NCBI GenBank assembly: GCA_041650515.1 | Contig: JBAZLA010000002.1 | Span: forward strand, 103,659 to 167,658 | Source of the DNA: Patescibacteria group bacterium | GTDB taxonomy: Bacteria; Patescibacteriota; Patescibacteriia; JACRDY01 | Length of the DNA: 64,000 nt | Direction: 5' to 3' | Shown here: piece after piece, positions 1 through 64,000 of the stretch | Position numbering within the stretch: position 1 is the stretch's first letter | Layout: the number at the start of each line of letters is the position of its first letter | The notes under the pieces: model-generated | Told to the model about the DNA's origin: nothing | Databases searched by the model: none | Seen by the model: only the letters and a program-made list of their open reading frames with translations | Made by a program: the position numbers and the translations under genes

Positions 1-598
1 ACCTAAAGTCCACATCATCCCCGATCAAGCCATTAATGCTTTTGCTACTGGCCGCGACCCTCAACATGCTTCAATTGCGGTCACTCAGGGAGCAATCGCC
101 AAACTAGAGAACGAAGAACTAGAGGGGGTCATCGCCCACGAACTTTCACATATCAAAAATTATGACATCCGCCTAATGATGATTATTATTGTTTTGGTTG
201 GCCTAGTCGGCATCCTGGCTAATTTTATGTGGCGCGGCCAAATGTTTGGCGGCCGACGATCCAATAGCGACAATAACCGCGGTGGCGGAATTTTGATACT
301 AGTTGGGCTAATTCTATTAATCCTCTCTCCAATCATTAGCCAACTAATTCAATTAGCAATTTCGCGCAAACGAGAATTTCTCGCTGACGCCTCTGGCGCG
401 CTACTAACCCGCTATCCTGAAGGCCTGGCCCGCGCTCTAGAAAAAATAAAAATGGAAAACTTGCCAGTAGCCCGCGCTTCCTCGGGTACGGCTCATCTAT
501 ATATCGCTAGTCCCTTAAAAGGTAAATTGCTAACCAAGCTTTTTGCCACTCACCCACCGATTGACGAACGAATCGCCACCCTAAGACAAATGGCTTAA
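1..598 (+). CDS. htpX: Zinc metalloprotease HtpX (peptidase M48), 5'-truncated by window edge
   Basis: Frame entering at nt 2 translates PKVHIIPDQAINAFATGRDP...GVIAHELSHIKNYD (HExxH) followed by hydrophobic segments and C-terminal THPPIDERIATL typical of HtpX; stop at 598. Confidence 0.85.
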   Translation, partial: PKVHIIPDQAINAFATGRDPQHASIAVTQGAIAKLENEELEGVIAHELSHIKNYDIRLMMIIIVLVGLVGILANFMWRGQMFGGRRSNSDNNRGGGILILVGLILLILSPIISQLIQLAISRKREFLADASGALLTRYPEGLARALEKIKMENLPVARASSGTAHLYIASPLKGKLLTKLFATHPPIDERIATLRQMA

Positions 599-614
599 TT
601 AAAATAAAAAAATT

Positions 615-1316
615 ATGGAGACAATCAACAACTCAACGCCAGGGATTAAACTAAATTCTCTCTACCAACTTTTTGGCGCTACTTGGACTGTTTTTACCAC
701 CCACTTAAAACCATTACTCCTGATTAGTCTGTTCACTATTAGCCCGGCTATTGCTAACCAAATTCTGCTATCGATCTTTGGTGAACAACCACCCAGACCG
801 ATCGGCCTGATTTCATCCATCTTGATTGTTTTGAGTATCGCCACTAGTATCTGGGGCTCGATTGCCTTAATCACTTTTTTGAAAGAAAATGGTCAACTCA
901 ATATCAGCGACGCTTTTAACAAAAACGCTAATCTTTTTTGGGCCTATCTTTGGTTGATGATTATTGTTAGTCTAATCGTTCTCGGCGGTTTTGTATTATT
1001 AATTATTCCTGGCATCATCTGGGCGATCTACTTTTGTCTGGCTTCCTACTCTCTGGTCTGTGAAGGTATCCGTGGTTATGCCGCGGCTAAAAGAAGCAAA
1101 CAACTAGTCAAAGGTTATTGGTGGGCTGTTTTTGGCCGATTGTTCCTGCTTGGGCTAACACTTATCGCGATCTTTTTTGTCTTTTCACCCTTTATTATTC
1201 TTGGTGAAATATTTTATTCAATATTTATCTTAATAATCTCAGTATTAATAACCCCATTCTCGACTATCTACAGCTACCAAATTTATCTCAATTTGAAAGC
1301 GATTAAAGGTAACTAA
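615..1316 (+). CDS. polytopic integral membrane protein, unknown function
   Basis: 233-aa ORF with 5-6 long hydrophobic segments; immediately precedes clpC; no recognisable motif. Confidence 0.55.
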   Translation: METINNSTPGIKLNSLYQLFGATWTVFTTHLKPLLLISLFTISPAIANQILLSIFGEQPPRPIGLISSILIVLSIATSIWGSIALITFLKENGQLNISDAFNKNANLFWAYLWLMIIVSLIVLGGFVLLIIPGIIWAIYFCLASYSLVCEGIRGYAAAKRSKQLVKGYWWAVFGRLFLLGLTLIAIFFVFSPFIILGEIFYSIFILIISVLITPFSTIYSYQIYLNLKAIKGN

Positions 1317-1321
1317 TCTTA

Positions 1322-3808
1322 ATGTCCAACCACTTAACCAGTAAATTTACCGACCGTTTTAAAATGGCTCTAATTGAAGCTCATAACTTAGCTTTGAGCT
1401 TGCAACATGTCAAAATTAATCCCGAGCATTTACTCCACTCTTTGGTCAATCAAAACGGCGCTCTTAGTGCTGAGATATTAAAAAAATTCCAACTCAAAAC
1501 TAGCCAAATTGAAACGATGATTATTGCCAAAAATAAACGAGATGATAACCATAATCTAGTACCGACTATTTCTCCTGAAACTAAAAAAATTATTCAAAAG
1601 TCAGCGCTACTCGCTAGCCGGCTTAGGCATAAATATATCGGCACCGAGCATCTTCTTTTTGCCTTACTCCAAAGCGAAGATAAAACTGTCAAAAATATTC
1701 TGACTCAAAATAACGTCAATCTCGAAAGCCTAAAACATCAGGTAGAAGTTATTCTAAAAAGTACTTCCAAATTTCTGGATATCACAGCCGGCTTTAATCA
1801 ATCGGCTAACGAAGCTGAAGACGAATTAGAAAAACTACTGATGGGTAGCCTCCCTAAAACCGTGGCTAGCTTGGACCTTTTTACTACCGATCTGACCGAT
1901 CTATCAATCCAACAAAAAATCGACCCGGTAATCGGCCGCGAAGATGAAATCGAGCGCCTGATCCAGATCCTCGGCCGGCGCACCAAAAATAATCCCGTAC
2001 TCTTGGGCGACCCAGGCGTTGGCAAAACCGCCATTGTTGAAGGCCTGGCCAAAAAAATCGTCCGTGGCCAAGTACCGGATATGTTAATCAATAAAAAAAT
2101 ATTAACCCTCGATCTGGGTCTGGTTTTAGCTGGCACAATGTATCGCGGCGAATTTGAACAACGACTAAAACAAATCATTGACGAAATTAAAAAAGATCCC
2201 GACATTATTATCTTTATTGATGAAATCCATACCCTCACTGGCGCTGGGGCCAGTGCTGGCTCGCTCGATGCCGCTAATATTCTAAAACCCGCCCTGAGCC
2301 GCGGCGATATTCGCTGCATTGGTGCCACGACTCTCGAAGAATACCGCAAACATATTGAGTCGGATCCAGCCCTAGAACGTCGTTTCCAACCAATTATTAT
2401 CGAAGAACCAAATAAAATAAAAACAGAAGAAATCCTGCGGGGAATCAAAGAAAACTACGAGAAATACCATCAAGTTATAATCACTGACGAAGCAATCACC
2501 GCGGCCGTCCGTCTATCGGCGCGCTATATTCAAAATCGCTTCTTGCCAGATAAAGCGATTGACCTAATCGACGAAGCGGCTGCCAAATTAAAAATTAAAA
2601 AGGCCAACACCGGTAATATCAAAAAAATCAAAAAAATTGAACAAGGTTTAGAACTCCTACATAAAAAAAAGAAAGATCTGATCTTAGCTGAAAATTTCTC
2701 CGAAGCTTTAGAAATAAAAGAAGAAGAAAACCGAGTCTACCAAGAATTGCAGCAGCTCCAGGCCGAGCTTCAAAAACAAAAGAAAAAAACTCTGGGTAAA
2801 ATCACCGACCAAGATATTGCCGTTGTTGTCTCTAAGATGACCGGCATTCCCCTAACCGAACTAATCACGACCGAAAAAGACAAAATTTTGAATTTAGAAA
2901 AATTACTAAAAGATAAAATTATTAGCCAAGATGAGGCGATCAGAGAATTAAGTGAATCAATCCAGCGCTCCAGGACTGGCGTTGCTAACCAACGTCGGCC
3001 GATCGGCTCTTTTATCTTTTTGGGACCATCGGGCGTTGGCAAAACTGAATTAGCTAAAGTGCTGGCACAGATTCTCTTCGAGGATCGCAACGCTTTAGTC
3101 AAAATTGACATGTCCGAATTTAAAGAAAGTTTTAATGTTTCCAAGCTGATCGGTTCGCCACCCGGCTATGTCGGCTATAAAGAGAGCGGCCAGCTGACCG
3201 AAGCAGTGCGCCGTCGACCTTACTCAGTGATTTTGTTTGATGAAATCGAAAAAGCTCATCCAGAAATATTTAACATCTTGCTCCAGGTGATGGAAGACGG
3301 TGAATTAACCGACGCCACCGGCAAAAAAATAAATTTTAGAAACACCATCATTATTATGACCTCAAATGTTGGACTAAAAGATTTTGTCCAACAACGCAAA
3401 ATCGGCTTTGATGCTATTGCCCAAAATGATGATCTTTATGAAGAAATGAAGGGCTACTTGGAAAAAAGCCTTGAGGACCAATTTCGTCCGGAATTTTTGA
3501 ATCGCGTTGACAAAATTATTGTTTTTAAACCGCTTGATCATAATAGTCTACAAAAAATCGTTAAACTCCAATTAGCTGAGCTTAATAATCGCCTCAGTGA
3601 GCAAAATCTCAAGGTTCAAGCTGATCAAAAAGTTGTTAGTTTACTGGCGAGCCGTAATTTTAGTCCCGCCCAAGGCGCTCGGGCCGTCCGCAAAAATCTA
3701 CAAGAGCTAGTTGAAGGCCCGATCTCGACTGCCCTACTTAAGAACAAATTCAAAAAAAATGCTATAATAAAACTAAGAACCCAAGCTAACAAAATTATCT
3801 TAAATTAG
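1322..3808 (+). CDS. clpC: ATP-dependent Clp protease ATP-binding subunit, ClpC-type class I AAA+ chaperone
   Basis: Two N-terminal Clp_N repeats; AAA1 Walker [16 protein letters not shown]; short middle domain (about 100 aa, ClpC-like rather than ClpB); AAA2 [15 protein letters not shown], sensor/arginine finger region, 828 aa. Confidence 0.9.
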
Positions 3809-3830
3809 CCATAAATTTTAATATTGACTT

Positions 3831-5057
3831 ATGGGCGAGGCCGCTCTAAAACTCGATCCCGAAGAAGATAAAGATGCTCTAGCTAAACAATACCAACGCG
3901 ATCTCAATAAAGAGCGTGGCGGTAAAGTTTTGAATATCCAAGTCAAAATAACTAAACGCTCGACCGACCAAAATACTCATAATACAGAAGGATATCAAGA
4001 AGAAGAAGAAAATGCTGATTCAATGCCTGATAATGTCACTGATTTAGCAGACTGGCGAGGCCGAAAACAACAACCAGCCAACGCGCCTCAACAACCAGCT
4101 GAATCATCCGATAATCAGTCCCCCCAGTCGGAAAAGCCAAACCCAGAATCACCCCAGGATCAACCTTCTCCAGGCGATCAATCTTCCCCGGAAAAGCCAA
4201 ACCCAGAATCAAAACCAGAACCCTCAGAAGAGCCGGAGCAAGAATCTCCTCAAAATCAACCGCCTCCAGGCAGTCAACCTGCTCCAGAAGAGCCAAACTC
4301 AAAACCAGAATCAGACAAAGAGAACAAAGAAGAGAAGCAAAAACCACCAGCAGAAGAAAGTGAACAAGTGACTAGTGCCGAGGAAGAAAAAGAAAAAGCT
4401 AGACAAGTAAGTACTGACCAAAAAAAATCTAGATCAAAGATCAAAGAAAAAGCCAGCCAAATAGCTCAAGAAGCTGGTAAGGTACTAAGGGCTATAACCG
4501 GTGAAGCCCTGCGCCAATCTTGGTTAAATCTTATTGACTCAATCGGTTTGACGCTACTCTATATTTGGTTTCACCATTTTATGTATTATTGTGGTGGCCC
4601 GTTCAAATGGGTGTTCATGCAGCCAGGCCAAGAATGGTTCGCTCAGCTTAAACAAGAATTGGGCTTAGGCGCCGCTGGCGCTGGCGCTGGCGCCACCACC
4701 GCTGGCAGCCAACCCAAAGTGGAAACAGCCACCAAAACCACCACGGAAACTAGCGGTAAAAGCAACGGCCAAAGTGGCGACCAGGGGGCTGAAGGTGGTG
4801 ATGAGAACGAAGATGCTGGTGACGGCGAAGAAGGCTCGGGTGAAAGTGGCGTTAGTGACGTAGCGGCCAAAGCTTTAGAATACACCGAAGTCGGCGCGGC
4901 CTGTTGTGTGGCCGTAATTATCGCGGGGCTATTGGCAATAATTGTTGTTTTTATTTATTACCTAGCTAACCCAGCAGCGGCCATATTAGATGCTATTAAT
5001 TTTAGTTTTTCAATAATCTCTGGTGGCGGTACTGCTGGCGCCAGTGGCAGTTACTAA
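3831..5057 (+). CDS. Pro/Glu/Ser/Gln-rich low-complexity protein with C-terminal hydrophobic segments
   Basis: Long ORF; repeated EKPNPES-like units, acidic disordered region, C-terminal TM-like stretches (AACCVAVIIAGLLAIIVVFIYY); start uncertain. Confidence 0.5.
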   Translation: MGEAALKLDPEEDKDALAKQYQRDLNKERGGKVLNIQVKITKRSTDQNTHNTEGYQEEEENADSMPDNVTDLADWRGRKQQPANAPQQPAESSDNQSPQSEKPNPESPQDQPSPGDQSSPEKPNPESKPEPSEEPEQESPQNQPPPGSQPAPEEPNSKPESDKENKEEKQKPPAEESEQVTSAEEEKEKARQVSTDQKKSRSKIKEKASQIAQEAGKVLRAITGEALRQSWLNLIDSIGLTLLYIWFHHFMYYCGGPFKWVFMQPGQEWFAQLKQELGLGAAGAGAGATTAGSQPKVETATKTTTETSGKSNGQSGDQGAEGGDENEDAGDGEEGSGESGVSDVAAKALEYTEVGAACCVAVIIAGLLAIIVVFIYYLANPAAAILDAINFSFSIISGGGTAGASGSY

Positions 5058-5085
5058 TAAATAATTATATAACTAAATTAAAAAT

Positions 5086-6324
5086 ATGAGTGAAAAAATT
5101 AAAAAAATCATCTACGCCGCCCTCTTTATACTACTAACCCTACTTTTGGGCTATTTCCTCTATCTTTTCTTTTTTAAAACTTCCGCCCCTACTCAAACGC
5201 CAACCAACTTAAATGCCTTAAATTATGCTGGCGGCCTGCCTCAGGCTGGGACTAATACTAATCAACCAACCTACATTAATACCAACGGCCAACTAGTGCC
5301 GGCCACTAATGTCAACGCTTCGGCGGCTGGCGTCTCATCGGTTGCCCGTGGCGGTTTGACCCAGGTTACCAGCCTAACTACTACTGCTGCCCAGGGTTTC
5401 ACTTTGGCTAAAGATGGATCAGGCGCGATATACTACAACCGAACCGAAGGTAAATTTTATAAAATCGGCGCCGATGGCCAAACGACTTTATTGACCGACA
5501 AAATCTTTCATGATGTCGAAGATATCTATTGGTCGCCAGACACGGAAAAAGCCGTCTTAGAATATCCCGATGGCTCTAATATTGTCTACGATTTTAAAAG
5601 TAAAAAACAGTACACCTTACCGAAGCACTGGGAAGACTTTAGTTTTTCACCCAAAAGCGACCAGTTGGTTTTTAAAAGCATGGCTCTAGACGAAGAAAAC
5701 CGTTGGCTAGCTATTTCCAAGCCAGATGGCTCGGGTGTCCAAGCATTAGAAACCCTGGGCGACAACGCCGACAAAGTCTATATTGACTGGTCGCCCAATA
5801 AACAGATCATTGCCACCAACACCGAATCCATTGATTTTGATCGCCAGTATCTTTATTTTGTTGGTACCCAGCATGAAAATTTCCGTAGTACAATTATCGA
5901 AGGCTGGGACTACCGCAGCGAGTGGTCCACTAACGGCGACCGACTACTCTATAGTGTCTGGAACCAAGATAGCGACCTTAAGCCCAATATTTGGATTGTG
6001 AACGGCTACGGCGAAAATATCGGCACCAACCGAACTAATCTAAACTTACAAACCTGGGCCGATAAATGCACCTTTTCGGATAACAGCACCGTCTACTGCG
6101 CCGTTCCCCAATATCTACCTCGTGGCGCTGGTATCGAACCAGACATTGCTGCCAGCACGCCGGATGACTTTTATAAAATTGACCTCAAAACCAACACCAA
6201 AAGCCTGATTGCCGTACCCGATGGCACCTATACTGCCAAAGATTTGTCGGTTAGTAGCGATGGCAAATATCTCTACTTTATTGACGGCGTGACTGGCCGG
6301 TTAAATAAAATAGGATTAAAATAA
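5086..6324 (+). CDS. N-terminally membrane-anchored PD40/TolB-type WD40-like beta-propeller protein
   Basis: N-terminal TM helix then repeated PD40-like blades (IYWSPDTEKAVLEYPDGS, FSFSPKSDQLVF, IDWSPNKQIIA, SVSSDGKYLYFID); first gene of a co-directional operon with the four paralogs. Confidence 0.6.
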   Translation: MSEKIKKIIYAALFILLTLLLGYFLYLFFFKTSAPTQTPTNLNALNYAGGLPQAGTNTNQPTYINTNGQLVPATNVNASAAGVSSVARGGLTQVTSLTTTAAQGFTLAKDGSGAIYYNRTEGKFYKIGADGQTTLLTDKIFHDVEDIYWSPDTEKAVLEYPDGSNIVYDFKSKKQYTLPKHWEDFSFSPKSDQLVFKSMALDEENRWLAISKPDGSGVQALETLGDNADKVYIDWSPNKQIIATNTESIDFDRQYLYFVGTQHENFRSTIIEGWDYRSEWSTNGDRLLYSVWNQDSDLKPNIWIVNGYGENIGTNRTNLNLQTWADKCTFSDNSTVYCAVPQYLPRGAGIEPDIAASTPDDFYKIDLKTNTKSLIAVPDGTYTAKDLSVSSDGKYLYFIDGVTGRLNKIGLK

Positions 6325-6330
6325 AAACCT

Positions 6331-7449
6331 ATGAAAAATTTGCCGCCACCGCGCGTCAAAATAATCTATTTAGTTCTGGGCGCGATAATCTTTGGCATAA
6401 CATTATTAGCCGCTCCAGCGCTCGCCGAATGGACCGAAGCTTCTTGTGTCCAATCCGGCGGCTGGTGGTATTCGGATAATTGCTGGGCTAATAACCCGAT
6501 GATTAATCTGGAGATACCTTTTGGCGGACTGCCCGCCAGCGGCCGTATTGGCATTGCTCAATATATCGGCGCGATTTATAAATTTGGCGTCACAACAGCC
6601 AGCGTCTTGGCAATTGTCATGATTATTATCGGCGGATTTATTTGGCTAACTTCAGCTGGCAGTCAGACCCGAATTACCCAGGCTAAAGGCTATATCGGTG
6701 GCGCTCTGATTGGTCTAGTGCTCGCGCTTGGCAGTTACACTATTTTAAGATTAGTTAATCCAGCTTTAACTGAATTTCGTCCGCTGCGAGTTTTATATTT
6801 AGAAGAAGAAAAGGTTGATTCCGGCGCTAACTTTTGTCCAGCCTCAACCGAAGATATGCCCTTATTTGATCTCAATAAAAAGAAACAAAAAGTTGGTGAT
6901 AAAGGCGAATGCGGGCAAGATTATAAAGTTGGCGATGCCGAAGCAACCGGCACCTGTCCGGGCTCTCACTGCAGCGGTGGCGGCATCTGCCTAATGGACG
7001 CCTCTAAAGATCCCAAAACCCTGCCTGACGGCCGTAAACAAGCAGTCATGGCTTGCCAATACCCAGAAGATGCTTGCAATAAAGTAGTTGATGAGAAAGT
7101 TGGTAATTTAAGCTTACCAACAAGTCAAGGTGCTTGTGATCAAATTAATAACCAAATAGCTTGGAGTGTTAGTAACCCTACCGGTACCTGCCATTGGGTC
7201 GATGAACCATATTCTGATGATGCTTGTTACTGGTGTCCTGAGGATAAAGAAAAGGTCGTAGCAGACGATTTAAAATCAGGAAAAACAAAATGTGAAGATT
7301 TGAGTGTTGGTCGATTCACTGGGACAAAAGAAGAAGATGCTTGCAATATAACAGTTTGTTCAAAGAGTTGCAGTGTTTATGTTGGCAGACCATTTTGGGA
7401 AGGAGTGACCGGCACTCTAGCGAGTGAAGCCCGCTCACTATGTAAATAG
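6331..7449 (+). CDS. Secreted Cys-rich protein with conserved two-helix hydrophobic hairpin (VirB2/TrbC-like topology), paralog 1; Cys-rich C-terminal domain of unknown function
   Basis: Signal peptide/TM (IIYLVLGAIIFGITLLAAPALA), Cys/Trp-rich N-domain, conserved block IAQYIGAIYKFGVTTASVLAIVMIIIGGFIWLTSAGSQTRITQAKGYIGGALIGLVLALGSYTILRLVNPALTEFRPL shared with the next three genes. Confidence 0.7.
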   Translation: MKNLPPPRVKIIYLVLGAIIFGITLLAAPALAEWTEASCVQSGGWWYSDNCWANNPMINLEIPFGGLPASGRIGIAQYIGAIYKFGVTTASVLAIVMIIIGGFIWLTSAGSQTRITQAKGYIGGALIGLVLALGSYTILRLVNPALTEFRPLRVLYLEEEKVDSGANFCPASTEDMPLFDLNKKKQKVGDKGECGQDYKVGDAEATGTCPGSHCSGGGICLMDASKDPKTLPDGRKQAVMACQYPEDACNKVVDEKVGNLSLPTSQGACDQINNQIAWSVSNPTGTCHWVDEPYSDDACYWCPEDKEKVVADDLKSGKTKCEDLSVGRFTGTKEEDACNITVCSKSCSVYVGRPFWEGVTGTLASEARSLCK

Positions 7450-7451
7450 AT

Positions 7452-8447
7452 ATGCTATCTAGAAATAAAAAGAAAAAATACACCGCTATTATCCTTGTTA
7501 TTTTTATTGGCTTATTTCTAGCCGCTAACCTTGTTTTAGCAACAGACGAAACTCCGCCCAAATGGACTAAGGACGGCTGTGACCAGGCTGGCGGCTGGTG
7601 GTTTGAAAGTAACTGTTGGGCTAATAACCCCACCATCAACCTGGCTGTACCTTTTGGTGGTCTAAAACCAAATACAACTATTGGCATCGCCCAATATATT
7701 GGTGCAATCTACCGTTTTGGCATCAGCGCGGCCAGTGTCTTGGCGATTGTGATGATTATTATCGGCGGGTTTATCTGGCTAACTTCAGCTGGTAATCCCA
7801 CGCGCGTCACCCAAGCTAAAGGCTACATCGGCGGCGCTCTAGTAGGTCTGGTACTAGCCCTCAGCAGTTATTCCATTCTCAGAACTATTAACCCAGCCCT
7901 AACTGAATTTAGGCCATTACACATTCTCTATGTCGGCGAAGCACCATTGGCGATTGCCACCTGCTGTGAAAAAGACGGCCAAATGAATATTATTTATGAG
8001 GCAAACCAAGAATGCCCCGAGGGTCAAAAAAAAGTCACTTGCCCGTGCAAAGAATTAGCCGCTAACGAATGCCAAGCTGGCATGGTAAAATCAACTAATT
8101 CTGATAAAATTAAAACTGGCTGTTACTCCACTGGCACTTGGATGAATATCGGCGGTGTTTATACTGCTGGCGGACTCCGAACTTGCGCCGAGATAGAATA
8201 CGGTGAAGATTGTTCCAACTTTGGCGGATTATTTGGCGGCCAGGCCTGCCGTAACTACGGCAAAACTTTTACTCACAAAGGTGGCACGGGCATCGTGCCG
8301 GACTATCCTGATCTCTTTAAAAATATCTGCACTTCTGATCCTTGCCAGATCGGCCCCTGTAAGTTTGTACAAACATCCAAAGATAAGGATGGCGTTCTTC
8401 AAAAACTAAACTGGTGTATTGGCGCCAATGAACAACCGCCAGAATAG
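7452..8447 (+). CDS. Paralog 2 of the hairpin family; Cys-rich C-terminal domain
   Basis: Start 3 nt after paralog 1 stop; near-identical N-domain motif GGWWFESNCWANNPTINL and conserved hairpin block IAQYIGAIYRFGISAASVLAIVMIIIGGFIWLTSAGNPTRVTQAKGYIGGALVGL...NPALTEFRPL; divergent Cys-rich C-terminus. Confidence 0.7.
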   Translation: MLSRNKKKKYTAIILVIFIGLFLAANLVLATDETPPKWTKDGCDQAGGWWFESNCWANNPTINLAVPFGGLKPNTTIGIAQYIGAIYRFGISAASVLAIVMIIIGGFIWLTSAGNPTRVTQAKGYIGGALVGLVLALSSYSILRTINPALTEFRPLHILYVGEAPLAIATCCEKDGQMNIIYEANQECPEGQKKVTCPCKELAANECQAGMVKSTNSDKIKTGCYSTGTWMNIGGVYTAGGLRTCAEIEYGEDCSNFGGLFGGQACRNYGKTFTHKGGTGIVPDYPDLFKNICTSDPCQIGPCKFVQTSKDKDGVLQKLNWCIGANEQPPE

Positions 8448-8476
8448 TCACCGGTAGCTACCAACTTAAAATAAAT

Positions 8477-9688
8477 ATGTTTATCAAAAAACAAAAAATA
8501 AAACTAAGCCTAGTCACTTTTATCGCTCTGGCTAGTATTTTTGTTTATTTAGCGCCAGCTCTAGCTCAAAGCGGCGAGAACTGTTGTGTTTGTACTGATT
8601 TTGGTGGTAAAGACGTAAAATACGCTCCGGGCGTACCTGATGCTAACGGTAAATGCGACCAACATATCACCTACTCTACTGAGTGCTACGGTGAGGGCTG
8701 CGCCACTACCCCGGATAAAGTTTGCTCAGTCAAAGGTGGCAGCTGCAAAAGCTGGCAAGCGGCCATTGATAAAGTCTCGGGTGAAGAAGCAGCCAAAAAA
8801 GAACTATTACCAGCGACTCCCCCAGTTTTGCAAGTTAATATCCCCGGCCTCACTTTTACCGGCGAAATCAAAGCCACCATGGAAGAAATGGGTCGACGTT
8901 ATTATAATATTCCCTGGCTAGCTGAATATATCGGCGCGGTTTACCGTTTTGGTGTTAGCGTGGCTAGCGTCCTAGCAATCGTTATGATAATTATTGGTGG
9001 CTTTATCTGGATGACCTCGGCTGGTAACCAGGCCCGGATCACCCAAGCTAAGGGTTATATTAGCGGCGCGCTGATTGGCCTCTGTATTGCTTTGGGTAGC
9101 TACGGCGTTTTAAAAGTGGTTAACCCGGCCTTGGTCAATCTCCGGCCACTTAAGATACTGATGATTGAGTTTGAAGACCTAACTGGCGTCTCCACCAATG
9201 ATGATACGGCAGCTGCTAACCTTAGCTTTTCTCCTTCTACGCCGACCGGCGATACTCAACTCCTAAAGTTAAATAATTATAAGGGTCGACCAATTATATT
9301 AGATAAATCAATCGCCAACACAGTTCAACAGATTTTACAACAATTGATTGATGGCGGTTTTCAGGTAAAAGATGCCTCTAGCCATCGCCCCAATCAAGCT
9401 GGTTTTTCTTGGCATAAGTCCGGACTAGCTATTGATATTAATCCAGCTGAAAATCCATGCCCATGTTGCTATACTGGCACAGACTATAAACAATGCTCCT
9501 CTGATAAGTGGAAACCGGGAGTGGGTGGTGCCGTGACTAAAGAAGTAGTGGATGCCTTTAAAGCGCAAGGTTTCTGCTGGGGGGGAGATTGGTGTCATTT
9601 TAAGGATTACATGCATTTTTCGAAACCATCAAATAGCGCCAGCAAAGAGTGCGGAAACGGCGGAAATGGTTGTCCTTATCAGTGGTAA
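8477..9688 (+). CDS. Paralog 3 of the hairpin family with C-terminal peptidase M15 (VanY/phage L-Ala-D-Glu peptidase-like) peptidoglycan hydrolase domain
   Basis: Signal peptide, CCVC Cys-rich N-domain, conserved hairpin block (EYIGAVYRFGVSVASVLAIVMIIIGGFIWMTSAGNQARITQAKGYISGAL), then SSHRPNQAGFSWHKSGLAIDIN ... GFCWGGDWCHFKDYMHF matching Zn-binding S-x-H...D and WGGxW...DxxHF motifs of M15 peptidases. Confidence 0.75.
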   Translation: MFIKKQKIKLSLVTFIALASIFVYLAPALAQSGENCCVCTDFGGKDVKYAPGVPDANGKCDQHITYSTECYGEGCATTPDKVCSVKGGSCKSWQAAIDKVSGEEAAKKELLPATPPVLQVNIPGLTFTGEIKATMEEMGRRYYNIPWLAEYIGAVYRFGVSVASVLAIVMIIIGGFIWMTSAGNQARITQAKGYISGALIGLCIALGSYGVLKVVNPALVNLRPLKILMIEFEDLTGVSTNDDTAAANLSFSPSTPTGDTQLLKLNNYKGRPIILDKSIANTVQQILQQLIDGGFQVKDASSHRPNQAGFSWHKSGLAIDINPAENPCPCCYTGTDYKQCSSDKWKPGVGGAVTKEVVDAFKAQGFCWGGDWCHFKDYMHFSKPSNSASKECGNGGNGCPYQW

Positions 9689-9698
9689 AAATATATCT

Positions 9699-10994
9699 AT
9701 GTTGAATAAATATTTAAAAATTGCGTTACTAACTATACTCTTTTGTTTAGCTCTAAGTCTCCAACCGGTTTTCGCCGGCGAGAGTTGCTGTGTTTGCAAC
9801 CCACTTAAAAATAAAGACAACCAAACTGCTAGTGGCGCGCCAACCGAGGGTAAATGCGACCAATATATTATTTATAGCACTCCAACTTGCCATGGCCAAT
9901 ATTGTCCACCTCAAGGACAACCAACTAATGAATGCCGAATTTTGGAATCTAGCTGCGCTAATGTTAGTAAAGCCATTTTAGAAAAAATCAACGGCCAAAA
10001 TAGCAAACAACCACTGCCTATTGAGGCACCCAATCTCCAAATCGCTATCCCCGGGCTAACTCTTACCCAACCAATCAGTGCTAAGGAAATGCCTAATACC
10101 GGTCGTTTATTCTATTCTATCCCCTGGATTGGCGAGTATATTGGGGCGATTTACCGCTTTGGGGTTAGCGCCGCCAGTATTTTAGCTATAGTGATGATTA
10201 TTATTGGCGGCTTTATCTGGCTCACTTCAGCCGGCAACCCGACCAAGATCACCCAAGCTAAGAGCTATATCAGCGGCGCCTTGCTCGGCTTAATGCTCGC
10301 TTTGGGTAGCTACACTATTCTAAGATTAGTTAATCCCTCGCTAGTCAATCTCAGCTCAATCAAAATTTTGATGATCGAATATGAACAAATGGAACAAGGT
10401 GGCCACGAATCGGATTATTTTCAAGTTAACTCTGGCGCCAAAGGTGCAGTTAGCGCCTATGATAGTGCTCCTTGTCCAACTAATGCTGAGGCGACTAACG
10501 GCTTTCAAGCCTTTATCACTGCTTACTATTCTCCGCCGCCCGGCGAAAAAGGTTTTTATAATAGTTTTGAATGTAACGTGGCGATGCAGTGCTCCTGCAC
10601 CCGCGATTCCAGTAAAACTTGCAGTCATAAATACGGCCCAGGTTGTCTGTTTAAAAAACCAGTAGAACAATTGATCCCTAATATCGACTACTGTACCAAA
10701 ACTGCCAGCGGTTCACCACCAACCTCCTGGGTCACTGTCGCCGCTGATGTTAAAAAGGGCACTGGCAAAGGCTGGGCGGATCATAAAGAATGTTGGAGTT
10801 TTGGCGACACTTTTGAAATTTATGACAGCGGCGGTAATAAAGTCGGCAATACGTGGGTGATTGGCGACCAAGGCTCAGCCATCAAAAGCCGCCACTTTGA
10901 TCTTTATGTCGGTACAGATTTATCCAAGGCTAGGAGCCTGGGTGGCGTTTATACAATCAAATTTACCAAGTGTACCAAATGTCCACTGCGTTAA
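9699..10994 (+). CDS. Paralog 4 of the hairpin family with C-terminal 3D-domain (MltA/YuiC-like) cell-wall hydrolase domain
   Basis: ORF track start 9552 overlaps paralog 3. ATG 9699 gives canonical signal peptide MLNKYLKIALLTILFCLALSLQPVFAGE; CCVC Cys-rich N-domain; conserved hairpin block; C-terminus AFITAYYSPP...CTKTASGSPPTSWVTVAADVKKG...WVIGDQGSAIKSRHFDLYVGTD matches TAY...ITASG...AVDP...DTGGAIKG.RIDLF pattern of 3D domains. Confidence 0.75.
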   Translation: MLNKYLKIALLTILFCLALSLQPVFAGESCCVCNPLKNKDNQTASGAPTEGKCDQYIIYSTPTCHGQYCPPQGQPTNECRILESSCANVSKAILEKINGQNSKQPLPIEAPNLQIAIPGLTLTQPISAKEMPNTGRLFYSIPWIGEYIGAIYRFGVSAASILAIVMIIIGGFIWLTSAGNPTKITQAKSYISGALLGLMLALGSYTILRLVNPSLVNLSSIKILMIEYEQMEQGGHESDYFQVNSGAKGAVSAYDSAPCPTNAEATNGFQAFITAYYSPPPGEKGFYNSFECNVAMQCSCTRDSSKTCSHKYGPGCLFKKPVEQLIPNIDYCTKTASGSPPTSWVTVAADVKKGTGKGWADHKECWSFGDTFEIYDSGGNKVGNTWVIGDQGSAIKSRHFDLYVGTDLSKARSLGGVYTIKFTKCTKCPLR

Positions 10995-11588
10995 ATGACT
11001 AACAAAATTCTCCAAACTTCTTTTTATAACCGACCAACACGTCAAGTTGCCCAGGATCTCCTGGGTAAAATTATTATCCGTCAAATCGGCCGCAAAAAAT
11101 ATTACGGCCTTATTACCGAAACTGAAGCTTATTGCGGGCCTCAGGACCAGGCCTCCCACGCTAGCAAAGGCCGCACCCCACGCACCGAGGTAATGTTTGG
11201 CCCAGCCGGCCACACCTATATCTATCTGATTTACGGTCTGTATCATTGTTTCAATATTGTCACCGAAAAAAAAGACTACCCAGCCGCGGTCCTGATCCGT
11301 GGCGCCCTCCCCTTACCAAAGGAATGGTTGGGTGGGGTTACTCTGCCCCTTTCCAAGAGGGAGATGGCCGAAGGCCAGAGGGGGTTAGCTAGTGGCCCAG
11401 GCAAACTCTGCCGTTATTTTAAAATTGATAAAACACTAAATAACCTCGATATTACTAAACCCAATAAACTTTGGCTGGTCGACAGCGGGCTAAAACCCCA
11501 AAGAATCATTCGCCGGCCTCGGGTCGGCGTTGATTACGCTGGTAAATACAAAGACAAAAAATGGCGGTTTATTACCCGATTTTCTTGA
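10995..11588 (+). CDS. mpg: DNA-3-methyladenine glycosylase (Mpg/AAG family)
   Basis: ATG overlaps TAA of upstream gene (taaATG); motifs GLITETEAYCGP, MFGPAGHTYIYLIYG, AVLIRGA, GPGKLC typical of Mpg family. Confidence 0.85.
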   Translation: MTNKILQTSFYNRPTRQVAQDLLGKIIIRQIGRKKYYGLITETEAYCGPQDQASHASKGRTPRTEVMFGPAGHTYIYLIYGLYHCFNIVTEKKDYPAAVLIRGALPLPKEWLGGVTLPLSKREMAEGQRGLASGPGKLCRYFKIDKTLNNLDITKPNKLWLVDSGLKPQRIIRRPRVGVDYAGKYKDKKWRFITRFS

Positions 11589-12168
11589 TACTATTTCTAT
11601 CTTCATCCCAATTTAAAGGATTATTGATAATATATTCGCTGATTTTTTGGTATTCTATTTGATTACGAATAATGTGTTCGTAATAATTTCGTTGCCATAA
11701 TCGTTGATCAAACGGCGACCAATTATTTTGTTTAACGTTTTTAATATATTCGTTGGTGGACATGGTTTTGAACCATTGCACCACCCGGGGTATTAATTGT
11801 TGGGAACGACGTAGGGGCAGACCCGGCGGTATTGGCAGACCTCTGTGTCTGCCCTGTTGGTTCGGGCAGACACAGAGGTCTGCCCCTACGTCGTCGATAA
11901 TTTCCACAATTCCATGAATATGATTTGGCATAACCACAAACACACCCAATCGAATGGTCAAAAATTTGTTCGGTAGTTTAGACCACCATTTTTGTGCCAT
12001 CCGACCCGCCGGATTTAAAATCATTCCCCCGTTTTCCACCCGACCGAATAAATAAACCATATTTTGGCTACAGATGGTAATGAAATATTGCCCCATTCCC
12101 GAATAATCATAATCGGGCAAGCGGATAGAACGACGGTGATGGTAATCGGGGTTATACATAGATAACAA
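11572..12168 (-). mobile_element. REP-associated tyrosine transposase (RAYT / IS200-like Y1 HuH transposase) gene with intragenic REP-like insertion
   Basis: HuH motif MPNHIHGIVEI and catalytic Tyr motif EYIINNP; about 30 extra residues (VGADLCVCPNQQGRHRGLPIPPGLPLRRS) between the two motifs are encoded by a GC-rich compound palindrome. Confidence 0.75.
11806..11894. repeat. GC-rich REP-like compound palindrome (BIME-like) inside the RAYT ORF
   Basis: Outer 18-bp perfect inverted arms acgacgtaggggcagacc / ggtctgcccctacgtcgt; inner units ggcagacctctgtgtctgccc and gggcagacacagaggtctgcccc are reverse complements of each other; GTAG/CTAC tetranucleotides flank the hairpins as in REP sequences. 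Confidence 0.8.
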
Positions 12169-12221
12169 AAGATAAGGCCTATCCTGACTCTATCATGGTG
12201 GACATTAAAGAAATCTAAAAT

Positions 12222-12245
12222 AAAAAAAGGGACGACGATCGTCCC
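12222..12245 (-). terminator. Rho-independent terminator candidate downstream of GC-rich island gene
   Basis: On minus strand GGGACGA-TCG-TCGTCCC (7-bp GC stem) followed by TTTTTTTATTTTAG; additional GC hairpins at 12275-12288 and 12300-12315. Confidence 0.5.
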
Positions 12246-12315
12246 CGACTAAGCTCGGACTAACCCACAAGGGTGGCTGGTCCCAGCCCAGTTAATTGTG
12301 CTGCTTGTAGGCAGC

Positions 12316-12681
12316 TTATTTTTTGGCTTTGGGCTTCTGGCGCGACTTGGGCCGACACCGGCTATTCAGCCAGTCGTCGAACGATCCGACGCTGGCAAAA
12401 TCCGCCTCGTTCGGCTTCTTGCCGTTGACGGCCATCAGATGACGCGCGGCCACCTGCATCACCCCGGTGCCTGACGGATGCCGGAAACGGGCTACCACAC
12501 CCGCTCCCTGCGAGTCGTGACCAAGGCCAATAATCTCCAGACGCTGCCCCAGGGCCGGCGCCAGATGGGCGATAGAGCCAATCGTGGCTCCGCCGCCAGC
12601 GCACGGGCTATTCCGGTTGATCTTGGCCACCACACCAGGATCAACCGATTCGAAAGTCACAGTAATGAATTCTCGACGCAT
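12316..12681 (-). CDS. Small basic protein of unknown function, GC-rich island gene B (paralog of 13047..13448)
   Basis: ORF track gives 12316..12765 but AGGAGG lies 8 nt upstream of ATG at 12681 (MRREFITVTF...); C-terminal basic tail KSRQKPKAKK; region is about 60% GC versus about 40% elsewhere. Confidence 0.55.
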   Translation of the reverse strand: MRREFITVTFESVDPGVVAKINRNSPCAGGGATIGSIAHLAPALGQRLEIIGLGHDSQGAGVVARFRHPSGTGVMQVAARHLMAVNGKKPNEADFASVGSFDDWLNSRCRPKSRQKPKAKK

Positions 12682-13046
12682 AGGGGCCCCTCCTACCAAA
12701 GATTGAGGCAATTGTTTAAAAAGAACCCACACCCCAGCCCGCCTCATTAGGCTAAGGTGATTCACTGATTATTTATTTAATTACCATATTTTCAGTCTTC
12801 AGTCAATAACAATATTCTAAATAAAACAAAATGGGGCAGACGCGTAGTCTTACCCCGGCGCAAGATCGTGGGCAGGCGGGCCTTTGAATCAGCGCAAATT
12901 TCCTCTTTTGGGTTTCCTTCCCCCCTTGTGTGACCGCGCCGCATTGCGGTCGAAGAATTCAACCCCCTTGAGGAAGACGATATCGCTTGGTCAGAAGAGA
13001 ACACAAGGTAGCTCATCTGGCGAAGCGACAAATGCAAAAGGACGTC

Positions 13047-13448
13047 TTACGACCGGCGACGAACTTTGCCGCTGCCGCCGGACTGCTTCTTCTTGCCGCT
13101 GCCGCCGTTGCAGTGGAGCAGAAGAAATTCGCCGAGAAACGTCTCGGCATCCGTCAGATGCTGCTCGGTCGGTTTGATCTTATCGGCGCTCATGACATGC
13201 TGCGCCATGACCTGCAGATCACCCGGATTGAGCCGGCCTTGCAGAGCCTCAGGCAGGGCGAATCGGATGATCGGTCTTCGCAACTTGGGGTGATCAGCGA
13301 TTTCCACCACCGTAAGCTCATGACCGATCAACTGACCGAGTCGTTCGTGGTGACGAGCCTTACTCGGTCGGCCATTCAACACGCATTCACTGTCGCCATT
13401 GAGACAAACAGTGAGCCCCTTCGGAACCTCAACAAACTGAAACTCCAT
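13047..13448 (-). CDS. Small basic protein of unknown function, GC-rich island gene A
   Basis: GAGGT 7 nt upstream of ATG; C-terminal Gly/Lys/Arg tail; segment LQVMAQHVMSADKIKPTEQHLTDAETF aligns with VMQVAARHLMAVNGKKPNEADFASVGSF of gene B; preferred over overlapping plus-strand ORF 12987..13451, which lacks an RBS. Confidence 0.55.
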   Translation of the reverse strand: MEFQFVEVPKGLTVCLNGDSECVLNGRPSKARHHERLGQLIGHELTVVEIADHPKLRRPIIRFALPEALQGRLNPGDLQVMAQHVMSADKIKPTEQHLTDAETFLGEFLLLHCNGGSGKKKQSGGSGKVRRRS

Positions 13449-13569
13449 TAGCGTTACCTCTTCTTTCAGGGCATAGGAGAATGAGCTTTTAGTTGGTCTT
13501 CCGCCTTAGACCTCTGTATAGCCCTAAACGCCAAGGATTCGCCCCGTTGATCCTGACGTAATTATTCGC

Positions 13570-13599
13570 ATTATAAACAAAAAGAATAGTTCTTGTCAA
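13570..13599 (-). promoter_or_regulatory. Perfect consensus sigma70 promoter TTGACA-N18-TATAAT reading into the GC-rich island genes
   Basis: Minus strand: TTGACA (13599..13594), 18-nt spacer, TATAAT (13575..13570), about 115 nt upstream of gene A start. Confidence 0.6.
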
Positions 13600-13613
13600 C
13601 TATCTTCTTAATT

Positions 13614-13715
13614 GTCATTGCGAGGCCCGACGTAAAGTCGGGCCGAAGCAATCTCATGATATATCCACCAGATTGCTTCGTCGCTCCGCCGGCTGGCGGA
13701 GCTCCTCGCAATGAC
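13614..13715. repeat. 102-bp nested compound palindrome (closing stem plus three internal hairpins, all perfect Watson-Crick)
   Basis: Outer gtcattgcgag/ctcgcaatgac (11 bp); hairpin 1 gcccgac-gtaaa-gtcgggc; hairpin 2 cgaagcaatc-17 nt-gattgcttcg; hairpin 3 gctccgcc-ggct-ggcggagc; linkers 0-2 nt. Confidence 0.8.
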
Positions 13716-13757
13716 GTGGTCAATAAATTTGCTTTATTGTTTTCTTGCTTTATTGAC

Positions 13758-15857
13758 CTATTCCCAATGCACTCGCTCGGCCATTTCCCTTACCTTATCT
13801 TTGAGTAAATAATATTTACTTAATTCTGGATCACTGTGGATAACTTTAGCTGCCCACTCACGCGCTTGCTTAATGGCTGCTAAATCAAACAAACTAGCTA
13901 GCCGTAAATTAGGCAAACCACTCTGCATGGTGCCTAGGGTCTCACCTGGCCCGCGAAATTCTAAATCTTTCTCGGCTAGTGCAAAACCATCCTGGCTAGC
14001 CACTAACGCCGCTAGACGCCTAGCGGTTATCTCACTAGCCGATTCGGTAAATAAAAAACAATAGGATTGGTGCTCTGATCGACCCACCCGACCGCGGAAT
14101 TGGTGCAACTGCGCTAAACCAAAACGCTCAGCCCCTTCGATCATCATCACCGTGGCATTAGGCACATCCATGCCCACTTCCACTACGGCCGTGGCGACCA
14201 AAACTTTAATTTTATTAACCAAAAAATCTTGTCGTACTCGCTCTTTCTCCGCCGATTTTAACCGACCATGCAAAATGCCAATCGCATGTTCTGGAAAAAT
14301 TTCTTTGTCTAGTTTAATAAATTCTTCTTCCGCCGACTTAACGCCTAATTTGTCTGACGGATCAATCAATGGACAGATCACAAAAGCCTGTCGACCAGCT
14401 TCAATCTGCTGCCTAATAAATTGATAAGCCGGCCGATACTTATTAGATTCAATAATTTTGGTGATAATTTTTTTACGACCCAGCGGCAATTCATCAATAA
14501 TTGATAAGTCTAAATCGCCATAGATAGTCAAAGCTAACGACCGCGGGATTGGGGTGGCGGTCATTGATAAAAAATGAGGCAATAAACCGCTATTACCCGC
14601 TCGTTCTTTAAGCGCCTGGCGCTGTTTAACACCAAAACGATGTTGTTCGTCAACGATCGCCAGAGCTAAGTTTTTAAATTCAATCTTTTCTTGGATCAAA
14701 GCGTGAGTGCCAATAATAACGTCAATTTTACCGGCTTTAAGCATCTTAATCACCTCTGAGTGCTTTTTATTTTCTGCTTCACCTAGCGAGCCAAAAAACA
14801 ACTTAACGCTACCCCGAGTTAATAAACCAATGTTAATATCCGCTCCGGACAAGAGTTTACTCACAGTTTGAAAATGCTGATTGGCTAGTATCTCGGTTGG
14901 GCAGAGCAAGGCGGCCTGATATTTGTTACTAACAACATTAAGCATCGCTAAAGTAGCCACCACGGTTTTACCCGAGCCAACATCACCTTCGAGCAGCCGA
15001 TTCATTGGCTGATTTTTTTGTAGATCCTTCAGAATCTCCCAAGCCGCTTTACGTTGAGCCGTCGTCAGTTTAAATGGTAAACTAGCGACAAAATTTTTAA
15101 TCACTCCCTCTTTAAATTCTAAGCTACTGGAGTGGCTTTTTTCTAGTTCGCGACGCGCGAGTTGGTTTTGCAGCTGAATAATAAAAAATTCGTCAAACTT
15201 AAGCCGACGCCGCGCCTGCTGCAGCCTGGCTTGGCTATCGGGAAAATGGATCTGCCTGATAGCCGCTATCAGGCCGGGAAATTTTAAAGCTAAAATAATC
15301 TCCGCCGGCAAATAATCCTTAATACTTTTTAATTGGGTCAAAACGATCTTAATCAGATAACGAATTTGTTTAGAAGTTATCCCCTTGGTCAAGGGATAAA
15401 CCGGTACCAGCCGAGCGGTATGCGTCGGCCCACTAGCGGCTTTAACCTTGGTAATCTTTTCATAGCTTGGCGAATGAAATAAAATTCCCTTATCAAAATC
15501 AACCTTACCAGCAATAAAAACCTCATCGTTCGGCTGTAAAATTTTACTCACAAAGGGTTGGCCGAACCAAATAACTTTTACTGAACCAGTAATATCAGTG
15601 ATAATCGCTTCGGTAACTATCCGTCGCGCTCGCCAAGAACGGAAATTTTTAATCAATTCTACTCTGCCACGAACGGTCGCCGTAACCCCCGGCGCCAAAT
15701 CCCGAATATCAACTACCTGACTAAAATCATCATAGCGAAACGGATAATAAAAAATGAGATCGGCTATCGTCTCAATTTCTAATTTTTTTAATTTTGGCGC
15801 TAATCTAGCGGCAATTTTATTAAGATAACTAACCGGCGTTTTTAAATTAATCAACAT
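13758..15857 (-). CDS. recG: ATP-dependent DNA helicase RecG
   Basis: 699 aa; N-terminal wedge/OB region, helicase motif I DVGSGKTVVA, DEQHRFGV (motif II), C-terminal helicase domain motifs; canonical RecG architecture. Confidence 0.9.
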   Translation of the reverse strand: MLINLKTPVSYLNKIAARLAPKLKKLEIETIADLIFYYPFRYDDFSQVVDIRDLAPGVTATVRGRVELIKNFRSWRARRIVTEAIITDITGSVKVIWFGQPFVSKILQPNDEVFIAGKVDFDKGILFHSPSYEKITKVKAASGPTHTARLVPVYPLTKGITSKQIRYLIKIVLTQLKSIKDYLPAEIILALKFPGLIAAIRQIHFPDSQARLQQARRRLKFDEFFIIQLQNQLARRELEKSHSSSLEFKEGVIKNFVASLPFKLTTAQRKAAWEILKDLQKNQPMNRLLEGDVGSGKTVVATLAMLNVVSNKYQAALLCPTEILANQHFQTVSKLLSGADINIGLLTRGSVKLFFGSLGEAENKKHSEVIKMLKAGKIDVIIGTHALIQEKIEFKNLALAIVDEQHRFGVKQRQALKERAGNSGLLPHFLSMTATPIPRSLALTIYGDLDLSIIDELPLGRKKIITKIIESNKYRPAYQFIRQQIEAGRQAFVICPLIDPSDKLGVKSAEEEFIKLDKEIFPEHAIGILHGRLKSAEKERVRQDFLVNKIKVLVATAVVEVGMDVPNATVMMIEGAERFGLAQLHQFRGRVGRSEHQSYCFLFTESASEITARRLAALVASQDGFALAEKDLEFRGPGETLGTMQSGLPNLRLASLFDLAAIKQAREWAAKVIHSDPELSKYYLLKDKVREMAERVHWE

Positions 15858-15865
15858 ATCTTATC

Positions 15866-15937
15866 CGCCCTCAGTAGGAATCGAACCTACATTACGAGAT
15901 CCGCAATCTCGCGTCCTATCCATTGAACGATGGGGGC
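15866..15937 (-). tRNA. tRNA-Arg (anticodon GCG as parsed)
   Basis: Minus-strand sequence GCCCCCATCGTTCAATGGATAGGACGCGAGATTGCGGATCTCGTAATGTAGGTTCGATTCCTACTGAGGGCG folds as cloverleaf: U8, A14, GG18-19, anticodon stem CGAGA/TCTCG, loop TTGCGGA (U33, G37), T-loop TTCGATT; 3' end abuts recG start. Confidence 0.7.
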
Positions 15938-16148
15938 TTAAACGAACTGGAAACTAAATTAGACTTCTGAAAACCAACTCCGATTTTATCCATTGTCACC
16001 CTCCGGGTGATCCGCCTTTGGCGGAAACGATGGGGGCTTAAACGAACTGGAAACTAAATTAGACTTCTGAAAACCAACTCCGATTTTATCCATTGTCACC
16101 CTCCGGGTGATCCGCCTTTGGCGGAAACGATGGGGGCTTAAACGAACT
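15926..16148. repeat. Tandem direct repeat, 100-bp unit x about 2.2, each copy containing the first 12 nt of tRNA-Arg plus 88 nt of its 5' flank
   Basis: Unit aacgatgggggcttaaacgaactggaaactaaattagacttctgaaaaccaactccgattttatccattgtcaccctccgggtgatccgcctttggcgga repeated identically at 15926 and 16026; third partial copy 16126-16148; unit contains hairpins tcaccc-tcc-gggtga and ccgcc-ttt-ggcgg. Confidence 0.85.
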
Positions 16149-16262
16149 AAACAAAATAAAGCAAAAAAATAGTCTCAGCTTCATTAGCTTTCCCGCCTAG
16201 ACTCGCGTCCGGCGAGGCTGGCCCAAGTATAGTAAAAAAGATAAATAAAATCAAGATTAAAG

Positions 16263-16751
16263 CTAAAGCTTAAGCAGTCGACTCATAGCATCAGAAAATG
16301 GCTCATTTTCTTTAGTCAGGTCCTCATTTAGATACTTAAGTAGAATCTGTCTAACCTTAACTGGGTTACGATCCTGAAGCGGAATCTGAACCCGAGGTAA
16401 TAATATACTGCCAAAACTAAAATACAAATTTTTAACAACCGGCGGCTCATAGATCAACCAAAAGTTTTGGATCTCCTTGTAATTATAAAATTTCTCACCA
16501 ACCATAATACCATCTTCAAATATTGAAAATTTAATTTCCTTAGCTTCATTTGAGCTACGTAAAAATAAAATGATAGCCGTAATCAGGACAATCAGCGCAA
16601 ACAAAAAATTAGCCACCAAAACTGAGTATAATAACAGTAAAGCCATAATAATAATAGCGCCAATATACCATCCCCGGCTCCTTTCATATTGCACAAACTC
16701 GGAAAAACTCCAAGTCATTAATTCCTGACCATAATCATTCTCTGTTGCCAT
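16263..16751 (-). CDS. Small membrane protein, unknown function
   Basis: 162-aa ORF with two adjacent TM helices (YIGAIIIMALLLLYSVLVANFLFALIVLITAIILFL); no recognisable motif. Confidence 0.5.
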   Translation of the reverse strand: MATENDYGQELMTWSFSEFVQYERSRGWYIGAIIIMALLLLYSVLVANFLFALIVLITAIILFLRSSNEAKEIKFSIFEDGIMVGEKFYNYKEIQNFWLIYEPPVVKNLYFSFGSILLPRVQIPLQDRNPVKVRQILLKYLNEDLTKENEPFSDAMSRLLKL

Positions 16752-16755
16752 ATAA

Positions 16756-16784
16756 TTGACAGTTATTGTTAAAAATATTATATT
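16756..16784 (+). promoter_or_regulatory. Near-consensus sigma70 promoter for the tRNA-Ser pair
   Basis: TTGACA (16756-16761), 17-nt spacer, TATATT (16779-16784); tRNA-Ser starts at 16805. Confidence 0.6.
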
Positions 16785-16804
16785 AAAGCAGTCTTTTACC
16801 CAAT

Positions 16805-16897
16805 GGAAGGATGGCCGAGTGGCTGAAGGCAGCGGTTTGCTAAACCGTTATAGGGGTTTTATAGCTCCTATCGAGGGTTCGAATCCCTCTCCTTCCG
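16805..16897 (+). tRNA. tRNA-Ser (anticodon GCT)
   Basis: GGAAGGATGGCCGAGTGG... long variable arm, anticodon loop TTGCTAA, T-arm GGTTCGAATCC; 93 nt. Confidence 0.85.
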
Positions 16898-16931
16898 AAT
16901 TGATTTAAATAAGCCTGGTCCGCACCAAGGC

Positions 16932-17021
16932 GGAGGGATGGCTGAGTGGTTGAAGGCGACGGTCTTGAAAACCGTTGTTCACTTTAGAAGTGAATCGTGG
17001 GTTCGAATCCCACTCCCTCCG
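16932..17021 (+). tRNA. tRNA-Ser (anticodon TGA)
   Basis: GGAGGGATGGCTGAGTGG... long variable arm, anticodon loop CTTGAAA, T-arm GGTTCGAATCC; 90 nt. Confidence 0.85.
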
Positions 17022-17066
17022 CTCTGGCGCGAGATCATAGCAAAATCGTTACCCACCTCAGACAAC

Positions 17067-17720
17067 TCAACCATGGGCCAAAACTAATCCTTCAACTCTT
17101 CTAACTCCGGCCTGTTTTAAGACTTTAGCAGCCTGATTAAGCGTTTGGCCAGTGGTCACTACATCATCCACTAAAATTATATTTTCAATCTTCCCTAGAC
17201 TCGTTTTATTAACAGTAAACGCATCCAAAATATTTACCTCTCGCTCGGCTTTATTCAGACTCATCTGTGGCCGAGTGTTTTTAGTTTTTAATAAAATATC
17301 AGTACGAACATCTAGATTAATAGCCTCGCTGGCTTGGCGTAAAATCAGCTCAACTTGGTTAAAATCCCGCCAACGATGACGAAAACGATGTAACGGAATC
17401 GGCACAAAAACCCACTGACTCGACCAACGACTGGCTGGTTCGACCAAAATCTTACCCAAAGGATAAGCCAAGTCACTGATAAACTGATATTTTAACAAAT
17501 GAATCGCTTGTCTAATGACCGGGTTACCATAATCGGCAGCAATGACAATTTGATCAAGATAATCGCCACTCAGGCTTGCTCGACCAGACCAACGTTTAAT
17601 TCTGGCTAAACACCGCGGACAAAGCCAATCCTGCCCCTCGGTTTGGCAATCTAAACAGTAGATAGGAAACAATAAATCCTGAAAAAATCGCCAATATTTT
17701 TTTAACTTTGGTTGATCCAT
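17067..17720 (-). CDS. comFC: ComF family competence protein (ComFC-like phosphoribosyltransferase)
   Basis: N-terminal zinc ribbon CLDC...CPRC, C-terminal PRTase-type motif ILVDDVVTTGQTL. Confidence 0.8.
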   Translation of the reverse strand: MDQPKLKKYWRFFQDLLFPIYCLDCQTEGQDWLCPRCLARIKRWSGRASLSGDYLDQIVIAADYGNPVIRQAIHLLKYQFISDLAYPLGKILVEPASRWSSQWVFVPIPLHRFRHRWRDFNQVELILRQASEAINLDVRTDILLKTKNTRPQMSLNKAEREVNILDAFTVNKTSLGKIENIILVDDVVTTGQTLNQAAKVLKQAGVRRVEGLVLAHG

Positions 17721-17759
17721 GCCTTAAGCATAACCAACCAATGATTAAAAAAATCTAAA

Positions 17760-18395
17760 CTATAATCGCGGTGTCTGCCATTCTATCCAGGATACTAACC
17801 AACTATCCCCTTGCTTGGAAAATTTTAATAAAAGATCTTGGTAGGTTATTTCCGGACCGGCCGCGCTCTGCGCTGTCTTGATCCGCTGAGTCGAAACAAC
17901 GACGGTCGCACTGTTGTCTGTTAGCTCTTGGATCTTGGTAGCCAAACCTTGAGTAGTTATACCCATCACCACCGAATCTTTATTTTTGGCTTTTTCTTGG
18001 GTAATATACTTTTCGCTCCACGTTTTGACCTCAGTGGTCATAAACAGCTGTAGATCGCGAATATTTTCATAGTTATTAGTGGTTGAATAACTACCAAAAC
18101 GCGAAGCAAAGTCAGTTGCCAGCCGCTCTAGATTAATCTCTGATTGTTGTTGTTCATCCAATACTGGAGCAGTGTCTTTAGTAATCGCCGCCGGCTGATT
18201 ATCAGCATTAATCACTAACCGATTGCCTGATTTGACGGACAAACTACCATTCATGCTATTGCCAGCCTGGTTAGCCAACTGTTCCGAATTTGGTACTGCC
18301 TCACTCCTCAAAACCACATACAAAATAATTCCTAGAACGATCACCAGAACGGCGATGCCCGCCAAAATTATTTTACCTCGGTTAGATATTATCAT
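17760..18395 (-). CDS. N-terminally anchored extracytoplasmic protein adjacent to VirB4; possible VirB8-like component
   Basis: Single N-terminal TM helix, about 180-aa soluble domain; position directly downstream of VirB4 as for VirB8/PrgL-like proteins; no sequence motif confirmed. Confidence 0.4.
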   Translation of the reverse strand: MIISNRGKIILAGIAVLVIVLGIILYVVLRSEAVPNSEQLANQAGNSMNGSLSVKSGNRLVINADNQPAAITKDTAPVLDEQQQSEINLERLATDFASRFGSYSTTNNYENIRDLQLFMTTEVKTWSEKYITQEKAKNKDSVVMGITTQGLATKIQELTDNSATVVVSTQRIKTAQSAAGPEITYQDLLLKFSKQGDSWLVSWIEWQTPRL

Positions 18396-18413
18396 ATTTT
18401 TATTAATAAATTA

Positions 18414-20291
18414 TTAATTTGGTGTTGCGGTTGCGCCGATAGATTGGTCTTCTCCAGTAGCCACCCGCTCATCAAACTCCTTTTTGGCAGCCTCAATCTC
18501 TAACAGCTGCCTTGGATCAGAAGTAATTAATTGATCCTCGGTATATGAGGCAACCACCTTAATCGCCGCATGACGGTTACCAGCAAAAAAGATACCCTCG
18601 CCGACGCCACATTCCAAAAGTAAATACTTTTCGCCCTCGGTAAGCAGAAAAGTTTTTTGAATATGATCAATGGATGATGGCGACTGTTTCATTAATATCT
18701 GCAAAGCTGAATTATTAACAATCGCTTGGCCATAAGGTGACAACAAAAAGTCATTAACATCCTGCGTAATAGTAGTCACCCCTAAATAATATTTACGACA
18801 ACGTTTTACCAGGGCAAAAATAAACCGCGCCGAATCTTCATTCTGCATCAACCACCAGCCTTCGTCAATAACCAAAATTCTTTTCTTGCGCTCAGAACGG
18901 ACGACATTCCAAATATAATTAACTAGATTATAAATAGCTAAAGGCCGCAGCTCGTCCTCTAGATCACGGACAGAAAAACAAACTAACTGATTATTAGTAT
19001 CAACATTAGTCGGACTATTAAACAAACCAGAAAAGGTACCCTCGGTAAACTTCTTAAACCGAGTGGCCATATCCGATCCGCCTTCCATACCCTCTAAAAT
19101 ATCAACCAAGTCTTGAATCAATGGCGGCTCGATGTCTTTAAGATTAGAATCAGCTGTAATGTCTTTTTTGGCATAGGTTTCCAATAGCGCCCGATCTAAA
19201 AGAGCGTCTTCTTTAGCGCTAATTTTGCCTAAAATTAGACGACACAGGCCTTTAATGGTAATAACGGCGCTGCGGATAATATCCTCCGTTTTAAAGTCTT
19301 TCTCCACTGGTCGCGGTAGGTCAAAAGGATTAACCTTGCTCTCAGAAGCGAGCGAAATATTAATATAAGTTCCGCCCACTGCGTCAGAGAGGTGTTTATA
19401 CTCTTTTTCTGGGTCAATAACAATAATATCCACCCCCAACATCAGACTCCTAAGTATCTCCAGTTTGATCGCGTAGCTCTTGCCAGCACCCGAGGTGGCA
19501 AAAACCACCATATTAGCATTCTGCAAACTAAATCGGTCGAACAAAATCAAACTGTTATTATGCCGGTTGATACCGTACATAATGCCATTGTCCGAGCTCA
19601 ACTCAAAAGAAATAAAAGGAAAGGACGAGGCACAGGGGGAGGTATTCATGTTGAAGGTAATTGCTAGTTCATCCAGACCCATTGGCAAAGTTGAATTGAA
19701 TCCTTGTTCGGCCTGATACAGAACTTGGCGAGAATAAACTAAACGCGAACCAAAAATATCTTCCATATCTTCGGTCAGCTCATCCAGCTCTTTCAAACTA
19801 TCGGCATAAATAGTGACATATAAAGCATATTGAAAAAAATGCTCAACACCTTGGGTTAAATCGTCACGCAGCTTCTCGATATCACGCAAAGCGGTTTCTT
19901 TGATCGGGTCACGAGGAGCACCCTTGTCGCGATCAGCAAAAATTTCTGCTTCTAGGTTACCCACTCTTTTTTTGAGCTGCTTGAGAATAAGCGCTGCCCT
20001 GACCGGATAAAAGAAGATCGAAACATCTAAAGGGTGGTTAAAGTTGATAATCGGCGAAAACCAACCAATAGTGATATAACGGGGATAGCTAATCACAAAC
20101 ATCGTCCGGACATATTTGGTGCCCAGAATAATATAGCTCGGCTTTACCTCTAAAGCAGCGGGAGCGATTAGATCAATAATCGAAATTTCGCCTTCGCGAT
20201 AACGACGCTCTTCTTCAATCACCTCCTTATTCAAAACGACCTGCGCCTGCTGTTCATTTTCTGGTTGTTTCTTTTTAAAAAATATCGACAT
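18414..20291 (-). CDS. virB4: VirB4/TrbE/PrgJ-family conjugative T4SS ATPase, C-terminal ATPase part
   Basis: Walker A VVFATSGAGKSYAI, Walker B ILVIDEGWWLMQ, typical VirB4 C-terminal domain; ATG in frame 3 nt after the TAA of the upstream ORF. Confidence 0.85.
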   Translation of the reverse strand: MSIFFKKKQPENEQQAQVVLNKEVIEEERRYREGEISIIDLIAPAALEVKPSYIILGTKYVRTMFVISYPRYITIGWFSPIINFNHPLDVSIFFYPVRAALILKQLKKRVGNLEAEIFADRDKGAPRDPIKETALRDIEKLRDDLTQGVEHFFQYALYVTIYADSLKELDELTEDMEDIFGSRLVYSRQVLYQAEQGFNSTLPMGLDELAITFNMNTSPCASSFPFISFELSSDNGIMYGINRHNNSLILFDRFSLQNANMVVFATSGAGKSYAIKLEILRSLMLGVDIIVIDPEKEYKHLSDAVGGTYINISLASESKVNPFDLPRPVEKDFKTEDIIRSAVITIKGLCRLILGKISAKEDALLDRALLETYAKKDITADSNLKDIEPPLIQDLVDILEGMEGGSDMATRFKKFTEGTFSGLFNSPTNVDTNNQLVCFSVRDLEDELRPLAIYNLVNYIWNVVRSERKKRILVIDEGWWLMQNEDSARFIFALVKRCRKYYLGVTTITQDVNDFLLSPYGQAIVNNSALQILMKQSPSSIDHIQKTFLLTEGEKYLLLECGVGEGIFFAGNRHAAIKVVASYTEDQLITSDPRQLLEIEAAKKEFDERVATGEDQSIGATATPN

Positions 20292-20294
20292 AGC

Positions 20295-20993
20295 TTATTC
20301 TTCAACTTTAATTTTATCAACCTCTATCATTTTTTCCGACTCCGATAACTGCGGGTTATAAGAATTATAATACAACTCAATCAAACTCTGGGTGTCGAGC
20401 GGCGTGGCTTGCAGGCCCATACTATTCAAACCGCCAATCACGTGACTAACCCGCTGATATAAATCTCGACGTCTCTGATTAAACCTTTCTTCGCCGAGTT
20501 TGATCAAACTCGTGGGAGTAAACAGCTCCAATAGCCTTGACCAAAAACCGCGTTGCTTGTCCGATAAGGGATTATAAGGCACAACAATATAAAACTTCTT
20601 AGTCATAATATCGCCAATTTTGACCAGTTCGGCCACAAAATTACGGTAGTCTTTAATCTGCATTTTTAGCAGTTCATTAATCTGTTCTTTCTCAAATTTT
20701 TTTAACCTATCTAAATAATCATCAATATCAAACCGACGCGACTGGATAACAATCTGAATAGGAAAATCAATTGAATTTAAAAAGCTCATATAAGCGGTAA
20801 CAATCGCTTGTTGCTCATCAGACGACTTAAGCGCAAAATTAATGCTAGCGACCATAACAACCGCTCGCAAAGTTCCATCTTTAAGCACCACGCAGTCATT
20901 ACGAACCTCGGCAATCGGTACGTACTTCTTGGTTGACGGAGTAGATTTGTTTGTTGCTCGCTTACTCTTCATAGATTGATTTATAAATACCAC
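20295..20993 (-). CDS. VirB4 N-terminal domain (CagE/TrbE/VirB N-domain) encoded as separate ORF
   Basis: PIAEVRNDCVVLKDGTLRAVVMVASINFALKSSDEQQAI matches N-terminal region of VirB4 proteins; 232 + 625 aa equals normal VirB4 length; same frame as the ATPase ORF, separated only by TAA-GCT. Confidence 0.65.
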   Translation of the reverse strand: MVFINQSMKSKRATNKSTPSTKKYVPIAEVRNDCVVLKDGTLRAVVMVASINFALKSSDEQQAIVTAYMSFLNSIDFPIQIVIQSRRFDIDDYLDRLKKFEKEQINELLKMQIKDYRNFVAELVKIGDIMTKKFYIVVPYNPLSDKQRGFWSRLLELFTPTSLIKLGEERFNQRRRDLYQRVSHVIGGLNSMGLQATPLDTQSLIELYYNSYNPQLSESEKMIEVDKIKVEE

Positions 20994-21399
20994 CAGTATT
21001 AACTACCAACGATAGCTCCTCCAGGTGTGAACTCGACATTAATTTTTTGGGCGCAATTTTTCTGACCGAACTAACCGCCACTGGACGCTGTAAAATTTCT
21101 CTAATCTCTTGATCGGTTAAACTTTTATCCCAAACTTTAAGCTTCGGTTTTTTAAATGTCTCGATAACATTAAGTAAAAAATAATGAAACGGTCGCCCAT
21201 TAATCTTAGCAAAAGCAATAGTGCCAAAGATAGCAAAAATCAACACCGTCGACACAACAAAAGTCCAAAAATCAAACAACTTATAACAAACAAAAATCAG
21301 CATCAAGGCAACAATACTAATAATAAACTGACGGACGGTAATCGGACCAAACACCCGCGGCTCAACCTCGATAAATTGGGGAACAAGAAACTGTTCCAT
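20962..21399 (-). CDS. PrgI/VirB3-like small membrane protein
   Basis: FGPITVRQFIISIVALMLIF followed by a second TM helix, matching the GLTxRQ + two-TM signature of PrgI-family VirB3 analogues; overlaps VirB4-N start. Confidence 0.6.
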   Translation of the reverse strand: MEQFLVPQFIEVEPRVFGPITVRQFIISIVALMLIFVCYKLFDFWTFVVSTVLIFAIFGTIAFAKINGRPFHYFLLNVIETFKKPKLKVWDKSLTDQEIREILQRPVAVSSVRKIAPKKLMSSSHLEELSLVVNTGGIYKSIYEE

Positions 21400-21418
21400 A
21401 ACAAATATTTAAAATGCC

Positions 21419-22675
21419 CTAATATTCTAACATTTTATTCAATTTAACTAAAGCCCGCCACTCGGCCGTGTCTAGGGTCGGTAGTCCTTGTTTTTGTCGA
21501 TTACTAATAATCGCTTCTACCGACACGCCCTGCTCCATGCTGTCTTTGCCTAATGATAAATAAGTCCGATAAACTTCACTTTGTTTCCAGGCTTCGATTC
21601 CCATGATCCGCTTAGAAAAAGAGTCAGCTTCTAACAAATCAATCTTTTCCCTGATCCTTATAATTGCTCGGTCTGGGTCTCGATCTAACTGCTTAAAATC
21701 AATCAATCTCAAGGTGCGTAACTCATCAACTGGTCCAATCAACCGAGTTGGAATTTTAACGTCGGTAATTTTTTCGCCTTTAGCCAAAGATACACCAACT
21801 GGTGGCTTAGACTGATTAACTGACGGTTCAACCTTTTGATCAGATTCGACTACTTTTTTAGGTCTTAACCAAGCCAAAAATTTTTTCTTGGTCGGCATAA
21901 TCTTTGACTTTTGAGGGGCAATAAACGGTTTAACCTCTTTAGAAATATATCGATCCGACTCAGCCTTTTTAACTGACATTTTATTCTCTGCCGCTTGGGG
22001 TTTAGCGGTCAAAATTTCGGTGACGCTTTTAACAATCGGCTTAGCCGCAGTAATAAGCGGCTTGGCAACTACCGGCTTAATATCAACAACTTTCGGCGCT
22101 GGGTTGAGTTGATTAATCGACGATACTGGCGGAATTTTGACCGACGATGGAACATTGGCTTTAGTTTTAATCACTACTGGTGGCGGAGGAGCGATCTCGT
22201 GGTCTAGCTCAGACTGAGAAAAAATATGCACTTGATCATTTGGTGAGCTACGCTCAATCTTTGGCAATACAGGGGCGGCTGATCGTTGGGTGGGTAAAAT
22301 AGCACCTTGTCCCCGACTATTAACGGTCGACTGTTTTCTAAATAGATTGATAATTTGATCAGCCACCTGACTAGTTAAACCCAAACCACCGACTGTTACC
22401 TCTTTAATTAAAACGTCTTTAGTCTGTAGATCGGTCCGAATACCCTTAGCACCAGCCAAAATAGCATTTTTAAAACGACGATCCAAAACTTCGTCCTCGA
22501 ATCGTAAATTAAGTTTTTGACTAATCTCGTTACTTAGACGTGAATATTGATCTTCAGGTTGATTAATCGAACTAACCAACGACCCAGCTTGGCTCCCCAA
22601 AACTTTGTAACCACCGGTTGATTCTTTAACTAGAATTTCGTCTTGGTCGGAAATGTTTTTTTGATTATTAATCAT
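21419..22675 (-). CDS. Hypothetical protein with central Pro/Lys/Val-rich region
   Basis: 418-aa ORF, no TM, PPPPVVIKTKANVPSSVKIPPVSS low-complexity centre, conserved-looking C-terminal domain; in T4SS-like cluster. Confidence 0.5.
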   Translation of the reverse strand: MINNQKNISDQDEILVKESTGGYKVLGSQAGSLVSSINQPEDQYSRLSNEISQKLNLRFEDEVLDRRFKNAILAGAKGIRTDLQTKDVLIKEVTVGGLGLTSQVADQIINLFRKQSTVNSRGQGAILPTQRSAAPVLPKIERSSPNDQVHIFSQSELDHEIAPPPPVVIKTKANVPSSVKIPPVSSINQLNPAPKVVDIKPVVAKPLITAAKPIVKSVTEILTAKPQAAENKMSVKKAESDRYISKEVKPFIAPQKSKIMPTKKKFLAWLRPKKVVESDQKVEPSVNQSKPPVGVSLAKGEKITDVKIPTRLIGPVDELRTLRLIDFKQLDRDPDRAIIRIREKIDLLEADSFSKRIMGIEAWKQSEVYRTYLSLGKDSMEQGVSVEAIISNRQKQGLPTLDTAEWRALVKLNKMLEY

Positions 22676-22713
22676 AGAAAAATCTTTTACCTAATAACCC
22701 TCGCGGGTTAGAT

Positions 22714-23895
22714 CTACTTTAAACCAGCTTGTTTTTTTAATATTTCAGCTTTATCAATTTTTTCCCAAGGGAAACAACCGTCTTTGGGCGCTCGGCCAAA
22801 ATGACCATAGGTAGCGGTTTTTTTATAAATCGGCCGTAATAAATCAAGACTGGTAATAATCCCCCGCGGCGTCAATTCAAAATTATTTTTTATCAATTCT
22901 AACAGTTTGGTCTCTTCCACTTTGCCAGTACCAAAGGTATTAACCATAATAGAAACTGGCTCAGGATAGCCAATAGCATAGGCTAGCTGAACTTCACAAC
23001 GATTCGCTAACCCCGCCGCTACTATATTCTTGGCAATGTAGCGCGCCATATAAGCACCAGAGCGATCTTGTTTGTTAGGGCCCTTACCCGAAAAACAACC
23101 ACCACCGTGCGCCCCAACCCCGCCATAAGTATCAACAATAATCTTACGACCAGTCAGGCCAGTATCGCCATGAGGACCACCAATGACAAAACGTCCGGTT
23201 TCGTTGATATAATAATGAGTCTGGTCATCAAGATATTTACCGCCGATCGGCTTAATCACTTTTTCAATAATTGACTCGCGTAGATCTTCCAGCTCAATTT
23301 CTGGATCATGCTGAGCGGCAATAACTACGGCCTCAATTCTGGTAGGTAAATTATCAACATACTCAACTGTTACTTGCGATTTACCATCCGGCCGTAAAAA
23401 GGGCAATTCACCATTATGACGCACTTCAGCTAGCTTTTTAGTCAACTGGTGAGCCAAAACGATCGGCAAGGGCATTAACTCTGGAGTTTCACTAGTAGCA
23501 TAACCAAACATCATTCCCTGATCCCCCGCTCCCATCTCTTGGTGTAAACCTCCGCCCACTTGCTCACCTTGAGCGATATCCGGGCTTTGTTCATGAATAA
23601 CATTAATTACGGCGCAGCTTTTATAATCAATGCCATAATCAGCATTGTCATAACCAATCTCTTTAAGCGTATCACGAACAATCGTCTGAATATCAACGTA
23701 AGTCTGAGTAGTCACCTCGCCGCCGACTAAAACCATGCCGGTCGTAGTAAAACATTCACAGCAACAATGACCCCCTGGGTCCTCTTTTAAAATCGCATCC
23801 AGCACAGCGTCAGAGATTTGATCGCAGATTTTGTCTGGATGCCCTTCGGTTACTGATTCTGATGTAAATAAATGTTTCCCACTCGGTCCCCGCAT
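22714..23895 (-). CDS. metK: S-adenosylmethionine synthetase
   Basis: [47 protein letters not shown] signature motifs. Confidence 0.92.
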
Positions 23896-23904
23896 AACTA
23901 ATAA

Positions 23905-23977
23905 TTATTTGTTATTTGTTATTTGTTATTTGATGGAGGTTAAAACTTTCAAATACCAGATACCAAATACCAAATAA
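23905..23977. repeat. Four tandem TTATTTG heptamers and, 17 nt away, four tandem CAAATA(C/A) heptamers (inverted orientation) in metK leader
   Basis: 23905-23932 (TTATTTG)x4; 23950-23977 CAAATAC CAGATAC CAAATAC CAAATAA; arms are imperfect reverse complements (about 25/29). Confidence 0.7.
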
Positions 23978-23979
23978 TT

Positions 23980-25272
23980 TTATCTCTTCCAACGAAACTC
24001 GCCAGCGCCCATGTCAAAATAAGCAATGTTGGTATAATTACTGTTGCCATTGCGTTTTAGAATATTGGCTAATTTTAGCCCAAAACGAGCCGCATTATGT
24101 TCGGATAGTTTCATCTTATCCATCAACACCCAAGCCAAAAAGCGTTGCAAATAAGCGGGCGACGCTGGTGAAAAATGAAAATGATTAGCTTCTTCCGTCT
24201 GGCTCTGGCTGGCCAAATATTGATCAAACAAATCATAAAAGCGATGATCCTCTTTTAAAATATCAACTAATTTGTTATTTGTCGCTAACAGCTGCAAGCT
24301 GGCCAAAACATCAGTCCCTTCTAGTCTCGCATCAACCGATCTTTTACTAACCAAAAGATAGAGCTGATCAATAATTTTGGCGCTATTATTTTGGGTGGTT
24401 GATTTAATCTGTTCCAAACGGTCATCAATCTGCTGCTGCTCGGCCGGGTCGCCTTGATATAAGCGGTATATTTCTTCATTGGAATAAATTTTGACCGGTT
24501 GAGCTTGTACCTTATTGACAGAACCTAAACCGCTGAGTGCGCCAAGGGTTGTTGGTAAAACGTGTTGCGGCGTAACAGTTTTGATCAAACCACCCTCCTG
24601 GTTGGCTGGATATTTAAATAAATCATAAATTTCCAAAACTTTTAACAATATTTTTTTATTCTCCACTGAGAGTGATCGAACATTGGCTGACGAATTAATA
24701 AAACTAGCCCGATCAAGCTCGGTCCGACGCGGTTTATTAATATCGGAAAAATTATCATAATCAATCAGCCAATTAGCTAATGTGGGTCTAATTTCACCAC
24801 CATCAACAGAAATCTTCTGACGGCCGATTTCTTCCTGGTTATTTTTAATATTCTTTAAAAGTTCCCGTGATAAAGAATAAAAATCTTCTCTAGATATAAC
24901 GTGAAAATCAAAATACATCTGCAATCTTTCTACAAAATCTACTCCCGAACTAATTGCCCTTGCCATTTTAGTACGGGCTATCTCCATCAATTCTTCTTTA
25001 CTAGAAATCGGCAAACGCAGAAAAATAAGATGATTAATTAGCGCCAGACATTTATCATACAAACCAAAATTATTTTGATCACGCTTTAATTCTAAAGACA
25101 GTTTTTCTAAATGATTCTTGACTCTTAAATTATCAGAAAACTCTGACTCATATTGCGGGTCGCCCATAATAGTATTGCTTAACCTCTCAAAAACGTCCGG
25201 ATCTTTTAGATCATCGGCTTTGAGCGCCAAAATTTCTTCCACCAAATAATTTTGATTATAATCAATCGCCAT
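23980..25272 (-). CDS. Hypothetical protein
   Basis: 430-aa ORF, no TM or motif recognised; between metK and VirB6-like gene. Confidence 0.5.
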   Translation of the reverse strand: MAIDYNQNYLVEEILALKADDLKDPDVFERLSNTIMGDPQYESEFSDNLRVKNHLEKLSLELKRDQNNFGLYDKCLALINHLIFLRLPISSKEELMEIARTKMARAISSGVDFVERLQMYFDFHVISREDFYSLSRELLKNIKNNQEEIGRQKISVDGGEIRPTLANWLIDYDNFSDINKPRRTELDRASFINSSANVRSLSVENKKILLKVLEIYDLFKYPANQEGGLIKTVTPQHVLPTTLGALSGLGSVNKVQAQPVKIYSNEEIYRLYQGDPAEQQQIDDRLEQIKSTTQNNSAKIIDQLYLLVSKRSVDARLEGTDVLASLQLLATNNKLVDILKEDHRFYDLFDQYLASQSQTEEANHFHFSPASPAYLQRFLAWVLMDKMKLSEHNAARFGLKLANILKRNGNSNYTNIAYFDMGAGEFRWKR

Positions 25273-25288
25273 AAATTAAATATCTCTA

Positions 25289-28285
25289 TTATTTACCCTT
25301 GCCAAAATATTTTCGGAATAAACTTGATAAAGAACCGTATAAATCAGTACCTTGTTTATTCTTAAGCGAAGCTATCTCCTGAGCCAAACGTTCGCCCTCG
25401 GCACTACCCATTTTTTTGGCCATATTCTCCATATTCTTAGCTAATTCTTGGGCTAATCGACTAGTCTGGGCGTTAGAGTCGCCTCCTTTTAGATCTTTAA
25501 TTGCGTCAGTTAATTTGCCGACATTTTCTTCCATTTTGGTTAATAATTCTCTGCTGCCTTCTGGATAGGTCTCTCTTGACCGAGGTTCTCTGGCTTCAGA
25601 TTTGGTTCCACCGGCTGTTTCTTCTTCATCTTCAGTAAACGGTCTATTAGTTGCTGGATTAATAATTCGACTTCCCGCCGGCTCGGGCTTACCACCTTCA
25701 GGAGTTTTATTACTACTTAATAATCCGCCTAAAACTTTACTAAACCGTTCAGCATCTCCATCACTAAATTTCCCACCTTTCAATATTGGCTCTAATTTAG
25801 CCTGTATATCTTTACTCCCAGTTCGGCCGAAATATTGATAATTTAAAACATCCATCAAAAGCTTTGGATTTTTCTTATGCTCAAGTTGTAACCTTCTGAG
25901 TGTTTCCCCTTTACTGCGGTAATTTCCATCGGGATCTGTCCCATCCATAATCTCACCGGTCTTACGATCAATCCAACCCGACTCATTCTCTGCAATACTA
26001 CCTTGACGTAAAACATGTCGCCCAAAACGGGTCTGACCGCGATGGAGTTCAGCGGAAAACTCTGGACCCAAATATTTATACATCGCCCGATTATACATGC
26101 TCCCGCCTTCGTAACCTCTAGTATCGATGGAGGAATCACCAGTTTCCTTATTATAAGCCCTATTGACAACATTATGAGAAGCAAAAGATTTTCTAAAAGT
26201 CGCTGTATCCATCTTGGCAGCGTTGCCCTGTACATCTTTTATTTTCGCTATATTATTTAGTAATAATGGCAAGCCGCTTTGAGAATCCTTAAGTACTGTT
26301 GACTGCTCCCAATGGCCAATTTTTCTGGCGGTTTGGGTCATAGTCTGCATCCGCCACAAACCGCGCTTTTCATCCTCAGAAGCATTTTGAGTATTATCGA
26401 TTTGTTTTTGCTTGACTTTAGCCCCATATTGTCCCCATAGTTCCTCCCGAGCAGCATCTTCAGCATCAACTCGGGTGTCATATTCCCCACTTTTAAATTT
26501 ATTCTCAATTAGTGCCTGTAAATCAACTTTATTTTCACTGAGCATATCCTCAAAAATCTTTTCCGGATCAAATTTTTCCCTACCCAAATCAAGTAATTTC
26601 ATATCCATAATCTTATAAGTCTCATCAGTACCCTTTAGGGCGTGATTATAATCATCAAAACCCCACGATTTAGCCGTTGCTTCTCTTTCTTCTGGGTTTA
26701 ATTTAGCCCATTTTTTAATAACAGCATCATAAACATCATCCTTATTGCCTTCCCGAGTAGCTAAACCTAAATGGCCAGATGTCCGGTCATAACCTTCCCG
26801 GGTTTTGTCTTGCATCGCCCGCAATACGCCCTCAACCATATTTTCCAGGTTAAGGTCGCCGCCTAATTCTTCTTCGGCTTTTTTCTCCGCGGCGGCCTGG
26901 ATCTTCAACTCAGTCATCTGCTCGATCGGCGGCATGGCTTTCTCTCCCACCATCGCCTTCTGCCACCATTTATTACCTCTACCTTCGGCACGCTGCTTGG
27001 ACTTTTCATACATTTCATCACCACGCTTGCCGACGCCTTTCCAAAAACTCGGCGTTAGAAAAGCCAACCGACTCTCACCCACGGACGAAGCAATACGCTG
27101 ACCGATTCTTTTAGATCCTAGAACCAAGCCGGCCAACGGCGCACCAGCTACCTTCGTTCCCAACCCCTGCGCCTTAGCCACAAAAGCCGAACCGAGTTTG
27201 CCACCAGCGACACCCAGCTGGCCAGTCATCGACATACCCGCTACCAGCATACCAATCGAAATAATAAATTTTCCCATAAAACCCCAGCTGCCGGCATCAG
27301 TCGAACCAGCCTGAGGCACTTGGTCACCACCCGTTATCGGCGTACTGGCATCGCCACCCGGACTTTTTAGATCAGCATCAATACTACCAAAAACCGCTAG
27401 CGATAACCAAATAAAGAAGGCTAGGATCGGGCCAGTAATAACATATTTAGTAAACTGCTGCGACCACTGCCGGGCATAACTCTGACCCGAGGGAAAAGAC
27501 ATCAGTAAGAAAAAGACTGGGGAAAGAATAATCAAGAACCAAAGCATAATCACCCGAAAAGCCAGAATAATCACCATAATAACCAGAATCGCCAACAAAA
27601 ACACCGAGTAAATTAAAGCCAAAAACATTGAACCGGCAATACCCGATGGTGTTAATTGAGCATCGGTGACGTTACCACTCACCGACTGGGTAAGAGCAGC
27701 GCTGGCGCCCGACATGCTTAATAGCTTAGTAATACCGGTGGCGTTAATAAAATTACCTGGCCCGACATCTTTAAAAGCATTAACAAAGGTCAACATCACC
27801 ACCTGGGAAGCATCAATGGCTAAGCCGCAAATCGTTTTGGAAAAATTAACCAAAATCGCCAGAATAATCATCTTGGGCAGTAAACGCTTATAATTATAGC
27901 TTTCGATTTTAAGAATCGTGGCAAAGGCAATGATCAGGAAAATCAAAACAAAAAACATATTAACCACATCACGAACCACCACCCAGCCGATTACGACCGC
28001 CCCGGAGCTGATAAAAGTATTATACTGAGCAATCCATAGTAGCACCCAAAAAACCACCATGATCAACCCACCGATCAGCGCCACGAAGATCATTAGAATC
28101 ATCGCTACCACCAAAGCCACTACTAAGCCCGGCACGCCGCTACTTTGCGCGCCAGCTGATGACATATTAAGCAAAACGGCTGACAAAACTACTGCCAACA
28201 CTATACCAGCTAGCCGATAACGACTCCCAAGTACCAATAATTTCTGAGTAAACCGATCAAATATTTTTTTGATTGAGTTGATCAT
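25289..28285 (-). CDS. VirB6/TrbL/PrgH-like polytopic membrane protein with about 600-aa hydrophilic C-terminal extension
   Basis: Seven or more TM helices in first about 380 aa, Gly/Ser-rich loop, long charged C-terminal domain; location between VirB4 and giant secreted protein. Confidence 0.5.
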   Translation of the reverse strand: MINSIKKIFDRFTQKLLVLGSRYRLAGIVLAVVLSAVLLNMSSAGAQSSGVPGLVVALVVAMILMIFVALIGGLIMVVFWVLLWIAQYNTFISSGAVVIGWVVVRDVVNMFFVLIFLIIAFATILKIESYNYKRLLPKMIILAILVNFSKTICGLAIDASQVVMLTFVNAFKDVGPGNFINATGITKLLSMSGASAALTQSVSGNVTDAQLTPSGIAGSMFLALIYSVFLLAILVIMVIILAFRVIMLWFLIILSPVFFLLMSFPSGQSYARQWSQQFTKYVITGPILAFFIWLSLAVFGSIDADLKSPGGDASTPITGGDQVPQAGSTDAGSWGFMGKFIISIGMLVAGMSMTGQLGVAGGKLGSAFVAKAQGLGTKVAGAPLAGLVLGSKRIGQRIASSVGESRLAFLTPSFWKGVGKRGDEMYEKSKQRAEGRGNKWWQKAMVGEKAMPPIEQMTELKIQAAAEKKAEEELGGDLNLENMVEGVLRAMQDKTREGYDRTSGHLGLATREGNKDDVYDAVIKKWAKLNPEEREATAKSWGFDDYNHALKGTDETYKIMDMKLLDLGREKFDPEKIFEDMLSENKVDLQALIENKFKSGEYDTRVDAEDAAREELWGQYGAKVKQKQIDNTQNASEDEKRGLWRMQTMTQTARKIGHWEQSTVLKDSQSGLPLLLNNIAKIKDVQGNAAKMDTATFRKSFASHNVVNRAYNKETGDSSIDTRGYEGGSMYNRAMYKYLGPEFSAELHRGQTRFGRHVLRQGSIAENESGWIDRKTGEIMDGTDPDGNYRSKGETLRRLQLEHKKNPKLLMDVLNYQYFGRTGSKDIQAKLEPILKGGKFSDGDAERFSKVLGGLLSSNKTPEGGKPEPAGSRIINPATNRPFTEDEEETAGGTKSEAREPRSRETYPEGSRELLTKMEENVGKLTDAIKDLKGGDSNAQTSRLAQELAKNMENMAKKMGSAEGERLAQEIASLKNKQGTDLYGSLSSLFRKYFGKGK

Positions 28286-28315
28286 CTGTAGATAAATTAA
28301 TTATCTTACTGCTGA

Positions 28316-31300
28316 TTAATAATCGGCTTTAATTACCGCAATCACACCGTTGTAGCTGGTCCAAACTTTATTCTGATCGATAAATGCTGACGCTGAACAA
28401 TTGTGTGTGCCAGAACCAGCGCCTAGCCAATAATCTTCGACACAAGCTTTGCCATTGCCGGGAGTTGTCGCCCCACAGTCAGCACCGCAGATTCCCCAGT
28501 TATCAATCACCTGCACCCGCGGCTTGTAAACGCAACAAGGATTATGATTTTCTGGCAGGTCCTCTAAACCAACAACATGCGCATAGCAGTCATCCCAATA
28601 ATAAAGAGCACCGTCATCAACTATACAATCCGGATTATAAATATAAAGATTATCAAACGACCAAGGTGAAGCAACACAAGCATCACCAGAACTACCAAAA
28701 TTGGTACCATCACAACTTGATCGATGATTTTGGTAAGAGTCACCTAGCTGTCCCAAACCCAAACTACCTAGGTCCGCTTCATAATCCTTACCGCCCCAAT
28801 CAATATTTATATATCGTAATGGCATCTGACTACCATTAGAGTTATAAGCATAGAAGGAAAGGCTGGCCCAATACTGGCCGTAGCCAACCTCTGGCTCTGC
28901 CGCGTCGCCTTGAAAATAATTAACCGAAATACTCCGAGCACTGTGCTCTTTCCAACCGCCGATCGTTTCATCAAAAACTGCGGCCCTAACCACTGGCGCC
29001 TGACCCATTGTCGCCCGATTATCCCAGCCATAGAGCGAGAATGTCGGCGCAAAAGCTATTCCACCGGATGTTGGAATACCTAGATAAGAAAAAGGAGAAC
29101 TCATGGCAAATAGCTTAGAAATTTTATCATCAATAATTGCCATACGACCAGTAGGCGATAATAAATCATTAGCAGTCATTATGCCAGGAGGATTAAGACC
29201 AAGACAATAAGCACCATCACCGCAATCAGCGGCCTCAGAACAATCACTATCACTATAGTAATCAAAACCGTCACCCCCAAAACAAGTTGCTTTACCACAA
29301 TAAACAAGTAACGGAACACCAGGACGTGGGTGACAACTATAAGGTGATCCCCCTTCTCGCTGATCTGCTCCTTCTGGCGCTCTCTGTATATACCATCCTC
29401 CCAGAGCAGCAACAGAATCTAAATCGGCTTTGCCAAAGGGTTCATTATTCTGAGGATAACGATATTCTAATGTAGGGACATCAAAATCTTCAAACTCTTT
29501 TAGGTAGTTGGTGTTGGCGGCATGAATATAAGTCGAATCAACCTCTTGCGTTACCTGCACAGCTATCTCGCAATATTCTTTAAAAACAAATACTGGATTA
29601 AGTGCGATAGCACCATTCCAACCATTAACCCCACCTTTAGACTCACAATCGTTTGCTGGCCCTCCCGCCCCATCTTTATGTTCAACCTTAATCTGAATAT
29701 ATTCCAAATCATCACCTGACCAATTAATAACAACTTCTAAGCAGATATTACTCTGCCTTGTCGGATTAGAAAATAAAACTTTTTCCATATTGGGCGCATA
29801 AAACCAATCACCATTGGGTAGGTAAACATAAGCTTGGTAAGCATACAGTGGTGATCCTCCCTCCGATACCGCTATGTTCCACCAAGCATCATAAGCAGAC
29901 GTGTTGTCATTATAATACTTATCGTCTGGTTTATAATAAATAACTCGATCTTCATAATCATTAAAGAAAACGATAGCTCCATCACCCTCGACACCAGTAA
30001 AAATATTTTGAGGTGTTGGTCTAACTGGACAACCAGCATCCCCTAAACAACCGATTTCATCTAAAATTAGAGCCTTCACTTCACTTTTTCTAATTTTTCG
30101 GCCGCTCGGTTTAAGAGTGTATTTATAACCACAATGAGTATCATAGCTAGTAGTTTCTGGAAAAACACTTAAAGCGTACTTATATTTACTCCAATCCCAA
30201 CCTGCATCGCCGTGATGGCCACTCTCACCTAAATACCTCTCATATCGACACTCGCTCCAAGAAACATCGCCAGAAGCATAGGAGATATTGTAAGGTGGAT
30301 CTTCCATCCAGGTATCACTTTCGGTCTTAGCCCACTGGTTGACATATGGAGCATTACCCTTTTCTTGCAAACAATAAAGTTGGTCTTCCGACGGTTGCCA
30401 ACCAGCGGCTGGAACACTATTAAAGACATCAGGCTCATTAGCCACCAAATCCAAGGGCATCCATAATAAGCAGGCTAATTTATTTGGATCAGCATTAACC
30501 GCTTTTCTTCTATCGCTTTGTAAACAATACCCTCGCCAACCAACATATAAATCTTGTCGACTAGGTTTGACACAAACATCATTATCTGAAGGTGTTGCCC
30601 CCACTGGGTTACCACCACTATCATAATAATTACCTTGATCCGGTGACAAATACCCAGGTTCATTGATTTCAGCCATACATTCTTGATCATTAGCACAAGA
30701 ATCACCAGCCGCCTTACCCGATGTTTCGTCGACTTCAGTACAATAATGATCACTATTTGTGTCTAGATCAAAATAAGCGGTGGGGCCAGAATCTCCCTGC
30801 CATTTTTCATAAAAACAGTCACAATCATTACCATCAATTTCAGAACAGAAATTAGATCCCGCAAAAGATGAATTACCTTTCAAAGTTTCGGTACCAGGGA
30901 AGGGCGAGGTAGTTTCTGGATAACCACGACAACTTTTAGTGGCTTTACCAATAACCAACCCACTAGAATTTTCACCCAAGCCCAAACTCTTCCCAGTATC
31001 AGAAAGATGGGTCAAATAATAATCACCAGAACTTTTATCGCACTTACCGCTCGAACAATCACTATTATTTATACAACTTTGATATGGCGATACAGTACAT
31101 TTACCGAATGGCACCTGCTGCAGGCTCCAAGTCGGATAGAGCCAAGGCACCGAGTAACCAGAATAATCATAACCAGCCCAACCCAGATCGCGCTCCGTAT
31201 ATTTATCTATACTCAGATTATCATAAGCGCTAAATCCCGGCTCAGCACTGATCGGCTTAGCACTAATACATTGTAGGGTCGAACTAGTTCCCTGATCGAA

Positions 31301-34300
31301 ATTTTGGAAGCGAGAACAAGCTGTTGTGGACATACATAGCTGACGATAAGACCCAGAATTAGCATCAAAAACATCAAACGATCGACTACAATCAACCCAT
31401 TCAGCGCAGACCCGGTCGCGCCGGACTTTTAAGATCTGGTTAGTATTGTTTTTATAAATTTTACTTATAGCCATCGGCGGACTACTGCCGGGTATCACCT
31501 CAAAATATTGACATTCAGTTGGCGTTGGCGTCATGCTACAATCGATCGGCCCAACCAACGAATTACTCTGGTTCTCACTACTAATATAAGTTGCATCGCT
31601 GCTCCATTCCACCGGCGGTAACCAATTGCCATCACCGTTTGCCTGAGCCGCGGCCCAATCAGTCTTGTTATAATCAGCAAACAAAACACAACCTTCTTTA
31701 AGCGAAACCTGGCCATTGCAGCTCTGGGTGTCCAAAGCATTATTGTCTAAATAATAATACTCATTATTACCTTGTTCGGCGCTGCCATTAGGATCAATAA
31801 ACTTAGTGCAGCTGCTATATTGCGACGGACACAGCTGGGCCCAATATTTCTGACTGCTGCTGGTCTGGTTGTCTTCGCCGCAGGTATAATTTACATAAGT
31901 ATTTGTCCCCGGATCCCAAACTTTTATCGGACAAATGACATCAGCGCCCTTCTGGTACCAACAAAATTCTTGCTGGCCGGTTAGCTGCCGATATTCACAA
32001 ACCTTATCGCGCGGATCTTTAAAATAGATTGGATTAAGATTACCGCCGCCGTTATATTCTTCACAGCCAAAACCATTAGTAGTACATAAATCAGTAGTAT
32101 ACCGAGTCGGCTGGTTGAGGAAATAAACTAAATTTTCCGAACCGCCTTGTTCGGTATTATAGTCAATAACCGTATCATCCTGAGCTAGCCGCGGGAGAGC
32201 AAACTTAGTGCAGCCCTTGCTCTGTGACTGGCAACTAAAGTCGGGGTTATTCACGGCGTAAATAAACTGGTCTCCAGTGACACTTACTTCATCCGCAGAG
32301 CCGTCGCTAGCGGCCATCATCCAACCTGGATAATCAGCATACTGTTCGGTCAGGGTTAAATTGTAACGACAAGTCCGCTCGCCAGCGTTAACCTGACAAG
32401 CCAGTACTTTAATCGTTGGAGCATAGGTCCCTGGTGTGTAAGTACAATCGCAAGTCGTGGCTGGCGGAGTCGGGATACAAGTATTAGCCGGCAGAGTACA
32501 AACTCGGCTAAAGTCTTGCTTAAACGGCGAGGGCGAATTGTAAGTATTAATCAGCGCTTCGCAGCCCACTACCCCCTCCGAACAGATCCGAGTAAACGAC
32601 TTGAGATATTGAACATTGGCATTGCTGTCTTGGTAGGCTTCGCAACCCAGCATGTACTGCGGCGCGGCGGCCCCGGAATGATTTTGGTCGCAGCTAGCCG
32701 GCGTGGACCACGAATTTTGGACCAAAAATTGAACATCGCGAACTTCTTCTAGCTGGACGTTGTCGACATAAAATTTCTTACCTTGCGCTGAGTAGAATAA
32801 TAGTTTGTCATTGGCATTAGTCCAATTAATAAACACCGGACCCAGACGATAGAATCGCCAATCAGTAGCTAGATCGTTTTGATAGCTAAAATAATTAGCT
32901 GGCTGATCTTCTGGCGAACCGACATTAATTCCCGAGAATCTAATTTTGAGAGTATTAGCCACCTGCTGATCTGATTTGGCCCAAACGGTCAGAATGTAAG
33001 CTCGGCCCGGTTGGACTTTATCAGTCATATCCCAAGCCAGACCCGCTGATCCTACTCCGCTGGTAAACGAATGGCCGCCGACCGTAAAAGCTTCTGACGA
33101 TAAAACGCCATAGTAACCAGCATAAGGGCCAATCGGATCGGGAATCCACTCATCCAAAAGGCTGCCTTCAAACCCTTCAAAACCCACTACAAAGCCACTG
33201 CCAGAAAAATTACCCCGATATTCCTGACAGCCCGACTGGCCACAAGGCACGCTATTAGCCGGGTTAGCCAGAAAAATACACTGATTATTATAACTAGTAA
33301 ATTCTAAACCACTGCCTGAGCACTGGCCAGGTAATAGATTATAGCAAATACCGTTTTGCCAAAAACCGCCCTGGCTGTTGCAAGAAGCTAAATTCAGGCC
33401 TTCGCACTGAGTAACAAAACCGCCAGACTTAGCACAATCCGAGATGCCGTACCAATTACTCATCCGATAATTATGACAATCCTGCGTACACAATACTGTA
33501 TCGGCGTATAAACGATATCTAATCTGACCCGTAGCCGAATAGAACTGACGACAGTTGGGGGTATTATACGGATCATAAAATGGATCACCCGGATTTTGAG
33601 CATAAATCGGCTCACAGCTAGCTGGATCACCAGGAACCGCTGGCACCCCAGGAATTGAATAAACCGGATTTCTGATCACGAACGGTGCGTCATGATCAGT
33701 GGCGCTTCTCTTTAATTGATAAAGTTTTAATTGATAGCCAGTTCGGTCGCTGCCTTCCCAAGTATAAAAAGCCGCGCAATCCTCATCAGCGCTACCCGGG
33801 TTAGGTTTCTGACAACGACGCAAAAATGAATAATTTTCCAAACTTTCACCGCCCGCTTCGGCGCTATCTAGATTAGTAAACTCTTCACAGCCAGAATCGT
33901 TAGCTGTACAGCTCTGAGCCGTTGGCGCCATAAAATATAAGGGCACCAGTTCTGACTGGAATCTAGAAGCCATGCGTTTATAAGTCCGATAGCCAACGCA
34001 TTCAGCCGGACAATAATCCTCAGGCTTAACAATACCCGGGACAATAATACCGCTAGCTAAAGCCGTATATTTTTGGCAGCCAACATCATCTGGACCGCAA
34101 CTTTTGGCATAATTGCTACATTCGGCTGGGTCGCTCGGCGTACCCGGACAATTAAGATAATCCGGCTTAATCTTGAGATAAGTCGTGTTAATTGCCCCAT
34201 AATCTTTATAGCCGGAATCGGTGTTAGCTTCTTCTAATTGAACAGCGTCAAATAAACAACCAGCCGTAGCGAGCCAAGTCGCCGGCTGAAAAGCCAGACC

Positions 34301-36625
34301 AATTGATTGATCCGAGACCGAACTTGGAAAAGTATAAGTAAAATAATAACTATTCCATTGCGTCCCGTCCCAAATACTAGGATCTTGAATTAGTTCACTC
34401 AACGCAATATATTCTGTCGTGCCGCTCAGTGGCCCAAAATGAACCTTGGTGCTATTCTGATCACAATTTTTGGCCGCAAAAGACAGAGTAAACGTCCGGC
34501 TGCCCAAGGCATAGCCGGTCGGAATAGTTTGGCTAATCAAGCCACCGCCAGTTGGTATTAATATTGATGTTTGGCCAACTAAAGCATCGGTGCTGGCCGA
34601 GGTTTTTAAAACAGTCGCGCTGGTCTTCCAGCCAGGAAAATAATTGGCTACAGAATTGACTGTCAAATAATCTTCAAAACTGCCATTTTTGACTAGATTA
34701 GTACCCGAGCTAGGATAAGTTTTAATCAATTCGGTACAACCGACATCATCGCTAGAACAAGCCTGAACATCGCGATCAAAATAAAACCGTGGTTCTTGGC
34801 CTAGCATATCAGCGCCCAACCACTGGCCAGCCGCGTTTTTGACCCCGGCGTACCATTTACAGCCTTTATTATTACTGTCGCAACCTTGATAGTTTAAACT
34901 GGTCTTAAGAAAACTAGCTTCCTGACCGTCGATTATTTTAACAAAACTCTGACAAGTGGCATAATTAGACGGACATTCATCACCATCAAACCACCAGATA
35001 TTCCGCTCGCGGGTGCAGTGCCCCCAAGCTTTACAACTGCCATCTTCGCTCTCCAAAACACAGTCCTGACTCTCGGCGCACCACTCTTCTCGCGTACCGC
35101 CGCCAATATTAATTGGACCCGGCACCCGAGCCGTACATTTTTGCTGCGGCGCTTTGAGCACCCAATTAGGATCAACTAGGCCGTAAAACTGAGAACTCGG
35201 GTTATTAAAGTCGCTAATTAAAGAATTTAAATTATAACTACTACCGCCAAAAGTCGATTTGCCGCCAATAAGTTCTGCCGCAAATTCCCAACCCGCTGGC
35301 ACAATTCGAGCTTTACGCAACCGCCGAATGGCACTCATCGAGTAGCCCTCTTCTGGTCCAGGCTCATTAGCGCCCTGCGGCGAGGAATAACCAAATGACC
35401 AATTACCATTCAATAAATCTTGATCAATCGCCTCTTGGACAGTCAGTTTATTATAAATCGCATCAGCAAAATCTTGATTAATCGTACAATTATTAAAACC
35501 AGGATTTTCTGCTGGACAAGCCACAAATTCGGCCACGATATCATACTCGCCGCCGATTTTAACTTTGGTTTGTAATAAGTCGGCAAAACTGCTGTCAGCT
35601 GACTCGGCAATATAAGTGCCATAAGGTGTACCGCCGCCGCCGCTACCGCCATCCGGCCGGGTGAGCTCGGTACAAAAATCAAAACCGTTACCTGGGATAT
35701 CGCAAACATCTTTAACTCCCCACAGACCTTGCAGCCATTTACTCATTAGCTCGGCGACTAAAGTATTTAAAAATTGATCAACAAAAGGAATTAATAACGA
35801 GCCGGTCATAATCGCGCCTATTTCACTAAGGCCCGCCTTGGTAAAGGGATCTTCTATCAACCCCTTCTCAACGTATTTTTTGACAGCATCGCGCGAACTC
35901 TTTTTGTAGCCACTTAGCGGATCCACCACATCATGAAAATCAGCATTAAGCTTAAGCGGGTCAAACTCGGTTTTGACTTTTTCATTTTTGACTCTTTCCA
36001 ACTCCCAAGTGCTGGAAATAAAAGCGCCGGCATCACTCTGGGTGGGTGAAAAAGAAGCTTGCGCTCGTAGCAAAATCTCGCCGCTCTGAAATTCAGCGCC
36101 CAGCTTATTCCAATTATCTTGAATCTCCCGCCAGTTACAAATCGGCGTTGGCTCTTGTGATTCAAACAAGGCAATCCCCAACATAAAACGAATATTGGGG
36201 TTGGGATTACACAGAATACTGGCATCGCCAAAAAAGTTTTCCGAAAAAGAACCAATAAACTCGCCAGCGGCCGACTCCGACGCGTCCAGCAGAATTGCTT
36301 TTTGGGTTCGCCATTCAGTCAGCGACTGCAGACCATTCTTGCCTTCGGCGACCGCCTTAGCTAGGCTGACCGCCAATTTACGCGAGAGCATCTGGCCGGA
36401 GCGAATAATTGAATAGCGTAACGAAGCCAAAATTTCATCCCAAATGGTGGTTTTAATCTCTTTTTTGACTATTATCCCTTCCAGAGTCGGATAAGAAGTT
36501 ACCTCAACCGGGGCAGCCTCAACCCTTTGCGGCATTAAAAAAGCAGGAACCGCCACGCCAAACAAAAAAGCTATCAAAACCAAGCCGGTAATTATCTTTC
36601 TCTGTTTCCCGCTTTTACTTAACAT
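28316..36625 (-). CDS. Giant (2769 aa) secreted Cys/Trp/Tyr/Asn-rich surface protein
   Basis: N-terminal signal anchor ITGLVLIAFLFGVAVPAFLMPQRVEA; uninterrupted 8.3-kb ORF, hundreds of Cys in CxxC/CxC contexts; no enzymatic motif recognised. Confidence 0.7.
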   Translation of the reverse strand: MLSKSGKQRKIITGLVLIAFLFGVAVPAFLMPQRVEAAPVEVTSYPTLEGIIVKKEIKTTIWDEILASLRYSIIRSGQMLSRKLAVSLAKAVAEGKNGLQSLTEWRTQKAILLDASESAAGEFIGSFSENFFGDASILCNPNPNIRFMLGIALFESQEPTPICNWREIQDNWNKLGAEFQSGEILLRAQASFSPTQSDAGAFISSTWELERVKNEKVKTEFDPLKLNADFHDVVDPLSGYKKSSRDAVKKYVEKGLIEDPFTKAGLSEIGAIMTGSLLIPFVDQFLNTLVAELMSKWLQGLWGVKDVCDIPGNGFDFCTELTRPDGGSGGGGTPYGTYIAESADSSFADLLQTKVKIGGEYDIVAEFVACPAENPGFNNCTINQDFADAIYNKLTVQEAIDQDLLNGNWSFGYSSPQGANEPGPEEGYSMSAIRRLRKARIVPAGWEFAAELIGGKSTFGGSSYNLNSLISDFNNPSSQFYGLVDPNWVLKAPQQKCTARVPGPINIGGGTREEWCAESQDCVLESEDGSCKAWGHCTRERNIWWFDGDECPSNYATCQSFVKIIDGQEASFLKTSLNYQGCDSNNKGCKWYAGVKNAAGQWLGADMLGQEPRFYFDRDVQACSSDDVGCTELIKTYPSSGTNLVKNGSFEDYLTVNSVANYFPGWKTSATVLKTSASTDALVGQTSILIPTGGGLISQTIPTGYALGSRTFTLSFAAKNCDQNSTKVHFGPLSGTTEYIALSELIQDPSIWDGTQWNSYYFTYTFPSSVSDQSIGLAFQPATWLATAGCLFDAVQLEEANTDSGYKDYGAINTTYLKIKPDYLNCPGTPSDPAECSNYAKSCGPDDVGCQKYTALASGIIVPGIVKPEDYCPAECVGYRTYKRMASRFQSELVPLYFMAPTAQSCTANDSGCEEFTNLDSAEAGGESLENYSFLRRCQKPNPGSADEDCAAFYTWEGSDRTGYQLKLYQLKRSATDHDAPFVIRNPVYSIPGVPAVPGDPASCEPIYAQNPGDPFYDPYNTPNCRQFYSATGQIRYRLYADTVLCTQDCHNYRMSNWYGISDCAKSGGFVTQCEGLNLASCNSQGGFWQNGICYNLLPGQCSGSGLEFTSYNNQCIFLANPANSVPCGQSGCQEYRGNFSGSGFVVGFEGFEGSLLDEWIPDPIGPYAGYYGVLSSEAFTVGGHSFTSGVGSAGLAWDMTDKVQPGRAYILTVWAKSDQQVANTLKIRFSGINVGSPEDQPANYFSYQNDLATDWRFYRLGPVFINWTNANDKLLFYSAQGKKFYVDNVQLEEVRDVQFLVQNSWSTPASCDQNHSGAAAPQYMLGCEAYQDSNANVQYLKSFTRICSEGVVGCEALINTYNSPSPFKQDFSRVCTLPANTCIPTPPATTCDCTYTPGTYAPTIKVLACQVNAGERTCRYNLTLTEQYADYPGWMMAASDGSADEVSVTGDQFIYAVNNPDFSCQSQSKGCTKFALPRLAQDDTVIDYNTEQGGSENLVYFLNQPTRYTTDLCTTNGFGCEEYNGGGNLNPIYFKDPRDKVCEYRQLTGQQEFCWYQKGADVICPIKVWDPGTNTYVNYTCGEDNQTSSSQKYWAQLCPSQYSSCTKFIDPNGSAEQGNNEYYYLDNNALDTQSCNGQVSLKEGCVLFADYNKTDWAAAQANGDGNWLPPVEWSSDATYISSENQSNSLVGPIDCSMTPTPTECQYFEVIPGSSPPMAISKIYKNNTNQILKVRRDRVCAEWVDCSRSFDVFDANSGSYRQLCMSTTACSRFQNFDQGTSSTLQCISAKPISAEPGFSAYDNLSIDKYTERDLGWAGYDYSGYSVPWLYPTWSLQQVPFGKCTVSPYQSCINNSDCSSGKCDKSSGDYYLTHLSDTGKSLGLGENSSGLVIGKATKSCRGYPETTSPFPGTETLKGNSSFAGSNFCSEIDGNDCDCFYEKWQGDSGPTAYFDLDTNSDHYCTEVDETSGKAAGDSCANDQECMAEINEPGYLSPDQGNYYDSGGNPVGATPSDNDVCVKPSRQDLYVGWRGYCLQSDRRKAVNADPNKLACLLWMPLDLVANEPDVFNSVPAAGWQPSEDQLYCLQEKGNAPYVNQWAKTESDTWMEDPPYNISYASGDVSWSECRYERYLGESGHHGDAGWDWSKYKYALSVFPETTSYDTHCGYKYTLKPSGRKIRKSEVKALILDEIGCLGDAGCPVRPTPQNIFTGVEGDGAIVFFNDYEDRVIYYKPDDKYYNDNTSAYDAWWNIAVSEGGSPLYAYQAYVYLPNGDWFYAPNMEKVLFSNPTRQSNICLEVVINWSGDDLEYIQIKVEHKDGAGGPANDCESKGGVNGWNGAIALNPVFVFKEYCEIAVQVTQEVDSTYIHAANTNYLKEFEDFDVPTLEYRYPQNNEPFGKADLDSVAALGGWYIQRAPEGADQREGGSPYSCHPRPGVPLLVYCGKATCFGGDGFDYYSDSDCSEAADCGDGAYCLGLNPPGIMTANDLLSPTGRMAIIDDKISKLFAMSSPFSYLGIPTSGGIAFAPTFSLYGWDNRATMGQAPVVRAAVFDETIGGWKEHSARSISVNYFQGDAAEPEVGYGQYWASLSFYAYNSNGSQMPLRYINIDWGGKDYEADLGSLGLGQLGDSYQNHRSSCDGTNFGSSGDACVASPWSFDNLYIYNPDCIVDDGALYYWDDCYAHVVGLEDLPENHNPCCVYKPRVQVIDNWGICGADCGATTPGNGKACVEDYWLGAGSGTHNCSASAFIDQNKVWTSYNGVIAVIKADY

Positions 36626-36674
36626 ATTTATTTTACTTAATTATAAAATAAATCTTAAAAATAGACAAAAACTA

Positions 36675-37727
36675 TTAGCTCTTACCACCCAGAGCACCCA
36701 ACAGCATATCCTTTAGAGTGGCTTCATTATATTTATCCAAAATACCTTGGCTAAAACCAGCATTTTTGAGCAGGGTTTTAACTTCTTCGGGCGACATTTT
36801 CTGAATCTCTTCATAAAGCTGCGGATTAGTCACTGTACCACTCGTTGTCTGACTTTTAGTCCCATTCTGACTAATGGACTGCTTATACATTGCTAATAGC
36901 TCGGCATCAGTAAACTGACTTAATACTTCAGCGGAGACACCAGCCGCTTTGAGCGCGTCTTTAAGCTGGGCCGAGGTAATACTATTAGGATCAACATTAG
37001 TCAGATCCGCTGTTGTGCCAGACGCACTAGCGCCGGTAGTAGTGGTGCCGCTAGCGTCGGTGGTCGTCCCCTCGGTCTGAGCTAAAGCGGTTTGATAGAG
37101 CTGCAATAACTCGGCATCACTAACCTGGCTAAGAGCCGACTCGGAAATACCAGAATCAATTAGAATTTTTCTAATATCCTCAATAGTCTGCGGTGTTTCG
37201 ACATCTTCGTAATCAGTAATAACGTCGCTGCTCAAACCCACTCCAGTCGATTGCAACGTGGCGGCCGCGGCCGTACCATAACAATCCCGGCCTTCATAGC
37301 ACACTGGATCAGTACCCTGAGCCAATTCTTGACTATCGTTAAGACCGTCGGAATCGCTATCTTCTAAATAGGGACTGGTTTGATAAACATACAGCTCATC
37401 AAAATCAGACACCCCGTCACCATCGGTATCTTTATTCTGCAGCGCCAGTAGGTCGTCTGCTTCATTTAAATTAATATTCAATGTTTCTCCACTGCTAGCC
37501 AGCTCAAAAGGTAAATTGATATGACGCGAAAACTGCCAGCTACCTAGGCCGACAGCAATAAAAGTAATAGAAAGCATCAAAATAAATAGACTCTTTTCAC
37601 TTCGAGTCAACTTTTTATTTTTGTTTTCCAAAACCGGGATTTGATCCTCAAAATCATTGGGCCAATTTTCCTGGTTTTTAGGCATAAGCCAATATTTAAA
37701 ATTTTTGAAATCGATTACTAATTTCAA
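36675..37727 (-). CDS. Membrane-anchored protein with thrombospondin-type-3-like Ca-binding motifs and repeated helical SxxxLSQxxDAELLxxY units
   Basis: TM FILMLSITFIAVGLGSW; DTDGDGVSDFDE and DSDSDGLNDSQE motifs; three helical repeats; Thr/Ser/Gly-rich linker. Confidence 0.55.
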   Translation of the reverse strand: MKLVIDFKNFKYWLMPKNQENWPNDFEDQIPVLENKNKKLTRSEKSLFILMLSITFIAVGLGSWQFSRHINLPFELASSGETLNINLNEADDLLALQNKDTDGDGVSDFDELYVYQTSPYLEDSDSDGLNDSQELAQGTDPVCYEGRDCYGTAAAATLQSTGVGLSSDVITDYEDVETPQTIEDIRKILIDSGISESALSQVSDAELLQLYQTALAQTEGTTTDASGTTTTGASASGTTADLTNVDPNSITSAQLKDALKAAGVSAEVLSQFTDAELLAMYKQSISQNGTKSQTTSGTVTNPQLYEEIQKMSPEEVKTLLKNAGFSQGILDKYNEATLKDMLLGALGGKS

Positions 37728-37782
37728 GCTCCAAAACTCACTGATTACTTTAACACTATTATATAAAGAATAAACTATCTTG

Positions 37783-38619
37783 TCAAAAAATAGTGCTTAA
37801 TTTTAGCCAATCACCTACCCCCAGATCCTGCGCTCGAATCAGTGGGTCTAATTTTGCCTTAACTAAGCCATTTTTTACCTCAGCGGAGCTTAATTTGAGA
37901 CCGGCCACCAGGTTATTCTGGAGCTGTTTTCGACGGCTGGCAAAACCAATTTTAGCTAATTGCCAGAATCGCTTTTCTATTTGCGGAGTAAACTGCCAAA
38001 TCTGGTCGATCTGACTAATTTTTAAAATCGCCGAATCCACTGCCGGTTCTGGATAAAAACTCTGACGGCTGACCACTGACACAATCTCCGGCTGGCCATA
38101 TAATTGCACGGCCAAAGCCACTAAACTCAGCTGCCCCGGCAAAGCCGTCACCCGCTCGGCCACTTCTTTTTGCACCATCAAAACCATCTGCTGCGGCTTG
38201 GGCGTATAACTGAGAAATTTTCGCAAAATCTGAGCGGTAATATTGTATGGTAGATTGGCTACTACCTTATAAGGCTGACCTAAGTCCTGGGCTAAATCCG
38301 AATTTTTGATTTTTAAAATATCACCAGCTAGAATTTGCAAATTCTGGCAATCTTTTAAATTATTTTCTAAAACTTTGACCAGTTGCCGATCTAACTCGAC
38401 CGCCAAAACATTTTTAGCCCTTTTAACTAATTCTTGAGTTAGAACACCCAGCCCCGGTCCGATTTCTAAAACTAAATCCTCACTATCCAGATCCGCGGCC
38501 GCTATTATTTTGTCTAAAACTTCCTGGTCAATTAAAAAATTCTGACCCTTCTCTTTGGTGGGCCAAATCCGGTAACGGGTTAATAATTGATTAATTGTTG
38601 CCAAATCAGTTAAATCCAT
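37783..38619 (-). CDS. rsmA: 16S rRNA (adenine1518/1519-N6)-dimethyltransferase
   Basis: GQNFLID, LEIGPGLGVLTQEL SAM-binding motif, NLPYNI motif. Confidence 0.9.
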   Translation of the reverse strand: MDLTDLATINQLLTRYRIWPTKEKGQNFLIDQEVLDKIIAAADLDSEDLVLEIGPGLGVLTQELVKRAKNVLAVELDRQLVKVLENNLKDCQNLQILAGDILKIKNSDLAQDLGQPYKVVANLPYNITAQILRKFLSYTPKPQQMVLMVQKEVAERVTALPGQLSLVALAVQLYGQPEIVSVVSRQSFYPEPAVDSAILKISQIDQIWQFTPQIEKRFWQLAKIGFASRRKQLQNNLVAGLKLSSAEVKNGLVKAKLDPLIRAQDLGVGDWLKLSTIF

Positions 38620-38666
38620 AAATAAATCAAAAGTTAAAAATCAAAAGGCAAAAGTTAAATTCAAAA

Positions 38667-39278
38667 TTAAAAATTAATAACTTTTGACTTATGATTCACA
38701 ATTTTGACTTTTGAATTTTGACTTTTGAATTTAATCGGGCCAACTCGCAGCACTTCGACTCGACCACGGACAACTTTAACCAAAGTTGAAGGTTTAACTC
38801 GTTTCAGCGTGCCGCTAGCCAAAATTAAATCTGGCTGTTGTTTTTGGTGACTAAATTCTTTAATTATTTTTTTTACTTGATAAATATTATTGCGGCCGGT
38901 GATGTTAGCTGAAGTGGCAATCAACGGCCGACCAACCCGACGAGCTAACAACTGCGCCACCCCATTTTGGGGCACCCGAATAGCAAACCGACTGCTGACT
39001 ACCACCGACAACGGTCCGGGCCAATGTTTCTCAGCTAAACTCTCGGCGGTTGGATCTAATTTAAAAAACTTTTTTACTTGGGCCAAATTAGCGGCCACTA
39101 GGGTAAATTTTTTATCTTGGCGTTTTTTAATTTTTAAAATTCGTTTAGTTACTGCCGGGGAATCAAAAATACCGCCCAAACCATAAGCCGTGTCGGTAGG
39201 ATAAAAAATCACCCCACCGGATTTCAAAATTTTCACCGCTTGCTCAATCCCCTTTTTATTGGCTTTAACCACTAACAT
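38667..39278 (-). CDS. tsaC: L-threonylcarbamoyladenylate synthase (YrdC/TsaC)
   Basis: GGVIFYPTDTAYGLG, SANITG motifs of YrdC/Sua5 fold; C-terminal KSQNSKVK repeats encoded by ttttgac tandem repeats. Confidence 0.85.
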   Translation of the reverse strand: MLVVKANKKGIEQAVKILKSGGVIFYPTDTAYGLGGIFDSPAVTKRILKIKKRQDKKFTLVAANLAQVKKFFKLDPTAESLAEKHWPGPLSVVVSSRFAIRVPQNGVAQLLARRVGRPLIATSANITGRNNIYQVKKIIKEFSHQKQQPDLILASGTLKRVKPSTLVKVVRGRVEVLRVGPIKFKSQNSKVKIVNHKSKVINF

Positions 39279-39280
39279 AA

Positions 39281-39345
39281 TTACAAATTAATAATTACGA
39301 ATTACAAATTAAAATTTAATATTTACCAATTCGTAATTCGTAATT
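39281..39345. repeat. AT-rich inverted repeat built from tandem heptamers between epimerase and tsaC
   Basis: taattacgaattacaaatt ... 17-nt loop ... aattcgtaattcgtaattt (18/19 complementary); similar looser symmetry at 38626-38728 spanning tsaC stop. Confidence 0.6.
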
Positions 39346-39346
39346 T

Positions 39347-40270
39347 TTAATTATTTTTAAACCAATCAACCGTCAACTTAATTCCCTGATCTAAATTAAC
39401 TCTTGGCTGCCAGCCTAGCTCTCGGCTAATTTTGGCAAAACTTAAACAACTCCGTCGCTGTTCCCCCACTTTAGCTGGACCATGAACCTCTTTGATTTTA
39501 ACATTTAAAGCCTGACTAACTTTAGCAAAAATCTGGTTAACACTAGTTTGCTTAGCCGCCCCCACATTATAAATACCAATTTTTTTACTCTTCAAAGCCA
39601 AAAGATTGGCCCTAACGACGTCACCAACATAGACATAATCGCGAGTCTGTAAACCATTGCCATTAATAATCGGCTGCTGACGCTGTAAAATTTTATTAAT
39701 AAAAATTGCCACCACCCCGGCTTCACCCAGGGCATTTTGGCGCGGGCCATAAACATTGCCATAACGCAAGACGGTATAGGCTAAACCAAAAATCTGCTGA
39801 TAATAATTAAGATAATGCTCTACCGTTAACTTATTCAGGCCATACGGCGCTAGCGGCCAGGTGGGCTGGTTTTCTTTGGTTGGCAATTTATTTAACGGTA
39901 AATCGCCATAGATCGCGCCACCCGTAGAAGCAAAAATTATCTTTTTAACTCTGAACTGACGACAGTTTTCTAATACATTTAGCGAACCCAAAATATTAGT
40001 CTTGGCATCCCAAACCGGATCATCAACTGACTTACGCAAGTCAATCTGCGCCGCGAGGTGAAAAACAATGGCTGGTTTTTCTTTTTTAAAAATCTGACCC
40101 AGCTTTTTGTCCTGAATATCTAGCCTATAAAATTTAGCTTTAGAATTTATAAACTCCCTCCGACCGGTCGACAAATTATCCACCACGACAACTCGGTGCT
40201 GCTGTTTAATTAAGGCATCAACAATATGAGAGCCAATAAATCCCGCACCGCCAGTAACTAAAATTTTCAT
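39347..40270 (-). CDS. NAD-dependent sugar epimerase (UDP-glucose 4-epimerase-like SDR)
   Basis: MKILVTGGAGFIGSH Rossmann motif, YxxxK catalytic region (YGLNKLTVEHY). Confidence 0.8.
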   Translation of the reverse strand: MKILVTGGAGFIGSHIVDALIKQQHRVVVVDNLSTGRREFINSKAKFYRLDIQDKKLGQIFKKEKPAIVFHLAAQIDLRKSVDDPVWDAKTNILGSLNVLENCRQFRVKKIIFASTGGAIYGDLPLNKLPTKENQPTWPLAPYGLNKLTVEHYLNYYQQIFGLAYTVLRYGNVYGPRQNALGEAGVVAIFINKILQRQQPIINGNGLQTRDYVYVGDVVRANLLALKSKKIGIYNVGAAKQTSVNQIFAKVSQALNVKIKEVHGPAKVGEQRRSCLSFAKISRELGWQPRVNLDQGIKLTVDWFKNN

Positions 40271-40286
40271 ATTATTATAGTTAATT

Positions 40287-41391
40287 CTAACTTTTCTTTA
40301 GCCACTTCAAATATGCCTCAATTAAAGGTTGCAGCTCACCGTCCAAAACTTGATCAACATCAGTAGTTTCATATTCACTCCGGTGATCTTTAACCAGTTG
40401 ATAAGGATGAATAACGTACGACCGAGTCTGATTACCCCAGGCCGCTTCAGTGAATTCGCCGCGGAGACGCTGTTTTTCTTCTTCCTTTTCCGCTTGATAA
40501 TATTGATACAACTTGGATTTTAAAATTTTTAGAGCCGTTTCTTTATTCTGATGCTGGCTACGCTCGTTCTGGCAAGCGACAGTAATGCGCGTGGGTAAAT
40601 GAACAATCCGCACCGCCGAGTCAGTGGTGTTGACCGATTGACCGCCGTGACCCGAGGCGCGAAAAACATCAATTCGCAAATCTTCGTCTCTAATTTGAAC
40701 TTCTTTGGCTTCTTCCAACTCAGGAATAACTTCAATCAGAGCAAAAGAAGTATGCCGCATTTTTTCAGCGTCAAACGGCGAAATCCGCACCAAACGATGA
40801 ACACCGTTCTCCGATTTTAAATAGCCATAAGCATAGCGACCGACTACTTCCAAAAAAACGCTTTTGATCCCCGCCTCACCGCCACGCGATTCATCTAAAA
40901 TATTGACTCTAAATTTTTTACTTTCGCAAAAACGTAAAATCATCCGCAATAGCATCTCGGCCCAATCTTGAGCATCAACCCCACCGGCGCCGGCGTGGAT
41001 AGCCACCACAGCGTTATTCTGATCGTATGGCTGATTGAATAAAACAAAAAATTCTAATTCCGCAAACTGCCCAGCCAGATCAGCTAATTTTTGCTCTGCT
41101 TCCGGCCGCAAGCTGACACTTTGATCGGCGCTATCCAAACTAGCGATAGACAATAGATCATCAGTTTCTTGCTTTATTTTTTCCCATTGGCTAACTTGCT
41201 CCTGGAGTTGCGCTAAATTCTGGGTGACTGCCCTCGCCTGATCTTGGTCAACCCAAAAATCAGGCTGACTAGCTTTTGTCTCTAGATCAACAATCTGTTT
41301 TTTTACTTGGTCAAGGTCAAAGTAACCTCCAAGTGTTGAGGATTTTACTTTGCAAATCCTCAATCTGATCAATTAGTTCTTTCTCCTTCAT
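40287..41391 (-). CDS. prfB: Peptide chain release factor 2 with programmed +1 ribosomal frameshift
   Basis: True start ATG 41391: MKEKELIDQIEDLQSKILNTWRLL then CTT TGA C (41322..41316) preceded by internal SD GGAGG; +1 shift continues DLDQVKKQIV... (the frame the ORF track reports from TTG 41372); SPF and GGQ motifs present. Confidence 0.85.
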
Positions 41392-41437
41392 AAAAATTAT
41401 TCTTTAAGACTGATTAAACCGCCGACCGACTAAAAAA

Positions 41438-41689
41438 TCATAATCCCGGTATTATTTTTCTTAATTCATTTGGCGCCTCTAACATACTATTATATTGCGC
41501 CCAAAAATCTTTAAAATAAGGCGGCAGATAAATTATTGCCAAAATAATCGGCGCCACAATCAACAAAATCTTAACCACCCCGATAATCTGGAAATACAGA
41601 ATATAATTATTAACCTTACGAACTTGTTTTTCCAAGGCCGTAATCCTAATGGAAATATCGGCTAATTGTTTTGTGGTTTCTTCTTCCAT
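41438..41689 (-). CDS. Small membrane protein, unknown function
   Basis: 83 aa, N-terminal coiled region, one TM helix (VVKILLIVAPIILAIIYL). Confidence 0.45.
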   Translation of the reverse strand: MEEETTKQLADISIRITALEKQVRKVNNYILYFQIIGVVKILLIVAPIILAIIYLPPYFKDFWAQYNSMLEAPNELRKIIPGL

Positions 41690-41705
41690 AAAGTTATCTT
41701 TATTT

Positions 41706-44700
41706 TTAACTTAAATTTGCGCTCTCCCCTTCTAGCTCAATCTTCTCTCGGATCACGGGCTCAGCTTGGCTAGCTAGATTAAGGTGGGCTGATTGGTATT
41801 TTTGATAACCAGGCTTAGAAGCGGTTAAATAGTATTCACCCTTAGAAACCAGGAAACAATATTGGCCCAAAGAGTTGGTAATCTCCGTACCCAGGAGTTT
41901 GTTGTACTGGGTGTCAAAAACGCGGATGATCGTATTCTTAATTGGTTTCTGACTCGCCCGATCACGAGTTTGACCAGGGTTAGAAAACATTATTGGCTTA
42001 ATCATTAAACGGTGAAATAGGACAAACAGGATAAGATGGACTACCAATAGACTAATCATTAGTCTAGTTGGGTAAATAATCACCGAGAGTAAAGAAAGAA
42101 CTGGACCTAAATAAGCAACGGCGTGTTGAAATTTTTTAAACCGGTGCTGGTGTAAAATAGCCAAATCGGACTGCTCCGGCAGATTGGGATCCAGAGGGAT
42201 ATTAAAATTAATAATATTACTCTCAGGCGTGGTCGTAATTGATTCGGCGTGATAAAGATTGACATAGACTTCATCTTCTTCTTTACCTTGAGTAAATTTA
42301 GAAGGATAGATAAAATTTGGCTTGGTCACAGTTAAATAATAATTGGTACCCGGTTCGGTAACAAAATAATAACGACCCAAACGATCAGTCACCTTGGTAC
42401 CCATTAGTTGGCCCATAAATTCGGGGTGAGCCAAATCTTTTTTGTATAACCGGACGATCGCTAGATCAACTGGTTGTTTGGAAAGCGAATTATAAACTAC
42501 GCCCCAGGTTTTTCGACGTTTACGGAATAAGAAAAATAGCGGCTCAGTAAAAAGATAAGGCAAATAAGGCAAAAAGCCGATAACCGAGGCAGCAGCCAGA
42601 ACATTGACGACCGACAAAGTGATAATAACCGGAGCGGCAATTCTTCGGGTGTCTCTTTCGACAACGGGGTTATTCAAGACTTTAGTCTGTAACACTCTAA
42701 TCGGCATTGAATTGATGATCTGTTTAATACCTGGGGCTTCCTTAATCTGCTGAGCGAAAGTAGCCAAAAATGATTCACCGGTTTGCCCAGCTATATTGAT
42801 ATTTAATAAACCATCAAATCGACAAAGATTCGAACAGCCATCGTCGTCGATTAAATTGCCATCATCGCATTGTTCACCCGATTCTAGAATATGATTGCCA
42901 CAAATCGGATTAGAAGTAATTAATTGTAGCTGACAGCTAACCGTGCAAGTATAGCCACTAGCTACACCATCAGTACCATCGCACTCCTCACTGCCTTCTC
43001 GGCGATTATCACCACAAACGGCTTGACCAGGTGGTATGATGCCCTCCAACTGACAAGCAGCCGAACAACCATCGCCGTTGTTCAGATTACCATCGTCGCA
43101 CTCTTCGCCTGATTCTAGATTACTATTACCACAAAATGGAGTAGAGGTGATCGGTTGTAGCTGACAAGCAACAGTACAGGTGTAGCCACTGATCACGCCA
43201 TCAGTGCCGTCGCACTCTTCGCCTGATTCCAGGATATTATTACCGCAGAATGGCGTCGAAGTGATCTTTTGAAGCTGACAACTGGCCGTGCAAGTATAAT
43301 CACTAACTAGACCATCAGCACCATCGCACTCCTCACTGCCTTCTTTAATATTATTGCCACAGACTGGAATATCGGTTTCATCATTATCACCAGCGGATGA
43401 GCAACCAGGGTCAGCCGGATAATCAATCTTGGTATCGCCATCATTATCAAGACCATCGGCACACTGGGCTGTGGGTGGTGGAGTAACAGTATCGGTTTCG
43501 TCGTTATCACCAGCGGATGAGCAACCTGGATCAGCCGGATAATCAATCTTGGTATCGCCATCATTATCAAGACCATCAGCGCATTCCGCGGGAGCCGTAC
43601 CAGACTCGGAATCATCATCCCAACTATTACAATCTGGATCAGCTAAGTCGCCAATACCGTAATCACGGTAGCCATCGCCATCATTATCCACCCCATCATT
43701 ACATTGATAACTGCCAATGATGGTAAAACTAAGCGGGGCCGAAGCGCTAGAGATCAGGCTGGTGATGGGATTCTGAACTTGAGCGATAATAGTATGAATA
43801 CCAGTTGGTAAAATAAGTGAACCAGAAAAGCTCCAGCTAGGACCAACAATTGGACCAAAACCAAAAACAAAAGGGTCGGAATAAATCGTCAAAAGAATAT
43901 TATGGCTACCATCGTCTTTAAGGCCATTAGCGCTAAAATCAACTCGCCGATAGTCTAAAGAATTATCATCATTACCAATACTGGCAACTTGATCTAAGTA
44001 GTGGCCATAACCAGTGTCGTAATAGCCAGGGGCTAAAGCAAGAATATTAATTATGGAAAAACCTGAAACCACGGGTGGGTTTAAGATTGAATCAGTCTCA
44101 ATATCATCCCAGCTCCCTTCACAACCCGGGTCAGCTAGGTCGATTTTACCATCTAAATCATTATCCAGACCATCGGCGCACTGGGATAATTCAGTACTAT
44201 CACTAGCCATCGAACAGCCGGGGTCAGCCGGATAATCAATCCGACCATCGCCATCATTATCCACCCCGTCTGAACATTGAGGTAAAGTGACCGGGTTAGT
44301 TTCATCATCATCAATGACACTACTGCAACCCGGGTCAGCCAAATCAATCTGACCATCTAAATCATTATCTAGACCGTCGGAACACTGATAAACTGGCGGC
44401 GGGGTAGAATCGTTCTCGTCATTATCCGTGGGGCTGCTACAACCAGGATCAGTGAGGTCAATCTTGCCATCACTATCATTGTCTATTTCATCGGAACATT
44501 GATAAATCGGGGGTACAATGATCGGGGCATTATATTCGTCCCCATCATTACCATCAACACAGCCTGGATCAGCTGGGTAGTCAACTAAGCCATCGCCATC
44601 ATTATCCACGCCGTCAGCACAAACGGGATGATGCCCACCACCTGAAGTAATTGCAAAAGATCCATCACTAAAATCAACCACGTTAGCATCAGGATAATCA

Positions 44701-47700
44701 GCCACCGCCCACCAGACAGTATCACTTTCTGCTTCAGCTGGGATGGTCCAGGTGTAGCTGCCGGTGTTGGGCGCACCAGTACCAGGGTCAGCGATAAAAT
44801 ATGGTTCATCATCACCAGAGCAATCAGCCGTAAAACAATAGACCAAATAAACACTGTCTGGTGAATCATCTCCTTCGGTAGTCCATTGAAAATCAACTTC
44901 ATCGCCAACAGTTAATGTTTCTTCACCGTTGGGGGAGGTGATGGTAAAGCTATAATCATAATCAACAACGTTGATACTAAACGCCGATGACTCAGCATAA
45001 TAGGTGCAGGTAGCTGCTCCATCAACACAAAGACGAATTTTATAATTATCGCTCGGCCCTATCCCCCCGGGTAAGACAGCTGACCACTCGCCGTCATTAT
45101 CCTGCTCCTGAGCTAGGGTGGTAGAATCAACAAAATCATTATTACTAATAATAATTGACAAACCGTCCGGACCAGCGCCAACCCAAGTAACATCAAAAGC
45201 ATCACCTGATTGGTATTCTTGTCCCTCGGTCGGCGAAGTAATAGCCAAAGAGTGGCTAATCACCGTGATACTGCTATCCGACATGTCATAATCGGAAATA
45301 GGAGCTGGATAATTAGCTACGGCCCATTGGAAGTCATCACTAATGGCCTCAACCGGCACCTGCCAAGTATAACTGCCGTCATCGGGTGTACCTTCGGTGA
45401 GAGTATCGTCCATCCAGTTGGGGTCGTCGCCCCAGTCAGCGCCACTAGTTACCCAAGCTAGGGAGACATCTCCAAAACTACCGTCACTGTTCCATTGAAA
45501 AATAACACTTTGTCCGACATAAAGAGTTTCCCCACCATTAGGCGAAGTAATGGTGAACTCATCATCTCCACCGTCGCTATTAAAAGAAAAAGTGCCTGAC
45601 TCGGCGTAATAGACGCAAGTGGCGGCATTATCAATACAGAGTCTAATCTGGACGTTGTCACTAGTGGGGCTACCTGGACCTAGTGGAACATCATAGGAAC
45701 CATCGTTGGGTGTGCTCGCAGTTATTACATAATTTTCATCATCTATTACCGCGACTACTCCAATATTATCTGGCCCGTTACCAGTCCAGGTGATAGGCAG
45801 AGTATCCCCAGTATTGAAATTTTGTCCCTCGGTGGGCGAAGTGATAACTAAAGAATGATTAGCCACGATTATATCAGTATCCGACATATCAAAATCAACA
45901 AATGGCGCTGGCCACTGCAGGACTCCCCATTGGAAGTCATTACTCACGGCTCCAGCTGGCACCTGCCAAGTGTAATGGCCGTCATTGGGTGTCCCCTCGG
46001 CTATATAATCCGGGGCACCCCAACCAGCACCAAAATGGGCTACCCAGCCTAGAGCAACATTTTCATAATCAGTACCACCACTCCATTGCAAATCTATACT
46101 CTCTCCAACATAAAGAGTCTCGCCACCGTTAGGATCAGTCACAGTAAAGTCCACGTCGCCGGGGGTAATAGTAAAAGTATGTTCGGGATAAGCACAAACT
46201 GTTCGAGGGGTATTACAAACACGGACCAGATGATTACCGCCAGGGTCATTAGGTATAGTCCAAGAATAACTGTTGGGGCTGATGGCATTAGCCCAAACGT
46301 CAATAATAATTGTGTAAGTGGCAAACCAATCGTCCGAGTAATCTAGGGCCACCTGATCTGGATAGCCCACCCCTAAATTAGTCCAGGTAATATCTTGGCT
46401 ACTACCAACTTGATACTCTTCGTCGCTTTCACCGCCTGGCTCAGCTATTTCAAATCCCCAGGTTTCATAAGTTAATAAAGCGCCTTTAAACGCTGGCGTA
46501 ATAGTGCTATCCGTTGTCAGCAGATAGGTAGCCAAATGTAACTCTGGTCCAGCGTCAGTGGCATTAATACAAAGACCGTTGTCAATGGTCACTGGGCTAT
46601 AAGGCAGGCCATCGGCTTCACCAGTACCTATAGAATAACCAATAGTGGTGTCAACTGGTTCAAAAATATTCTCTTCGGTTAATTGAGCACAATAAATTGT
46701 ATCATCCGTGCCATCCACTTCTCGGGAGATAGCTGCATAAGTGGTACCACTATCAGTCGGGAAATTGCCCCGCCGCCAGGAGATATAATTCGTTCCGCCG
46801 TGATTACCCTCAATTAAATCCATCAAGCCGTCGTTGTTAAAGTCAGCACTAGCTGTGTTGGTAGTGTTGCCGTTACTACCGGCAATCATTGAGGTAAAAT
46901 GACCAGTACCGTTGTTAATATAAAGATGATTTTGTAACTCCGTTGCACCAACGTAGACATCAACATCGCCATCACCATCAATATCACTCACGCTGGTGCA
47001 GCCGGCCCATTCAGCCGCCCCACCTAAGGCATCTTCTTGAGTAAAATTGCCCGTACCATCGTTACGAAAAATATATCGACCATAATGAATTAAATCTAGG
47101 TCGCCATCACCATCAATGTCAGCGGAAATAATATCGGTATGCAAAGTGTCAGCCAGCGTCTCTTGGGTAAAAGTTGGTTCTGATCCGTCGCCATTATTCC
47201 ACCAGAGATAAAGGTGCCAACCGCCCAGATTATATGAGTAAGTGATAACATCAACGTCGCCGTCCTGATCATAGTCACCGCTAGTCATATCATGACTAAT
47301 ATTATCATGAAACCGGTCATATTCCGTAAAGTTGCCCGTGCCGTCATTAAGCCACATTTTATCTTGATAGTCGCCATCATCACGGTCGCCCCGGCAAGGC
47401 ATCAAGACATCAATAGTGCCGTCATCGTTAATATCAGTAGTAATGATTCGATAAGCATTACAAGTGCTAAACTCTAGTGTTTCGGTAAAATTACCCGCGC
47501 CATCATTCAGATAAAGAATGTTTTCATTGGGGTCACCAGGCGGTGCGCCGCCTTCATCAGTATGGCTGACGATTAAATCTTGGTCACCATCCCCATCAAC
47601 ATCAGCCGCGGCTGAGGCGATACAAAAAGGATAGCCCAAACTAAAATCAACGCTACTGGTAGTAAATGTTTCATCCTGATTATTAAGATAGAGATTTTGG

Positions 47701-50700
47701 CTGCCATTATTACAGAGGAAAAAATCTTGCCAACCATCATCGTTAAAGTCGGCGATAGTAATATCGTAGTTGGTATCGCCGCCAAGGCCACCTTGTTCGT
47801 AGTCAACCACATTGGAAAGATTAAAACTCAGACGAGTAGTCGAGATAATACCGGGGCTAGTAGTTAGAACATCCACATCGCCGTCCTGATTAAAATCAGC
47901 AAAATAGGCTTGGCTGGTCACCGGAAAACCTAAGGTAAGACTAGCATCAAGTAAGGTAAAACTACTAGCAAGACCTAGGCCTTTATAATTAGAATAAAAA
48001 TAAAAATTATTATTATCGCCGATCAAAAGATCAATACTTTCATCACCAGTATAGTCAGCGGCGGCAATTGTGGCAGCCGACAGCACAGTATGAATCAAAC
48101 TCGCCGGCGAAAAAGTGCCATCATTCTTGCCCAAATAAGTGTAAACTGCGTTGGAATCGTTGACTACTACATCTAGATCACCGTCACCATCCAGATCGGC
48201 CAGTAGAATATCTTGGGTGTTGCCAGTACCCAGGGCATTAGTCTCAATAAAATCATCATCCAAGGCAGTAGAGTTATTGATATAAATATGATTCTGTGGG
48301 CTAGCCCCATCATCACTACAGCCGACCACGACATCTAACCAGCCATCATCATTCATGTCGCCCAAAGCTAACCCTTGAATATAATCGTCATCATTTAGTG
48401 AAGTTGGGGAACCAAAAGTACCATTGCCATCAGCATTGTTGGAGATGACATATAAACCGCCGTCCGAACAACTAGCCACGAGGTCTAAATAACCGTCGTT
48501 ATTTAAATCCCCCACTTCTACTTGATCCTCAATACAACCCAAGTCAAAAGTATCGCCGGCAGTATAGCCATCATCGCCATTATTCTTAAGAAAAACTTGG
48601 TTTTCCAAAAGCCAATCATCACTATTGAGCGCAATTAAGTCAATATCGCCATCATTATCAAAATCGCCATAGCCAATATCTGAGGTGCCACCACATTGGC
48701 CAGGGTTACCAATGCCTTCGCCCGAATCAGGAAAACCACCATCGCCGTCATTACGAAAAATTTCGCAGCCACCTTGCTTGGCTAAAATTACATCAGTGTC
48801 TTGGTCTAGATCAGCGTCTAGTAGCACGGCCCGATTAACAATATCTGAACCGAATTCTTCTAAACTATTTTGAAAATAAGCCCCACCGCTCTCAGTCAAA
48901 GTACCGGGTAGACGGTAAAGATTATTTTTTAAATCAAAATTAGTCCCTAGACCGGTGGTGCCGCCGCCCGGGTACCAGTTGTTAGCCGTACTTTGAAGCG
49001 GCTGGTCGCCCGAAGTGGTCAAAAGTCTGGTTTCGCTATAGTCAGAATATTTGCCGGTCTTATCAACGGCGCGAACCCGCCACCAATAATTATTATTCGA
49101 GTTCAAAGTTAAATTGTCTGGCAAGGTAAAAGAAGCCGTTTCGTCGCTGTCGTAATAATTACTCTGTGACCAACCAGCTGGGTCTTTGGTTTGATCAAAA
49201 GTCAGGGTCGAGATGTAAAACTGTTGGTAGTTATTAGTGATTTCCAGAATATATTTAATACCATCGCCAGCATCAGTGCTGCTAAATTCAAAAGTGGGGT
49301 TGAGTGACACGCCGGTGGCCGAGTTGTCTGGTGAAATTAAAGTTGGGGTGCTGGGCGGTGCGCCATAGGTATACTCAATACTCAAACCACTCAGGCTGGG
49401 GGTAACTGTACCATCGGTGGTAATCAAGATTGCCCGCCAGCGCAGATCAGAGCCACTGTGAGTAAAGGTATGAACTTCTCCGGGCGTAGCCGCTTCCCAG
49501 TTACTGCCGCCGTCAGCGGATAAATAATAAGTGATGTCGGTATTAATTGGTTTATCTTCGTCAGTCAGGGTCAGGAGGGCAGCAGCAATAGTTTCATCAG
49601 TAGTATCAATAGTAATTGACTGGGCCAAACTGTTGGCGAAATATTGATTGCTATCATTCTTCTTGGTTAGGCTAACTTTATAGGGAGTGCCTAATCTGGC
49701 AAAACCAACATAATAATTATCAAGGTCATCCAGCAGTCCAACAGTAGCATAGTCGCTAGCTTCATATTCAAGTGTAATATTTTCATCGCCGGCGGTGGCG
49801 TCGTCACTTTGCACCCAGTTAGCGCCATTCCAGTGGGTAAAACAAACACTACCATAGCTGCTACCGCCGCTCCGGCCCATAAAAATCACCCAGGGGTTAT
49901 CTCCAGAGTCGAGATCTAAATTGGCAAAGTAACTACTGATAGCCGCAGGAACACAATTACTGTCCAAAGTGTCATAATCAGCTACCCCACCCATGCCAGT
50001 CCAGCTAGCTCCATCCCAGTGGGTAAAATAGACATGACCATTTTCTTGGGCAATAACATAAGGATAGTCATTAGTATCTAACTTTAATTGATGTTGTTGA
50101 ACCGAACCAGCCACTGCCAGGGCCGGTTCGTCACCAGCCACCTCGGCCATACTTTCCCACTCCGCTCCGTCCCATTTAGTAAAATAAACATCCTCAGTAT
50201 CGTCCTCATCAATAGTTTGAATCCAAGAAACAAAGGGATAGCCATTACTATCTACTTCTAAATGGGGAGCGGAAATAAAGTTAACATAAGTTGTGTTTAG
50301 ACCGTCATACCAATTTGGTCCAGCTGCCTCCATAGTTGTCCAGCTGCCCGTGACCGTGTCCCAACGACGGAAGATTGGATTAACATCGCAAGTAGCAGCG
50401 ATATATGGTATATCATTGTAGAGCTCAAGAGTGATGCCGTCGCATTCAACCATGCCGCCGGGTTTTAAAGTGTCATAGCCTGGGTCATCACCAGGCATCA
50501 TTGCCCATTCGGAACCATCCCAGCGAGCATGATAGATTTCTTGGTCACCATCAACATCATCAGTCCAAACCACATGGGGTTTGCCAGTCGAATCAATTTG
50601 TAGAGAATCTTCATTAGTTAAGACGACAGATCTATCAATAAATTCAGTAATATGATCCGGGTTATCGCCTGTTAAACCATCCCAAGAAGCATCAACCGAA

Positions 50701-51269
50701 TCCCAATAAACAAAAAAGGCATTAGATTCATGCTCTCCATATAGCGAGGTATCATTCCAATAGATGTAAGGGATGTCATTGATCCCATCATTATATATTT
50801 TTAAATAAGGACGGCCGTAAGTAGCAGCACCATGACCAGTCACTTCTTCCGGGTCTGCCCCGCCCATACCTACCCAATCATCCACGCCATTCCAACGGGC
50901 AAAATAAATACCCGCATCGGGTTGAACCCACACCACCCAAGGGTTGCCATCACTGTCTAGGGCCACGTCATAAGGACCAATATGGTTTTCAGCTGGATTA
51001 CTGATAGTGTCATAACCGCCCACCGTGCCAACCATACCTGACCAGTAGCTTTCCGGAGCTTGTATCATGCCAGCATCAGTATCCCAGTTGACCGTAGAGT
51101 TAGCGTCTCGATAGTCCGTAGTTGAAAAATCTTCACTAAAAGTTGAAGAGCCGCTACCCAAAGTATCGAGCGGCCAGTAGCTCAAACTGCAAGTTAAGAT
51201 CAAACCAAAAATAACCAGTGGAGTTATTAACCATTTGTTTTTCTGCGCTCTTTTAATTATTTTAGCCAT
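41706..51269 (-). CDS. Giant (3187 aa) surface protein: FG-GAP/VCBS-type repeats, three about 100-aa beta-sandwich repeats, DNDxDG Cys-rich repeats, five Myxococcus-type cysteine-rich repeats, C-terminal TM helices with CarboxypepD_reg-like domains
   Basis: Signal anchor; repeated DxDGDGDxD calcium-binding FG-GAP motifs; TSPNGGETLYVG...W repeats x3; CADGVDNDGDGxxDYPADPGC x8; CGNxxxExGEECDDGN...DGCSxxCQLE x5; YNSLSKQPVDLAIVRLY / VTKPNF carboxypeptidase-regulatory-like domains. Confidence 0.75.
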   Translation of the reverse strand: MAKIIKRAQKNKWLITPLVIFGLILTCSLSYWPLDTLGSGSSTFSEDFSTTDYRDANSTVNWDTDAGMIQAPESYWSGMVGTVGGYDTISNPAENHIGPYDVALDSDGNPWVVWVQPDAGIYFARWNGVDDWVGMGGADPEEVTGHGAATYGRPYLKIYNDGINDIPYIYWNDTSLYGEHESNAFFVYWDSVDASWDGLTGDNPDHITEFIDRSVVLTNEDSLQIDSTGKPHVVWTDDVDGDQEIYHARWDGSEWAMMPGDDPGYDTLKPGGMVECDGITLELYNDIPYIAATCDVNPIFRRWDTVTGSWTTMEAAGPNWYDGLNTTYVNFISAPHLEVDSNGYPFVSWIQTIDEDDTEDVYFTKWDGAEWESMAEVAGDEPALAVAGSVQQHQLKLDTNDYPYVIAQENGHVYFTHWDGASWTGMGGVADYDTLDSNCVPAAISSYFANLDLDSGDNPWVIFMGRSGGSSYGSVCFTHWNGANWVQSDDATAGDENITLEYEASDYATVGLLDDLDNYYVGFARLGTPYKVSLTKKNDSNQYFANSLAQSITIDTTDETIAAALLTLTDEDKPINTDITYYLSADGGSNWEAATPGEVHTFTHSGSDLRWRAILITTDGTVTPSLSGLSIEYTYGAPPSTPTLISPDNSATGVSLNPTFEFSSTDAGDGIKYILEITNNYQQFYISTLTFDQTKDPAGWSQSNYYDSDETASFTLPDNLTLNSNNNYWWRVRAVDKTGKYSDYSETRLLTTSGDQPLQSTANNWYPGGGTTGLGTNFDLKNNLYRLPGTLTESGGAYFQNSLEEFGSDIVNRAVLLDADLDQDTDVILAKQGGCEIFRNDGDGGFPDSGEGIGNPGQCGGTSDIGYGDFDNDGDIDLIALNSDDWLLENQVFLKNNGDDGYTAGDTFDLGCIEDQVEVGDLNNDGYLDLVASCSDGGLYVISNNADGNGTFGSPTSLNDDDYIQGLALGDMNDDGWLDVVVGCSDDGASPQNHIYINNSTALDDDFIETNALGTGNTQDILLADLDGDGDLDVVVNDSNAVYTYLGKNDGTFSPASLIHTVLSAATIAAADYTGDESIDLLIGDNNNFYFYSNYKGLGLASSFTLLDASLTLGFPVTSQAYFADFNQDGDVDVLTTSPGIISTTRLSFNLSNVVDYEQGGLGGDTNYDITIADFNDDGWQDFFLCNNGSQNLYLNNQDETFTTSSVDFSLGYPFCIASAAADVDGDGDQDLIVSHTDEGGAPPGDPNENILYLNDGAGNFTETLEFSTCNAYRIITTDINDDGTIDVLMPCRGDRDDGDYQDKMWLNDGTGNFTEYDRFHDNISHDMTSGDYDQDGDVDVITYSYNLGGWHLYLWWNNGDGSEPTFTQETLADTLHTDIISADIDGDGDLDLIHYGRYIFRNDGTGNFTQEDALGGAAEWAGCTSVSDIDGDGDVDVYVGATELQNHLYINNGTGHFTSMIAGSNGNTTNTASADFNNDGLMDLIEGNHGGTNYISWRRGNFPTDSGTTYAAISREVDGTDDTIYCAQLTEENIFEPVDTTIGYSIGTGEADGLPYSPVTIDNGLCINATDAGPELHLATYLLTTDSTITPAFKGALLTYETWGFEIAEPGGESDEEYQVGSSQDITWTNLGVGYPDQVALDYSDDWFATYTIIIDVWANAISPNSYSWTIPNDPGGNHLVRVCNTPRTVCAYPEHTFTITPGDVDFTVTDPNGGETLYVGESIDLQWSGGTDYENVALGWVAHFGAGWGAPDYIAEGTPNDGHYTWQVPAGAVSNDFQWGVLQWPAPFVDFDMSDTDIIVANHSLVITSPTEGQNFNTGDTLPITWTGNGPDNIGVVAVIDDENYVITASTPNDGSYDVPLGPGSPTSDNVQIRLCIDNAATCVYYAESGTFSFNSDGGDDEFTITSPNGGETLYVGQSVIFQWNSDGSFGDVSLAWVTSGADWGDDPNWMDDTLTEGTPDDGSYTWQVPVEAISDDFQWAVANYPAPISDYDMSDSSITVISHSLAITSPTEGQEYQSGDAFDVTWVGAGPDGLSIIISNNDFVDSTTLAQEQDNDGEWSAVLPGGIGPSDNYKIRLCVDGAATCTYYAESSAFSINVVDYDYSFTITSPNGEETLTVGDEVDFQWTTEGDDSPDSVYLVYCFTADCSGDDEPYFIADPGTGAPNTGSYTWTIPAEAESDTVWWAVADYPDANVVDFSDGSFAITSGGGHHPVCADGVDNDGDGLVDYPADPGCVDGNDGDEYNAPIIVPPIYQCSDEIDNDSDGKIDLTDPGCSSPTDNDENDSTPPPVYQCSDGLDNDLDGQIDLADPGCSSVIDDDETNPVTLPQCSDGVDNDGDGRIDYPADPGCSMASDSTELSQCADGLDNDLDGKIDLADPGCEGSWDDIETDSILNPPVVSGFSIINILALAPGYYDTGYGHYLDQVASIGNDDNSLDYRRVDFSANGLKDDGSHNILLTIYSDPFVFGFGPIVGPSWSFSGSLILPTGIHTIIAQVQNPITSLISSASAPLSFTIIGSYQCNDGVDNDGDGYRDYGIGDLADPDCNSWDDDSESGTAPAECADGLDNDGDTKIDYPADPGCSSAGDNDETDTVTPPPTAQCADGLDNDGDTKIDYPADPGCSSAGDNDETDIPVCGNNIKEGSEECDGADGLVSDYTCTASCQLQKITSTPFCGNNILESGEECDGTDGVISGYTCTVACQLQPITSTPFCGNSNLESGEECDDGNLNNGDGCSAACQLEGIIPPGQAVCGDNRREGSEECDGTDGVASGYTCTVSCQLQLITSNPICGNHILESGEQCDDGNLIDDDGCSNLCRFDGLLNINIAGQTGESFLATFAQQIKEAPGIKQIINSMPIRVLQTKVLNNPVVERDTRRIAAPVIITLSVVNVLAAASVIGFLPYLPYLFTEPLFFLFRKRRKTWGVVYNSLSKQPVDLAIVRLYKKDLAHPEFMGQLMGTKVTDRLGRYYFVTEPGTNYYLTVTKPNFIYPSKFTQGKEEDEVYVNLYHAESITTTPESNIINFNIPLDPNLPEQSDLAILHQHRFKKFQHAVAYLGPVLSLLSVIIYPTRLMISLLVVHLILFVLFHRLMIKPIMFSNPGQTRDRASQKPIKNTIIRVFDTQYNKLLGTEITNSLGQYCFLVSKGEYYLTASKPGYQKYQSAHLNLASQAEPVIREKIELEGESANLS

Positions 51270-51331
51270 GACTAATTAAAAAATATATAACAAAATAAAT
51301 TCGCTACTAACCAACTTTAGTAATTGCTTAT

Positions 51332-51340
51332 ATTATAACA
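51332..51340 (-). promoter_or_regulatory. Extended -10 promoter element TGTTATAAT upstream of the giant gene
   Basis: Minus-strand TGnTATAAT about 60 nt upstream of ATG at 51269; no clear -35. Confidence 0.4.
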
Positions 51341-51395
51341 TAAAAAGAGCCAAAAAATAACTCCTGACTCTTTCGGCTGTGGAAAAGAAATTGGT

Positions 51396-52619
51396 TTAAA
51401 TTAAGCCAAAAATTGACTCTAAATACTTACCCAAACCCAAGTCTGTTTTAGGCTCCAAATTTAGCGGTTGCTGGCTTGCTGAACTAATCACTTTTTGTAG
51501 ATCGCCACTATCTCCAGCAGTAAAAAGAAAACCATTAACTCCGTCTTGAATCATCTCTCCAATTCCCCCGATCGCCGCGCCAATCACCGGCAAACCGTAA
51601 CTTAGACTTTCACTAATCACTCGAGGCGAATTTTCATAACACAACGACGGCACGACCAAAAAATCAGCACCGAGCAATTTATCAGCTAATCCTTGGTGAT
51701 TAACCCAGCCACTAATCTTGAACCGAGGATTATTTCGCGTTAACTCTTTAACCTCATCCAGCGCTGTGCCATCACCAACAATATCTAGCTGCCAATCCTT
51801 ACCATCGGCTGATCCCAGACCTTTCAAAGTTTCAATCAAAAAAATGATGCCCTTAGCTTTTTGTATTTGACCGACATAAAGTAACCGCCAGCCGCTCCCC
51901 TGTTTTGGCGGTCTAATGATAACGGCTGGTAAATTGGGCAACGGGTTAGTCAAAACTATTTTTTTGGCTTTGGTAAAAAATTCTCTCTGTTGATAAAAAT
52001 CTAATAGCCATTTTGATGGTGATATAATCACCGACACCGAATTAAACAACCGCCGACAAACCAACTGATAAATTTTATTTAACCAACTGTCAGCTCGTTT
52101 TTCGTCGCCCTTGATTAATAAACCAGACGGCACCGCCAATTGAACATCATGCACGGTCTGAAAATATTTTTTAATCCCCGATTTTTTAATAGCTAACGGG
52201 ATTAAGTAGCCTAAACCTTTTAAATTATGCCCCAAAACTAAATCCGGTTGTTCATTCCTTAAAATTTCCTTAATTACAAAATAACTATGCCAGTTAAAAA
52301 TATCAATCAAATGCCACGGATAACGTAGCCACTTGGGCTGACGGTTAATATTAATAAAAGAAAATAAATTTAACGGATAGAAACGATAAACCTTGATCTC
52401 ATTGACGACTTCAATTTGGGGTTTTAAAGATTGCCGACCCCGCCACGGACCATTGGTAATGACAAAAACATCGTGGTTAAGGTTTTTTAAACCAGCCACA
52501 ATTGTTTCGGTCACCCGCTCAGCGCCACCCCGATTATATGGCGAGTATAAACTATTGAGAACGGCTATCTTCATAAATGGCGATAAACTTCGTCGATTCT
52601 TTTGGCGATGCTTTGCCAA
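51396..52619 (-). CDS. Glycosyltransferase family 4 (GT-B fold)
   Basis: C-terminal GT1/GT4 motif region (EGxxxxxxEAxxxGxPVI-like: ENSPRVISESLSYGLPVIGAAIGGIGEMI). Confidence 0.75.
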   Translation of the reverse strand: MAKHRQKNRRSLSPFMKIAVLNSLYSPYNRGGAERVTETIVAGLKNLNHDVFVITNGPWRGRQSLKPQIEVVNEIKVYRFYPLNLFSFININRQPKWLRYPWHLIDIFNWHSYFVIKEILRNEQPDLVLGHNLKGLGYLIPLAIKKSGIKKYFQTVHDVQLAVPSGLLIKGDEKRADSWLNKIYQLVCRRLFNSVSVIISPSKWLLDFYQQREFFTKAKKIVLTNPLPNLPAVIIRPPKQGSGWRLLYVGQIQKAKGIIFLIETLKGLGSADGKDWQLDIVGDGTALDEVKELTRNNPRFKISGWVNHQGLADKLLGADFLVVPSLCYENSPRVISESLSYGLPVIGAAIGGIGEMIQDGVNGFLFTAGDSGDLQKVISSASQQPLNLEPKTDLGLGKYLESIFGLI

Positions 52620-53710
52620 TTATATCTTTCTTTAACTTTAGCCAAACCCGCTTGACCAAAACGATCAGCCAACTCGGGATTATCTAAAATTTTCATAATT
52701 TTCTCTTTTAGATCTTCAACGTTTTGGGGCTCGGTTAACAGACCATTAACACCATCATCAACCACGCTGCGTACACCAGCCAAATTAGAAGCAATCACCG
52801 GCTTGCCGCAAGCCATCGCCTCCACTAGCACTAAACCAAAAGCTTCGGACTTATCAATTGATGGCAGAACAAACAGGTCGCTGAGATTATAATGTTTAAC
52901 CAAATCTTCATCATTCACATAACCAACAAAATTAACTTGATCACGGATATTAAAATCAACGGCGAGCTGCTCATAATCTTTCTTTAAATTACCTCGCCCA
53001 ACAACTAATAATTTGATATTCTGATCCTTAATTTGACTCAACACTTCAAGTAAAAAACTCAGACCCTTAAAATAGTGGGCTGAATCAAGCGCCGCCACGA
53101 ATAAAATCACTTTTTGTTCAGTAGTGATCTGATATTTTTCTAATAAATTTTTATCTTTGGCAGCTGGCTTAAATTGCTTTAGATCTACTCCCAGCGGAAT
53201 TTCGATAAATTTATCAGGATATTTATTAGCTAATTCTTTGATATTTGAACTTTGGATATAATCCGAAGAAGTAACTATCACTTTATCAGCCACCTTGATT
53301 ATTTGTGGTAATAAATATCGGCCATGCCAATAAAAATATCTTGCCAACAGTCCCTGGCCAACAACATCCATATGATAAGTCAGAACTAGCTTGGTATTCT
53401 TGGGTCGCAGTTTTTTCAGCCAATAGAGCGGCCAAGCCGTGCCAAAAAAAGGGCAATGGAGATGAATAATATCAAAATGGCGTAACTGCCATAATAATTG
53501 AGGCAAATAAGCCGCCTGGCCATGACTTAGCCAAGGCACAAAACTCTTGAGCTGAAAATTCATATAGGGCATCTCCCGCTCTTTATAGTGTGGCACCACG
53601 ACCGTAATCTTATGACCTAATTTAGCCAATTCTAAACTATAATGGAGGGCCACGTTGCCCATTCCACCTTTATAGGGCGGAAAACTGCAAACCACTTGAG
53701 CGATTTTCAT
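52571..53710 (-). CDS. Glycosyltransferase family 4
   Basis: N-terminal GGMGNVALHYSLELAKLGH, C-terminal EAFGLVLVEAMACGKPVIAS motif. Confidence 0.8.
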   Translation of the reverse strand: MKIAQVVCSFPPYKGGMGNVALHYSLELAKLGHKITVVVPHYKEREMPYMNFQLKSFVPWLSHGQAAYLPQLLWQLRHFDIIHLHCPFFGTAWPLYWLKKLRPKNTKLVLTYHMDVVGQGLLARYFYWHGRYLLPQIIKVADKVIVTSSDYIQSSNIKELANKYPDKFIEIPLGVDLKQFKPAAKDKNLLEKYQITTEQKVILFVAALDSAHYFKGLSFLLEVLSQIKDQNIKLLVVGRGNLKKDYEQLAVDFNIRDQVNFVGYVNDEDLVKHYNLSDLFVLPSIDKSEAFGLVLVEAMACGKPVIASNLAGVRSVVDDGVNGLLTEPQNVEDLKEKIMKILDNPELADRFGQAGLAKVKERYNWQSIAKRIDEVYRHL

Positions 53711-53719
53711 AAAGTTAAC

Positions 53720-54841
53720 TTACCAAAAAATCAGCCTTCTGACTACTTGCCAATATAGATTAAATATCGGATTAGCCACTTTAAGCGCTAAATTATTAAC
53801 CTCTTGAAATTTAATTTCCCCGGTTAAATATTTTACTATCTCCCTATCTTTAACCTGCCGCAGCTGAGAGATTTTCTTTTTGCGCCTAATTAAATATGAC
53901 CAGCTGCTCGGCTTTAAGAACCAACCATATACTCGCATTTTCTCAATCAAAAACCCTCGAAGTAAAGCAAAAAATAGCAAACCCAATTCCATTATTATTA
54001 AAGCTGGTAAAATTAAAATTCCAGTTGCTAGTTTATAATTAGTTAACAAACAAATAAACCGGTTATGTTCCATCCAATAATACTGCTGAATACTTTTACT
54101 AAATTGGTACTTGTGGTAAACCACCGATAACGGCGCCAAGTAAATTTGATAACCAGCCAAACGCAGCCGCCAGCTTAGATCTAAGTCATCATGATACATC
54201 CAAAATTCTTCATCAAACAAGCCAACTTTATCTAAGGCTTCTTTTTTAAGCAAGACCGCCGCGCCGGAGAAATAAGTAATTTCGCTAGCCATCGGCTCGC
54301 CTCGCTTTCGCTCCGGCGAAGCGGACCATCGGCTCCTGCCCTGAGCGAAGCCGAAGGGATCGGCCATCGGCCATTTTTGATAACCACCAGCTGAATAACC
54401 AAAACCTAAATAATGCAAACTATTACCCACACTATTAATTTTCTCCTTCTCTGGCCAAAGCATCAACCGTGATTGAATCGCTCCCCAATTTGGCGCTTGG
54501 TCAGCAGTTCTAGTTAATTCGCTTAGCCAATTTTCTTCGACTACTGTATCCAAATTTAACAAAACGAAATATTCAAAACCTTGGGTGATTGCTCTTTTAA
54601 TACCATCGTTATTGCCCTTGCACCAACCGTCATTTTCTTTATTAGTGATCACCTCGGCCTCCGGCGCATTAGTGGCTAAATAGTTCACTGTCTTGGCGGT
54701 GGCCTCATTATCAACGATAAAAATTTTGGAAGTACCAATAAAATCTTGTCGCCGCAAGCTAGCTAAACAATCTGCCAAATATTGCTCAGCGTAATCACGG
54801 TAATTAACCAGAATAATTGCAACCTTATTTATCATAATCAA
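53720..54841 (-). CDS. Glycosyltransferase family 2 with in-frame GC-rich repeat insertion
   Basis: N-terminal VAIILVNYRD, DNEATA, DxD-like region; central PMADPFGFAQGRSRWSASPERKRGEPMAS encoded by GC-rich tandem repeat. Confidence 0.75.
   Translation of the reverse strand: MIMINKVAIILVNYRDYAEQYLADCLASLRRQDFIGTSKIFIVDNEATAKTVNYLATNAPEAEVITNKENDGWCKGNNDGIKRAITQGFEYFVLLNLDTVVEENWLSELTRTADQAPNWGAIQSRLMLWPEKEKINSVGNSLHYLGFGYSAGGYQKWPMADPFGFAQGRSRWSASPERKRGEPMASEITYFSGAAVLLKKEALDKVGLFDEEFWMYHDDLDLSWRLRLAGYQIYLAPLSVVYHKYQFSKSIQQYYWMEHNRFICLLTNYKLATGILILPALIIMELGLLFFALLRGFLIEKMRVYGWFLKPSSWSYLIRRKKKISQLRQVKDREIVKYLTGEIKFQEVNNLALKVANPIFNLYWQVVRRLIFW
54289..54374. repeat. GC-rich tandem repeat (about 37-bp unit x 2.3) inserted in-frame in GT2 gene
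   Basis: ccatcggctcgcctcgctttcgctccggcgaagcgga / ccatcggctcctgccctgagcgaagccgaagggatcgg / ccatcggccat; about 65% GC inside a 38% GC gene. Confidence 0.7.
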
Positions 54842-54850
54842 AAAAAGGAG

Positions 54851-55231
54851 TTATTCCAATTTGTTTTCTTGCCCTTCGACTCCGCTTAGGGCAGGTTTTA
54901 TTGCTTTCTTGTTTTCTTGATCAAGCGCCACATGACGAGTAATTTTAGTTATCTGATGCTCAAGCCGCTCTAGCCGAACCAAGATTCTAAAAACCAAATA
55001 AAACAAAGCTAAAACTGAAATATAAACCAATAGATCAGCGCCCCGGCTCACCCCAACTTGAGCCGCCAAGAGATCAGTTGTCTGGGGCAAAACTACCGCC
55101 ACGCCAACTAATAACCAAAAGACTAACCAAGTTATCAACTCTTTGACCGTGATCTCTCGACGATAGAAACGGCTGATCACTCGATAAACAACGAACAGGA
55201 TAAAAACGATGAGAAATAATTTAATCAACAT
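54851..55231 (-). CDS. DUF2304-like small membrane protein (glycosyltransferase-associated)
   Basis: Three TM helices plus C-terminal coiled tail; conserved position beside GT2 in such clusters. Confidence 0.55.
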   Translation of the reverse strand: MLIKLFLIVFILFVVYRVISRFYRREITVKELITWLVFWLLVGVAVVLPQTTDLLAAQVGVSRGADLLVYISVLALFYLVFRILVRLERLEHQITKITRHVALDQENKKAIKPALSGVEGQENKLE

Positions 55232-55232
55232 A

Positions 55233-55892
55233 TTATTTTAATATCTTCTTAAGAATTAAATCTTTTAAAATTTTCCAGCCGGCCCCAAACCCTTGGCCAT
55301 ACCGATGGTAAATAATATCCACCGGCACTTCTTGATACCGCAGCCGATTTTTTCTCACCTGGGCCAAAATCTCCGAAGCATGAGCCATCTCATCATGAGT
55401 AATATTAATCAGTCGGGCGGCCTTAGCCGATAGCGCTCGCAGACCATTATGAGCATCAGACAACTTAACACCAGTAAATAACCAATTAAACAAAATCGCC
55501 GGTTTAAGAATCAACCATTTTTTAGTCCAAGGTACTCGGCTATTACCCAAAAAGCGTGAACCAAAAACTATATCGGCTCTACCTTCGACAATCGGTTCTA
55601 TTAATCTAGCGATTTCCGCTACTTGATGCTGACCATCCGCATCAAAATGAATAATAATATCAGCACCATTTTTTAAAGCGTACTCATCACCAGTCTGCAG
55701 TGCCGCCCCTTGGCCACGATTAATCAAATGGTTTAAAACCACCAATCCCCGGCCGGCAGCAACTTGAGTGGTATTATCTACCGAACCGTCATCGACAACT
55801 ACTACATTTTGATATTGATTTTTGAGTTGATCTAAACTATTGCCTAGTCGTGATTCTTCATTCCAAGCCGGCACAACAACAAAAATTTTCAT
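55233..55892 (-). CDS. Glycosyltransferase family 2 (polyprenyl-phosphate sugar transferase-like)
   Basis: KIFVVVPAWNEE, VVVDDGSVDNT, HFDADGQH (DxD) motifs. Confidence 0.85.
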   Translation of the reverse strand: MKIFVVVPAWNEESRLGNSLDQLKNQYQNVVVVDDGSVDNTTQVAAGRGLVVLNHLINRGQGAALQTGDEYALKNGADIIIHFDADGQHQVAEIARLIEPIVEGRADIVFGSRFLGNSRVPWTKKWLILKPAILFNWLFTGVKLSDAHNGLRALSAKAARLINITHDEMAHASEILAQVRKNRLRYQEVPVDIIYHRYGQGFGAGWKILKDLILKKILK

Positions 55893-55896
55893 AAAT

Positions 55897-56925
55897 TTAT
55901 TTCTGGTCTGATTGAAAGTCAGCTCGTTCTAGAGTCAGCAACCCTTTATGAGCTTTAGTATAATCAATCGTCTTTTGTAAACCATCTTCTAACCTAACCA
56001 CCGGCAGCCAGCCCAATTTTTCCTTAGCCAAGGTGATATCCGGCAAACCCAACGGAGTCATAAAAAGTAATGGATCTTTAAAAACAATCTGGGATTTTGA
56101 CCCGGTCATCTTAATAATCGATTGAGCAATATCATAGAGCCGATAATCTTCTTCTGAACCAAGATTAATCGGGCCGCTTTCCTCAGACTCCATTAATTTG
56201 ATAGCGCCATCTAAGATATCAGAAATATAACAAAGTGAACGTGAAAAAGTCTGATCACCATAAATTACTAAATCTCTATTTTCCAGAGCATCAACAATAA
56301 AATCAGGCAACATCTGGCCATCAAAAAGTTTCATCCGCGGCCCATAAGCAGTAAAAATCCGCGCAATCTTGGCATCTAGGTTATAAACCTGACGATAGGT
56401 CGCCACAATCGCTTCGGCAAATCGCTTACCTTCATCATAACAGGCGCGGGGCGACAGGAAATCGACTTGCCCAAGATAGTCTTCTCTAAACTGAGAACCA
56501 TCAACTGGCCGTGGGCCATAAACCACCGAAGAAGAAAAATGTAGAAACCTGGCCTTAAATTTTAAGGCTATCTCTAGAGCATTCTTAGTACCAATGGCAT
56601 TGGTATCGACAGTTTGAATTTTGTATTTCTCAAAATCCTTAGCCGACGTTGGGCAAGCTAAGTTATAAACTTGAGCAATACCGCGGGCCTTAATTTTGAA
56701 TTTTCGCAATTCGGGTAACGACTCTAAATCAATCGGCTGGCTAATATCATGCTTAATAAATTCAAAATTAGGGTTCCGAAGTAAATGGTCAATGTTCTCT
56801 TGAGCTCCAGAAATAAAATCGTCCAAAGCAATCACGTGGTGATGCTCGACTAAATAATCGCAGAGATGAGAGCCCATAAAACCAGCTCCGCCAATTACCA
56901 AAATATTTTTTCGCTCGATAACCAT
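55897..56925 (-). CDS. NAD-dependent epimerase/dehydratase (UDP-glucuronate decarboxylase-like)
   Basis: ILVIGGAGFMGSHL Rossmann motif; YDEGKR catalytic YxxxK. Confidence 0.8.
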   Translation of the reverse strand: MVIERKNILVIGGAGFMGSHLCDYLVEHHHVIALDDFISGAQENIDHLLRNPNFEFIKHDISQPIDLESLPELRKFKIKARGIAQVYNLACPTSAKDFEKYKIQTVDTNAIGTKNALEIALKFKARFLHFSSSVVYGPRPVDGSQFREDYLGQVDFLSPRACYDEGKRFAEAIVATYRQVYNLDAKIARIFTAYGPRMKLFDGQMLPDFIVDALENRDLVIYGDQTFSRSLCYISDILDGAIKLMESEESGPINLGSEEDYRLYDIAQSIIKMTGSKSQIVFKDPLLFMTPLGLPDITLAKEKLGWLPVVRLEDGLQKTIDYTKAHKGLLTLERADFQSDQK

Positions 56926-56993
56926 ATCCTTTTTAAAATTAAGAATTAAAAACTAAGAATTAACAACTAGCTTCTTGACACCACTATAAGTTA

Positions 56994-57419
56994 TTAATTC
57001 TTAATTATTAATCGTTTGAATGTCCAATAACGGTGCACCAAAAAGCTCCAAGCTAAAGAAATTGCAATGCCCACCATTTTAGCTAATAGATCATAGAATC
57101 CGAAGTGTTCAACCAAAATATACAAGGTTGATTCCACAATTGCCAAAGCCACCAAACTAACTACCAAAAACTTGCCATACTGACGGTAAAATCTTCCCGG
57201 TTCACGATTTTCAAAGGTCCAAAATTTGTTAACCCAGAAACTAAAAAAATTAGCAACTAAGAAAGATATAATGTTAGCGACCAGGTAATTTTTGGCCCAA
57301 AATGGCCAAATTCTAGTTAAACTGATATACACTGAAAAATCAACCCCTGTATTAAGTAAACCAATTAGACAGAATTTGGTCAATTGTTTGAAAGTACTAG
57401 TATTGATCAGGCTATTCAT
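56994..57419 (-). CDS. GtrA-family membrane protein
   Basis: KFCLIGLLNTGVDFSVY GtrA signature, 4 TM helices, 141 aa. Confidence 0.75.
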   Translation of the reverse strand: MNSLINTSTFKQLTKFCLIGLLNTGVDFSVYISLTRIWPFWAKNYLVANIISFLVANFFSFWVNKFWTFENREPGRFYRQYGKFLVVSLVALAIVESTLYILVEHFGFYDLLAKMVGIAISLAWSFLVHRYWTFKRLIIKN

Positions 57420-57421
57420 CT

Positions 57422-59512
57422 CTATTCAATTATAGCTAATTTTAGACCAAAATTATAGCTGGGACCAAAAACGGAAAACTCTTTCTCAACTTGACCTAGA
57501 TAATCGAAAATCTTAACTGCTCGTCCAGTCCGTCGCTGACTTAAAACTAGATCTGCCCAACCATCTTTATCATAATCACCAACGGCCAAATTAGCGCCGC
57601 CTAAAAACTGCTGATCGTAAGCCAAAAATTCTTTTTTTAGATTACCAGCGTTATCAAAAATCTTTACCCAAGGAGCTGATTGACCAGCCGGAACAGTAAC
57701 AATTTCCACCCGCTGATTAGCATCAACGTCACCGGCCGCAATTTTGACTCCGCCCAAAAAACTTCGATCATAGGCAAAAAACTGAGCCAAGACTTTACCG
57801 GTGGCATCAAAAATCCGAACATGCGGTCCACCACCAATATTAGCCGCGGTAATTATTTCTTTACTGCCATCTAGGTTAATATCACCAACCGCGAGGTTAA
57901 CGCCACTAGTCATTTTTTTATCATAGGCCAAAAATTCTTTTTTTAGATTACCAGCGTTATCAAAAATCTTCACCCAGGGCGCCAAGTCGCTAGCTGGAGC
58001 GGTAACAATTTCTACCCGCTGATCAGCATCAACATCACCGGCAACCACATTTACTCCGCCCAAAAAATTTCGATCATAGGCAAAAAACTGAGCTAAGACT
58101 TTGCCATTAACATCAAAAATCCGAACATGCGGTCCACCACCAATATTAGCCGCGGTAATGATTTCTTTGACACCATCAAGGTTGACATCGCCGACCGCTA
58201 AGTTAACCCCGCCACGAAAAGATTGCTGATAAGCCAAAAATTCTTTTTCTAGGACACCGCTTTGATTATAAACCTGGACCATTGGTTCATAACCGGTCGT
58301 CGGGGCAACGATCAATTTACTATCTAGACTAAAAGTAGGTTGACTATTAACTAACGGCGGCTGGACAACCGTCTCTTTTCTATTCTTATTATATTCAATC
58401 GCCGCCCAAACCGCTTTACCAACATTTAACCGACCAGCACCAATTCGCCCATTTTTAAAAACCGGGTTAAGTTGATCAATATTATCAGTGTTATCAGTTA
58501 GTAAATCAAGAACTTCTGTCGGGGTAAATTCTTTATTTATTGACTTGAGTAAGGCCGCCGCACCTGAAACCAGTGGCGCCGCTAATGAGGTCCCCTCCCA
58601 ACCACCACCATAGTATTGATTAAAATCTTTATTATTAGGTATATAAATCTGAGTCGAATAGATCTCTTGACCAGGGGCGGATAGGTCTAAGCACTTTGAA
58701 CCATAATTAGAAAATGTTGATCGATAGTCTCGTTCATCGGTCGATCCGACACCAACCACCATCTTTTTGCCAGCTAAAGTTTTATAACAGACCGGATAAA
58801 ACGGCGTAACATCCAGATCTAAACCACCGGCCAACGGCGCATTGCCAGAAGCAGCAACCACAACTACACCAGCCCGATGAGCTCGTTCGATGGCCGCCTG
58901 CAGATCAGAATAAGGAAAATTGCCTTGAAAACTCAAATTTAAAACATCAGCACCATTGTTAATCGCATAATCAATAGCCTCAACTGTCGGACCGATTGAA
59001 GCCATTCCATTATTATCCAAAACCTTTAAAGACATTATCTTGCTCTTCCAGGTCACGCCAGTTATCCCCCAGAGATTATCACCTTGGGCGGCGATCAAAC
59101 CAGCAATCAGCGTACCATGGTTTGCCCCTTCAAAAGAATAATCCTTGGAAAAATCAACCCAAGGCTGGTTGTTCTTATCAACAAAGTTCCAACCGTAAAT
59201 GTCATCGGCATAACCATTATTATCATTATCAATACCATCGCCATCAACCTCATCATAATTAATCCAAATATTACCGCTGAGATCAGGGTGATCAATATCA
59301 ACACCCGTATCCAAAACGGCCACAATCACCTCTTCTGAACCAACTGTATAGTCCCAAGCTTGCGGTAAATTGATCTTCTCAACGTACCACTGCAAAAAAT
59401 AATCAGGATCGTTGGGTCTCAGCGCTGCCGCCGGGGACAAAAAAATAACCAAATTAAAAGTAATAATTAAAAAAGAGATTAAAAACTGGCTTTTTCTCTT
59501 GCTAAAACGCAT
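57422..59512 (-). CDS. Secreted subtilisin-like serine protease (S8) with five C-terminal FG-GAP-type repeats
   Basis: Signal peptide; catalytic D (VAVLDTGVD), H (NHGTLIAG), S (GTSLAAPLVSGAAALL); C-terminal repeats AVGDVNLDGVKEIITAANIGGGPHVRIFD x5. Confidence 0.85.
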   Translation of the reverse strand: MRFSKRKSQFLISFLIITFNLVIFLSPAAALRPNDPDYFLQWYVEKINLPQAWDYTVGSEEVIVAVLDTGVDIDHPDLSGNIWINYDEVDGDGIDNDNNGYADDIYGWNFVDKNNQPWVDFSKDYSFEGANHGTLIAGLIAAQGDNLWGITGVTWKSKIMSLKVLDNNGMASIGPTVEAIDYAINNGADVLNLSFQGNFPYSDLQAAIERAHRAGVVVVAASGNAPLAGGLDLDVTPFYPVCYKTLAGKKMVVGVGSTDERDYRSTFSNYGSKCLDLSAPGQEIYSTQIYIPNNKDFNQYYGGGWEGTSLAAPLVSGAAALLKSINKEFTPTEVLDLLTDNTDNIDQLNPVFKNGRIGAGRLNVGKAVWAAIEYNKNRKETVVQPPLVNSQPTFSLDSKLIVAPTTGYEPMVQVYNQSGVLEKEFLAYQQSFRGGVNLAVGDVNLDGVKEIITAANIGGGPHVRIFDVNGKVLAQFFAYDRNFLGGVNVVAGDVDADQRVEIVTAPASDLAPWVKIFDNAGNLKKEFLAYDKKMTSGVNLAVGDINLDGSKEIITAANIGGGPHVRIFDATGKVLAQFFAYDRSFLGGVKIAAGDVDANQRVEIVTVPAGQSAPWVKIFDNAGNLKKEFLAYDQQFLGGANLAVGDYDKDGWADLVLSQRRTGRAVKIFDYLGQVEKEFSVFGPSYNFGLKLAIIE

Positions 59513-59588
59513 CGATTCATTTTTAAGATTAATGACTCTATTTTACACTAAATAGAGTCAAAAGTAAACCAGATTTTACTTAAAAAAA

Positions 59589-59610
59589 ACCCGACTCTGA
59601 CGAATCGGGT
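59589..59610 (-). terminator. Rho-independent terminator of proC
   Basis: Minus strand ACCCGA-ttcgtcagag-TCGGGT followed by TTTTTTTT, 7 nt after proC stop. Confidence 0.5.
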
Positions 59611-59616
59611 AGATCC

Positions 59617-60444
59617 TTAAGCACCAAGAAGCTGGGCTTTATCAAAAGCCGCTTTGATGCCTTCTTTGAGGCAAGCGGCCAAGCCGCGACGGTCAAAGAC
59701 ATAAAGGGCCTCAACCGTTGTTCCGCCGGGCGAGGTGACTTCATCACGAAGCTGGGCCAAATGTTTTTCCGGCGCCAATTCAGCTAGTGCCAAAGCGCCT
59801 TTGAAAGTTTGGATCACCAACTCGCGCACCCGGCTCCAGGGAAAGCCGAGCATGACTGCCCCATCGATGACTGATTCAACGATTTGGCAGACATAGGCTG
59901 GTCCGGAACCGAAGACGGCAGTGGCAACATCAATCAGCTTTTCCTTCTGGACTTCGCACTCTTTGCCCCACAAAGCAAAGATTTGGCGCGCCAATTTAAG
60001 CTGTTCTTGGGTCACCTCGGCTGAACGCAACCAAACCGTCACGCCCTGACCGATTCGCGCTGGCGTATTAGGCATTGAACGGATGATCCGTTGATGCTCA
60101 AAACCAGCTTGCAGCGACTGCAATTTAATACCGGCCGCGATAGAGATCACTAAAGTTTCCGCCGAAATCCGGCCCCGCAGTTGTGGGTAGAGATCAGGCA
60201 CGTTTTGCGGCTTAACAGCTACGATGATCACTTGAACCGTTGCCAGATACTCGCGGCTGCCCACCACCACCTCGACTTTGGGCAAAAAGATATTGGCTAG
60301 CGCCTGCTGCTGTTTGCGGTTTTTAACCGCCAAAATCACCCGACCAGCCCAGCCGTTCTGGGACAAAATTTGGGTAATCGCTTTGCCCATATTGCCGCCG
60401 CCGATGATCAGAACATTAATCGCTGACTGTTTTTTGGAAGCCAT
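59617..60444 (-). CDS. proC: Pyrroline-5-carboxylate reductase
   Basis: INVLIIGGGNMGKAI NADP-binding motif, full-length P5CR fold motifs (VKPQ, GSGPAY); strong SD AAGGAG; GC content visibly higher (about 52%) than neighbours. Confidence 0.85.
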   Translation of the reverse strand: MASKKQSAINVLIIGGGNMGKAITQILSQNGWAGRVILAVKNRKQQQALANIFLPKVEVVVGSREYLATVQVIIVAVKPQNVPDLYPQLRGRISAETLVISIAAGIKLQSLQAGFEHQRIIRSMPNTPARIGQGVTVWLRSAEVTQEQLKLARQIFALWGKECEVQKEKLIDVATAVFGSGPAYVCQIVESVIDGAVMLGFPWSRVRELVIQTFKGALALAELAPEKHLAQLRDEVTSPGGTTVEALYVFDRRGLAACLKEGIKAAFDKAQLLGA

Positions 60445-60479
60445 GGCCTCTCTCCTTTGGTTGGTGTTAAGGAACGAAA

Positions 60480-60501
60480 AATCAGCCTTGATTGGCTGAT
60501 T
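60480..60501. promoter_or_regulatory. Perfect 8-bp inverted repeat AATCAGCC-ttgatt-GGCTGATT upstream of proC (operator candidate)
   Basis: 36-57 nt upstream of proC start; followed by direct repeat GCTGATT GCTGATC. Confidence 0.35.
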
Positions 60502-60635
60502 GCTGATCCTTATTCACCAAAAAGGGAAAAATTAAATATAAGACCAACCAACAGCCAACCAAGTTAGCTTAGGTGGTCGAGTCAAAAAATTATTTTTTAA
60601 ATAAATTAAAATCATAAATTAATAAATTAAAAAAC

Positions 60636-60663
60636 CGGCTATTCCAGAGCCGGCTACCCAAAA
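60636..60663 (-). terminator. Rho-independent terminator candidate downstream of flavodoxin gene
   Basis: Minus strand AGCCGG-ctggaat-CCGGCT... wait stem ccggct/agccgg with 7-nt loop followed by TTTTTAATTT. Confidence 0.4.
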
Positions 60664-60746
60664 TCTAAACTGACACCATTAGGTGCTTTGGGTAACCGTT
60701 AATTTTGGGGGTAATATTTGTCTCATACTCTTTAGATAATAGCAAA

Positions 60747-61241
60747 CTAAGTGGAACTAGTCAATAAATCAATCTCTCTGGCCCACTGGCTAACTTTTCG
60801 GGTCGCTGACTCAACACCTTCCTTCAACGGCTCATCAAAATCAATCTGACCGAGGATAATATTACCAACCAGCCGTTTTTTAAGATTTTCTAATGTTTTC
60901 CGCGGACTACCGCCGTGGCAACACCAAAGAGCAATCTTTTTATTTTCTAACTTAATCTGCGCCAAAAAACTGCTTACCACCGGCGAATAAGTATAAGACC
61001 AAACCGGCGTACCCAAAAATATTAAATCATAATCTAGCGGATTCTTGTCTAATGGCAACAACTCTGGCTTTTCCTTTAAAACCACCTGCTTGCCGCCCCA
61101 AAAATATTTTAGAAAACCTTCTTGAGCGATCTCTTTTTTGGGCTTTAATTTTAAAACATCAGCCCCAATACAGGTAGCAATAGTTTGGGCAATAAAACGA
61201 GTATTGCCGGTCAAAGAATAAAAAACAACTATTTTTTTCAT
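60747..61241 (-). CDS. Flavodoxin-family protein
   Basis: KIVVFYSLTGNTRFIAQ FMN-binding T/SxTGxT motif, about 160 aa. Confidence 0.75.
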   Translation of the reverse strand: MKKIVVFYSLTGNTRFIAQTIATCIGADVLKLKPKKEIAQEGFLKYFWGGKQVVLKEKPELLPLDKNPLDYDLIFLGTPVWSYTYSPVVSSFLAQIKLENKKIALWCCHGGSPRKTLENLKKRLVGNIILGQIDFDEPLKEGVESATRKVSQWAREIDLLTSST

Positions 61242-61252
61242 TTATCGATATT

Positions 61253-61681
61253 TTACTGAGTAGACTGACTAGTTGGACACTCACCCGTCAAATATCCCCA
61301 ATTAATATAGGTCGCGCTGCCCACACTACGCTGGCCAGTCGGGCCATAGAACTGACACAGAAAACAAGGATTATTATAAGTTAAATTAGTAATCATTTCT
61401 TGACCGCTCGATGAAATAATCTTGTAATAATTACAGACTAACTCTTGGGGCAAAGTACTACAGTCCAAAAATCGACCCTGCGTATCGGGCGTAACATACT
61501 GGGGATTACAAGCATTCAAACTGCCTAAAGTACCTAGATCTAGCTCTAGACCTAGAGACTGATTAATATCATTGGTAATCACTGGCCCGGGATTATTAGC
61601 CACAGAATTGCGCCAAAGCCAAAAAACAAAAACCGCCGCTAGAATCAAGATCACTACAATGATAACTAAACGTTTTTCCAT
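61253..61681 (-). CDS. Small secreted Cys-containing protein, unknown function
   Basis: N-terminal signal anchor IIVVILILAAVFVFWLW; 8 Cys; no motif. Confidence 0.45.
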   Translation of the reverse strand: MEKRLVIIVVILILAAVFVFWLWRNSVANNPGPVITNDINQSLGLELDLGTLGSLNACNPQYVTPDTQGRFLDCSTLPQELVCNYYKIISSSGQEMITNLTYNNPCFLCQFYGPTGQRSVGSATYINWGYLTGECPTSQSTQ

Positions 61682-61740
61682 ATATTTTGATATTAATCTA
61701 AGTTTATTATAGCACTTCTAGCCTAAATAATGCCAATTCC

Positions 61741-62115
61741 CTACTTATCTATCCCGGTTATTCTGCTACAAATTGCCTCAATATCCGAAACAACTCCCAT
61801 CGTATTTTTAAAAACTTCTCTGGCGGTATATCTTCTAACAACCAAACCTAAACTACACAAATATTTTTCTCGTTCTCTGTCTTTTTTATAAACCACTGGG
61901 TCATCGTGATACTGACCGTCAACTTCGATCACCAGTTTTAATTCTGGGCAATAAAAATCAACCACGTAATTGCCGATCCCTTGCTGTCTTCTAAATTTAT
62001 ATCCTAGCTGCCGATTGTTTATCTTATACCACAATTTGTTCTCGACTTTAGTGGAACTGTGACGTAGTTTAGAACGTAAATTTTTAAATTTTTTTCTATT
62101 AAATGTCTGACCCAT
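61741..62115 (-). CDS. DUF559 (Vsr-like endonuclease fold) domain protein
   Basis: NRQLGYKFRRQQGIGNYVVDFYCPELKLVIEVDG...HDD...RREREKYLCSLGLVVRRYTAREV matches DUF559 consensus. Confidence 0.75.
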   Translation of the reverse strand: MGQTFNRKKFKNLRSKLRHSSTKVENKLWYKINNRQLGYKFRRQQGIGNYVVDFYCPELKLVIEVDGQYHDDPVVYKKDREREKYLCSLGLVVRRYTAREVFKNTMGVVSDIEAICSRITGIDK

Positions 62116-62128
62116 AACTTAGATATTC

Positions 62129-62220
62129 ATCTCCAGCACCCCACCCTGTCCCTCCCCTTAGCAGGGGAGAATGCGTCTCCTCCCCTGCTAAGGGGAGGGA
62201 CAGGGTGGGGTGCTGGAGAT
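62129..62220. repeat. 92-bp perfect GC-rich palindrome (41-bp arms, 10-nt spacer)
   Basis: atctccagcaccccaccctgtccctccccttagcaggggag / aatgcgtctc / ctcccctgctaaggggagggacagggtggggtgctggagat; arms are exact reverse complements; 14 nt upstream of DUF559 start. Confidence 0.9.
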
Positions 62221-62281
62221 CGTTTTGAAAATACAAAAATAGAGTCTATCTCAACTCTACTATCTTAAAGATTAAATTTTT

Positions 62282-63094
62282 CTAAAGTTTCACCACCTGG
62301 CGCTGCCGTTTGGTGAATTGAATATATTCGCTGTAGCCGACTGCCTTAGCCAGAGCCAAGGCTTGGTCAAAATATCGCCCAATCCGATCTGGGCTGTGCG
62401 CATCCGAGCCAAAAGTAATCGGCACCCCGGCTTTAAATAGCGCAATTAAAAATCCTTTACTCGGATAAATCTCCTGACACGGCGCTTCCAACCCGCTGGA
62501 ATTAATCTCAACCACTACCCCGGTTTCTTTAAACACTTTAGCGGTTTGGTTAAATACGTCAGTCAAATCACCCTTGGGTTTGGGCGCATATTTTTTAATC
62601 AAATCCGGATGAGCCATAATATCAAACAGCCCGGTCCGCGCTGCGTCTTGCAGTAATTGGTGATAAGTTTGAAACAATTTATCCGGATCCAAGAGAGCAA
62701 TTTTATCCCGTTCATAATAATAATGCCCGTTATCAAGATAATTTTTCTCATCATCGCACTGCCAATTACCAATATAGTGAATCGCGCCCAAAATATAATC
62801 CAGCTCAGACAAATATGGCTCGAGTATTTTCACCACTTGGGAATGATAATCGGGCAAATAATCCACTTCCATCCCCCATTTGATACTGAGCTTGCTTGTT
62901 TGTCTAGTTTGTTTAACTTTTTCCAAAATCTGCGATATCTCGCTAGCTTTACCCGACCACTCTGGCTCATCAAAAGAAAAATGATCAGAAAACCCAATTT
63001 CCGTCATTCCTTTTTCTTTAGCTCCGACCACCATTTCAAGGTGACTATTGTAACCATCGGAAAAAGTGGTGTGCATGTGATAATCAGCAAGCAT
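62282..63094 (-). CDS. PHP-family histidinol-phosphatase-like protein
   Basis: MLADYHMHTTFSDG PHP motif, further His/Asp metal ligands (GFSDH, HPD, GSDAH). Confidence 0.75.
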   Translation of the reverse strand: MLADYHMHTTFSDGYNSHLEMVVGAKEKGMTEIGFSDHFSFDEPEWSGKASEISQILEKVKQTRQTSKLSIKWGMEVDYLPDYHSQVVKILEPYLSELDYILGAIHYIGNWQCDDEKNYLDNGHYYYERDKIALLDPDKLFQTYHQLLQDAARTGLFDIMAHPDLIKKYAPKPKGDLTDVFNQTAKVFKETGVVVEINSSGLEAPCQEIYPSKGFLIALFKAGVPITFGSDAHSPDRIGRYFDQALALAKAVGYSEYIQFTKRQRQVVKL

Positions 63095-63104
63095 ACTTAT
63101 TTTT

Positions 63105-63530
63105 TTAAACTACACTTCGACAATTTTTGCTCCCACATTTGCATTTCATACCTTTAATAGTACTATATTCTTGAAAATAATTTCCGGTTATTTCTTCGCC
63201 TTTTCTAATCTTTTTAACTGCCACATCGCAAAAATTCTTAACATGCGTATTGGGATCACAAGAATGATTAATAAATCTTTCTGGCGACCGCAAAATAGCA
63301 TATTTACCACGACCCAAACAAATTGTGTGCTCTTTTTGCCAAGTTGAGAGATTATTTCTTTGTTGCTTAGAAACTATCCTATTTAAATTCCATCGTAAAA
63401 TCACTTCCCCCTTTTTGTACTCTCGCGCGGCAAATACTCCTCGCCCACTAATTTTTGATTTTTTAACTATCACATCAGACATATTTTTTCTTAACTCAAG
63501 TCCCTGGTTAATCACCATCTGCCCTCTCAC
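63105..63530 (-). CDS. SET-domain protein (putative protein-lysine methyltransferase)
   Basis: GRGVFAAREYKKGEVI, RFINHSCDPN, GEEITGNY and post-SET CKCGSKNC; true start may be the internal MSDVIV (63482). Confidence 0.7.
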   Translation of the reverse strand: MRGQMVINQGLELRKNMSDVIVKKSKISGRGVFAAREYKKGEVILRWNLNRIVSKQQRNNLSTWQKEHTICLGRGKYAILRSPERFINHSCDPNTHVKNFCDVAVKKIRKGEEITGNYFQEYSTIKGMKCKCGSKNCRSVV

Positions 63531-63928
63531 TATTTTGAAATATATTTTTTCTTTATCTCCCTAGCTAAACCATGAATAACTCCAAACATTAAACCCCAAA
63601 ACAATGGCGCGACCACTAAACCTACTATAGCAAAACTATAAGCTACCGCCGCCCTTCCCATCCCTATAATACCAAACAAACGTGCTACCGGCACAAATAT
63701 AATAAGGGGAGGGCCAAATATCACCCAACCATAAATATGATCTATGGCATCGGGATCTCCACCTGTAAGCATAACAATAACCAAAGGAAGGATATATCCC
63801 AAGGTGAATGCACCCCTTGATATCCATTTTGATTTGATCCTATTTACCCCATAAAGAGACAAAATAAAAACAGTTACTGGCACGGTTAGCATCTCAAAAA
63901 TCGCAATCGGCCAATAGATATCGTCCAA
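63530..63928 (-). CDS. Membrane protein, unknown function
   Basis: 132 aa with 4 hydrophobic helices; overlaps SET gene start by 1 nt. Confidence 0.45.
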   Translation of the reverse strand: MDDIYWPIAIFEMLTVPVTVFILSLYGVNRIKSKWISRGAFTLGYILPLVIVMLTGGDPDAIDHIYGWVIFGPPLIIFVPVARLFGIIGMGRAAVAYSFAIVGLVVAPLFWGLMFGVIHGLAREIKKKYISK

Positions 63929-64000
63929 CCAAGATCCCCGTTCAGGAAAATAAAAATAGGTTGCAAACGGCAGAGCAAAAAGTAAAATTTGGATAATGCC

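Follow-up and report, generated by a model that had tools for sequence, protein, structure and literature searches.

A putative subclass 2.4 RAYT gene from a Patescibacteria bacterium carries an inverted pair of GTAG-footed REPs in frame

We consider it very probable that a gene in a 64-kb stretch of Patescibacteria DNA (the window) encodes a RAYT (TnpA-REP) of subclass 2.4, equivalent to RAYT group 4, and that the palindrome in its coding sequence is a head-outward pair of the enzyme's cognate REPs, lying in frame in the loop between β3 and αC. Placement in subclass 2.4 comes from motifs and architecture rather than from a phylogeny with reference sequences. The internal-REP layout is published as a hallmark of this subclass, so the case is another example, from a member of the Patescibacteria, of a known RAYT subfamily trait and not a new phenomenon. 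A striking coding-sequence palindrome resolves into a documented trait. The features are as follows.

11572..12159, minus strand: RAYT / TnpA-REP gene, very probably subclass 2.4 (195 aa from ATG; ORF list, Pfam, 4ER8 match)
11914..11925, minus strand: HUH motif N82-H83-I84-H85 in the 198-aa numbering (read from the sequence)
11864..11889, minus strand: REP A, GTAG foot and GGGCAGAC-CTCTGT-GTCTGCCC, encoding VGADLCVCP (repeat analysis, pattern count)
11855..11863, minus strand: 9-nt spacer between the inverted REPs, GAACCAACA on the coding strand (repeats, fold)
11834..11854, minus strand: REP B, GGGCAGAC-ACAGAG-GTCTGCC, an inverted REP A including the loop, encoding GRHRGLP (repeats)
11811..11833, minus strand: in-frame partial duplication, the 11-nt linker AATACCGCCGG followed by GTCTGCCC-CTAC, encoding IPPGLPL (sequence)
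11806..11810, minus strand: 5-nt outer extension past the foot, ACGAC on the plus strand, pairing with GTCGT at 11890-11894 (inverted repeat)
11665..11697, minus strand: W158-Q159...Y163-E164-H165...R168 block (HMM alignment to 4ER8)
11617..11634, minus strand: catalytic tyrosine motif Y179-I-I-N-N-P184 (read from the sequence)
12833..12856, plus strand: degenerate REP candidate GGGGCAGAC-GCGTA-GTCTTACCCC, about 670 bp upstream of the RAYT gene

On the coding strand the palindrome (11806-11894) reads ACGAC-GTAG-(GGGCAGAC-CTCTGT-GTCTGCCC)-GAACCAACA-(GGGCAGAC-ACAGAG-GTCTGCC)-AATACCGCCGG-(GTCTGCCC)-CTAC-GTCGT and is translated as VGADLCVCP-NQQ-GRHRGLP-IPPG-LPLRR. REP A and REP B are the same unit in opposite orientations, down to the loops, and their GTAG feet face outward (GTAG at 11811-11814, CTAC at 11886-11889). 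Each REP combines the GTAG foot with an 8-bp G+C-rich stem, three G-C pairs at its bottom, and a 6-nt loop. The 26-nt arms at 11829-11854 and 11864-11889 are 92% complementary. Both inner inverted hairpins with GTAG/CTAC feet that had been described from the sequence are present, one of them with a shorter stem. The hairpin at 11864-11885 (GGGCAGAC-ACAGAG-GTCTGCCC) has a stem of 8 bp; that at 11834-11853 (GGCAGAC-CTCTGT-GTCTGCC) has only 7 bp because base 11833 is a T and not a G.

The stretch at 11811..11833 holds a second copy of the REP B 3' arm with its CTAC foot, and the direct repeat GGTCTGCC recurs there at a distance of 18 nt. It is this 18-nt in-frame duplication of the half-arm that gives rise to the outer 18-bp arms (11806-11823 and 11877-11894). 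The sequence-only reading had taken 11806-11894 for an exact compound palindrome, which holds for the 18-nt arms, 100% complementary, but not for 11823-11833, which is part of the half-arm duplication and has no pairing partner. Half-arm repeats of a similar kind occur in two homologous loci (L012 and L017), and the closest genome homolog (L001) has a comparable outer extension, CGTC-GTAG...CTAC-GACG.

Chance is excluded as the source of the palindrome by a pattern count against shuffles and by the fold energy. With up to two mismatches, GGGCAGAC-N6-GTCTGCCC was found twice in the 64-kb window and 0 times in 100 shuffles. As single-stranded DNA, the 109-nt stretch folds with a predicted energy of -39.3 kcal/mol compared to -13.3 ± 2.2 for shuffles (z = -11.8). 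Repeats, feet and fold together bear out the earlier view of the insert as a genuine GTAG-footed REP pair in frame. Its GC content, put at about 70% in that view, is 62.9%; the remainder of the gene has 37.3%.

The minus-strand open reading frame (11572-12168) encodes 198 aa from a TTG start, and the ATG at 12159 gives 195 aa. A 100% identical NCBI protein of 195 aa (P0001, 'MAG: transposase [Patescibacteria group bacterium]'), located on a 243.5-kb contig, begins at this ATG. The Pfam Y1_Tnp model barely passed its cutoff (23.7 bits versus 23), and did so through the C-terminal half of the protein. The NCBIfam model for REP-associated tyrosine transposases (REP_Tyr_transpos) scored 49.5 bits, below its cutoff of 80. 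By sequence the sole match to a solved structure was 4ER8, the E. coli TnpA-REP. The same entry, in which the enzyme is bound to a REP hairpin, was also the best fold match of the AlphaFold model (mean pLDDT 77.5).

The residues expected of such an enzyme are conserved. In an alignment of 21 homologs from several phyla, H83 and H85 of the HUH motif are invariant, as are Y179, N183 and P184, and Y179 aligns with the catalytic Tyr of 4ER8. In E. coli TnpA-REP the GTAG-binding residues are W94, Q95, W99, E100, H101 and R104 (PMC6006769). They align with W158, Q159, Y163, E164, H165 and R168, so that by alignment the residues contacting the GTAG guide, a general feature of RAYTs, are in place; W158, Q159, E164, H165 and R168 are invariant or nearly so among the 21 homologs. 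The assignment as a RAYT-type Y1 HUH enzyme already proposed from the sequence is upheld. Like the TnpA of IS200/IS605 elements, the protein has the Y1 HUH fold that recognizes DNA hairpins. It was rejected as an autonomous IS200/IS605 transposase: the NCBIfam IS200 model NF033573 scored 16.1, short of its cutoff of 55, the window shows no mobile unit bounded by subterminal hairpins at a left and a right end, and the gene is there in a single copy.

The insert lies between the HUH and Tyr motifs, as had been said of it. In the AlphaFold model the HUH strand (residues 83-90) is followed by a low-confidence loop at about 91-124, with pLDDT below 50 at residues 94-112 and 114-118, and by a helix at 125-148. 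This layout suggests that the palindrome encodes a disordered loop between β3 and αC.

Subclass 2.4 of TnpA-REP/TnpA-Y1 was defined by Quentin, Siguier, Chandler and Fichant (2018, BMC Genomics 19:475; PMC6006769), where it is equated with group 4 of Bertels. It is marked by the HuH motif NH[IFV]H, the W motif WQ, the Y motif YIxNNP and proteins with a median of 194 aa (PMC6006769, Table 1). The members share an 8-aa insertion at the αB end and a β3:αC insertion of variable length and sequence; their hallmark is that the gene itself contains, in frame, canonical REPs that have a 5' GT[AG]G foot and three G-C pairs at the bottom of the stem (PMC6006769). The present protein has N82-H83-I84-H85, W158-Q159 and Y179-IINNP-184, a length of 195 or 198 aa and about 35 extra residues relative to 4ER8. 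Its gene holds GTAG-GGGCAGAC-N6-GTCTGCCC and an inverted copy in frame at 11811-11889. Placing a REP pair in the coding sequence had been seen as unusual and peculiar to this gene; it is instead the published hallmark of the subclass.

Two differences from the described members were found. The host here is a Patescibacteria (CPR) MAG, the reported distribution being 'Cyanobacteria, Bacteroidetes and various phyla' (PMC6006769). The large majority of subclass 2.4 members have flanking REPs within about 1 kb (PMC6006769), whereas here that distance holds no canonical REP but only the degenerate, footless copy at 12833-12856. Bertels, Gallie and Rainey (2017) reported RAYT group 4 from 17 bacterial classes with a low abundance of flanking 16-mers, and treat the group solely by these two properties. 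Nunvar et al. 2010 (PMC2817692) make no mention of intragenic REPs. The cited RAYT and TnpA-REP papers report no enzymatic activity for any subclass 2.4 member.

The E. coli TnpA-REP (4ER8), of subclass 2.2 or group 2, resembles the protein in fold, HUH motif, Tyr and GTAG-contact residues, and its REP/BIME substrates are likewise GTAG-footed hairpins. The E. coli gene, however, has no internal REP, and its link from HUH to αC is shorter by about 35 residues. The stems of E. coli REPs are longer and have bulges, and the NCBIfam equivalog cutoff is missed by the protein described here. REPINs consist of two inverted REPs and a spacer and are mobilized by a RAYT (Bertels and Rainey 2011). The pair has that structure, with a short spacer and the capacity to fold into one long hairpin, but it lies within the RAYT's own coding sequence, and a dispersed population of copies was not found in the 64-kb window. 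In-frame GTAG REPs are also known from other genes (Di Nocera et al. 2013). These and the Rickettsia palindromic elements (RPEs) are similarly palindromic repeats in frame in ORFs that likely encode functional proteins. They are scattered in unrelated genes, often at different sites, while here one fixed site is occupied throughout the family, in the gene of the presumed acting enzyme. The comparison with the Rickettsia elements made in the sequence-only reading is a loose analogy only.

A search for homologs of the protein returned 7988 sequences, mostly of 185-215 aa. Of the 120 nearest, 116 have REP-encoded peptides at the insert site. In the 21-homolog alignment the site reads VGADLxVCP...GEHxGSPL, in some homologs in 2-4 copies. 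We also examined 80 genome loci from the Patescibacteria, Bacteroidota, Chloroflexota, Desulfobacterota, Nitrospirota, Planctomycetota, Proteobacteria and others. A coding-strand pattern recurs in them: GTAG-[GGGCxxxC]-CYNNGT-[Gx'x'x'GCCC]-variable spacer-[GGGCyyyC]-ACANNG-[Gy'y'y'GCCC]-CTAC. Under a strict definition of a REP (8-bp stem with at most one mismatch, 6-nt loop, foot present), 45 of the 80 loci, from many phyla, have internal REPs at the insert site, and in 29 REPs lie outside the gene at no more than 500 bp from it. Among homologs the insert differs widely in copy number and in length. In four loci (L008, L012, L017, L058) the spacers contain tandem repeats and repeated half-arms. 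One homolog has the second hairpin only (L056), and five lack the insert (L009, L055, L057, L069, L077).

Base pairing is maintained across these homologs. Foot-anchored hairpins are Watson-Crick paired at 93.5% for hairpin A (n = 29) and 91.5% for hairpin B (n = 28), compared to 29-47% in a control in which the partner was displaced by 1-2 nt. At several positions of the stem both bases have changed in a compensatory way; pair 6 of hairpin B, for example, is G-C in 7 cases, A-T in 12 and C-G in 6. Among homologs, at least three different reading frames are used for REP B (GEHxGSPL, GRTHRSAPT and NTQVHPY). Within the G-x-H-x-G-x-P peptide the two x residues occur as E/S (78), A/A (9), K/L (4), G/P (2), R/L (1) and T/V (1), and 95 of 96 pairs correspond to complementary codon pairs forced by base pairing, with one nonconforming. 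As judged from the sequences, this covariation at the peptide level (E/S, R/L, A/A, G/P, K/L, T/V) cleanly shows that the conserved entity is the nucleic-acid hairpin and not the peptide. The sequence-only reading had counted conservation of the 30 residues among homologs against itself. Formally they are conserved, yet the REP nature of the insert survives because the conservation is at the level of the hairpin, with compensatory stems and a second hairpin in different frames.

Copies of the internal units were also found outside genes. Among the 22 loci having both internal and external REPs, the two share an identical 8-nt stem in 14 (permutation mean 3.5, maximum 9 in 2000 trials). The closest genome homolog among the 80 loci, from a Parcubacteria MAG (L001), has its whole internal doublet with the spacer (about 95 bp) repeated outside the gene, 390 bp upstream, with 2 mismatches, a further likeness to REPINs. 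The identity between these copies (57-148 and 450-541) stops just beyond the GTAG and CTAC feet, which shows the doublet to be copied as a discrete unit.

The 20-nt core of the window's unit, GGCAGACCTCTGTGTCTGCC, is present in at least 120 metagenome contigs. We inspected 80 of these (L081-L160). Nearly all copies have a GTAG or CTAC foot, and of the 84 matches 80 have no RAYT homolog nearby. The identical 26-nt unit including the GTAG foot stands alone in many metagenome contigs. The exact unit GTAG-GGGCAGAC-CTCTGT-GTCTGCCC, with the same stem and loop, was likewise found in at least 120 contigs. The 80 inspected contigs range from 29 to 69% GC, come from hot springs, soil and sediment, and usually have one or two copies each. 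REPs are generally held to be lineage-specific, and the constancy of this unit over very different hosts is unusual for them. In a delta-proteobacterial MAG (L041:2767-3973), REP arrays of GGGTAAGC-CCCTGT-GCTTACCC with a spacing of about 62 bp lie on both sides of the RAYT gene. Their stems also occur inside the gene, making this a subclass 2.4 gene set in a BIME-like cluster.

Pattern searches of the 64-kb window found no canonical extragenic REP. In the candidate at 12833-12856 the stem has two defects, the loop is 5 nt long and there is neither a GTAG nor a CTAC foot. Such a site arose in only 3 of 300 shuffles, so by its sequence it is probably a decayed REP, an assignment that is uncertain. 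A degenerate copy with GTAG had been reported at 12834-12858; the copy is there, but the GTAG is in its loop and does not form a foot. As this footless copy is the only extragenic one in the window, the gene's 'REP-associated' setting in this genome is weak. A RAYT whose sole canonical REPs in 64 kb are inside its own gene offers a convenient natural test of the function of internal REPs.

The internal REPs are most likely passengers or self-renewing substrates of the enzyme. By analogy with E. coli TnpA-REP, the protein would be an active single-strand DNA nuclease/ligase recognizing GTAG-footed hairpins. The internal hairpins may be tolerated since the loop is permissive, and they could persist by being renewed through the enzyme's own REP copying, through gene conversion from extragenic copies or through selection on the nucleic-acid hairpin. 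The 18-nt half-arm duplication and the tandem expansions in relatives would represent slippage or template switching at the hairpins, retained only when in frame. We regard it as unlikely that the pair is instead a cis-acting part, serving as the enzyme's own substrate inside its gene, as a seed copy for extragenic REPs or as feedback on the gene. Were this so, joint inheritance and transfer of REP and RAYT would be guaranteed, and feedback could run via nicking on a single-stranded template or via mRNA structure. Given that 64 kb hold no canonical extragenic copy, the gene-internal pair might then also be the only REP reservoir in a small Patescibacteria genome.

Three other explanations have lower probabilities. 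The hairpins could act mainly as RNA, throttling translation or controlling decay of the transposase mRNA, and be kept by selection for low expression and not as DNA substrates. The compensatory stem changes are equally compatible with RNA, and passages in two papers refer to effects of REPs on translation and on the stability of mRNA and propose that RAYT expression may be lowered by REP hairpins (PMC3733652; PMC6006769). The internal units, however, carry GTAG/CTAC feet and match the extragenic REPs of their genomes, which favors copying at the DNA level, and neither the foot nor the inverted-pair layout is needed for a role in RNA; we hold this explanation to be improbable. That a REP/BIME-like element recently entered this one RAYT gene in a single lineage, the frame being kept open by chance as in the RPEs, is highly improbable. 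The 21 nt of arms A and B are perfectly complementary including the loops, suggesting recent homogenization or a young copy, and the composition is foreign (63% versus 37% GC). The same type of element nevertheless occupies the same site in Bacteroidota, Chloroflexota, Desulfobacterota, Nitrospirota, Patescibacteria and others, few homologs are without it and the feature is published as subclass-wide (PMC6006769). The insert had been expected to be absent from orthologs, and its family-wide occupancy (116 of 120 proteins, 45 of 80 loci) led us to reject a single recent insertion. Least probable of all, to the point of being barely credible, is that the peptide VGADLCVCP...GEHxGSPL is a functional motif, such as a Cys/His metal site, with the DNA palindrome as a by-product. 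In the 21-homolog alignment V94, G95, L98 and V100 are indeed invariant and A96, D97, C101, P102, G106, H108 and G110 nearly so. Yet the region is predicted to be disordered, the second hairpin encodes unrelated peptides when its frame differs, and the co-varying residue pairs exactly match the base-pairing constraint. The insert moreover varies in copy number and length or is absent, and the same nucleotide units occur outside genes. A functional protein motif was rejected on these grounds.

A GC-rich island (12230-13500; 55-68% GC in a window of 43% GC) separates the RAYT gene from recG (13758-15857, minus strand). Searches of 11000-14000 with Rfam (E up to 0.01) and ARAGORN gave no match, so the island represents no known RNA. 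Two ORFs on its minus strand, 12316-12681 (121 aa) and 13047-13448 (133 aa), encode proteins that end in basic C-terminal tails, neither with a Pfam or PHROG match. Among 5.8 billion proteins the 121-aa protein has no relative but itself, and the search gave no link to the RAYT; its ORF has an AGGAGG ribosome-binding site. On the other side, a methylpurine-DNA glycosylase gene (10995-11588, plus strand; Pfam Pur_DNA_glyco, 3.8e-60) converges on the RAYT gene (minus strand), and their 3' ends overlap by 17 nt (11572-11588). Within the glycosylase gene, 11290-11400 is a short GC-rich stretch (55-61% GC) encoding ...LPLPKEWLGGVTLPLSKREMAEGQRGLA...

Follow-up and report, generated by a model that had tools for sequence, protein, structure and literature searches.

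A GC-rich pair of paralogous orphan genes in the variable recG-MPG gap of a Patescibacteria genome

Two GC-rich genes and their expression signals

The window analysed here, a 64-kb stretch of a Patescibacteria contig, carries a short GC-rich segment (12180-13720) between a RAYT gene and recG. Measured in 400-bp windows, GC above 55% was restricted to 12201-12401 and 12851-13051, with a peak of 0.615 at 12251 compared with a 64-kb mean of 0.429 (sd 0.045). No other part of the 64 kb exceeds 55%, in agreement with the earlier note, which had singled out the segment and described it as an island of about 60% GC. The latter figure applies to gene B (60.7%) and roughly to gene A (57.0%), but not to 12180-13720 as a whole, whose mean is only 53.2% because it includes AT-rich regulatory patches (12700-12840, 34.8% GC; 13449-13610, 41.4% GC).

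Both genes lie on the minus strand, with the lengths first reported for them. Gene A (13047-13448; 133 aa; GC 57%, GC3 0.66) encodes a core of ~113 aa with a pI of 6.1, followed by the tail GGSGKKKQSGGSGKVRRRS; gene B (12316-12681; 121 aa; GC 61%, GC3 0.68) encodes a core of ~108 aa with a pI of 9.2, followed by the tail RCRPKSRQKPKAKK. The tails are K/R-rich, as their earlier description as basic implied. They give the last 20 residues a net charge of about +7 (A) and about +6 (B) and raise the pI of the whole proteins over that of the cores, to 9.2 and 10.4, respectively. The two genes are 365 bp apart, with a terminator in between. Gene B is annotated by NCBI as a hypothetical protein (locus tag WC480_02080), and gene A is absent from that annotation.

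We compared both genes with the 36 ORFs of at least 150 aa in the window, which served as the host reference for GC3 and Shine-Dalgarno (SD) use. Host genes had a GC3 of 0.40 ± 0.046, which places A and B 5.5 and 6.1 sd above the host. The pair prefers AAG over AAA, CAG over CAA and GCC over GCT, the opposite of the host. Each start codon is preceded by a strong SD at a distance of 7 nt (A, AAGAGGT at 13456-13462; B, AGGAGG at 12689-12694; both minus strand), whereas any SD-like 4-mer was detected in just 2 of the 36 reference ORFs. A and B stand apart from the host genes in GC, in the codons they prefer and in their SDs, and the initial impression of a compositionally foreign segment with SDs that are rare elsewhere was borne out.

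Upstream of A lies the exact TTGACA-N18-TATAAT promoter already recognised by the earlier note (13599->13570, minus strand), which matches the sigma-70 consensus at 12 of 12 positions; this consensus is that of E. coli, and promoters native to the host may look different. Two 12/12 sites occur in the 64 kb, gene A's being one of them. Assuming that transcription starts ~7 nt past the -10 element, the 5' leader of A would span ~114 nt (13449-13562, minus strand); no significant fold was predicted for it (z = -0.34). The 3' untranslated region of A (12817-13046, minus strand; 54.6% GC) closes with an intrinsic terminator, which consists of a hairpin at 12833-12856 followed by ATTTTGTTTTATTT. This hairpin is present in the MFE structure of the region, whose structure overall was not significant (z = -1.7).

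Upstream of B lies an AT-rich spacer (12730-12806, minus strand), whose promoter-like sites are all weak (TTGACT at 12806-12801; CTGAAA-N16-AATAAT at 12795-12768, 9/12). The spacer also includes, in the B leader, a terminator-like hairpin (12759-12730) followed by TGGGTTCTTT. A patch of native AT-rich sequence at 12770-12835 had been thought to give the segment a mosaic appearance; it is explained more simply as the T-tract of the A terminator together with the AT-rich region upstream of B. At the 3' end of B (12218-12315, minus strand), two GC hairpins (12300-12315 and ~12255-12293) are followed by an intrinsic terminator with a stem at 12246-12228(-) and a T-run, and a 131-nt region here folds with z = -4.1. 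The terminator and two further hairpins that the earlier note placed after gene B are present. Gene A would be expressed from its own consensus sigma-70 promoter, aided by a strong SD and ended by an intrinsic terminator, and gene B, with a strong SD and a terminator, might be transcribed from its own weak promoter or by read-through from A.

Coding constraint, paralogy and the search for relatives

A and B align by BLASTP over nearly their full length with 23% identity (E = 2e-7). Their Smith-Waterman score of 77 compares with 27 ± 4.6 in shuffled sequences (0 of 2000 shuffles reached 77; z about 11), and the other 35 reading-frame pairs of A and B all scored 39 or less. The paralogy proposed earlier is thereby upheld, and for the ORF frames only. 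Identity at codon positions 1, 2 and 3 was 0.44, 0.52 and 0.34, compared with a composition expectation of about 0.25-0.29. As judged from the alignment, this order (2>1>3), together with the frame specificity, indicates that selection has acted on A and B as minus-strand protein-coding sequences.

We considered whether the ORFs could instead be chance open frames, the true product being a structured non-coding RNA or none at all. Stop codons are scarce in GC-rich DNA, and an antisense ORF of 154 aa (12987-13451, plus strand) covers gene A entirely. The omission of A from the NCBI annotation and the GC-rich transcribed units with unrelated ORFs found at the same site in relatives would also fit this explanation. 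However, the A-B similarity is frame-specific and strongest at codon position 2, then 1, then 3, the antisense ORF has no frame-specific similarity to B, and both ORFs start 7 nt from an SD. Nor does the RNA suggest a structured product: in 12180-13720 no Rfam family was found at E <= 10 besides two sub-threshold chance hits, a scan of 11000-14500 gave chance-level matches only, and the leader and inter-gene structures were not significant (z = -0.3 and -1.7). Chance frames are therefore a highly unlikely explanation.

Searches for relatives of A and B covered sequence, profile and fold. Neither protein had a match at E <= 1 in Pfam, PHROGs, NCBIfam or PADLOC, a PDB sequence search gave nothing below E 1, and fold searches returned no match. 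A word-indexed search of 5.8 billion protein clusters yielded self-hits only, and a profile HMM of the A+B core, run against 1.84 billion representatives, yielded only self-hits and tandem-repeat artefacts. Inspection of the latter sequences led us to reject these long tandem-repeat proteins as relatives, as their scores were inflated by the addition of many weak repeat matches. No relative was found in IMG/VR using back-translated motifs, in phage and plasmid collections using blastn, or among 131 loci fetched around RAYT or recG homologues. As far as these searches reach, the pair is without detectable relative among about 15 billion predicted proteins, in line with the unrecognised family postulated at the outset. 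A phage-derived role, one of the functions floated at that stage, is unsupported: PHROGs, IMG/VR and INPHARED gave no match.

AlphaFold models of A and B had low confidence (pLDDT 58.7 and 49.7). Within that limit, residues 5-64 of A are modelled in a beta-beta-alpha-beta-beta order. A PilZ domain was sought as a significant fold match combined with RxxxR and [DN]xSxxG motifs, and this combination was not found in A or B. Both proteins share Cys22, His34, His84 and Cys113 (A numbering), conserved residues that could form a metal site.

The predicted strand order also bears on the suggestion of a toxin-antitoxin-like or AbrB/MazE-type regulator pair. Two small adjoining genes on foreign DNA would suit such a pair, and the motifs NSPxA and RLGxxxGxxLxV recall MazE/AbrB by eye. 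We compared the A/B profile by hhalign with an AbrB/Abh/SpoVT/MazE profile whose seeds were verified on PDB entries 1z0r, 2fy9, 2ro5, 1ub4 and 1mvf; the probability was 0.13%, and the SpoVT/AbrB/MazE swapped-hairpin domain was rejected. Pfam gave no PF04014 match in A or B, and PADLOC and NCBIfam gave none either. In type II toxin-antitoxin pairs the two proteins are non-homologous and their genes form a tight operon, not a set of spaced, terminator-separated paralogs; A and B are paralogous, 365 bp apart and separated by a terminator. The toxin/antitoxin-like role raised in the earlier note found no support, and we regard a regulator pair of either type as exceedingly improbable.

A variable gap between recG and MPG

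The genes recG (stop at 13758) and MPG, a glycosylase gene, are convergent. Roughly 2.2 kb, including the RAYT gene, separates them here, but not in the closest relative (L002): there, at a RecG identity of 65% that marks even this nearest relative as distant, the recG and MPG stops lie 1 bp apart. This empty site in L002 agrees with the acquisition proposed earlier. In other relatives the gap is filled differently: L004 has an unrelated 99-aa ORF (GC3 0.81 vs 0.36 in its host), L003 a small ORF and a different RAYT, L147 and L149 orphan ORFs (GC3 0.43 vs 0.24 and 0.36 vs 0.23, respectively), and L148 a zf-DksA/TraR protein. Going by the compared sequences, the gap is either empty or differently filled in relatives, and where it holds genes, each of these combines a strong promoter with a strong SD in a genome where SDs are otherwise barely used.

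Homology of A and B to the gap ORFs of L003, L004, L147, L148 and L149 was not supported (BLASTP/tblastn E > 1; hhalign 1.4% or less), and no DNA similarity was found between the gap islands of relatives and the A/B island. A likeness by eye in CG[AV]SR and MQ..ARHL between A/B and the relatives' gap ORFs is likewise unsupported. The island edges showed no repeats or target-site duplications above chance level, and the AT-rich patches no above-chance similarity to the rest of the window. The zf-DksA/TraR regulators of other ABY1 genomes share with A and B the slot, the size (80-150 aa) and a strong promoter and SD; A and B differ in lacking the CxxC...CxxC zinc finger and are similar to them in neither sequence nor profile (no PF01258 in Pfam, no CxxC pairs, hhalign probability 0.1% against the L148 protein). 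The flanking genes encode VirB4/TraG-like, PrgI-like and TrbL/VirB6-like proteins, four T4SS_pilin-like proteins and a ComF-like PRTase, and they match the ABY1 T4SS-comF-recG-radA neighbourhood described in PMC12102498.

The sharp GC change at both edges and the absence of island homologues from related genomes would fit contamination or a chimeric assembly. A separate Logan assembly (run SRR8542065) was 100% identical over 10.7 kb through both GC transitions. For a chimera to arise, the assembly would have had to go wrong twice within 1.5 kb and still yield the recG...MPG synteny expected on either side, and other insertions occupy exactly the same site in related genomes. A chimeric assembly is unlikely, indeed extremely so.

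The RAYT-like Y1 (HUH) transposase gene (11572-12159, minus strand; start ATG at 12159, as in the Logan gene call) matches Pfam Y1_Tnp (PF01797; E = 5.4e-5; 23.7 bits against a cutoff of 23), and its HIHGI (HUH = HIH) and WQRNYYEH (Tyr) motifs align with those of 11 homologues. It has an in-frame nested palindrome (11806-11894) in a hypervariable region, and its 3' end overlaps the MPG gene. At 41%, its GC is host-like.

On the recG side, a 102-nt palindrome (13614-13715) lies between the recG stop and the -35 element of the A promoter, directly upstream of the latter. It forms a predicted four-way junction in which a 12-bp closing stem (GTCATTGCGAGG/CCTCGCAATGAC) surrounds three hairpins, with an RNA MFE of -70.9 kcal/mol on the minus strand (z = -9.8) and -66.5 on the plus strand (z = -9.7). 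Its stems are single-copy in the 64 kb, other matches being at chance level. Identical outer and inner stems were found in 13 IMG/VR contigs, with at most 3 copies each, between genes; Rfam gave no match, and a literature search with the sequence string returned unrelated primer matches only. By its stems, the palindrome is a member of a widespread intergenic palindromic element family; it was probably inserted independently and marks the edge of the variable segment towards recG. The earlier note does not mention this element.

These two neighbours raise the question of whether the island is RAYT cargo, mobilised as ssDNA in an IS200/IS605- or REPtron-like manner with the hairpin as a transposon end. 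The Y1/HUH gene adjoins on the same strand, the large hairpin element sits at the far edge of the segment, the small-ORF cassette of L003 likewise precedes a RAYT downstream of recG, and L002 lacks RAYT and island alike. However, the 41% GC of the RAYT gene, compared with 57-61% for the island, indicates different histories. The hairpin element occurs once in the window, and no GC hairpin occurs at the end of the RAYT gene, where it runs into MPG. The L003 RAYT is of a different subfamily. Among 80 metagenomic loci with RAYT homologues, none contained an A/B relative, and the 48 with usable flanks showed no systematic GC-rich neighbour; at these 48 loci RAYT GC follows the GC of each host, which fits long-resident, domesticated genes. 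Compared with REPtrons and IS200/IS605 elements, the locus shares the Y1/HUH gene and a stable hairpin at one edge, but has no second end, no repeated REPs, a mismatch in composition between transposase and cargo, and no cargo at the 80 loci. The mobilisation with the RAYT and the co-occurrence contemplated in the earlier note are not borne out by these comparisons, and we judge a cargo origin very unlikely.

Origin, possible function and relation to known systems

Overall, we consider the island to be probably a horizontally acquired, moron-like pair of orphan genes, paralogs that diverged anciently, in a variable recG-MPG gap of an ABY1-class T4SS/comF/recG locus. As no donor or homologue was found, the case for transfer is built from three elements: composition, SD use and the empty site. 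Part of the GC3 bias could stem from selection for high expression instead of foreign origin, because the gap genes of L147 and L149 are also somewhat raised in GC3. Selection on expression would not account for the 55% GC of the untranslated region. A and B share only ~25% identity, yet both are foreign in composition, which suggests that duplication preceded transfer and that the two genes arrived together. The donor would be an SD-using bacterium of about 57-62% GC, or one of the plasmids or phages of such a bacterium.

Each product is predicted to comprise an alpha/beta domain of ~110 residues followed by a short disordered Lys/Arg-rich tail. We tentatively propose that A and B may be abundant small nucleic-acid-binding proteins, possibly forming a homo- or heterodimer, with the tails touching the phosphate backbone. 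The low-confidence AlphaFold models and the negative AbrB/MazE comparison weigh against this role.

The tails also invite another explanation, in which A and B are T4SS effectors translocated by virtue of their basic tails, and the recG-MPG gap is a slot for varying effectors. VirB/VirD4 substrates carry Arg/Lys-rich C-terminal signals, and A and B resemble them in their Lys/Arg-rich C-terminal 15-20 residues (net charge about +7 and +6 over the last 20) and in the T4SS genes adjacent to them. In relatives the slot is filled by unrelated orphan genes with strong predicted expression, and such gene turnover is typical of host-interaction genes. The island moreover lies inside a T4SS-like cluster (cf. 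PMC12102498). In contrast, the cassette proteins of L003, L004, L147 and L149 have no basic tail, and the slot of distant relatives holds a DksA/TraR-type regulator, not an effector. No coupling protein of the VirD4/TcpA type was present near A and B, among the window genes scanned. The C-terminal charge rule comes from Gram-negative, diderm systems, whereas the T4SS here is of the monoderm conjugation type (PMC12102498). On balance, delivery as effectors seems improbable.

A broader and still doubtful proposal, to which we would give little weight, is that the recG-MPG gap serves as a dedicated capture-and-expression slot into which foreign small-protein genes are taken time and again, with A and B as a new tail-anchored nucleic-acid-binding or T4SS-delivered family in episymbiont-host interaction. 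The captured genes would possibly come from the host bacterium and bring strong promoters and SDs that the symbiont's own genes lack; if so, the ~57-62% GC, SD-dependent composition would be a fingerprint of the host. A functional slot could show how episymbionts regulate or load their T4SS.

Returning to the acquired orphan pair as the preferred reading, the island taken alone is one more acquired orphan islet, and its acquisition is fairly ordinary. Its foreign composition could nonetheless point to the donor, and possibly to a host organism in the same sample, and a relative-free family under clear coding constraint with full expression signals is a good target for structural and functional work.

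Among known systems, the island can be compared with phage morons and with genomic islets. Morons, as described by Hendrix and colleagues, are reportedly autonomous extra transcription units in prophages. Like them, the island lies between resident genes and has a deviant composition (GC3 z = 5.5 and 6.1), with an own promoter and a factor-independent terminator for A; B has a terminator and only 9/12 promoter-like sites. Unlike them, it has no phage genes nearby, being located in a chromosomal T4SS/competence/recombination locus instead of a prophage, and it consists of two paralogous tandem units. With genomic islets of acquired orphan genes the island shares atypical GC and codon usage, an empty site and the absence of homologues. 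It differs from such islets in being unusually compact, in carrying complete expression signals (12/12 promoter, AGGAGG) in an SD-poor host, and in occupying a recG-MPG gap that has been hit repeatedly in related lineages.

Structure and coding content of the GC-rich island

The island lies on a 243.5-kb source contig of a Patescibacteria MAG, between the recG stop (13758, minus strand) and the RAYT-like gene (11572-12159, minus strand). Across the 64 kb, it is the only segment exceeding 55% GC in 400-bp windows (maximum 0.615 vs. a window mean of 0.429, sd 0.045). Its composition is uneven, at 60.7% GC in gene B, 57.0% in gene A, and 54.6% in the 3′ UTR of A, with AT-richer parts upstream of A (13449-13610, 41%) and in the spacer (12700-12840, 35%). 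The figure of about 60% GC given in the earlier note fits gene B and, roughly, gene A, but its whole interval averages 53%. In a Logan assembly of run SRR8542065, one contig of 10,687 bp matches window positions 5233-15919 at 100% identity and spans both GC transitions. An assembly artefact is very unlikely because two false joins would have to restore the expected synteny, and the island is solidly real.

Read along the minus strand, the island begins with a 102-nt four-way-junction palindrome (13715-13614), followed by the promoter TTGACA-N18-TATAAT (13599-13570), a perfect 12/12 match to the E. coli sigma-70 consensus, as the earlier note had reported. One other 12/12 promoter occurs in the window (TTGACA-N17-TATAAT, 37786-37757, minus). 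A leader of ~114 nt with no significant fold leads to gene A (133 aa, 13448-13047), which is preceded by the SD AAGAGGT and trailed by a GC-rich tail of ~200 nt ending in a hairpin (12856-12833) and then ATTTTGTTTTATTT. Within the AT-rich spacer, the promoter-like sites are all weak, and a hairpin resembling a terminator lies at 12759-12730. Gene B (121 aa, 12681-12316; NCBI WC480_02080, annotated 'hypothetical protein') follows the SD AGGAGG, and the expected two hairpins and canonical terminator (12246-12228) were found at its 3′ end. Given this minus-strand anatomy, the spacer sequence previously called a native AT-rich patch is best taken as the close of unit A together with the sequence upstream of unit B.

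A and B can be aligned across almost their entire length (23% identity, E = 2e-7). Their Smith-Waterman score is 77, compared with 27 ± 4.6 for 2000 shuffles, and is 73 with the tails removed; the remaining 35 reading-frame pairings of the two DNAs all score ≤39. Nucleotide identity at codon positions 1, 2, and 3 of a protein-guided alignment is 0.44, 0.52, and 0.34, respectively (expected ~0.25-0.29). This frame-specific score and codon-position pattern show that A and B are real genes that, on the minus strand, diverged under constraint on the encoded proteins, in agreement with the paralogy already proposed. An antisense ORF fully overlapping gene A (12987-13451) was ruled out by the minus-strand coding signature. 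Both proteins comprise a ~110-residue core (pI 6.1 and 9.2) and a short Lys/Arg-rich tail, and have 29 identical residues in common, including Cys22, His34, His84, and Cys113 (A numbering).

Probable foreign origin and the neighbouring RAYT

A word-indexed search of 5.8 billion protein clusters matched A and B to themselves only. A profile of both cores against 1.84 billion representatives recovered A, B, and four tandem-repeat proteins, which were rejected as relatives because their E-values are sums of many weak repeats. Neither protein matched Pfam, PHROGs, NCBIfam, PADLOC, PDB sequences, IMG/VR, or the phage and plasmid collections; the description as an unrecognised family holds, and the pair was found in no other genome in the protein, phage, or plasmid collections searched.

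GC3 is 0.66 in A and 0.68 in B vs. 0.40 ± 0.046 in 36 host ORFs (z = 5.5 and 6.1), and synonymous codon preference is opposite to that of the host (AAG > AAA, CAG > CAA, and GCC > GCT). Both genes have strong, optimally spaced SDs, the rarity of which elsewhere was noted correctly: an SD-like 4-mer precedes only 2 of the 36 host ORFs (≥150 aa), so that host translation initiation is evidently mostly SD-independent. The two SD-bearing ORFs are recG (GAGG) and an ORF at 59617-60444 (AGGAG). At the locus of the closest RecG relative (L002, GCA_041653535.1, 65% identity), the stops of recG and of the convergent glycosylase gene MPG lie 1 bp apart, with neither RAYT nor island, and both genomes encode a full-length MPG protein. 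Composition, translation signals, and synteny are three independent lines pointing to a foreign A/B segment, as the earlier note had supposed. Because A and B are only ~25% identical yet have a foreign composition in common, we infer that the duplication long predates their arrival and that the pair came in together. The most fitting classification for the island is that of a horizontally acquired orphan islet.

Mobilisation with the adjacent RAYT, a RAYT-like Y1 (HUH) transposase gene, had also been suggested, and the evidence speaks against it. The RAYT-like gene has a host-like GC of 41%, its 3′ end overlaps MPG without a hairpin, and the hairpin element on the recG side is single-copy in the window. 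Six-frame hmmsearch found A/B relatives at 0 of 80 metagenomic RAYT-homologue loci (38-51% identity to the window RAYT). In the 48 with usable flanks, RAYT GC tracks host GC (30-65%), and no GC-rich island adjoins the RAYT. Nor is the island an IS200/IS605 element or a REPtron, since three of the four defining features fail. Within the RAYT coding sequence, directly after the HUH motif, lies an in-frame, nested, GC-rich palindrome (11806-11894; outer arms 18 nt, perfect; inner 26 nt). The surrounding region is hypervariable in length in 11 homologues, with tandem peptide repeats in L076 and L088, which suggests a hot spot for frame-preserving insertions.

The 102-nt palindrome upstream of A folds with a z of about −9.8. 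Its relatives have a fixed outer stem, GTCATTGCGAGG/CCTCGCAATGAC, and a conserved inner hairpin, CGAAGCAATC...GATTGCTTCG, with variable side hairpins. Exact outer stems occur in 13 viral contigs from IMG/VR (L133-L145), where up to 3 of them per contig are grouped in intergenic sequence. The element belongs to a widespread family, for which we found no Rfam entry or literature description. A perfect, GC-rich inverted repeat at 62129-62220 (41-nt arms, 10-nt loop; ATCTCCAGCACCCCACCCTGTCCCTCCCCTTAGCAGGGGAG...) may be another palindromic mobile element.

The recG-MPG gap in T4SS loci

Pfam scans place the island inside a T4SS-like gene cluster, with a VirB4/TraG-like ATPase (18414-20291), a PrgI-like protein (20962-21399), a TrbL/VirB6-like protein (25289-28285), four T4SS_pilin-like proteins (6331-10994), of which two also have cell-wall hydrolase domains, and a ComF-like phosphoribosyltransferase (17067-17720). 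Two giant minus-strand ORFs lie near these genes (28316-36625, 2769 aa; 41706-51269, 3187 aa). T4SS loci of the class ABY1 "commonly include" comF, recG, and radA (PMC12102498), and the window locus matches this arrangement.

What lies between convergent recG and MPG differs from relative to relative. The gap is empty in L002, and in L004 it holds, downstream of recG, a GC-rich islet (2280-2920, 62-67% GC in a 43% GC contig) with a 99-aa orphan ORF (GC3 0.81 vs. 0.36 for recG in the same genome), a TTGACA-N17-TATATT promoter, and ~230 nt of GC-rich non-coding sequence. L003 has a small ORF, ~350 nt of non-coding DNA, and a RAYT belonging to another subfamily. Other ABY1 relatives have one small gene between recG and MPG (or radA): orphan ORFs in L147 (82 aa, 4297-4545) and L149 (129 aa, 3461-3850), a zf-DksA/TraR protein in L148 (7161-7613), and apparent ones, judged by eye, in L006 (8433-8819), L008 (8480-8713), and L010 (8183-8596). 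All occupants in relatives have a near-consensus promoter and an AGGAGG-type SD; the genes of these last six loci have leaders of ~100 nt and the SD AAGGAGG, and GC3 exceeds that of the neighbouring recG in L147, L148, and L149. No kinship of the occupants to A/B or among themselves was detectable, and the L004 islet is independent of the window island. A better lead than the island itself is this T4SS-locus gap, recurrently used by small, SD-bearing genes with strong predicted expression and often foreign composition.

Possible function and known counterparts

Homology and fold searches assigned no function to A or B, which AlphaFold modelled with low confidence (pLDDT 58.7 and 49.7). The beta-beta-alpha-beta-beta order and certain motifs had prompted an AbrB/MazE-like reading, but profile-profile comparison gave it a probability of 0.13%, and we rejected it. 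Judged from form alone, the simplest, though tentative, reading is that A and B are abundant proteins that bind nucleic acids: each would have a small globular domain and a disordered tail rich in Lys/Arg, Cys and His residues might bind a metal, the paralogs could pair, and the expression signals are very strong. The main alternative, in which the tails would mark both proteins for secretion by the adjacent T4SS, seems improbable to us. Like a phage moron, the island combines promoter, gene, and terminator in an autonomous unit whose composition is foreign and which sits between resident genes; unlike a moron, it lies outside any prophage.

Follow-up and report, generated by a model that had tools for sequence, protein, structure and literature searches.

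The palindrome at positions 13614-13715 of the window (the whole 64-kb stretch of DNA that was analysed) is very probably a head-to-head dimer of hairpins of the type known as CGTC-tagged REPs or Ssn-related motifs (SRMs). As such it would be a gene-less relative of the SRM-ssn-SRM module, with its two arms serving as binding and nicking sites for an Ssn nuclease on single-stranded DNA (ssDNA). Fold and sequence together place the tags of the dimer on the outside, and the element as a whole has no strand assigned. This kind of repeat is already known and the element in the window adds a further member.

The element is a perfect nested palindrome in which an outer stem encloses three inner hairpins, and every stem is 100% Watson-Crick. 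The first-pass annotation had described this four-stem structure correctly, and some of the stem lengths that it gave needed revision. The outer stem (A-A') has 12 bp (13614-13625 with 13704-13715) rather than 11. For the inner stems, which had been put at 7, 10, and 8 bp, the 8 bp of hairpin 3 stand (13683-13690 with 13695-13702), as do the 7 bp of hairpin 1 in the nested fold, where G13624-G13625 are common to hairpin 1 and the outer stem. Taken alone, hairpin 1 has 8 bp (13624-13631 with 13637-13644), and hairpin 2 (B-B') has 11 bp (13644-13654 with 13670-13680).

Folding of both strands gave energies far below those of shuffled sequences. The minimum free energy of the element as RNA was -65.0 kcal/mol for the plus strand and -69.4 kcal/mol for the minus strand, compared to a mean of -30 to -32 kcal/mol for shuffles (z = -9.25 and -10.11), and none of 200 shuffles folded as well as the element. 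With DNA parameters, the four-way fold came to -39.8 and -41.4 kcal/mol. The lowest-energy fold of the whole element was a four-way junction formed by A-A' and B-B' pairing plus the two distal hairpins. In fully single-stranded DNA this fold, in which the GTC tags are paired, surpassed a pair of separate arm hairpins in stability by approximately 12 kcal/mol, and the pairing of the tags could hide Ssn sites. The element was present in a single copy in the window. As to the suspicion that it might mark an assembly chimera, the Logan assembly of SRR8542065 (L121), a run that may or may not underlie the window's own assembly, was 100% identical over 8162 bp that include the element, which speaks against a chimeric junction there.

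The conserved evolutionary unit is the single tagged hairpin of each arm and not the four-way junction. The left arm (13613-13653, plus strand), an SRM-like hairpin delimited by its sequence and its fold on its own, has a T-GTC tag (13613-13616), a basal stem of ATTGC (13617-13621) with GCAAT (13648-13652), a GA-rich internal loop (GA / GAA), an 8-bp distal hairpin (13624-13631 with 13637-13644, loop GTAAA), and C13653 directly after the stem. Folded alone with DNA parameters (-13.9 kcal/mol), it took up exactly this layout of tag, basal stem, internal loop, and distal hairpin. The right arm (13671-13716, minus strand), delimited in the same way, is the second hairpin unit. It has a C-GTC tag (13716-13713), a basal stem of ATTGC (13712-13708) with GCAAT (13676-13672), an internal loop of GAGGA / GACGAA, an 8-bp distal hairpin (13702-13695 with 13690-13683, loop AGCC), and a 3' C that is the complement of G13671; its energy alone was -14.7 kcal/mol (DNA parameters), and its order of boxes is that of 215 arms in the genome stretches L001-L120. 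The arms measure 40 and 45 nt from GTC to the 3' C. Between them is a non-conserved 17-nt spacer, TCATGATATATCCACCA (13654-13670, no strand assigned), recognized by comparison with the family. The four-way junction is a by-product that arises because the arms are mutually complementary and each has a long distal hairpin of its own.

The same repeat layout was found in genomes from many phyla. Searching with the pattern AGATTGCTTCG-N(0-30)-CCTCGCAATGAC, we found that the conserved words GTCATTGCGAG and GAAGCAATC recur, arranged as A-x-B-loop-B'-x'-A', in at least 120 stretches of genome that represent at least 15 phyla, among them Chloroflexota, Bacteroidota, Patescibacteria, Planctomycetota, Pseudomonadota, and Omnitrophota. 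This layout (boxA-x-boxB-loop-boxB'-x'-boxA') spans 70-150 nt, x and x' are often independent hairpins, and the spacers between arms (7-80 nt) are not conserved between genomes. When 75 non-redundant full elements were folded, 14 were four-way junctions, 27 were three-way junctions, and 34 were plain hairpins. From lineage to lineage the two sides of the basal stem change together, and the tag is constant: ATTGC/GCAAT, ATTCT/AGAAT (Planktothrix), ATCCC/GGGAT (Spirosoma), ATTCCC/GGGAAT (Neisseria), and ATCGC/GCGAT. This covariation between lineages is better evidence than the count of compensated pairs inside arms of the subfamily, which was modest with the restrictive pattern that was used (26 consensus, 3 fully compensated, 5 G.T, and 5 mismatched). 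In short-arm members, x is CGAAGC, CGTAGC, CGCAGC, or CGGAGC after a G, giving GCGNAGC in which N alone varies. These members read like the d(GCGNAGC) GNA-triloop mini-hairpins reportedly worked out by Hirao and colleagues, whereas in the window copy the distal hairpins have stems of 8 bp and loops of 4-5 nt.

The repeats are associated with a gene for a small GIY-YIG nuclease. When ORFs around 120 copies of the element were clustered, a GIY-YIG gene was the sole recurrent neighbor, and this recurrence, although weak, was the lead to the partner gene. The ssn (GIY-YIG) gene is between two arms, at the position of the spacer, in L018, L044, L202, L212, and L243, and the arms in L018 and L044 bracket it with about 10 nt to spare. 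In L086, L222, L230, and L239, the gene is beside a complete dimer instead of inside. We picked 12 loci with Ssn homologues by protein alone (L202, L212, L222, L230, L236, L237, L239, L242, L243, L244, L245, and L246), and all 12 had tagged hairpin repeats within about 150 bp. In marked contrast, a repeat was beside the gene in 1 of 80 RAYT-like loci (Fisher's exact p = 4e-14).

The flanked proteins are approximately 95 aa long and have a single GIY-YIG domain (Pfam PF01541 only). Their consensus matched a 94-aa ORF of N. gonorrhoeae (in L244) with 46% identity over 97% of the query (E 3e-19), and this ORF is surrounded by seven canonical Neisseria Transformation Sequence (NTS) repeats, CGTCATTCCCGCG..GCGGGAATC. 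Judged by protein sequence, the repeat-flanked GIY-YIG family is the Ssn family (presumably cd10448 in CDD). Small prokaryotic GIY-YIG proteins had been classed as Slx1-like without mention of repeats (Dunin-Horkawicz 2006), and a general literature search on GIY-YIG together with inverted repeats turned up nothing relevant. A scan of IMG/VR for ssn homologues gave a single match and thus no phage link for ssn; this near absence of the family from viral contigs is neutral on mobility.

The anatomy of each half of the element is that of an SRM (Chenal et al., Nat Commun 2025, PMC11893778) or a CGTC-tagged REP (Di Nocera et al., BMC Genomics 2013, PMC3733652). Like SRMs and the NTS repeats on which SsnA acts, both arms have a 5' (C/T)GTC tag and an AT at the start of the stem, in line with HGTC followed by W-Y (TGTC-AT at 13613-13618 in the left arm; CGTC-AT at 13716-13711, minus strand, in the right arm), and both are hairpins of 20-50 nt with a C directly 3' of the palindrome. 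At the level of the family, the repeats flank ssn genes for single-domain GIY-YIG proteins of about 95 aa that are 46% identical to the product of Neisseria ssnA, and the phylogenetic spread is wide, as it is for SRMs (PMC11893778). However, the published SRM pattern, HGTCWYN(0-2)YYVSBRHN(0-5)WNVSBRGN(0-2)RNCYNB, had no match in the window and fit none of the 215 ATTGCGA..GCAATC arms in L001-L120. The same regular expression found all seven NTS repeats in L244. The pattern is a search tool derived from 29 genomes and not a functional definition. The arms that escape it have an interrupted stem and a longer distal hairpin. The members described here have a 5-bp stem, a GA-rich internal loop, a distal hairpin that varies and reaches about 20 nt, and arms of 25-45 nt, and their box reads ATTGCGAG..GAAGCAAT as opposed to ATTCCCGCG..CGCGGGAAT. 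Unlike an SRM-ssn-SRM module, the window copy has no Ssn homologue within the 64 kb (hmmsearch, best E 1.6; jackhmmer), a part of a source contig of 243.5 kb.

The dimer arrangement is that of the CGTC-tagged REPs, which include dRS3 of Neisseria and RPE-4 and RPE-6 of Rickettsia, occur predominantly as head-to-head (HH) dimers, and had no flanking RAYT genes in the published survey (PMC3733652). Those REPs end in CGTC (or TGTC/CCTC). The repeats described here are alike in having a terminal CGTC (TGTC in many copies), a stem that opens with AT, a short unpaired 3' tail, and mostly HH dimers with tags outside and partners 1-100 bp apart, again with no RAYT or other transposase gene flanking them. 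In the published families, from which they differ, the stem of 8-9 bp is continuous, the loop has 4-5 nt, and the tail is CCA. The stem in the window is bipartite (a 5-bp base, an internal loop, and an 8-bp distal stem, with distal loops of 5 and 4 nt) and the tail is CTC/CTG. The phyla here include Patescibacteria and Chloroflexota, which are unlisted for CGTC repeats in PMC3733652.

We believe that the element most likely acts at the level of ssDNA, with each arm as a binding and nicking site for Ssn. SsnA binds ssDNA only, neither RNA nor double-stranded DNA, and its activity is confined to ssDNA and to a single orientation; cleavage and binding depend most on the GTC tag and the 3' C, and the C immediately 3' of the palindrome is the most critical base for binding (PMC11893778). 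By homology to this Neisseria system, when the locus is single-stranded (during replication or repair, or as imported or transferred ssDNA), each arm would fold on its own strand into a hairpin with ATTGC/GCAAT as its 5-bp base, the GA-rich internal loop, and a distal stem-loop that varies. This hairpin would be bound by a cognate Ssn nuclease, for which the C after the stem would be critical, and the nuclease would then introduce a nick into the single strand, on the 5' side of the GTC tag and a few nucleotides away from it. The inverted orientation of the arms would give one sense site per strand, at opposite outer ends of the element. Because there is no ssn gene in the 64 kb, the window copy would be either served in trans or an orphan, a relic that arrived with or next to the 2.17-kb insertion downstream of recG. 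That the window copy is cleaved, or that it influences recombination or transformation at this locus, is our inference by homology.

The first-pass annotation had suggested a comparison of island boundaries with related strains, and the element is indeed at the edge of a segment that is missing from the nearest relative. The 2.17-kb segment between the stop codons of the MPG gene and recG (11589-13757, no strand assigned) contains a RAYT-like gene, two orphan ORFs, a promoter, the element, and an AT-rich hairpin. In the nearest relative (L247, RecG 65% identical), which is without the segment, 1 nt separates recG from the convergent MPG gene. No convincing terminal repeats or target duplications of the segment were found, and the island in L248 had no similarity to that in the window. 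ORF133 was an orphan when compared with 1.84 billion representatives, and, apart from the RAYT-like match, the island ORFs had no matches in scans with NCBIfam and PADLOC. The element is 42 nt from the recG stop codon (13758-13760, minus strand) and 14 nt from a sigma-70-type promoter (TTGACA-18-TATAAT, 13570-13599, minus strand, 12/12 consensus; TTGACA at 13599-13594, TATAAT ending at 13570), in good agreement with the approximately 40 and 15 nt estimated earlier. The promoter points away from the element, into ORF133, and family members elsewhere are not regularly accompanied by one. On the other side is an AT-rich hairpin of 10 bp, GGTCAATAAA / TTTATTGACC (13718-13758, minus strand), which starts at the recG stop codon and whose loop contains an 11-nt direct repeat. 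Both the promoter and this hairpin are neighbors and do not belong to the element.

The Y1 gene in the same segment, which had been put forward as the source of a HuH/Y1 partner enzyme, is very unlikely to have the element as its end or target. The gene (11572-12168, its 3' end overlapping the MPG gene) encodes a RAYT-like protein (NF047646, 49.5 bits, below the cut-off of 80), the element is at the opposite edge of the insertion that contains the gene, and in one homologue locus (L126) a box word is 27 nt from the gene, all of which would fit an IS200/IS605- or RAYT-type enzyme. However, the other 79 of the 80 homologue loci have no such words next to the gene, and the Y1 protein, like ORF133 and ORF149, had no tblastn match in 845 kb around 120 copies of the element. 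The Y1 family carries a different palindrome, the GTAG-tagged GTAGGGGCAGACC, in 71 of 80 loci, and the RAYT-like gene of the window pairs with such a palindrome inside the gene itself (11806-11894). The tag of the element is CGTC/TGTC, and CGTC repeats are reported not to flank RAYT genes (PMC3733652). As in REPIN-RAYT systems, two inverted tagged hairpins form one long hairpin, the repeats work at the ssDNA level, and they are non-autonomous, presumably depending in trans on a nuclease gene that is present in single copy and has such repeats on its own flanks; the tag (CGTC versus GTAG) and the enzyme (GIY-YIG versus HuH/Y1) are different. With IS200/IS605 elements, the repeats have in common that ssDNA hairpins are recognized by a small nuclease, but in those elements two unlike, imperfect subterminal hairpins, LE and RE, stand on either side of tnpA, which may be joined by tnpB, whereas the arms here are near-identical and 17 nt apart with no gene between them, and no hairpin or other second end is present on the other side of the Y1 gene. 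Based on these results, we consider a role of the Y1 enzyme largely refuted. There is practically no probability left that the element is an attC-like integron site, another site of specific recombination, or a product of chance or assembly. The element is palindromic and its length is in the range of attC, but it has no R''/R' core sites (RYYYAAC / GTTRRRY; its ends are GTCATTG / CAATGAC), its pairing is perfect with no extrahelical bases, and there is no integrase among the neighboring ORFs. Chance and artefact are at odds with the shuffles, with the identical sequence in the second assembly, and with relatives in at least 120 genome stretches. These readings are refuted by the sequence, and the suggestion of a roadblock likewise found no support.

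Two further explanations concern an action as RNA and an origin by transposition. The element could be a structure in the recG 3' UTR that stops read-through into the island promoter or protects the 3' end of the mRNA, a role comparable to that of REP sequences in E. coli, and its position after the recG stop codon on the transcribed strand, its RNA fold of -69.4 kcal/mol, and the UUCG- or GNRA-like loops of some distal hairpins in the family are consistent with this. We think it quite improbable. No U-tract follows the element and a terminator scan made no call there. The Rfam matches at gathering threshold in the window were three tRNA genes (15866-17021, outside the element), and at E <= 10 nothing in 12100-13800 overlapped the element. 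It is also a symmetric inverted dimer, and the conserved GTC tag and 3' C would have no role in a simple RNA hairpin. The earlier preference for a DNA-level element over a conserved RNA is upheld by this lack of an Rfam match and by the partner of the repeat class, SsnA, which does not bind RNA (PMC11893778); any RNA function would be at most a side effect of position. It is possible, if doubtful, that the element is a MITE-like non-autonomous derivative of an insertion sequence that arrived by transposition, with the arms as terminal inverted repeats and the Ssn GIY-YIG protein as transposase; this would extend, and does not exclude, the explanation as an Ssn-associated dimer. The arms-gene-arms modules have a gene where the window element has its 17-nt spacer. 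Copies from one genome resemble each other from end to end, across genomes the resemblance is limited to the boxes, and the 23-nt words are identical across many phyla. Moreover, the module in L018 is flanked by a perfect 112-bp duplication of the 5' end of pheT, the element is in DNA missing from the nearest relative, and the architecture of SRM-ssn-SRM was noted as IS-like by its authors (PMC11893778). On the other hand, there is no short target-site duplication at the window copy or at other modules, the putative transposase is a single-domain nuclease of about 95 aa without known strand-transfer activity, and in the four loci named above the gene is beside a complete dimer. That ATTGCGAG/GAAGCAATC repeats and ssn genes make up a pan-bacterial, horizontally spreading, IS-like transposon family, with elements like 13614-13715 as its MITEs, seems to us rather unlikely. 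Its footprints would be the near-invariant 23-nt words across at least 15 phyla, the arms-gene-arms modules, and the 112-bp host duplication in L018. If true, a transposon family with a GIY-YIG 'transposase' of about 95 aa would use a transposition chemistry so far undescribed in bacteria.

Reading it as an Ssn-associated dimer gives the 'Holliday-junction-like' palindrome an ordinary explanation and does away with a spurious connection to the Y1 transposase encoded nearby. The hairpin subfamily to which it belongs is very widespread, escapes the published SRM pattern, extends to Patescibacteria and many other phyla, and frequently has the long distal hairpins that lead to three- and four-way junctions. 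The loci are ready-made pairs of enzyme and site for the ssDNA-nuclease toolbox proposed by Chenal et al. (PMC11893778), and are material for testing the mobility of the SRM-ssn-SRM module.

When the literature was searched with DNA and RNA words of the element, the matches were all to primers and siRNAs without relation to it. The repeats were visible in protein databases, where over-long proteins contain peptides encoded by the arms. Peptides of the 'VIARSEATKQS / DCFVASLLAMT' type are common in metagenomes, and we take them to be products of spurious ORFs that have their source in this repeat subfamily.

The four-stem palindrome that the first-pass annotation placed at 13614-13715 is real and is highly non-random compared with shuffled sequences. 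The element reads GTCATTGCGAGG-CCCGACGTAAAGTCGGGC-CGAAGCAATCT-catgatatatccacc-AGATTGCTTCG-tc-GCTCCGCCggctGGCGGAGC-tc-CCTCGCAATGAC, and a repeat finder returned four perfect inverted repeats, of 12 bp (13614-13625 and 13704-13715), 8 bp (13624-13631 and 13637-13644), 11 bp (13644-13654 and 13670-13680), and 8 bp (13683-13690 and 13695-13702), giving stems of 12, 7-8, 11, and 8 bp. A four-way junction was the predicted fold on either strand. Folded as RNA, the two strands gave -65.0 and -69.4 kcal/mol, versus approximately -31 kcal/mol for shuffles (z of -9.3 and -10.1; 0/200 shuffles were equally good), and with DNA parameters they gave -39.8 and -41.4 kcal/mol. The surroundings were also as described: recG (699 aa, with all RecG domains) is on the - strand and ends at 13758, 42 nt from the element, and a 12/12 consensus promoter on the - strand begins 14 nt past the element on the other side. 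The Logan assembly of run SRR8542065 was identical to the window around the element over 8.2 kb. The GC content of the element is 0.588, versus 0.429 for the window. There was no second copy of the element in the 64-kb window, and its four stem words had no further copies there beyond chance.

The element is one of a family found in many phyla. We scanned one genome per species for the pattern AGATTGCTTCG-N(0-30)-CCTCGCAATGAC and found at least 120 matching stretches; the matches listed were from Chloroflexota, Bacteroidota, several Patescibacteria lineages, Planctomycetota, Alpha-, Gamma-, and Delta-type Proteobacteria, Omnitrophota, Ignavibacteriota, Zixibacteria, Elusimicrobiota, Armatimonadota, Bacillota, and others. 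When extracted with their flanks, they had a common architecture of box A-x-box B-loop-box B'-x'-box A' (70-150 nt in total), in which box A is GTCATTGCGAG, box B is GAAGCAATC, the loop between B and B' is 7-80 nt, and the connectors x and x' span 2-40 nt, varying between genomes. The connectors are frequently self-complementary hairpins (e.g., CCCGTTAGGGC, GCCCTTCGGGC, and CCCCGATGTGACATCGGGG), and in the Bacteroidota they are reduced to GTAC or GAAC, so that the element there is a plain 25-bp stem. Copies in the same genome were alike throughout (in four of the stretches, L015, L055, L093, and L109), and across genomes the boxes alone were in common. Of 75 non-redundant full elements, 34 had a plain hairpin as their DNA minimum-energy fold, 27 had a three-way junction, and 14 had a four-way junction, indicating that the shape in the window is one common variant of the family. 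In short-arm members, the connector after box A was CGAAGC, CGTAGC, CGCAGC, or CGGAGC. Together with the preceding G this makes GCGNAGC, with N the sole variable base, which is the pattern of the very stable GNA-triloop DNA mini-hairpin.

The element is a member of a described class of hairpin repeats, the CGTC-tagged REPs or Ssn-related motifs (SRM), and the first-pass annotation rightly took it to act at the DNA level. In CGTC-tagged REPs, a class defined by Di Nocera et al. 2013, the terminal tag is CGTC (in many cases TGTC), the first two stem pairs are A-T, and the 3' tail is short. Most are arranged as head-to-head (HH) dimers, in which the tags face outward and 1-100 bp separate the partners. 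The class covers dRS3 of Neisseria and RPE-4/6 of Rickettsia and, in contrast to GTAG REPs, is not found beside genes for RAYT or other transposases (PMC3733652). From its sequence and DNA fold, the left arm of the window copy (+ strand) consists of T-GTC (13613-13616), ATTGC (13617-13621), GA, an 8-bp distal hairpin (13624-13644), GAA, GCAAT (13648-13652), and C13653. The right arm (- strand) consists of C-GTC (13716-13713), ATTGC (13712-13708), GAGGA, an 8-bp hairpin (13702-13683), GACGAA, GCAAT (13676-13672), and a C that is the complement of G13671. Folded singly with DNA parameters, the arms gave exactly this tagged-hairpin layout (-13.9 kcal/mol for the left and -14.7 kcal/mol for the right), and they are separated by a 17-nt spacer. 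Because the tags lie outside, the element is an HH dimer. The four-way junction results from the complementarity of the arms to one another (A-A', B-B'), combined with the long distal hairpin in each of them.

The basal stem covaries across lineages of Ssn-flanking repeats, from ATTGC/GCAAT in the window copy to ATTCT/AGAAT in Planktothrix, ATCCC/GGGAT in Spirosoma, ATTCCC/GGGAAT in Neisseria, and ATCGC/GCGAT in some CPR copies, with the tag and the 3' C constant, which points to the hairpin within each arm as the unit under selection. The published degenerate SRM pattern had no match in the window and matched 0/215 arms of the window subfamily; as a control, the same regular expression recovered all of the Neisseria Transformation Sequence (NTS) repeats in a record from the plasmid collection (L244). 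The arms of the window subfamily are missed because, compared with that pattern, their stem is interrupted and longer. Novelty is confined to the subfamily, namely to its box sequence, its bipartite stem, how often it forms three- and four-way junctions, its very wide distribution, Patescibacteria included, and the fact that the published search pattern misses it.

The partner of the element is not the HuH/Y1 enzyme that had been proposed. The window encodes a RAYT-like Y1 protein (198 aa, 11572-12168) whose score against NF047646 was 49.5 bits, short of the cut-off of 80, and whose score against IS200 was 16 bits; it has at least 7984 homologues. Searches with tblastn using this protein and two island ORFs had no match in 845 kb around the 120 element copies. 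Conversely, in 80 metagenomic loci (430 kb) selected solely for encoding a Y1 homologue, the box words were nearly missing and were adjacent to the gene in one locus only (L126). The proposal thus fails in both directions, and we rejected the element as a Y1 site. The Y1 family goes with a different, GTAG-tagged palindrome, an 89-bp nested inverted repeat, ACGAC-GTAGGGGCAGACC ... GGTCTGCCCCTAC-GTCGT, at 11806-11894 inside the Y1 gene (- strand): GTAGGGGCAGACC was present (with up to 2 mismatches) in 71/80 Y1-homologue loci versus 17/120 element loci. Its outer arm pair is 18 bp and perfect, and its inner arms are 26 nt and 92% complementary. It is in frame and codes for a stretch conserved in the family ('VGADLxVCP'). 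In the Y1-homologue loci, the GTAG motif is mostly an inverted pair within the gene, at times in the flanks too (L124). It is unusual for a REP-like site to lie within the gene that encodes its own presumed transposase.

The companion of the element family is a small GIY-YIG gene. When all ORFs around the 120 copies were clustered, the one recurrent neighbor besides generic families was a small GIY-YIG protein, present in a few of the loci. In two of these loci (L018 and L044), box A-x-box B is followed after ~10 nt by the ATG of a ~95-aa GIY-YIG gene, and its stop codon is followed after ~5 nt by box B'-x'-box A', such that the gene occupies the place of the 17-nt spacer of the window element. 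The arm-flanked proteins belong to a family of at least 7999 homologues that are ~70% identical mutually and match Pfam PF01541 only; N- or C-terminally extended database proteins contain arm-encoded peptides. We then chose loci by the GIY-YIG protein alone. Arms or whole mini-elements lay no more than ~150 bp from the gene in 4/4 independent genomic places found via four proteins (L202, L212, L222, and L230), and likewise in four more places (L237, L239, L242, and L243), a single IMG/VR match (L236), and three plasmid-collection records (L244, L245, and L246). In total, repeats were near the gene in 12/12 cases, versus 1/80 in the Y1 control (Fisher's exact test, p = 4e-14). The GIY-YIG consensus was 46% identical over 97% of the query (E 3e-19) to a 94-aa N. 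gonorrhoeae ORF surrounded by seven canonical NTS repeats (L244), and by this similarity the proteins flanked by window-type arms are members of the Ssn family. There is no ssn gene in the 64-kb window.

Three side observations concern these loci. At 4750-5560 of L018, the arms-ssn-arms module (5022-5419) lies between copies of a perfect 112-bp direct duplication of the pheT 5' end, the upstream copy a truncated gene start and the downstream copy the intact gene; the duplication could be a trace of how the module inserted, or of repair once an essential gene had been interrupted. A tandem array of ~55-nt arm units (ATGACTCTGCGAGGAGGGCGCCTTTCCCGACGAAGCAGTCTC...) with a covarying basal stem (ACTGC-type/GCAGT) is upstream of one ssn homologue (L222, 1130-1490; L225, 40-290), and its copy number varies between samples. 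Among 2.9 million viral contigs (IMG/VR), the Ssn-type family had one confirmed match (L236), which is surrounded by four box-A/box-B arms and three additional box-A' words; the family seems to be chromosomal, not phage-borne.

Chenal et al. 2025 identified the partner of these repeats as SsnA, a 94-aa GIY-YIG protein (cd10448) that binds the Neisseria repeat CGTCATTCCCGCGMAVGCGGGAATCYRG only as ssDNA, and not as dsDNA, RNA, or the reverse strand, and cleaves a few nucleotides upstream of it; the C right after the palindrome is most important for binding, and the three bases before the palindrome (GTC) for cutting (PMC11893778). SRM flank 71% of ssnA homologues, the NTS-ssnA-NTS layout is insertion-sequence-like, and in Neisseria the pair reduces transformation by NTS-bearing DNA (PMC11893778). 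By homology, a cognate Ssn would most likely bind each arm of the window element in the form of a single-stranded hairpin and nick it immediately 5' of the GTC tag; each strand would then have one sense site, and the two sites would lie at the two opposite outer ends. With its tags paired, the four-way fold was ~12 kcal/mol more stable than two separate arm hairpins, and it might mask the putative Ssn sites once the whole element is single-stranded. The element may also have a secondary effect, at the RNA level, on recG transcripts. This is not what the family is conserved for, because there is no U-tract after the element and no Rfam match, the element is symmetric, and the partner enzyme ignores RNA.

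The element lies 42 nt from one edge of a segment that is extra compared with L247, the nearest relative available, which has the same flanking genes and a 65% identical RecG. In L247, recG and the MPG glycosylase gene are convergent, with 1 nt between them (8082-8084), and by this comparison window 11589-13757, the 2.17 kb between the MPG and recG stop codons, is extra DNA. Besides the element, this segment carries the RAYT-like gene, the consensus promoter, an AT-rich hairpin, and two ORFs that have no relatives; neither terminal repeats nor a target duplication was found at its bounds. The two ORFs had no family matches, and among 1.84 billion representatives ORF133 matched itself and, weakly, a repeat in a 1622-aa protein (P0362, 7 stretches). 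The central 1.4 kb (12169-13570), driven by the perfect consensus promoter, has a GC content of 0.537, versus 0.409 for the Y1 gene and 0.429 for the window. The AT-rich hairpin (13718-13758; 10 bp, perfect, GGTCAATAAA / TTTATTGACC) begins at the recG stop codon, has no T-tract after it on the recG strand, and carries in its 21-nt loop an exact 11-nt direct repeat, TTGCTTTATTG (13729 and 13745).

In a more distant relative (L248), the same site downstream of recG is occupied by a small, unrelated island (8089-9631) without sequence similarity to the window island; this relative also has a different small GIY-YIG gene without arms (4713-4955). The L248 island contains a GC-rich palindrome (CGAATT...GAAATTCG), a promoter-like TTGACG/TATGAT, a 127-aa ORF, and another Y1 gene (232 aa, Y1_Tnp-like). 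The 3' flank of recG seems to be a recurrent landing site.

Follow-up and report, generated by a model that had tools for sequence, protein, structure and literature searches.

Small palindromic elements and tRNA gene fragments

Short GC-rich palindromic units, the GC clusters, are found in yeast mitochondrial DNA (PMC4478555), and the earlier work cited there includes double-hairpin elements of Allomyces mitochondrial DNA (Paquin et al. 2000, cited in PMC4478555) and GC-rich palindromes that flank tRNA genes in Neurospora mitochondrial DNA (Yin et al. 1981, cited in PMC4478555). REPs, as characterized in PMC3733652, are extragenic, present in high copy number, and marked by a GTAG or CGTC tag. 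Fragments of tRNA genes in prokaryotes are usually att remnants (PMC9897764), and the typical sublocations used by tRNA-targeting integrases are the anticodon-loop, the T-loop, and the 3'-end (Williams 2002, as cited in PMC9897764). In archaea, multi-intron and split tRNA genes are known, as summarized in PMC10714607.

The locus described here, from a 64-kb stretch of Patescibacteria DNA that we refer to as the window, combines a perfect tandem array with a 30-nt GC-rich double hairpin that splits a fragment of the adjoining tRNA gene. Like the mitochondrial elements of yeast, Allomyces, and Neurospora, which are GC-rich palindromes or double hairpins of about 30 to 45 nt scattered in AT-rich genomes, it is intergenic, lies next to a tRNA gene and sometimes in genes, and has conserved stems with variable loops. 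Moreover, it shows the hallmarks of that group: two adjacent hairpins with covariation, dispersed non-homologous sites, and clean presence or absence. Unlike the mitochondrial elements, it is bacterial (Patescibacteria and IMG/VR contigs), has a fixed length of 30 nt and an unrelated sequence, is only putatively mobile, and shows no AG/TAG-type target duplication.

The palindromic elements of Rickettsia are small palindromic repeats that lie in frame inside genes. The element described here likewise occurs in frame within conserved protein genes and also in RNA genes, but the Rickettsia elements measure 100 to 150 nt rather than 30 nt. The REP/RAYT system shares with our locus a small palindromic repeat and a Y1-transposase-like open reading frame (11572-12168), here about 4 kb away; unlike REPs, the element starts with TCCG, carries no tag, has a single insertion site in the 64 kb, and lies in coding sequence elsewhere. 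The Y1_Tnp-like ORF is not flanked by the 30-nt element, and the locus does not conform to the REP/RAYT pattern.

An att-site tRNA fragment is, as here, a partial tRNA copy forming a direct repeat beside an intact gene, whereas the att-site fragments described in PMC9897764 and, as cited there, Williams 2002 accompany a kilobase-scale element with an integrase and usually duplicate the 3' part of the tRNA. At our locus the repeats lie 77 nt apart, it is the 5' end with the leader that is duplicated, and a hairpin element interrupts the fragment. Archaeal multi-intron and split tRNA genes resemble it in having short GC-rich hairpin inserts at the D-arm and T-loop, but here, in a bacterium, the truncated fragments cannot give a tRNA and have an intact copy beside them. 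A slippage-type tandem duplication or VNTR has the same head-to-tail perfect copies, repeat-block-repeat-block-repeat order, lineage specificity, and lack of coding or regulatory signal, and differs in that the unit here is a composite of a tRNA 5' fragment and an inserted element.

The tRNA-Arg locus and its tandem array

The features of the locus, all on the minus strand, are as follows.

13758..15857, minus strand: recG, with its start codon 8 nt downstream of the tRNA
15866..15937, minus strand: intact tRNA-Arg(GCG), found by ARAGORN and Rfam RF00005
15926..16148, minus strand: perfect tandem array, period 100 nt, 2.23 copies, found by TRF and an independent repeat search
15926..15948, minus strand: first copy of the 23-nt direct repeat a (family D17), made of the 11-nt leader AGTTCGTTTAA and tRNA nt 1-12, belonging to the real tRNA
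15949..15986, minus strand: 38-nt linker X38, proximal
15987..15995, minus strand: CAATGGATA, an exact match to tRNA nt 13-21, proximal fragment
15996..16025, minus strand: 30-nt double-hairpin element, proximal, TCCGCCAAAGGCGGA followed by TCACCCGGAGGGTGA, between tRNA nt 12 and 13
16026..16048, minus strand: second copy of repeat a (D17)
16049..16086, minus strand: linker X38, distal
16087..16095, minus strand: CAATGGATA, an exact match to tRNA nt 13-21, distal fragment
16096..16125, minus strand: 30-nt element, distal, identical to the proximal one
16126..16148, minus strand: third copy of repeat a (D17), upstream end of the array
16226..16254, minus strand: promoter-like site for the tRNA, TTGATT-17-TATACT, by consensus match only
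16263..16751, minus strand: ORF162, a conserved 162-aa ORF upstream of the array, syntenic in relatives

The gene order is MPG, island, recG, tRNA, array, ORF162, and not, as in the initial annotation, a tRNA lying between recG and the GC-rich island with its RAYT. ORF162 has no Pfam match, and recG served as the syntenic anchor for comparisons between genomes. ARAGORN and Rfam agree with the initial annotation on a minus-strand tRNA-Arg, which both place at 15866-15937; its RF00005 score is 58 bits against a gathering score of 29, with an acceptor-stem mismatch flagged.

The array adjoins this intact tRNA, and the perfect 100-bp periodicity noticed at the outset was borne out by TRF (period 100, 2.2 copies, 100% matches, 0 indels, score 446 over 15926-16148), with a copy number taken from one short-read MAG assembly. 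A separate repeat search recovered the same array (families D8 and D17), and identity ends exactly at both edges without extension. Where two further exact copies and a third partial one had been counted, only a single full unit (16026-16125) lies beyond the one that belongs to the tRNA itself (15926-16025), and it is followed by 23 nt of a partial unit (16126-16148). The 12-nt start of the tRNA, GCCCCCATCGTT, occurs three times, against 0.25 occurrences expected by chance, and the 88-nt flank occurs twice plus 11 nt.

Each 100-nt unit is made of the 11-nt leader, tRNA nt 1-12, the 30-nt GC-rich double hairpin, tRNA nt 13-21, and 38 nt without a match. The original description of the unit as 5' flank plus the first 12 nt of the tRNA holds for the tRNA start, but the flank also contains the hairpin insert and tRNA nt 13-21. 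In each unit, then, tRNA nt 1-21 are present but split by the insert, and the intact tRNA and the fragment differ by exactly 30 nt at position 12|13; the chance of the 9-nt CAATGGATA match at that fixed position is 4^-9. Across the junction of linker, repeat, and element the letters read …AGTTTCC AGTTCGTTTAAGCCCCCATCGTT TCCGCCAAAGG…, the element opening with TCCGCC…. Between successive copies of repeat a lie 77 nt that contain tRNA nt 13-21 and the 30-nt element.

The 77-nt block contains no ORF above 37 aa, and no plausible ORF runs across the array. The 38-nt linker, aligned with or without the leader to tRNA nt 22-72 in local and semi-global mode, has no significant similarity to the rest of the tRNA (p = 0.03-0.33 against shuffles). 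That the unit is a whole decayed tRNA copy was considered and could not be demonstrated from these alignments. When the unit, the linker, and the 114-nt upstream flank were searched with blastn-short against the window and 127 loci, only the hairpin element was matched. Likewise, Rfam searches at E<=1 over 14.0-18.5 kb, 10.8-14.0 kb, and six related loci returned only tRNAs and spurious matches, with no tRNA in the array units and no family for the hairpin element or the other inserts.

A family of 30-nt double-hairpin elements

The GC hairpins in the unit are a discrete 30-nt insertion element with relatives elsewhere, and it is putatively mobile. The family has the architecture TCCGCC-NNN-GGCGGA followed by a second, co-varying hairpin, each half being a 6-bp stem with a 3-nt loop. 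Second-hairpin stems occur as TCAGCC/GGCTGA, TCCACC/GGTGGA, TCACCC/GGGTGA, and TCCGCC/GGCGGA. With a pattern that leaves two stem positions free, both free positions were Watson-Crick complementary at 13 of 14 loci (12 contigs), where the chance expectation is 1/16 per locus, and a generic double-hairpin scan gave about 0.6 matches per 694 kb in shuffled sequence. Small GC hairpins had been pointed out initially as possible aids to slippage; they are not just incidental, as the family has members at about 15 distinct sites: the window, L010, L084, the clade of L018, L068, and L106, and 12 IMG/VR contigs.

These sites are not specific to tRNA genes and include the recG coding sequence and gene ends. 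By alignment, RecG of L084 has exactly 10 extra residues, SARGGSASGG, that are absent from nine other RecG proteins, and the L018/L068/L106 clade adds 10 codons in frame at a second RecG site. In L010, an element of the TCCGCC family is intergenic, beside a tRNA-Ser pseudogene. The window has only one insertion site, with no other copy of either hairpin in the 64 kb beyond the array. A similar stem (GCTCCGCC/GGCGGAGC) is seen at 13683-13702.

No target-site duplication was seen at the insertion sites, and none of the other element sites has a flanking direct repeat: the longest shared string there is 6-10 nt, against 23 nt in the window array. Flanking duplication was accordingly rejected as a property of element insertion. 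Because the other sites lack a flanking repeat, the tandem duplication appears to be an event separate from insertion. Within the literature searched, no description of this 30-nt element or of the split-tRNA architecture was found.

Array absent from relatives, split tRNA fragments recurrent

None of 23 relatives carries a partial 5' copy upstream of the orthologous tRNA, and the closest, L083 and L111, have a plain 64-nt tRNA leader without the array. RecG of the closest relative is 65% identical and the best RecG identity found anywhere is 66%, so that the comparison holds no species- or genus-level relative. Exact-protein look-ups of the 162-aa ORF with two alternative starts matched no other assembly. 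An exact RecG look-up found one Logan contig (SRR8542065, L001), with identical RecG, which stops at nt 19 of the tRNA and speaks neither for nor against the array. The 22-nt leader-tRNA junction was absent from the metagenome collection and the tRNA-element junction from the viral collection, searched sets from which the source contig itself seems to be missing in both cases.

The tandem structure is thus not conserved in divergent relatives, a possibility raised at the outset; what does recur at the same locus, in several distant lineages, is an intact copy accompanied by tRNA fragments that a hairpin splits. L112 mirrors the window, with a 3' fragment and a GC-rich insert in the T-loop. The fragments of L004, L043, L050, and L012 come from the 5' side and have their GC hairpins at nt 10-13 or 22|23. 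In L010, copies of two different tRNA-Ser genes carry one 40-nt double hairpin at the identical T-loop site, GGTTCG|AATCC. A GIY-YIG-like ORF, recognized by eye only, lies between one L010 fragment and its intact gene. In L004 and L043, an older copy encloses the intact tRNA between complementary arms, and in L043 the acceptor and T stems of that older copy still pair while differing in sequence from those of the inner copy. In related loci, elements of 110-170 nt are flanked by 12-19-nt copies of the tRNA-Ser 3' end, from the T-loop onward.

Fragments are present in about 5-8 of 47 orthologous loci, and the inserts of different lineages differ in sequence. GC-hairpin inserts in tRNA fragments are far more common than expected from a background density of about one per 100 kb, and it is likely that they are to some extent targeted, or that insertion and duplication are mechanistically linked.

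A proposed stepwise origin of the array

On balance, we favor the view that the array arose when slippage or unequal crossover recently duplicated a dead tRNA fragment already invaded by the element, and that it serves no evident function. A local duplication would first have placed upstream of the working gene a redundant 5' region of tRNA-Arg(GCG), comprising the leader and at least tRNA nt 1-21. The 30-nt element would then have inserted in this redundant copy exactly between nt 12 and 13, in the D-stem, where the same insertion in the working gene would destroy the tRNA. In a third and very recent step, slipped-strand mispairing or unequal crossing-over on the 23-nt repeats may have copied the 100-nt block, made of the 23-nt repeat, the element, nt 13-21, and the 38-nt linker, once more, giving a repeat-block-repeat-block-repeat order at 100% identity. 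The identical head-to-tail copies in TRF (100% matches, 0 indels) and the derived state of the array, absent in 23 relatives, are as expected of a tandem duplication, and of the three readings offered in the initial annotation, slipped-strand duplication is the only one to survive, as slipped-strand mispairing or unequal crossover.

If duplications one after another are to account for the array, they require either an additional deletion or a 23-nt repeat of unexplained origin already in place, because the array is not bordered on its left by another linker copy. No source for the 38-nt linker was detectable in the window and 127 loci.

Transcription of the tRNA probably begins at a promoter beyond the upstream end of the array, where the consensus scan places the only promoter-like site (TTGATT-17-TATACT at 16254-16226), with a predicted start near 16219. 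RNase P would then trim a leader of about 280 nt, so the array would merely lengthen the precursor. The lack of function is argued from absent signals, and the array looks like genomic scar tissue rather than a working part.

Alternative explanations

Two alternatives have a small chance each. The first is an assembly artefact, with one 100-nt unit or a variable number in the genome and an assembler that went round a de Bruijn loop arbitrarily often. In its favor, the copies, from a metagenome-assembled contig, are 100% identical, the linker-repeat-element span over two units (177 nt) exceeds a typical 150-nt read, and the Logan assembly with identical RecG breaks in the tRNA and leaves the array unbridged. 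However, at k above 24, and the final assembly k is normally larger, a second unit needs real block-repeat-block k-mers. Moreover, the architecture of fragment, hairpin, and intact tRNA needs a span of only 123 nt and stays even with one unit, and comparable structures turn up in assemblies made independently, from other samples and with other assemblers.

The second, which we consider no more probable than the first, is a scar of rescue or replacement, in which hairpin elements or a tRNA cassette insert site-specifically in the D-arm or T-loop, only cells with a second intact copy, already present or acquired, survive, and the invaded copy decays. GC-hairpin inserts at the D-arm (nt 10-13 or 21|22) or T-loop in most fragments (the window, L112, L004, L043, L050, L012, and L010 twice) would fit such a history, as would the shared insertion site in the two tRNA-Ser genes of L010, with the nearby GIY-YIG-like ORF, and the nested tRNAs of L004 and L043. 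Against it, the TCCGCC family also enters the recG coding sequence and gene ends, the inserts of different lineages are different sequences, and only a minority of the orthologous loci have fragments. No enzyme is assigned to such a process, which alone does not account for the perfect second unit.

Integration, proposed in the initial annotation because partial tRNA copies recall att sites, is improbable. Under this reading, the 23-nt repeats would be att-like cores and the two 77-nt blocks the remains of an element integrated in tandem at the 5' part of the tRNA. The order of repeats and blocks (D17) matches attL-E-attP-E-attR of a tandem double integration, att remnants are the usual source of prokaryotic tRNA fragments (PMC9897764), and the tRNA-Ser 3'-end copies around short elements in related loci point the same way. 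Yet the 77-nt block, far from a kilobase-scale foreign element between complete and partial tRNA, has no gene, and since it holds tRNA nt 13-21 it derives from the tRNA and not from foreign DNA. The repeat comprises the leader and nt 1-12, the 5' end, and not the anticodon-loop, T-loop, or 3'-end. No integrase adjoins it: the absence of one nearby, remarked on initially, extends to 10 kb, as 18 ORFs from 5.1 to 25.3 kb gave no Pfam match to an integrase or recombinase family, and the only mobile-DNA match among them was a weak, partial Y1_Tnp in ORF 11572-12168. Both junctions were absent from the metagenome and viral collections, and the array has no counterpart elsewhere.

Still less credible is a functional leader, with the units acting as additional promoters, as sites of processing or decoys able to pair with the 3' acceptor strand, or as regulators of the co-transcribed recG. 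With only 8 nt between the tRNA and the recG ATG, and an SD-like GAGGG within the 3' acceptor strand, tRNA folding and recG expression could couple, and the full leader with the tRNA folds slightly better than shuffles (z = -2.4). The unit itself folds no better than shuffles (z = -1.2), and the array is absent from all relatives compared, the closest included; its perfect identity speaks of recency, not conservation. The consensus scan found no sigma-70-like hexamer pair within the unit, and the sole promoter-like site lies upstream of the whole array, which counts against the amplified promoter region envisaged initially.

An intron-containing or split tRNA of the archaeal kind, with hairpins removed at the RNA level, can be dismissed almost entirely: the D-arm and T-loop positions do resemble those of non-canonical archaeal tRNA introns (summarized in PMC10714607), but the fragment stops at nt 21, so that removing the insert restores no foldable tRNA, an intact intron-less tRNA adjoins it, and the 30-nt element is translated in frame in RecG. 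A splicing endonuclease is not known in Patescibacteria.

Implications for reduced genomes

Read as a recent copy of an element-invaded fragment, the array alone is a neutral-looking tandem duplication in a tRNA leader, and a warning that partial tRNA repeats are not always att sites. We tentatively suggest a wider possibility, in which a so far undescribed family of 30-nt GC-rich double-hairpin mini-elements, common to Patescibacteria and viral-labelled contigs, inserts cleanly and with no target duplication in coding sequences, where it is tolerated in frame, and in the D-arm or T-loop of tRNAs and, together with other GC-hairpin inserts, repeatedly knocks out one of two tRNA copies, so that split fragments stay behind next to the gene that survives; the array would then be a fresh, possibly copy-number-variable example. 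A 30-nt unit would rank among the smallest insertion elements in bacteria, tolerated in frame in a conserved helicase. Being common to ultra-small Patescibacteria and phage-labelled contigs, it could be a marker of DNA exchange and a handle on the enzyme that moves it. Duplication, GC-hairpin invasion, and decay appear to befall the essential, single-copy tRNA genes of reduced genomes repeatedly, which bears on how a minimal tRNA set is kept intact and affects automated tRNA annotation and island prediction in metagenome-assembled genomes.

The working tRNA may carry a trace of the same history. The mismatch flagged by Rfam in the acceptor stem of tRNA-Arg(GCG) is C5.A68, which, as part of the tentative reading above, may have come from recombination with the fragment. 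In the closest relative, the pair is T5:A68, and 99 of 101 distinct tRNAs from the window and the fetched loci have all seven acceptor-stem positions paired.

Layout of the tandem array at tRNA-Arg(GCG)

The array at 15926-16148, in a window of 42.9% GC, has no evident function; the most fitting description is a dead tRNA 5' fragment, split by an element and recently duplicated. Tandem Repeats Finder gives it a period of 100, 2.2 copies, 100% matches and 0 indels, a second repeat search agrees, and sequence identity stops exactly at both borders. Read on the minus strand, a 23-nt repeat "a" (AGTTCGTTTAA + GCCCCCATCGTT) alternates with a 77-nt block.

Features of the array and its tRNA gene
Down to 16149, minus: flank (ends here)
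16148-16126, minus: first repeat "a"
16125-16049, minus: first 77-nt block
16048-16026, minus: second repeat "a"
16025-15949, minus: second 77-nt block, identical to the first
15948-15926, minus: third repeat "a", its last 12 nt being nt 1-12 of the real tRNA
15866-15937, minus: tRNA-Arg(GCG) (ARAGORN; Rfam RF00005, 58 bits)

The first 12 nt of the tRNA are present three times, against 0.25 expected, and the 88-nt flank twice. The initial annotation located the array correctly, but in counting two more exact copies and a third, partial one it gives a full unit too many. Copy number is taken from a single short-read assembly; the sole second assembly found, a Logan contig (L001; L numbers denote comparison loci and contigs from Patescibacteria relatives, Logan and IMG/VR), ends at tRNA nt 19. 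L001 and L112, independent Logan contigs (k=31) of different species and samples, both end (each at its position 1) in the tRNA-Arg(GCG) D-loop, L112 at nt 18, which suggests that the graph branches there in either sample.

The unit is a split tRNA fragment

Each block opens with two perfect GC hairpins, TCCGCCAAAGGCGGA and TCACCCGGAGGGTGA, with 6-bp stems and 3-nt loops and 30 nt in total. Directly after them stands the 9-mer CAATGGATA, which matches tRNA nt 13-21 exactly and continues from nt 12 of the real gene; the unit therefore consists of the leader, tRNA nt 1-21 interrupted in the D-stem at 12|13 by the 30-nt insert, and a 38-nt linker. Similarity of the linker to the remaining tRNA is not significant (p = 0.03-0.33), and no linker homologs were found in the window or 127 fetched loci. 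An Rfam search gave no match in the unit, whose fold is no more stable than those of shuffles (z = -1.2) and which is crossed only by ORFs of 21-37 aa. In a GC-rich patch upstream, the 9-mer GGACGCGAG at 16202-16210 (minus) is identical to tRNA nt 22-30 and may represent an older remnant of the tRNA or a chance match (rough p ~0.03).

The gene order ComF-like, two tRNA-Ser, 162-aa ORF, tRNA-Arg(GCG), recG is widely conserved, so the tRNA occupies its ancestral place. All Patescibacteria loci examined have the anticodon GCG in this tRNA, where most bacteria use ACG. RecG of the window (NCBI protein MFA5076188.1, on a 243.5-kb contig) assigns the contig to Patescibacteria, and its identity to the RecG of any relative is at most 66%. 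An upstream copy of the first 10-12 nt of the tRNA was found in none of 23 relatives examined, and the closest full comparison, L083/L111 (65% RecG), has a plain 64-nt leader. Judged from these sequences, the array is lineage-specific.

The double hairpin belongs to an element family

Searching the fetched loci for TCCGCC-N3-6-GGCGGA, we found adjacent pairs of such hairpins within recG of other Patescibacteria, and RecG alignment showed these copies to be clean in-frame insertions. RecG of L084 has exactly 10 extra residues, SARGGSASGG, between GTHALI and QKNVKF, with none in 9 other RecG proteins. Those of L018/L068 and L106 carry SARGGSASGG / SAKGGSAPGG in a loop past the DEQH motif, probably from one event, since the proteins are 85% identical. 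In L010, TCCGCCCAAGGCGGA + CCAGCCTATGGCTGA adjoins a tRNA-Ser pseudogene, and two pattern scans of IMG/VR yielded 12 further contigs with the element. Sites include CDS, gene ends and intergenic DNA.

Every copy measures 30 nt. The stem of hairpin 1 is constant and its loop free, and the exact first hairpin of the window recurs in L106, L114, L119 and L123. The stems of hairpin 2 co-vary (TCAGCC/GGCTGA, TCCACC/GGTGGA, TCCGCC/GGCGGA; TCACCC/GGGTGA in the window): the two stem positions left free in the pattern are both complementary in 13 of 14 loci (12 contigs), where the chance expectation for each locus is 1/16. In shuffles, a generic scan for double hairpins returned ~0.6 matches per 694 kb. 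Element sites show no target duplication, and those outside the window no flanking direct repeat, the longest shared string being 6-10 nt versus 23 nt in the window. We conclude that the window hairpins are an inserted element and the flanking duplication a separate event. No description of the family was found in Rfam or in the literature searched.

Origin of the array

Three steps make up the most economical account. A local duplication would have left a surplus copy of the tRNA's 5' region; the 30-nt element would then have entered the D-stem of this copy, where it is harmless, while it would destroy the real gene; and very recent slippage or unequal crossover on the 23-nt repeats would have made the second unit. 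Among the readings offered initially, slipped-strand duplication is supported. The array is a variant of kinds already known, namely tandem duplication and small palindromic insertion elements.

Integration at an att site in the tRNA, another initial proposal, fails: the repeat spans the tRNA 5' end and leader, the repeats are only 77 nt apart, the stretch between them is itself tRNA-derived, and, as had been noted, no integrase is nearby (of 18 ORFs scanned from 5.1 to 25.3 kb, 0 match an integrase family). Nor does promoter-region amplification hold, as no sigma-70-like hexamer pair occurs in the unit; the sole promoter-like site (TTGATT-17-TATACT, 16254-16226) lies upstream of the entire array. 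A transcript from that site would have a longer leader, presumably cut off by RNase P.

Broken tRNA copies in other lineages

Broken tRNA pieces adjoining an intact gene recur at the recG/tRNA-Arg locus in other lineages. L112 (66%) is a mirror image: nt ~37-73 and the trailer are repeated after the tRNA, and the T-loop of this second copy holds a 51-nt GC-rich insert starting TCCGCC; L113 begins within a similar insert. In L004, L043 and L050, a 5' fragment contains a GC hairpin at nt 10-13 and resumes up to …GGATA or CTCAGC; in L012, a 36-nt hairpin separates nt 1-22 from nt 23-41. L004 and L043 also have 3' fragments, and in both loci intact tRNA-Arg is nested between complementary arms (L004 2760-2975, L043 2715-2973). 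The outer copy is an older, hairpin-riddled version of the same tRNA; in L043 pairing is retained in its acceptor stem (GTCCCCA/TGGGGAT) and its T stem, whose sequences differ from those of the inner gene. In L010, one 40-nt double hairpin occupies the same T-loop site, GGTTCG|AATCC, in broken copies of tRNA-Ser(GCT) and tRNA-Ser(TGA), each beside its intact gene.

Double hairpins of L010
1487-1526, minus: 40-nt double hairpin
1765-1804, minus: 40-nt double hairpin

Between one fragment and its intact gene, L010 has a small ORF (~1190-1400) that looks GIY-YIG-like by eye only.

A strict seed-chain test scores 5 of 47 distinct tRNA-Arg loci, and manual inspection adds several. GC-hairpin inserts are far commoner in tRNA fragments than background density predicts, a hint that tRNA DNA is targeted or that selection links invasion with duplication. 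Prokaryotic tRNA fragments are known to come from integrated elements and CRISPR spacers (PMC9897764); neither source fits the fragments here, which are split by hairpins and only tens of bases away from the gene. What deserves follow-up is the element family, together with this recurring arrangement of tRNA fragments in Patescibacteria.

In four lineages, tRNA-Ser genes are followed by 110-170-nt GC-rich structured elements, two of them in tandem in L059.

Elements adjoining tRNA-Ser
L059, 399-575 and 852-1208
L011, 2027-2197
L007, 1107-1277
L029, 858-991

These end in an exact copy of the last 12-19 nt of the tRNA (T-loop to 3' end) and have the motifs GAAGTGAA and GGGATGAGAAG in common, some with an antisense T-arm-like stretch; none has an Rfam match.

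Acceptor-stem mismatch and recG

Rfam alignment reveals a C5.A68 mismatch in the acceptor stem of the window tRNA-Arg(GCG); the closest relative has T5:A68 and an unchanged 3' strand. Acceptor pairing is 7/7 in 99 of 101 distinct tRNAs from the window and fetched loci. The C is present in all three copies of the 12-mer, and we speculate that the change arose in a fragment free to drift and that recombination among the repeats carried it into the working gene. At 15850-15880, the recG ATG lies 8 nt past the tRNA 3' end and the sole SD-like motif, GAGGG, falls within the 3' acceptor strand; tRNA and recG are therefore probably co-transcribed, and tRNA processing may affect recG translation.

Other structures in the window

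Several further structures and repeats were observed.

13614-13715, minus: cloverleaf-shaped GC-rich structure, 43 nt past the recG stop
11589-13757: ~2.2 kb between recG and the methylpurine glycosylase (MPG) gene, GC up to 66%
11572-12168: Y1_Tnp (IS200-like) ORF, match weak and partial
11829-11889: REPIN-like pair of inverted hairpins
62129-62220: perfect inverted repeat, 41-nt arms and 10-nt spacer (ATCTCCAGCACCCCACCCTGTCCCTCCCCTTAGCAGGGGAG / its complement), with nested GC hairpins
43094-43331: imperfect tandem repeat, period 114 nt, 75% identity
57614-58207: imperfect tandem repeat, period 306 nt, 85% identity

The cloverleaf-shaped structure lies at the edge of the island between recG and the MPG gene and consists of an 11-bp outer stem with three arms, the arm stems being GCTCCGCC/GGCGGAGC and GCCCGAC-TTTAC-GTCGGGC; it is very stable (dG -70.9 kcal/mol, z = -11.4, 0 shuffles as good) and has no Rfam match. 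The recG-MPG stretch, which holds the Y1_Tnp-like ORF and the REPIN-like pair, is missing from the relative L111, where both genes abut. Both long-period repeats belong to a region rich in repeats (43-58 kb) and probably encode repeat domains of large proteins.
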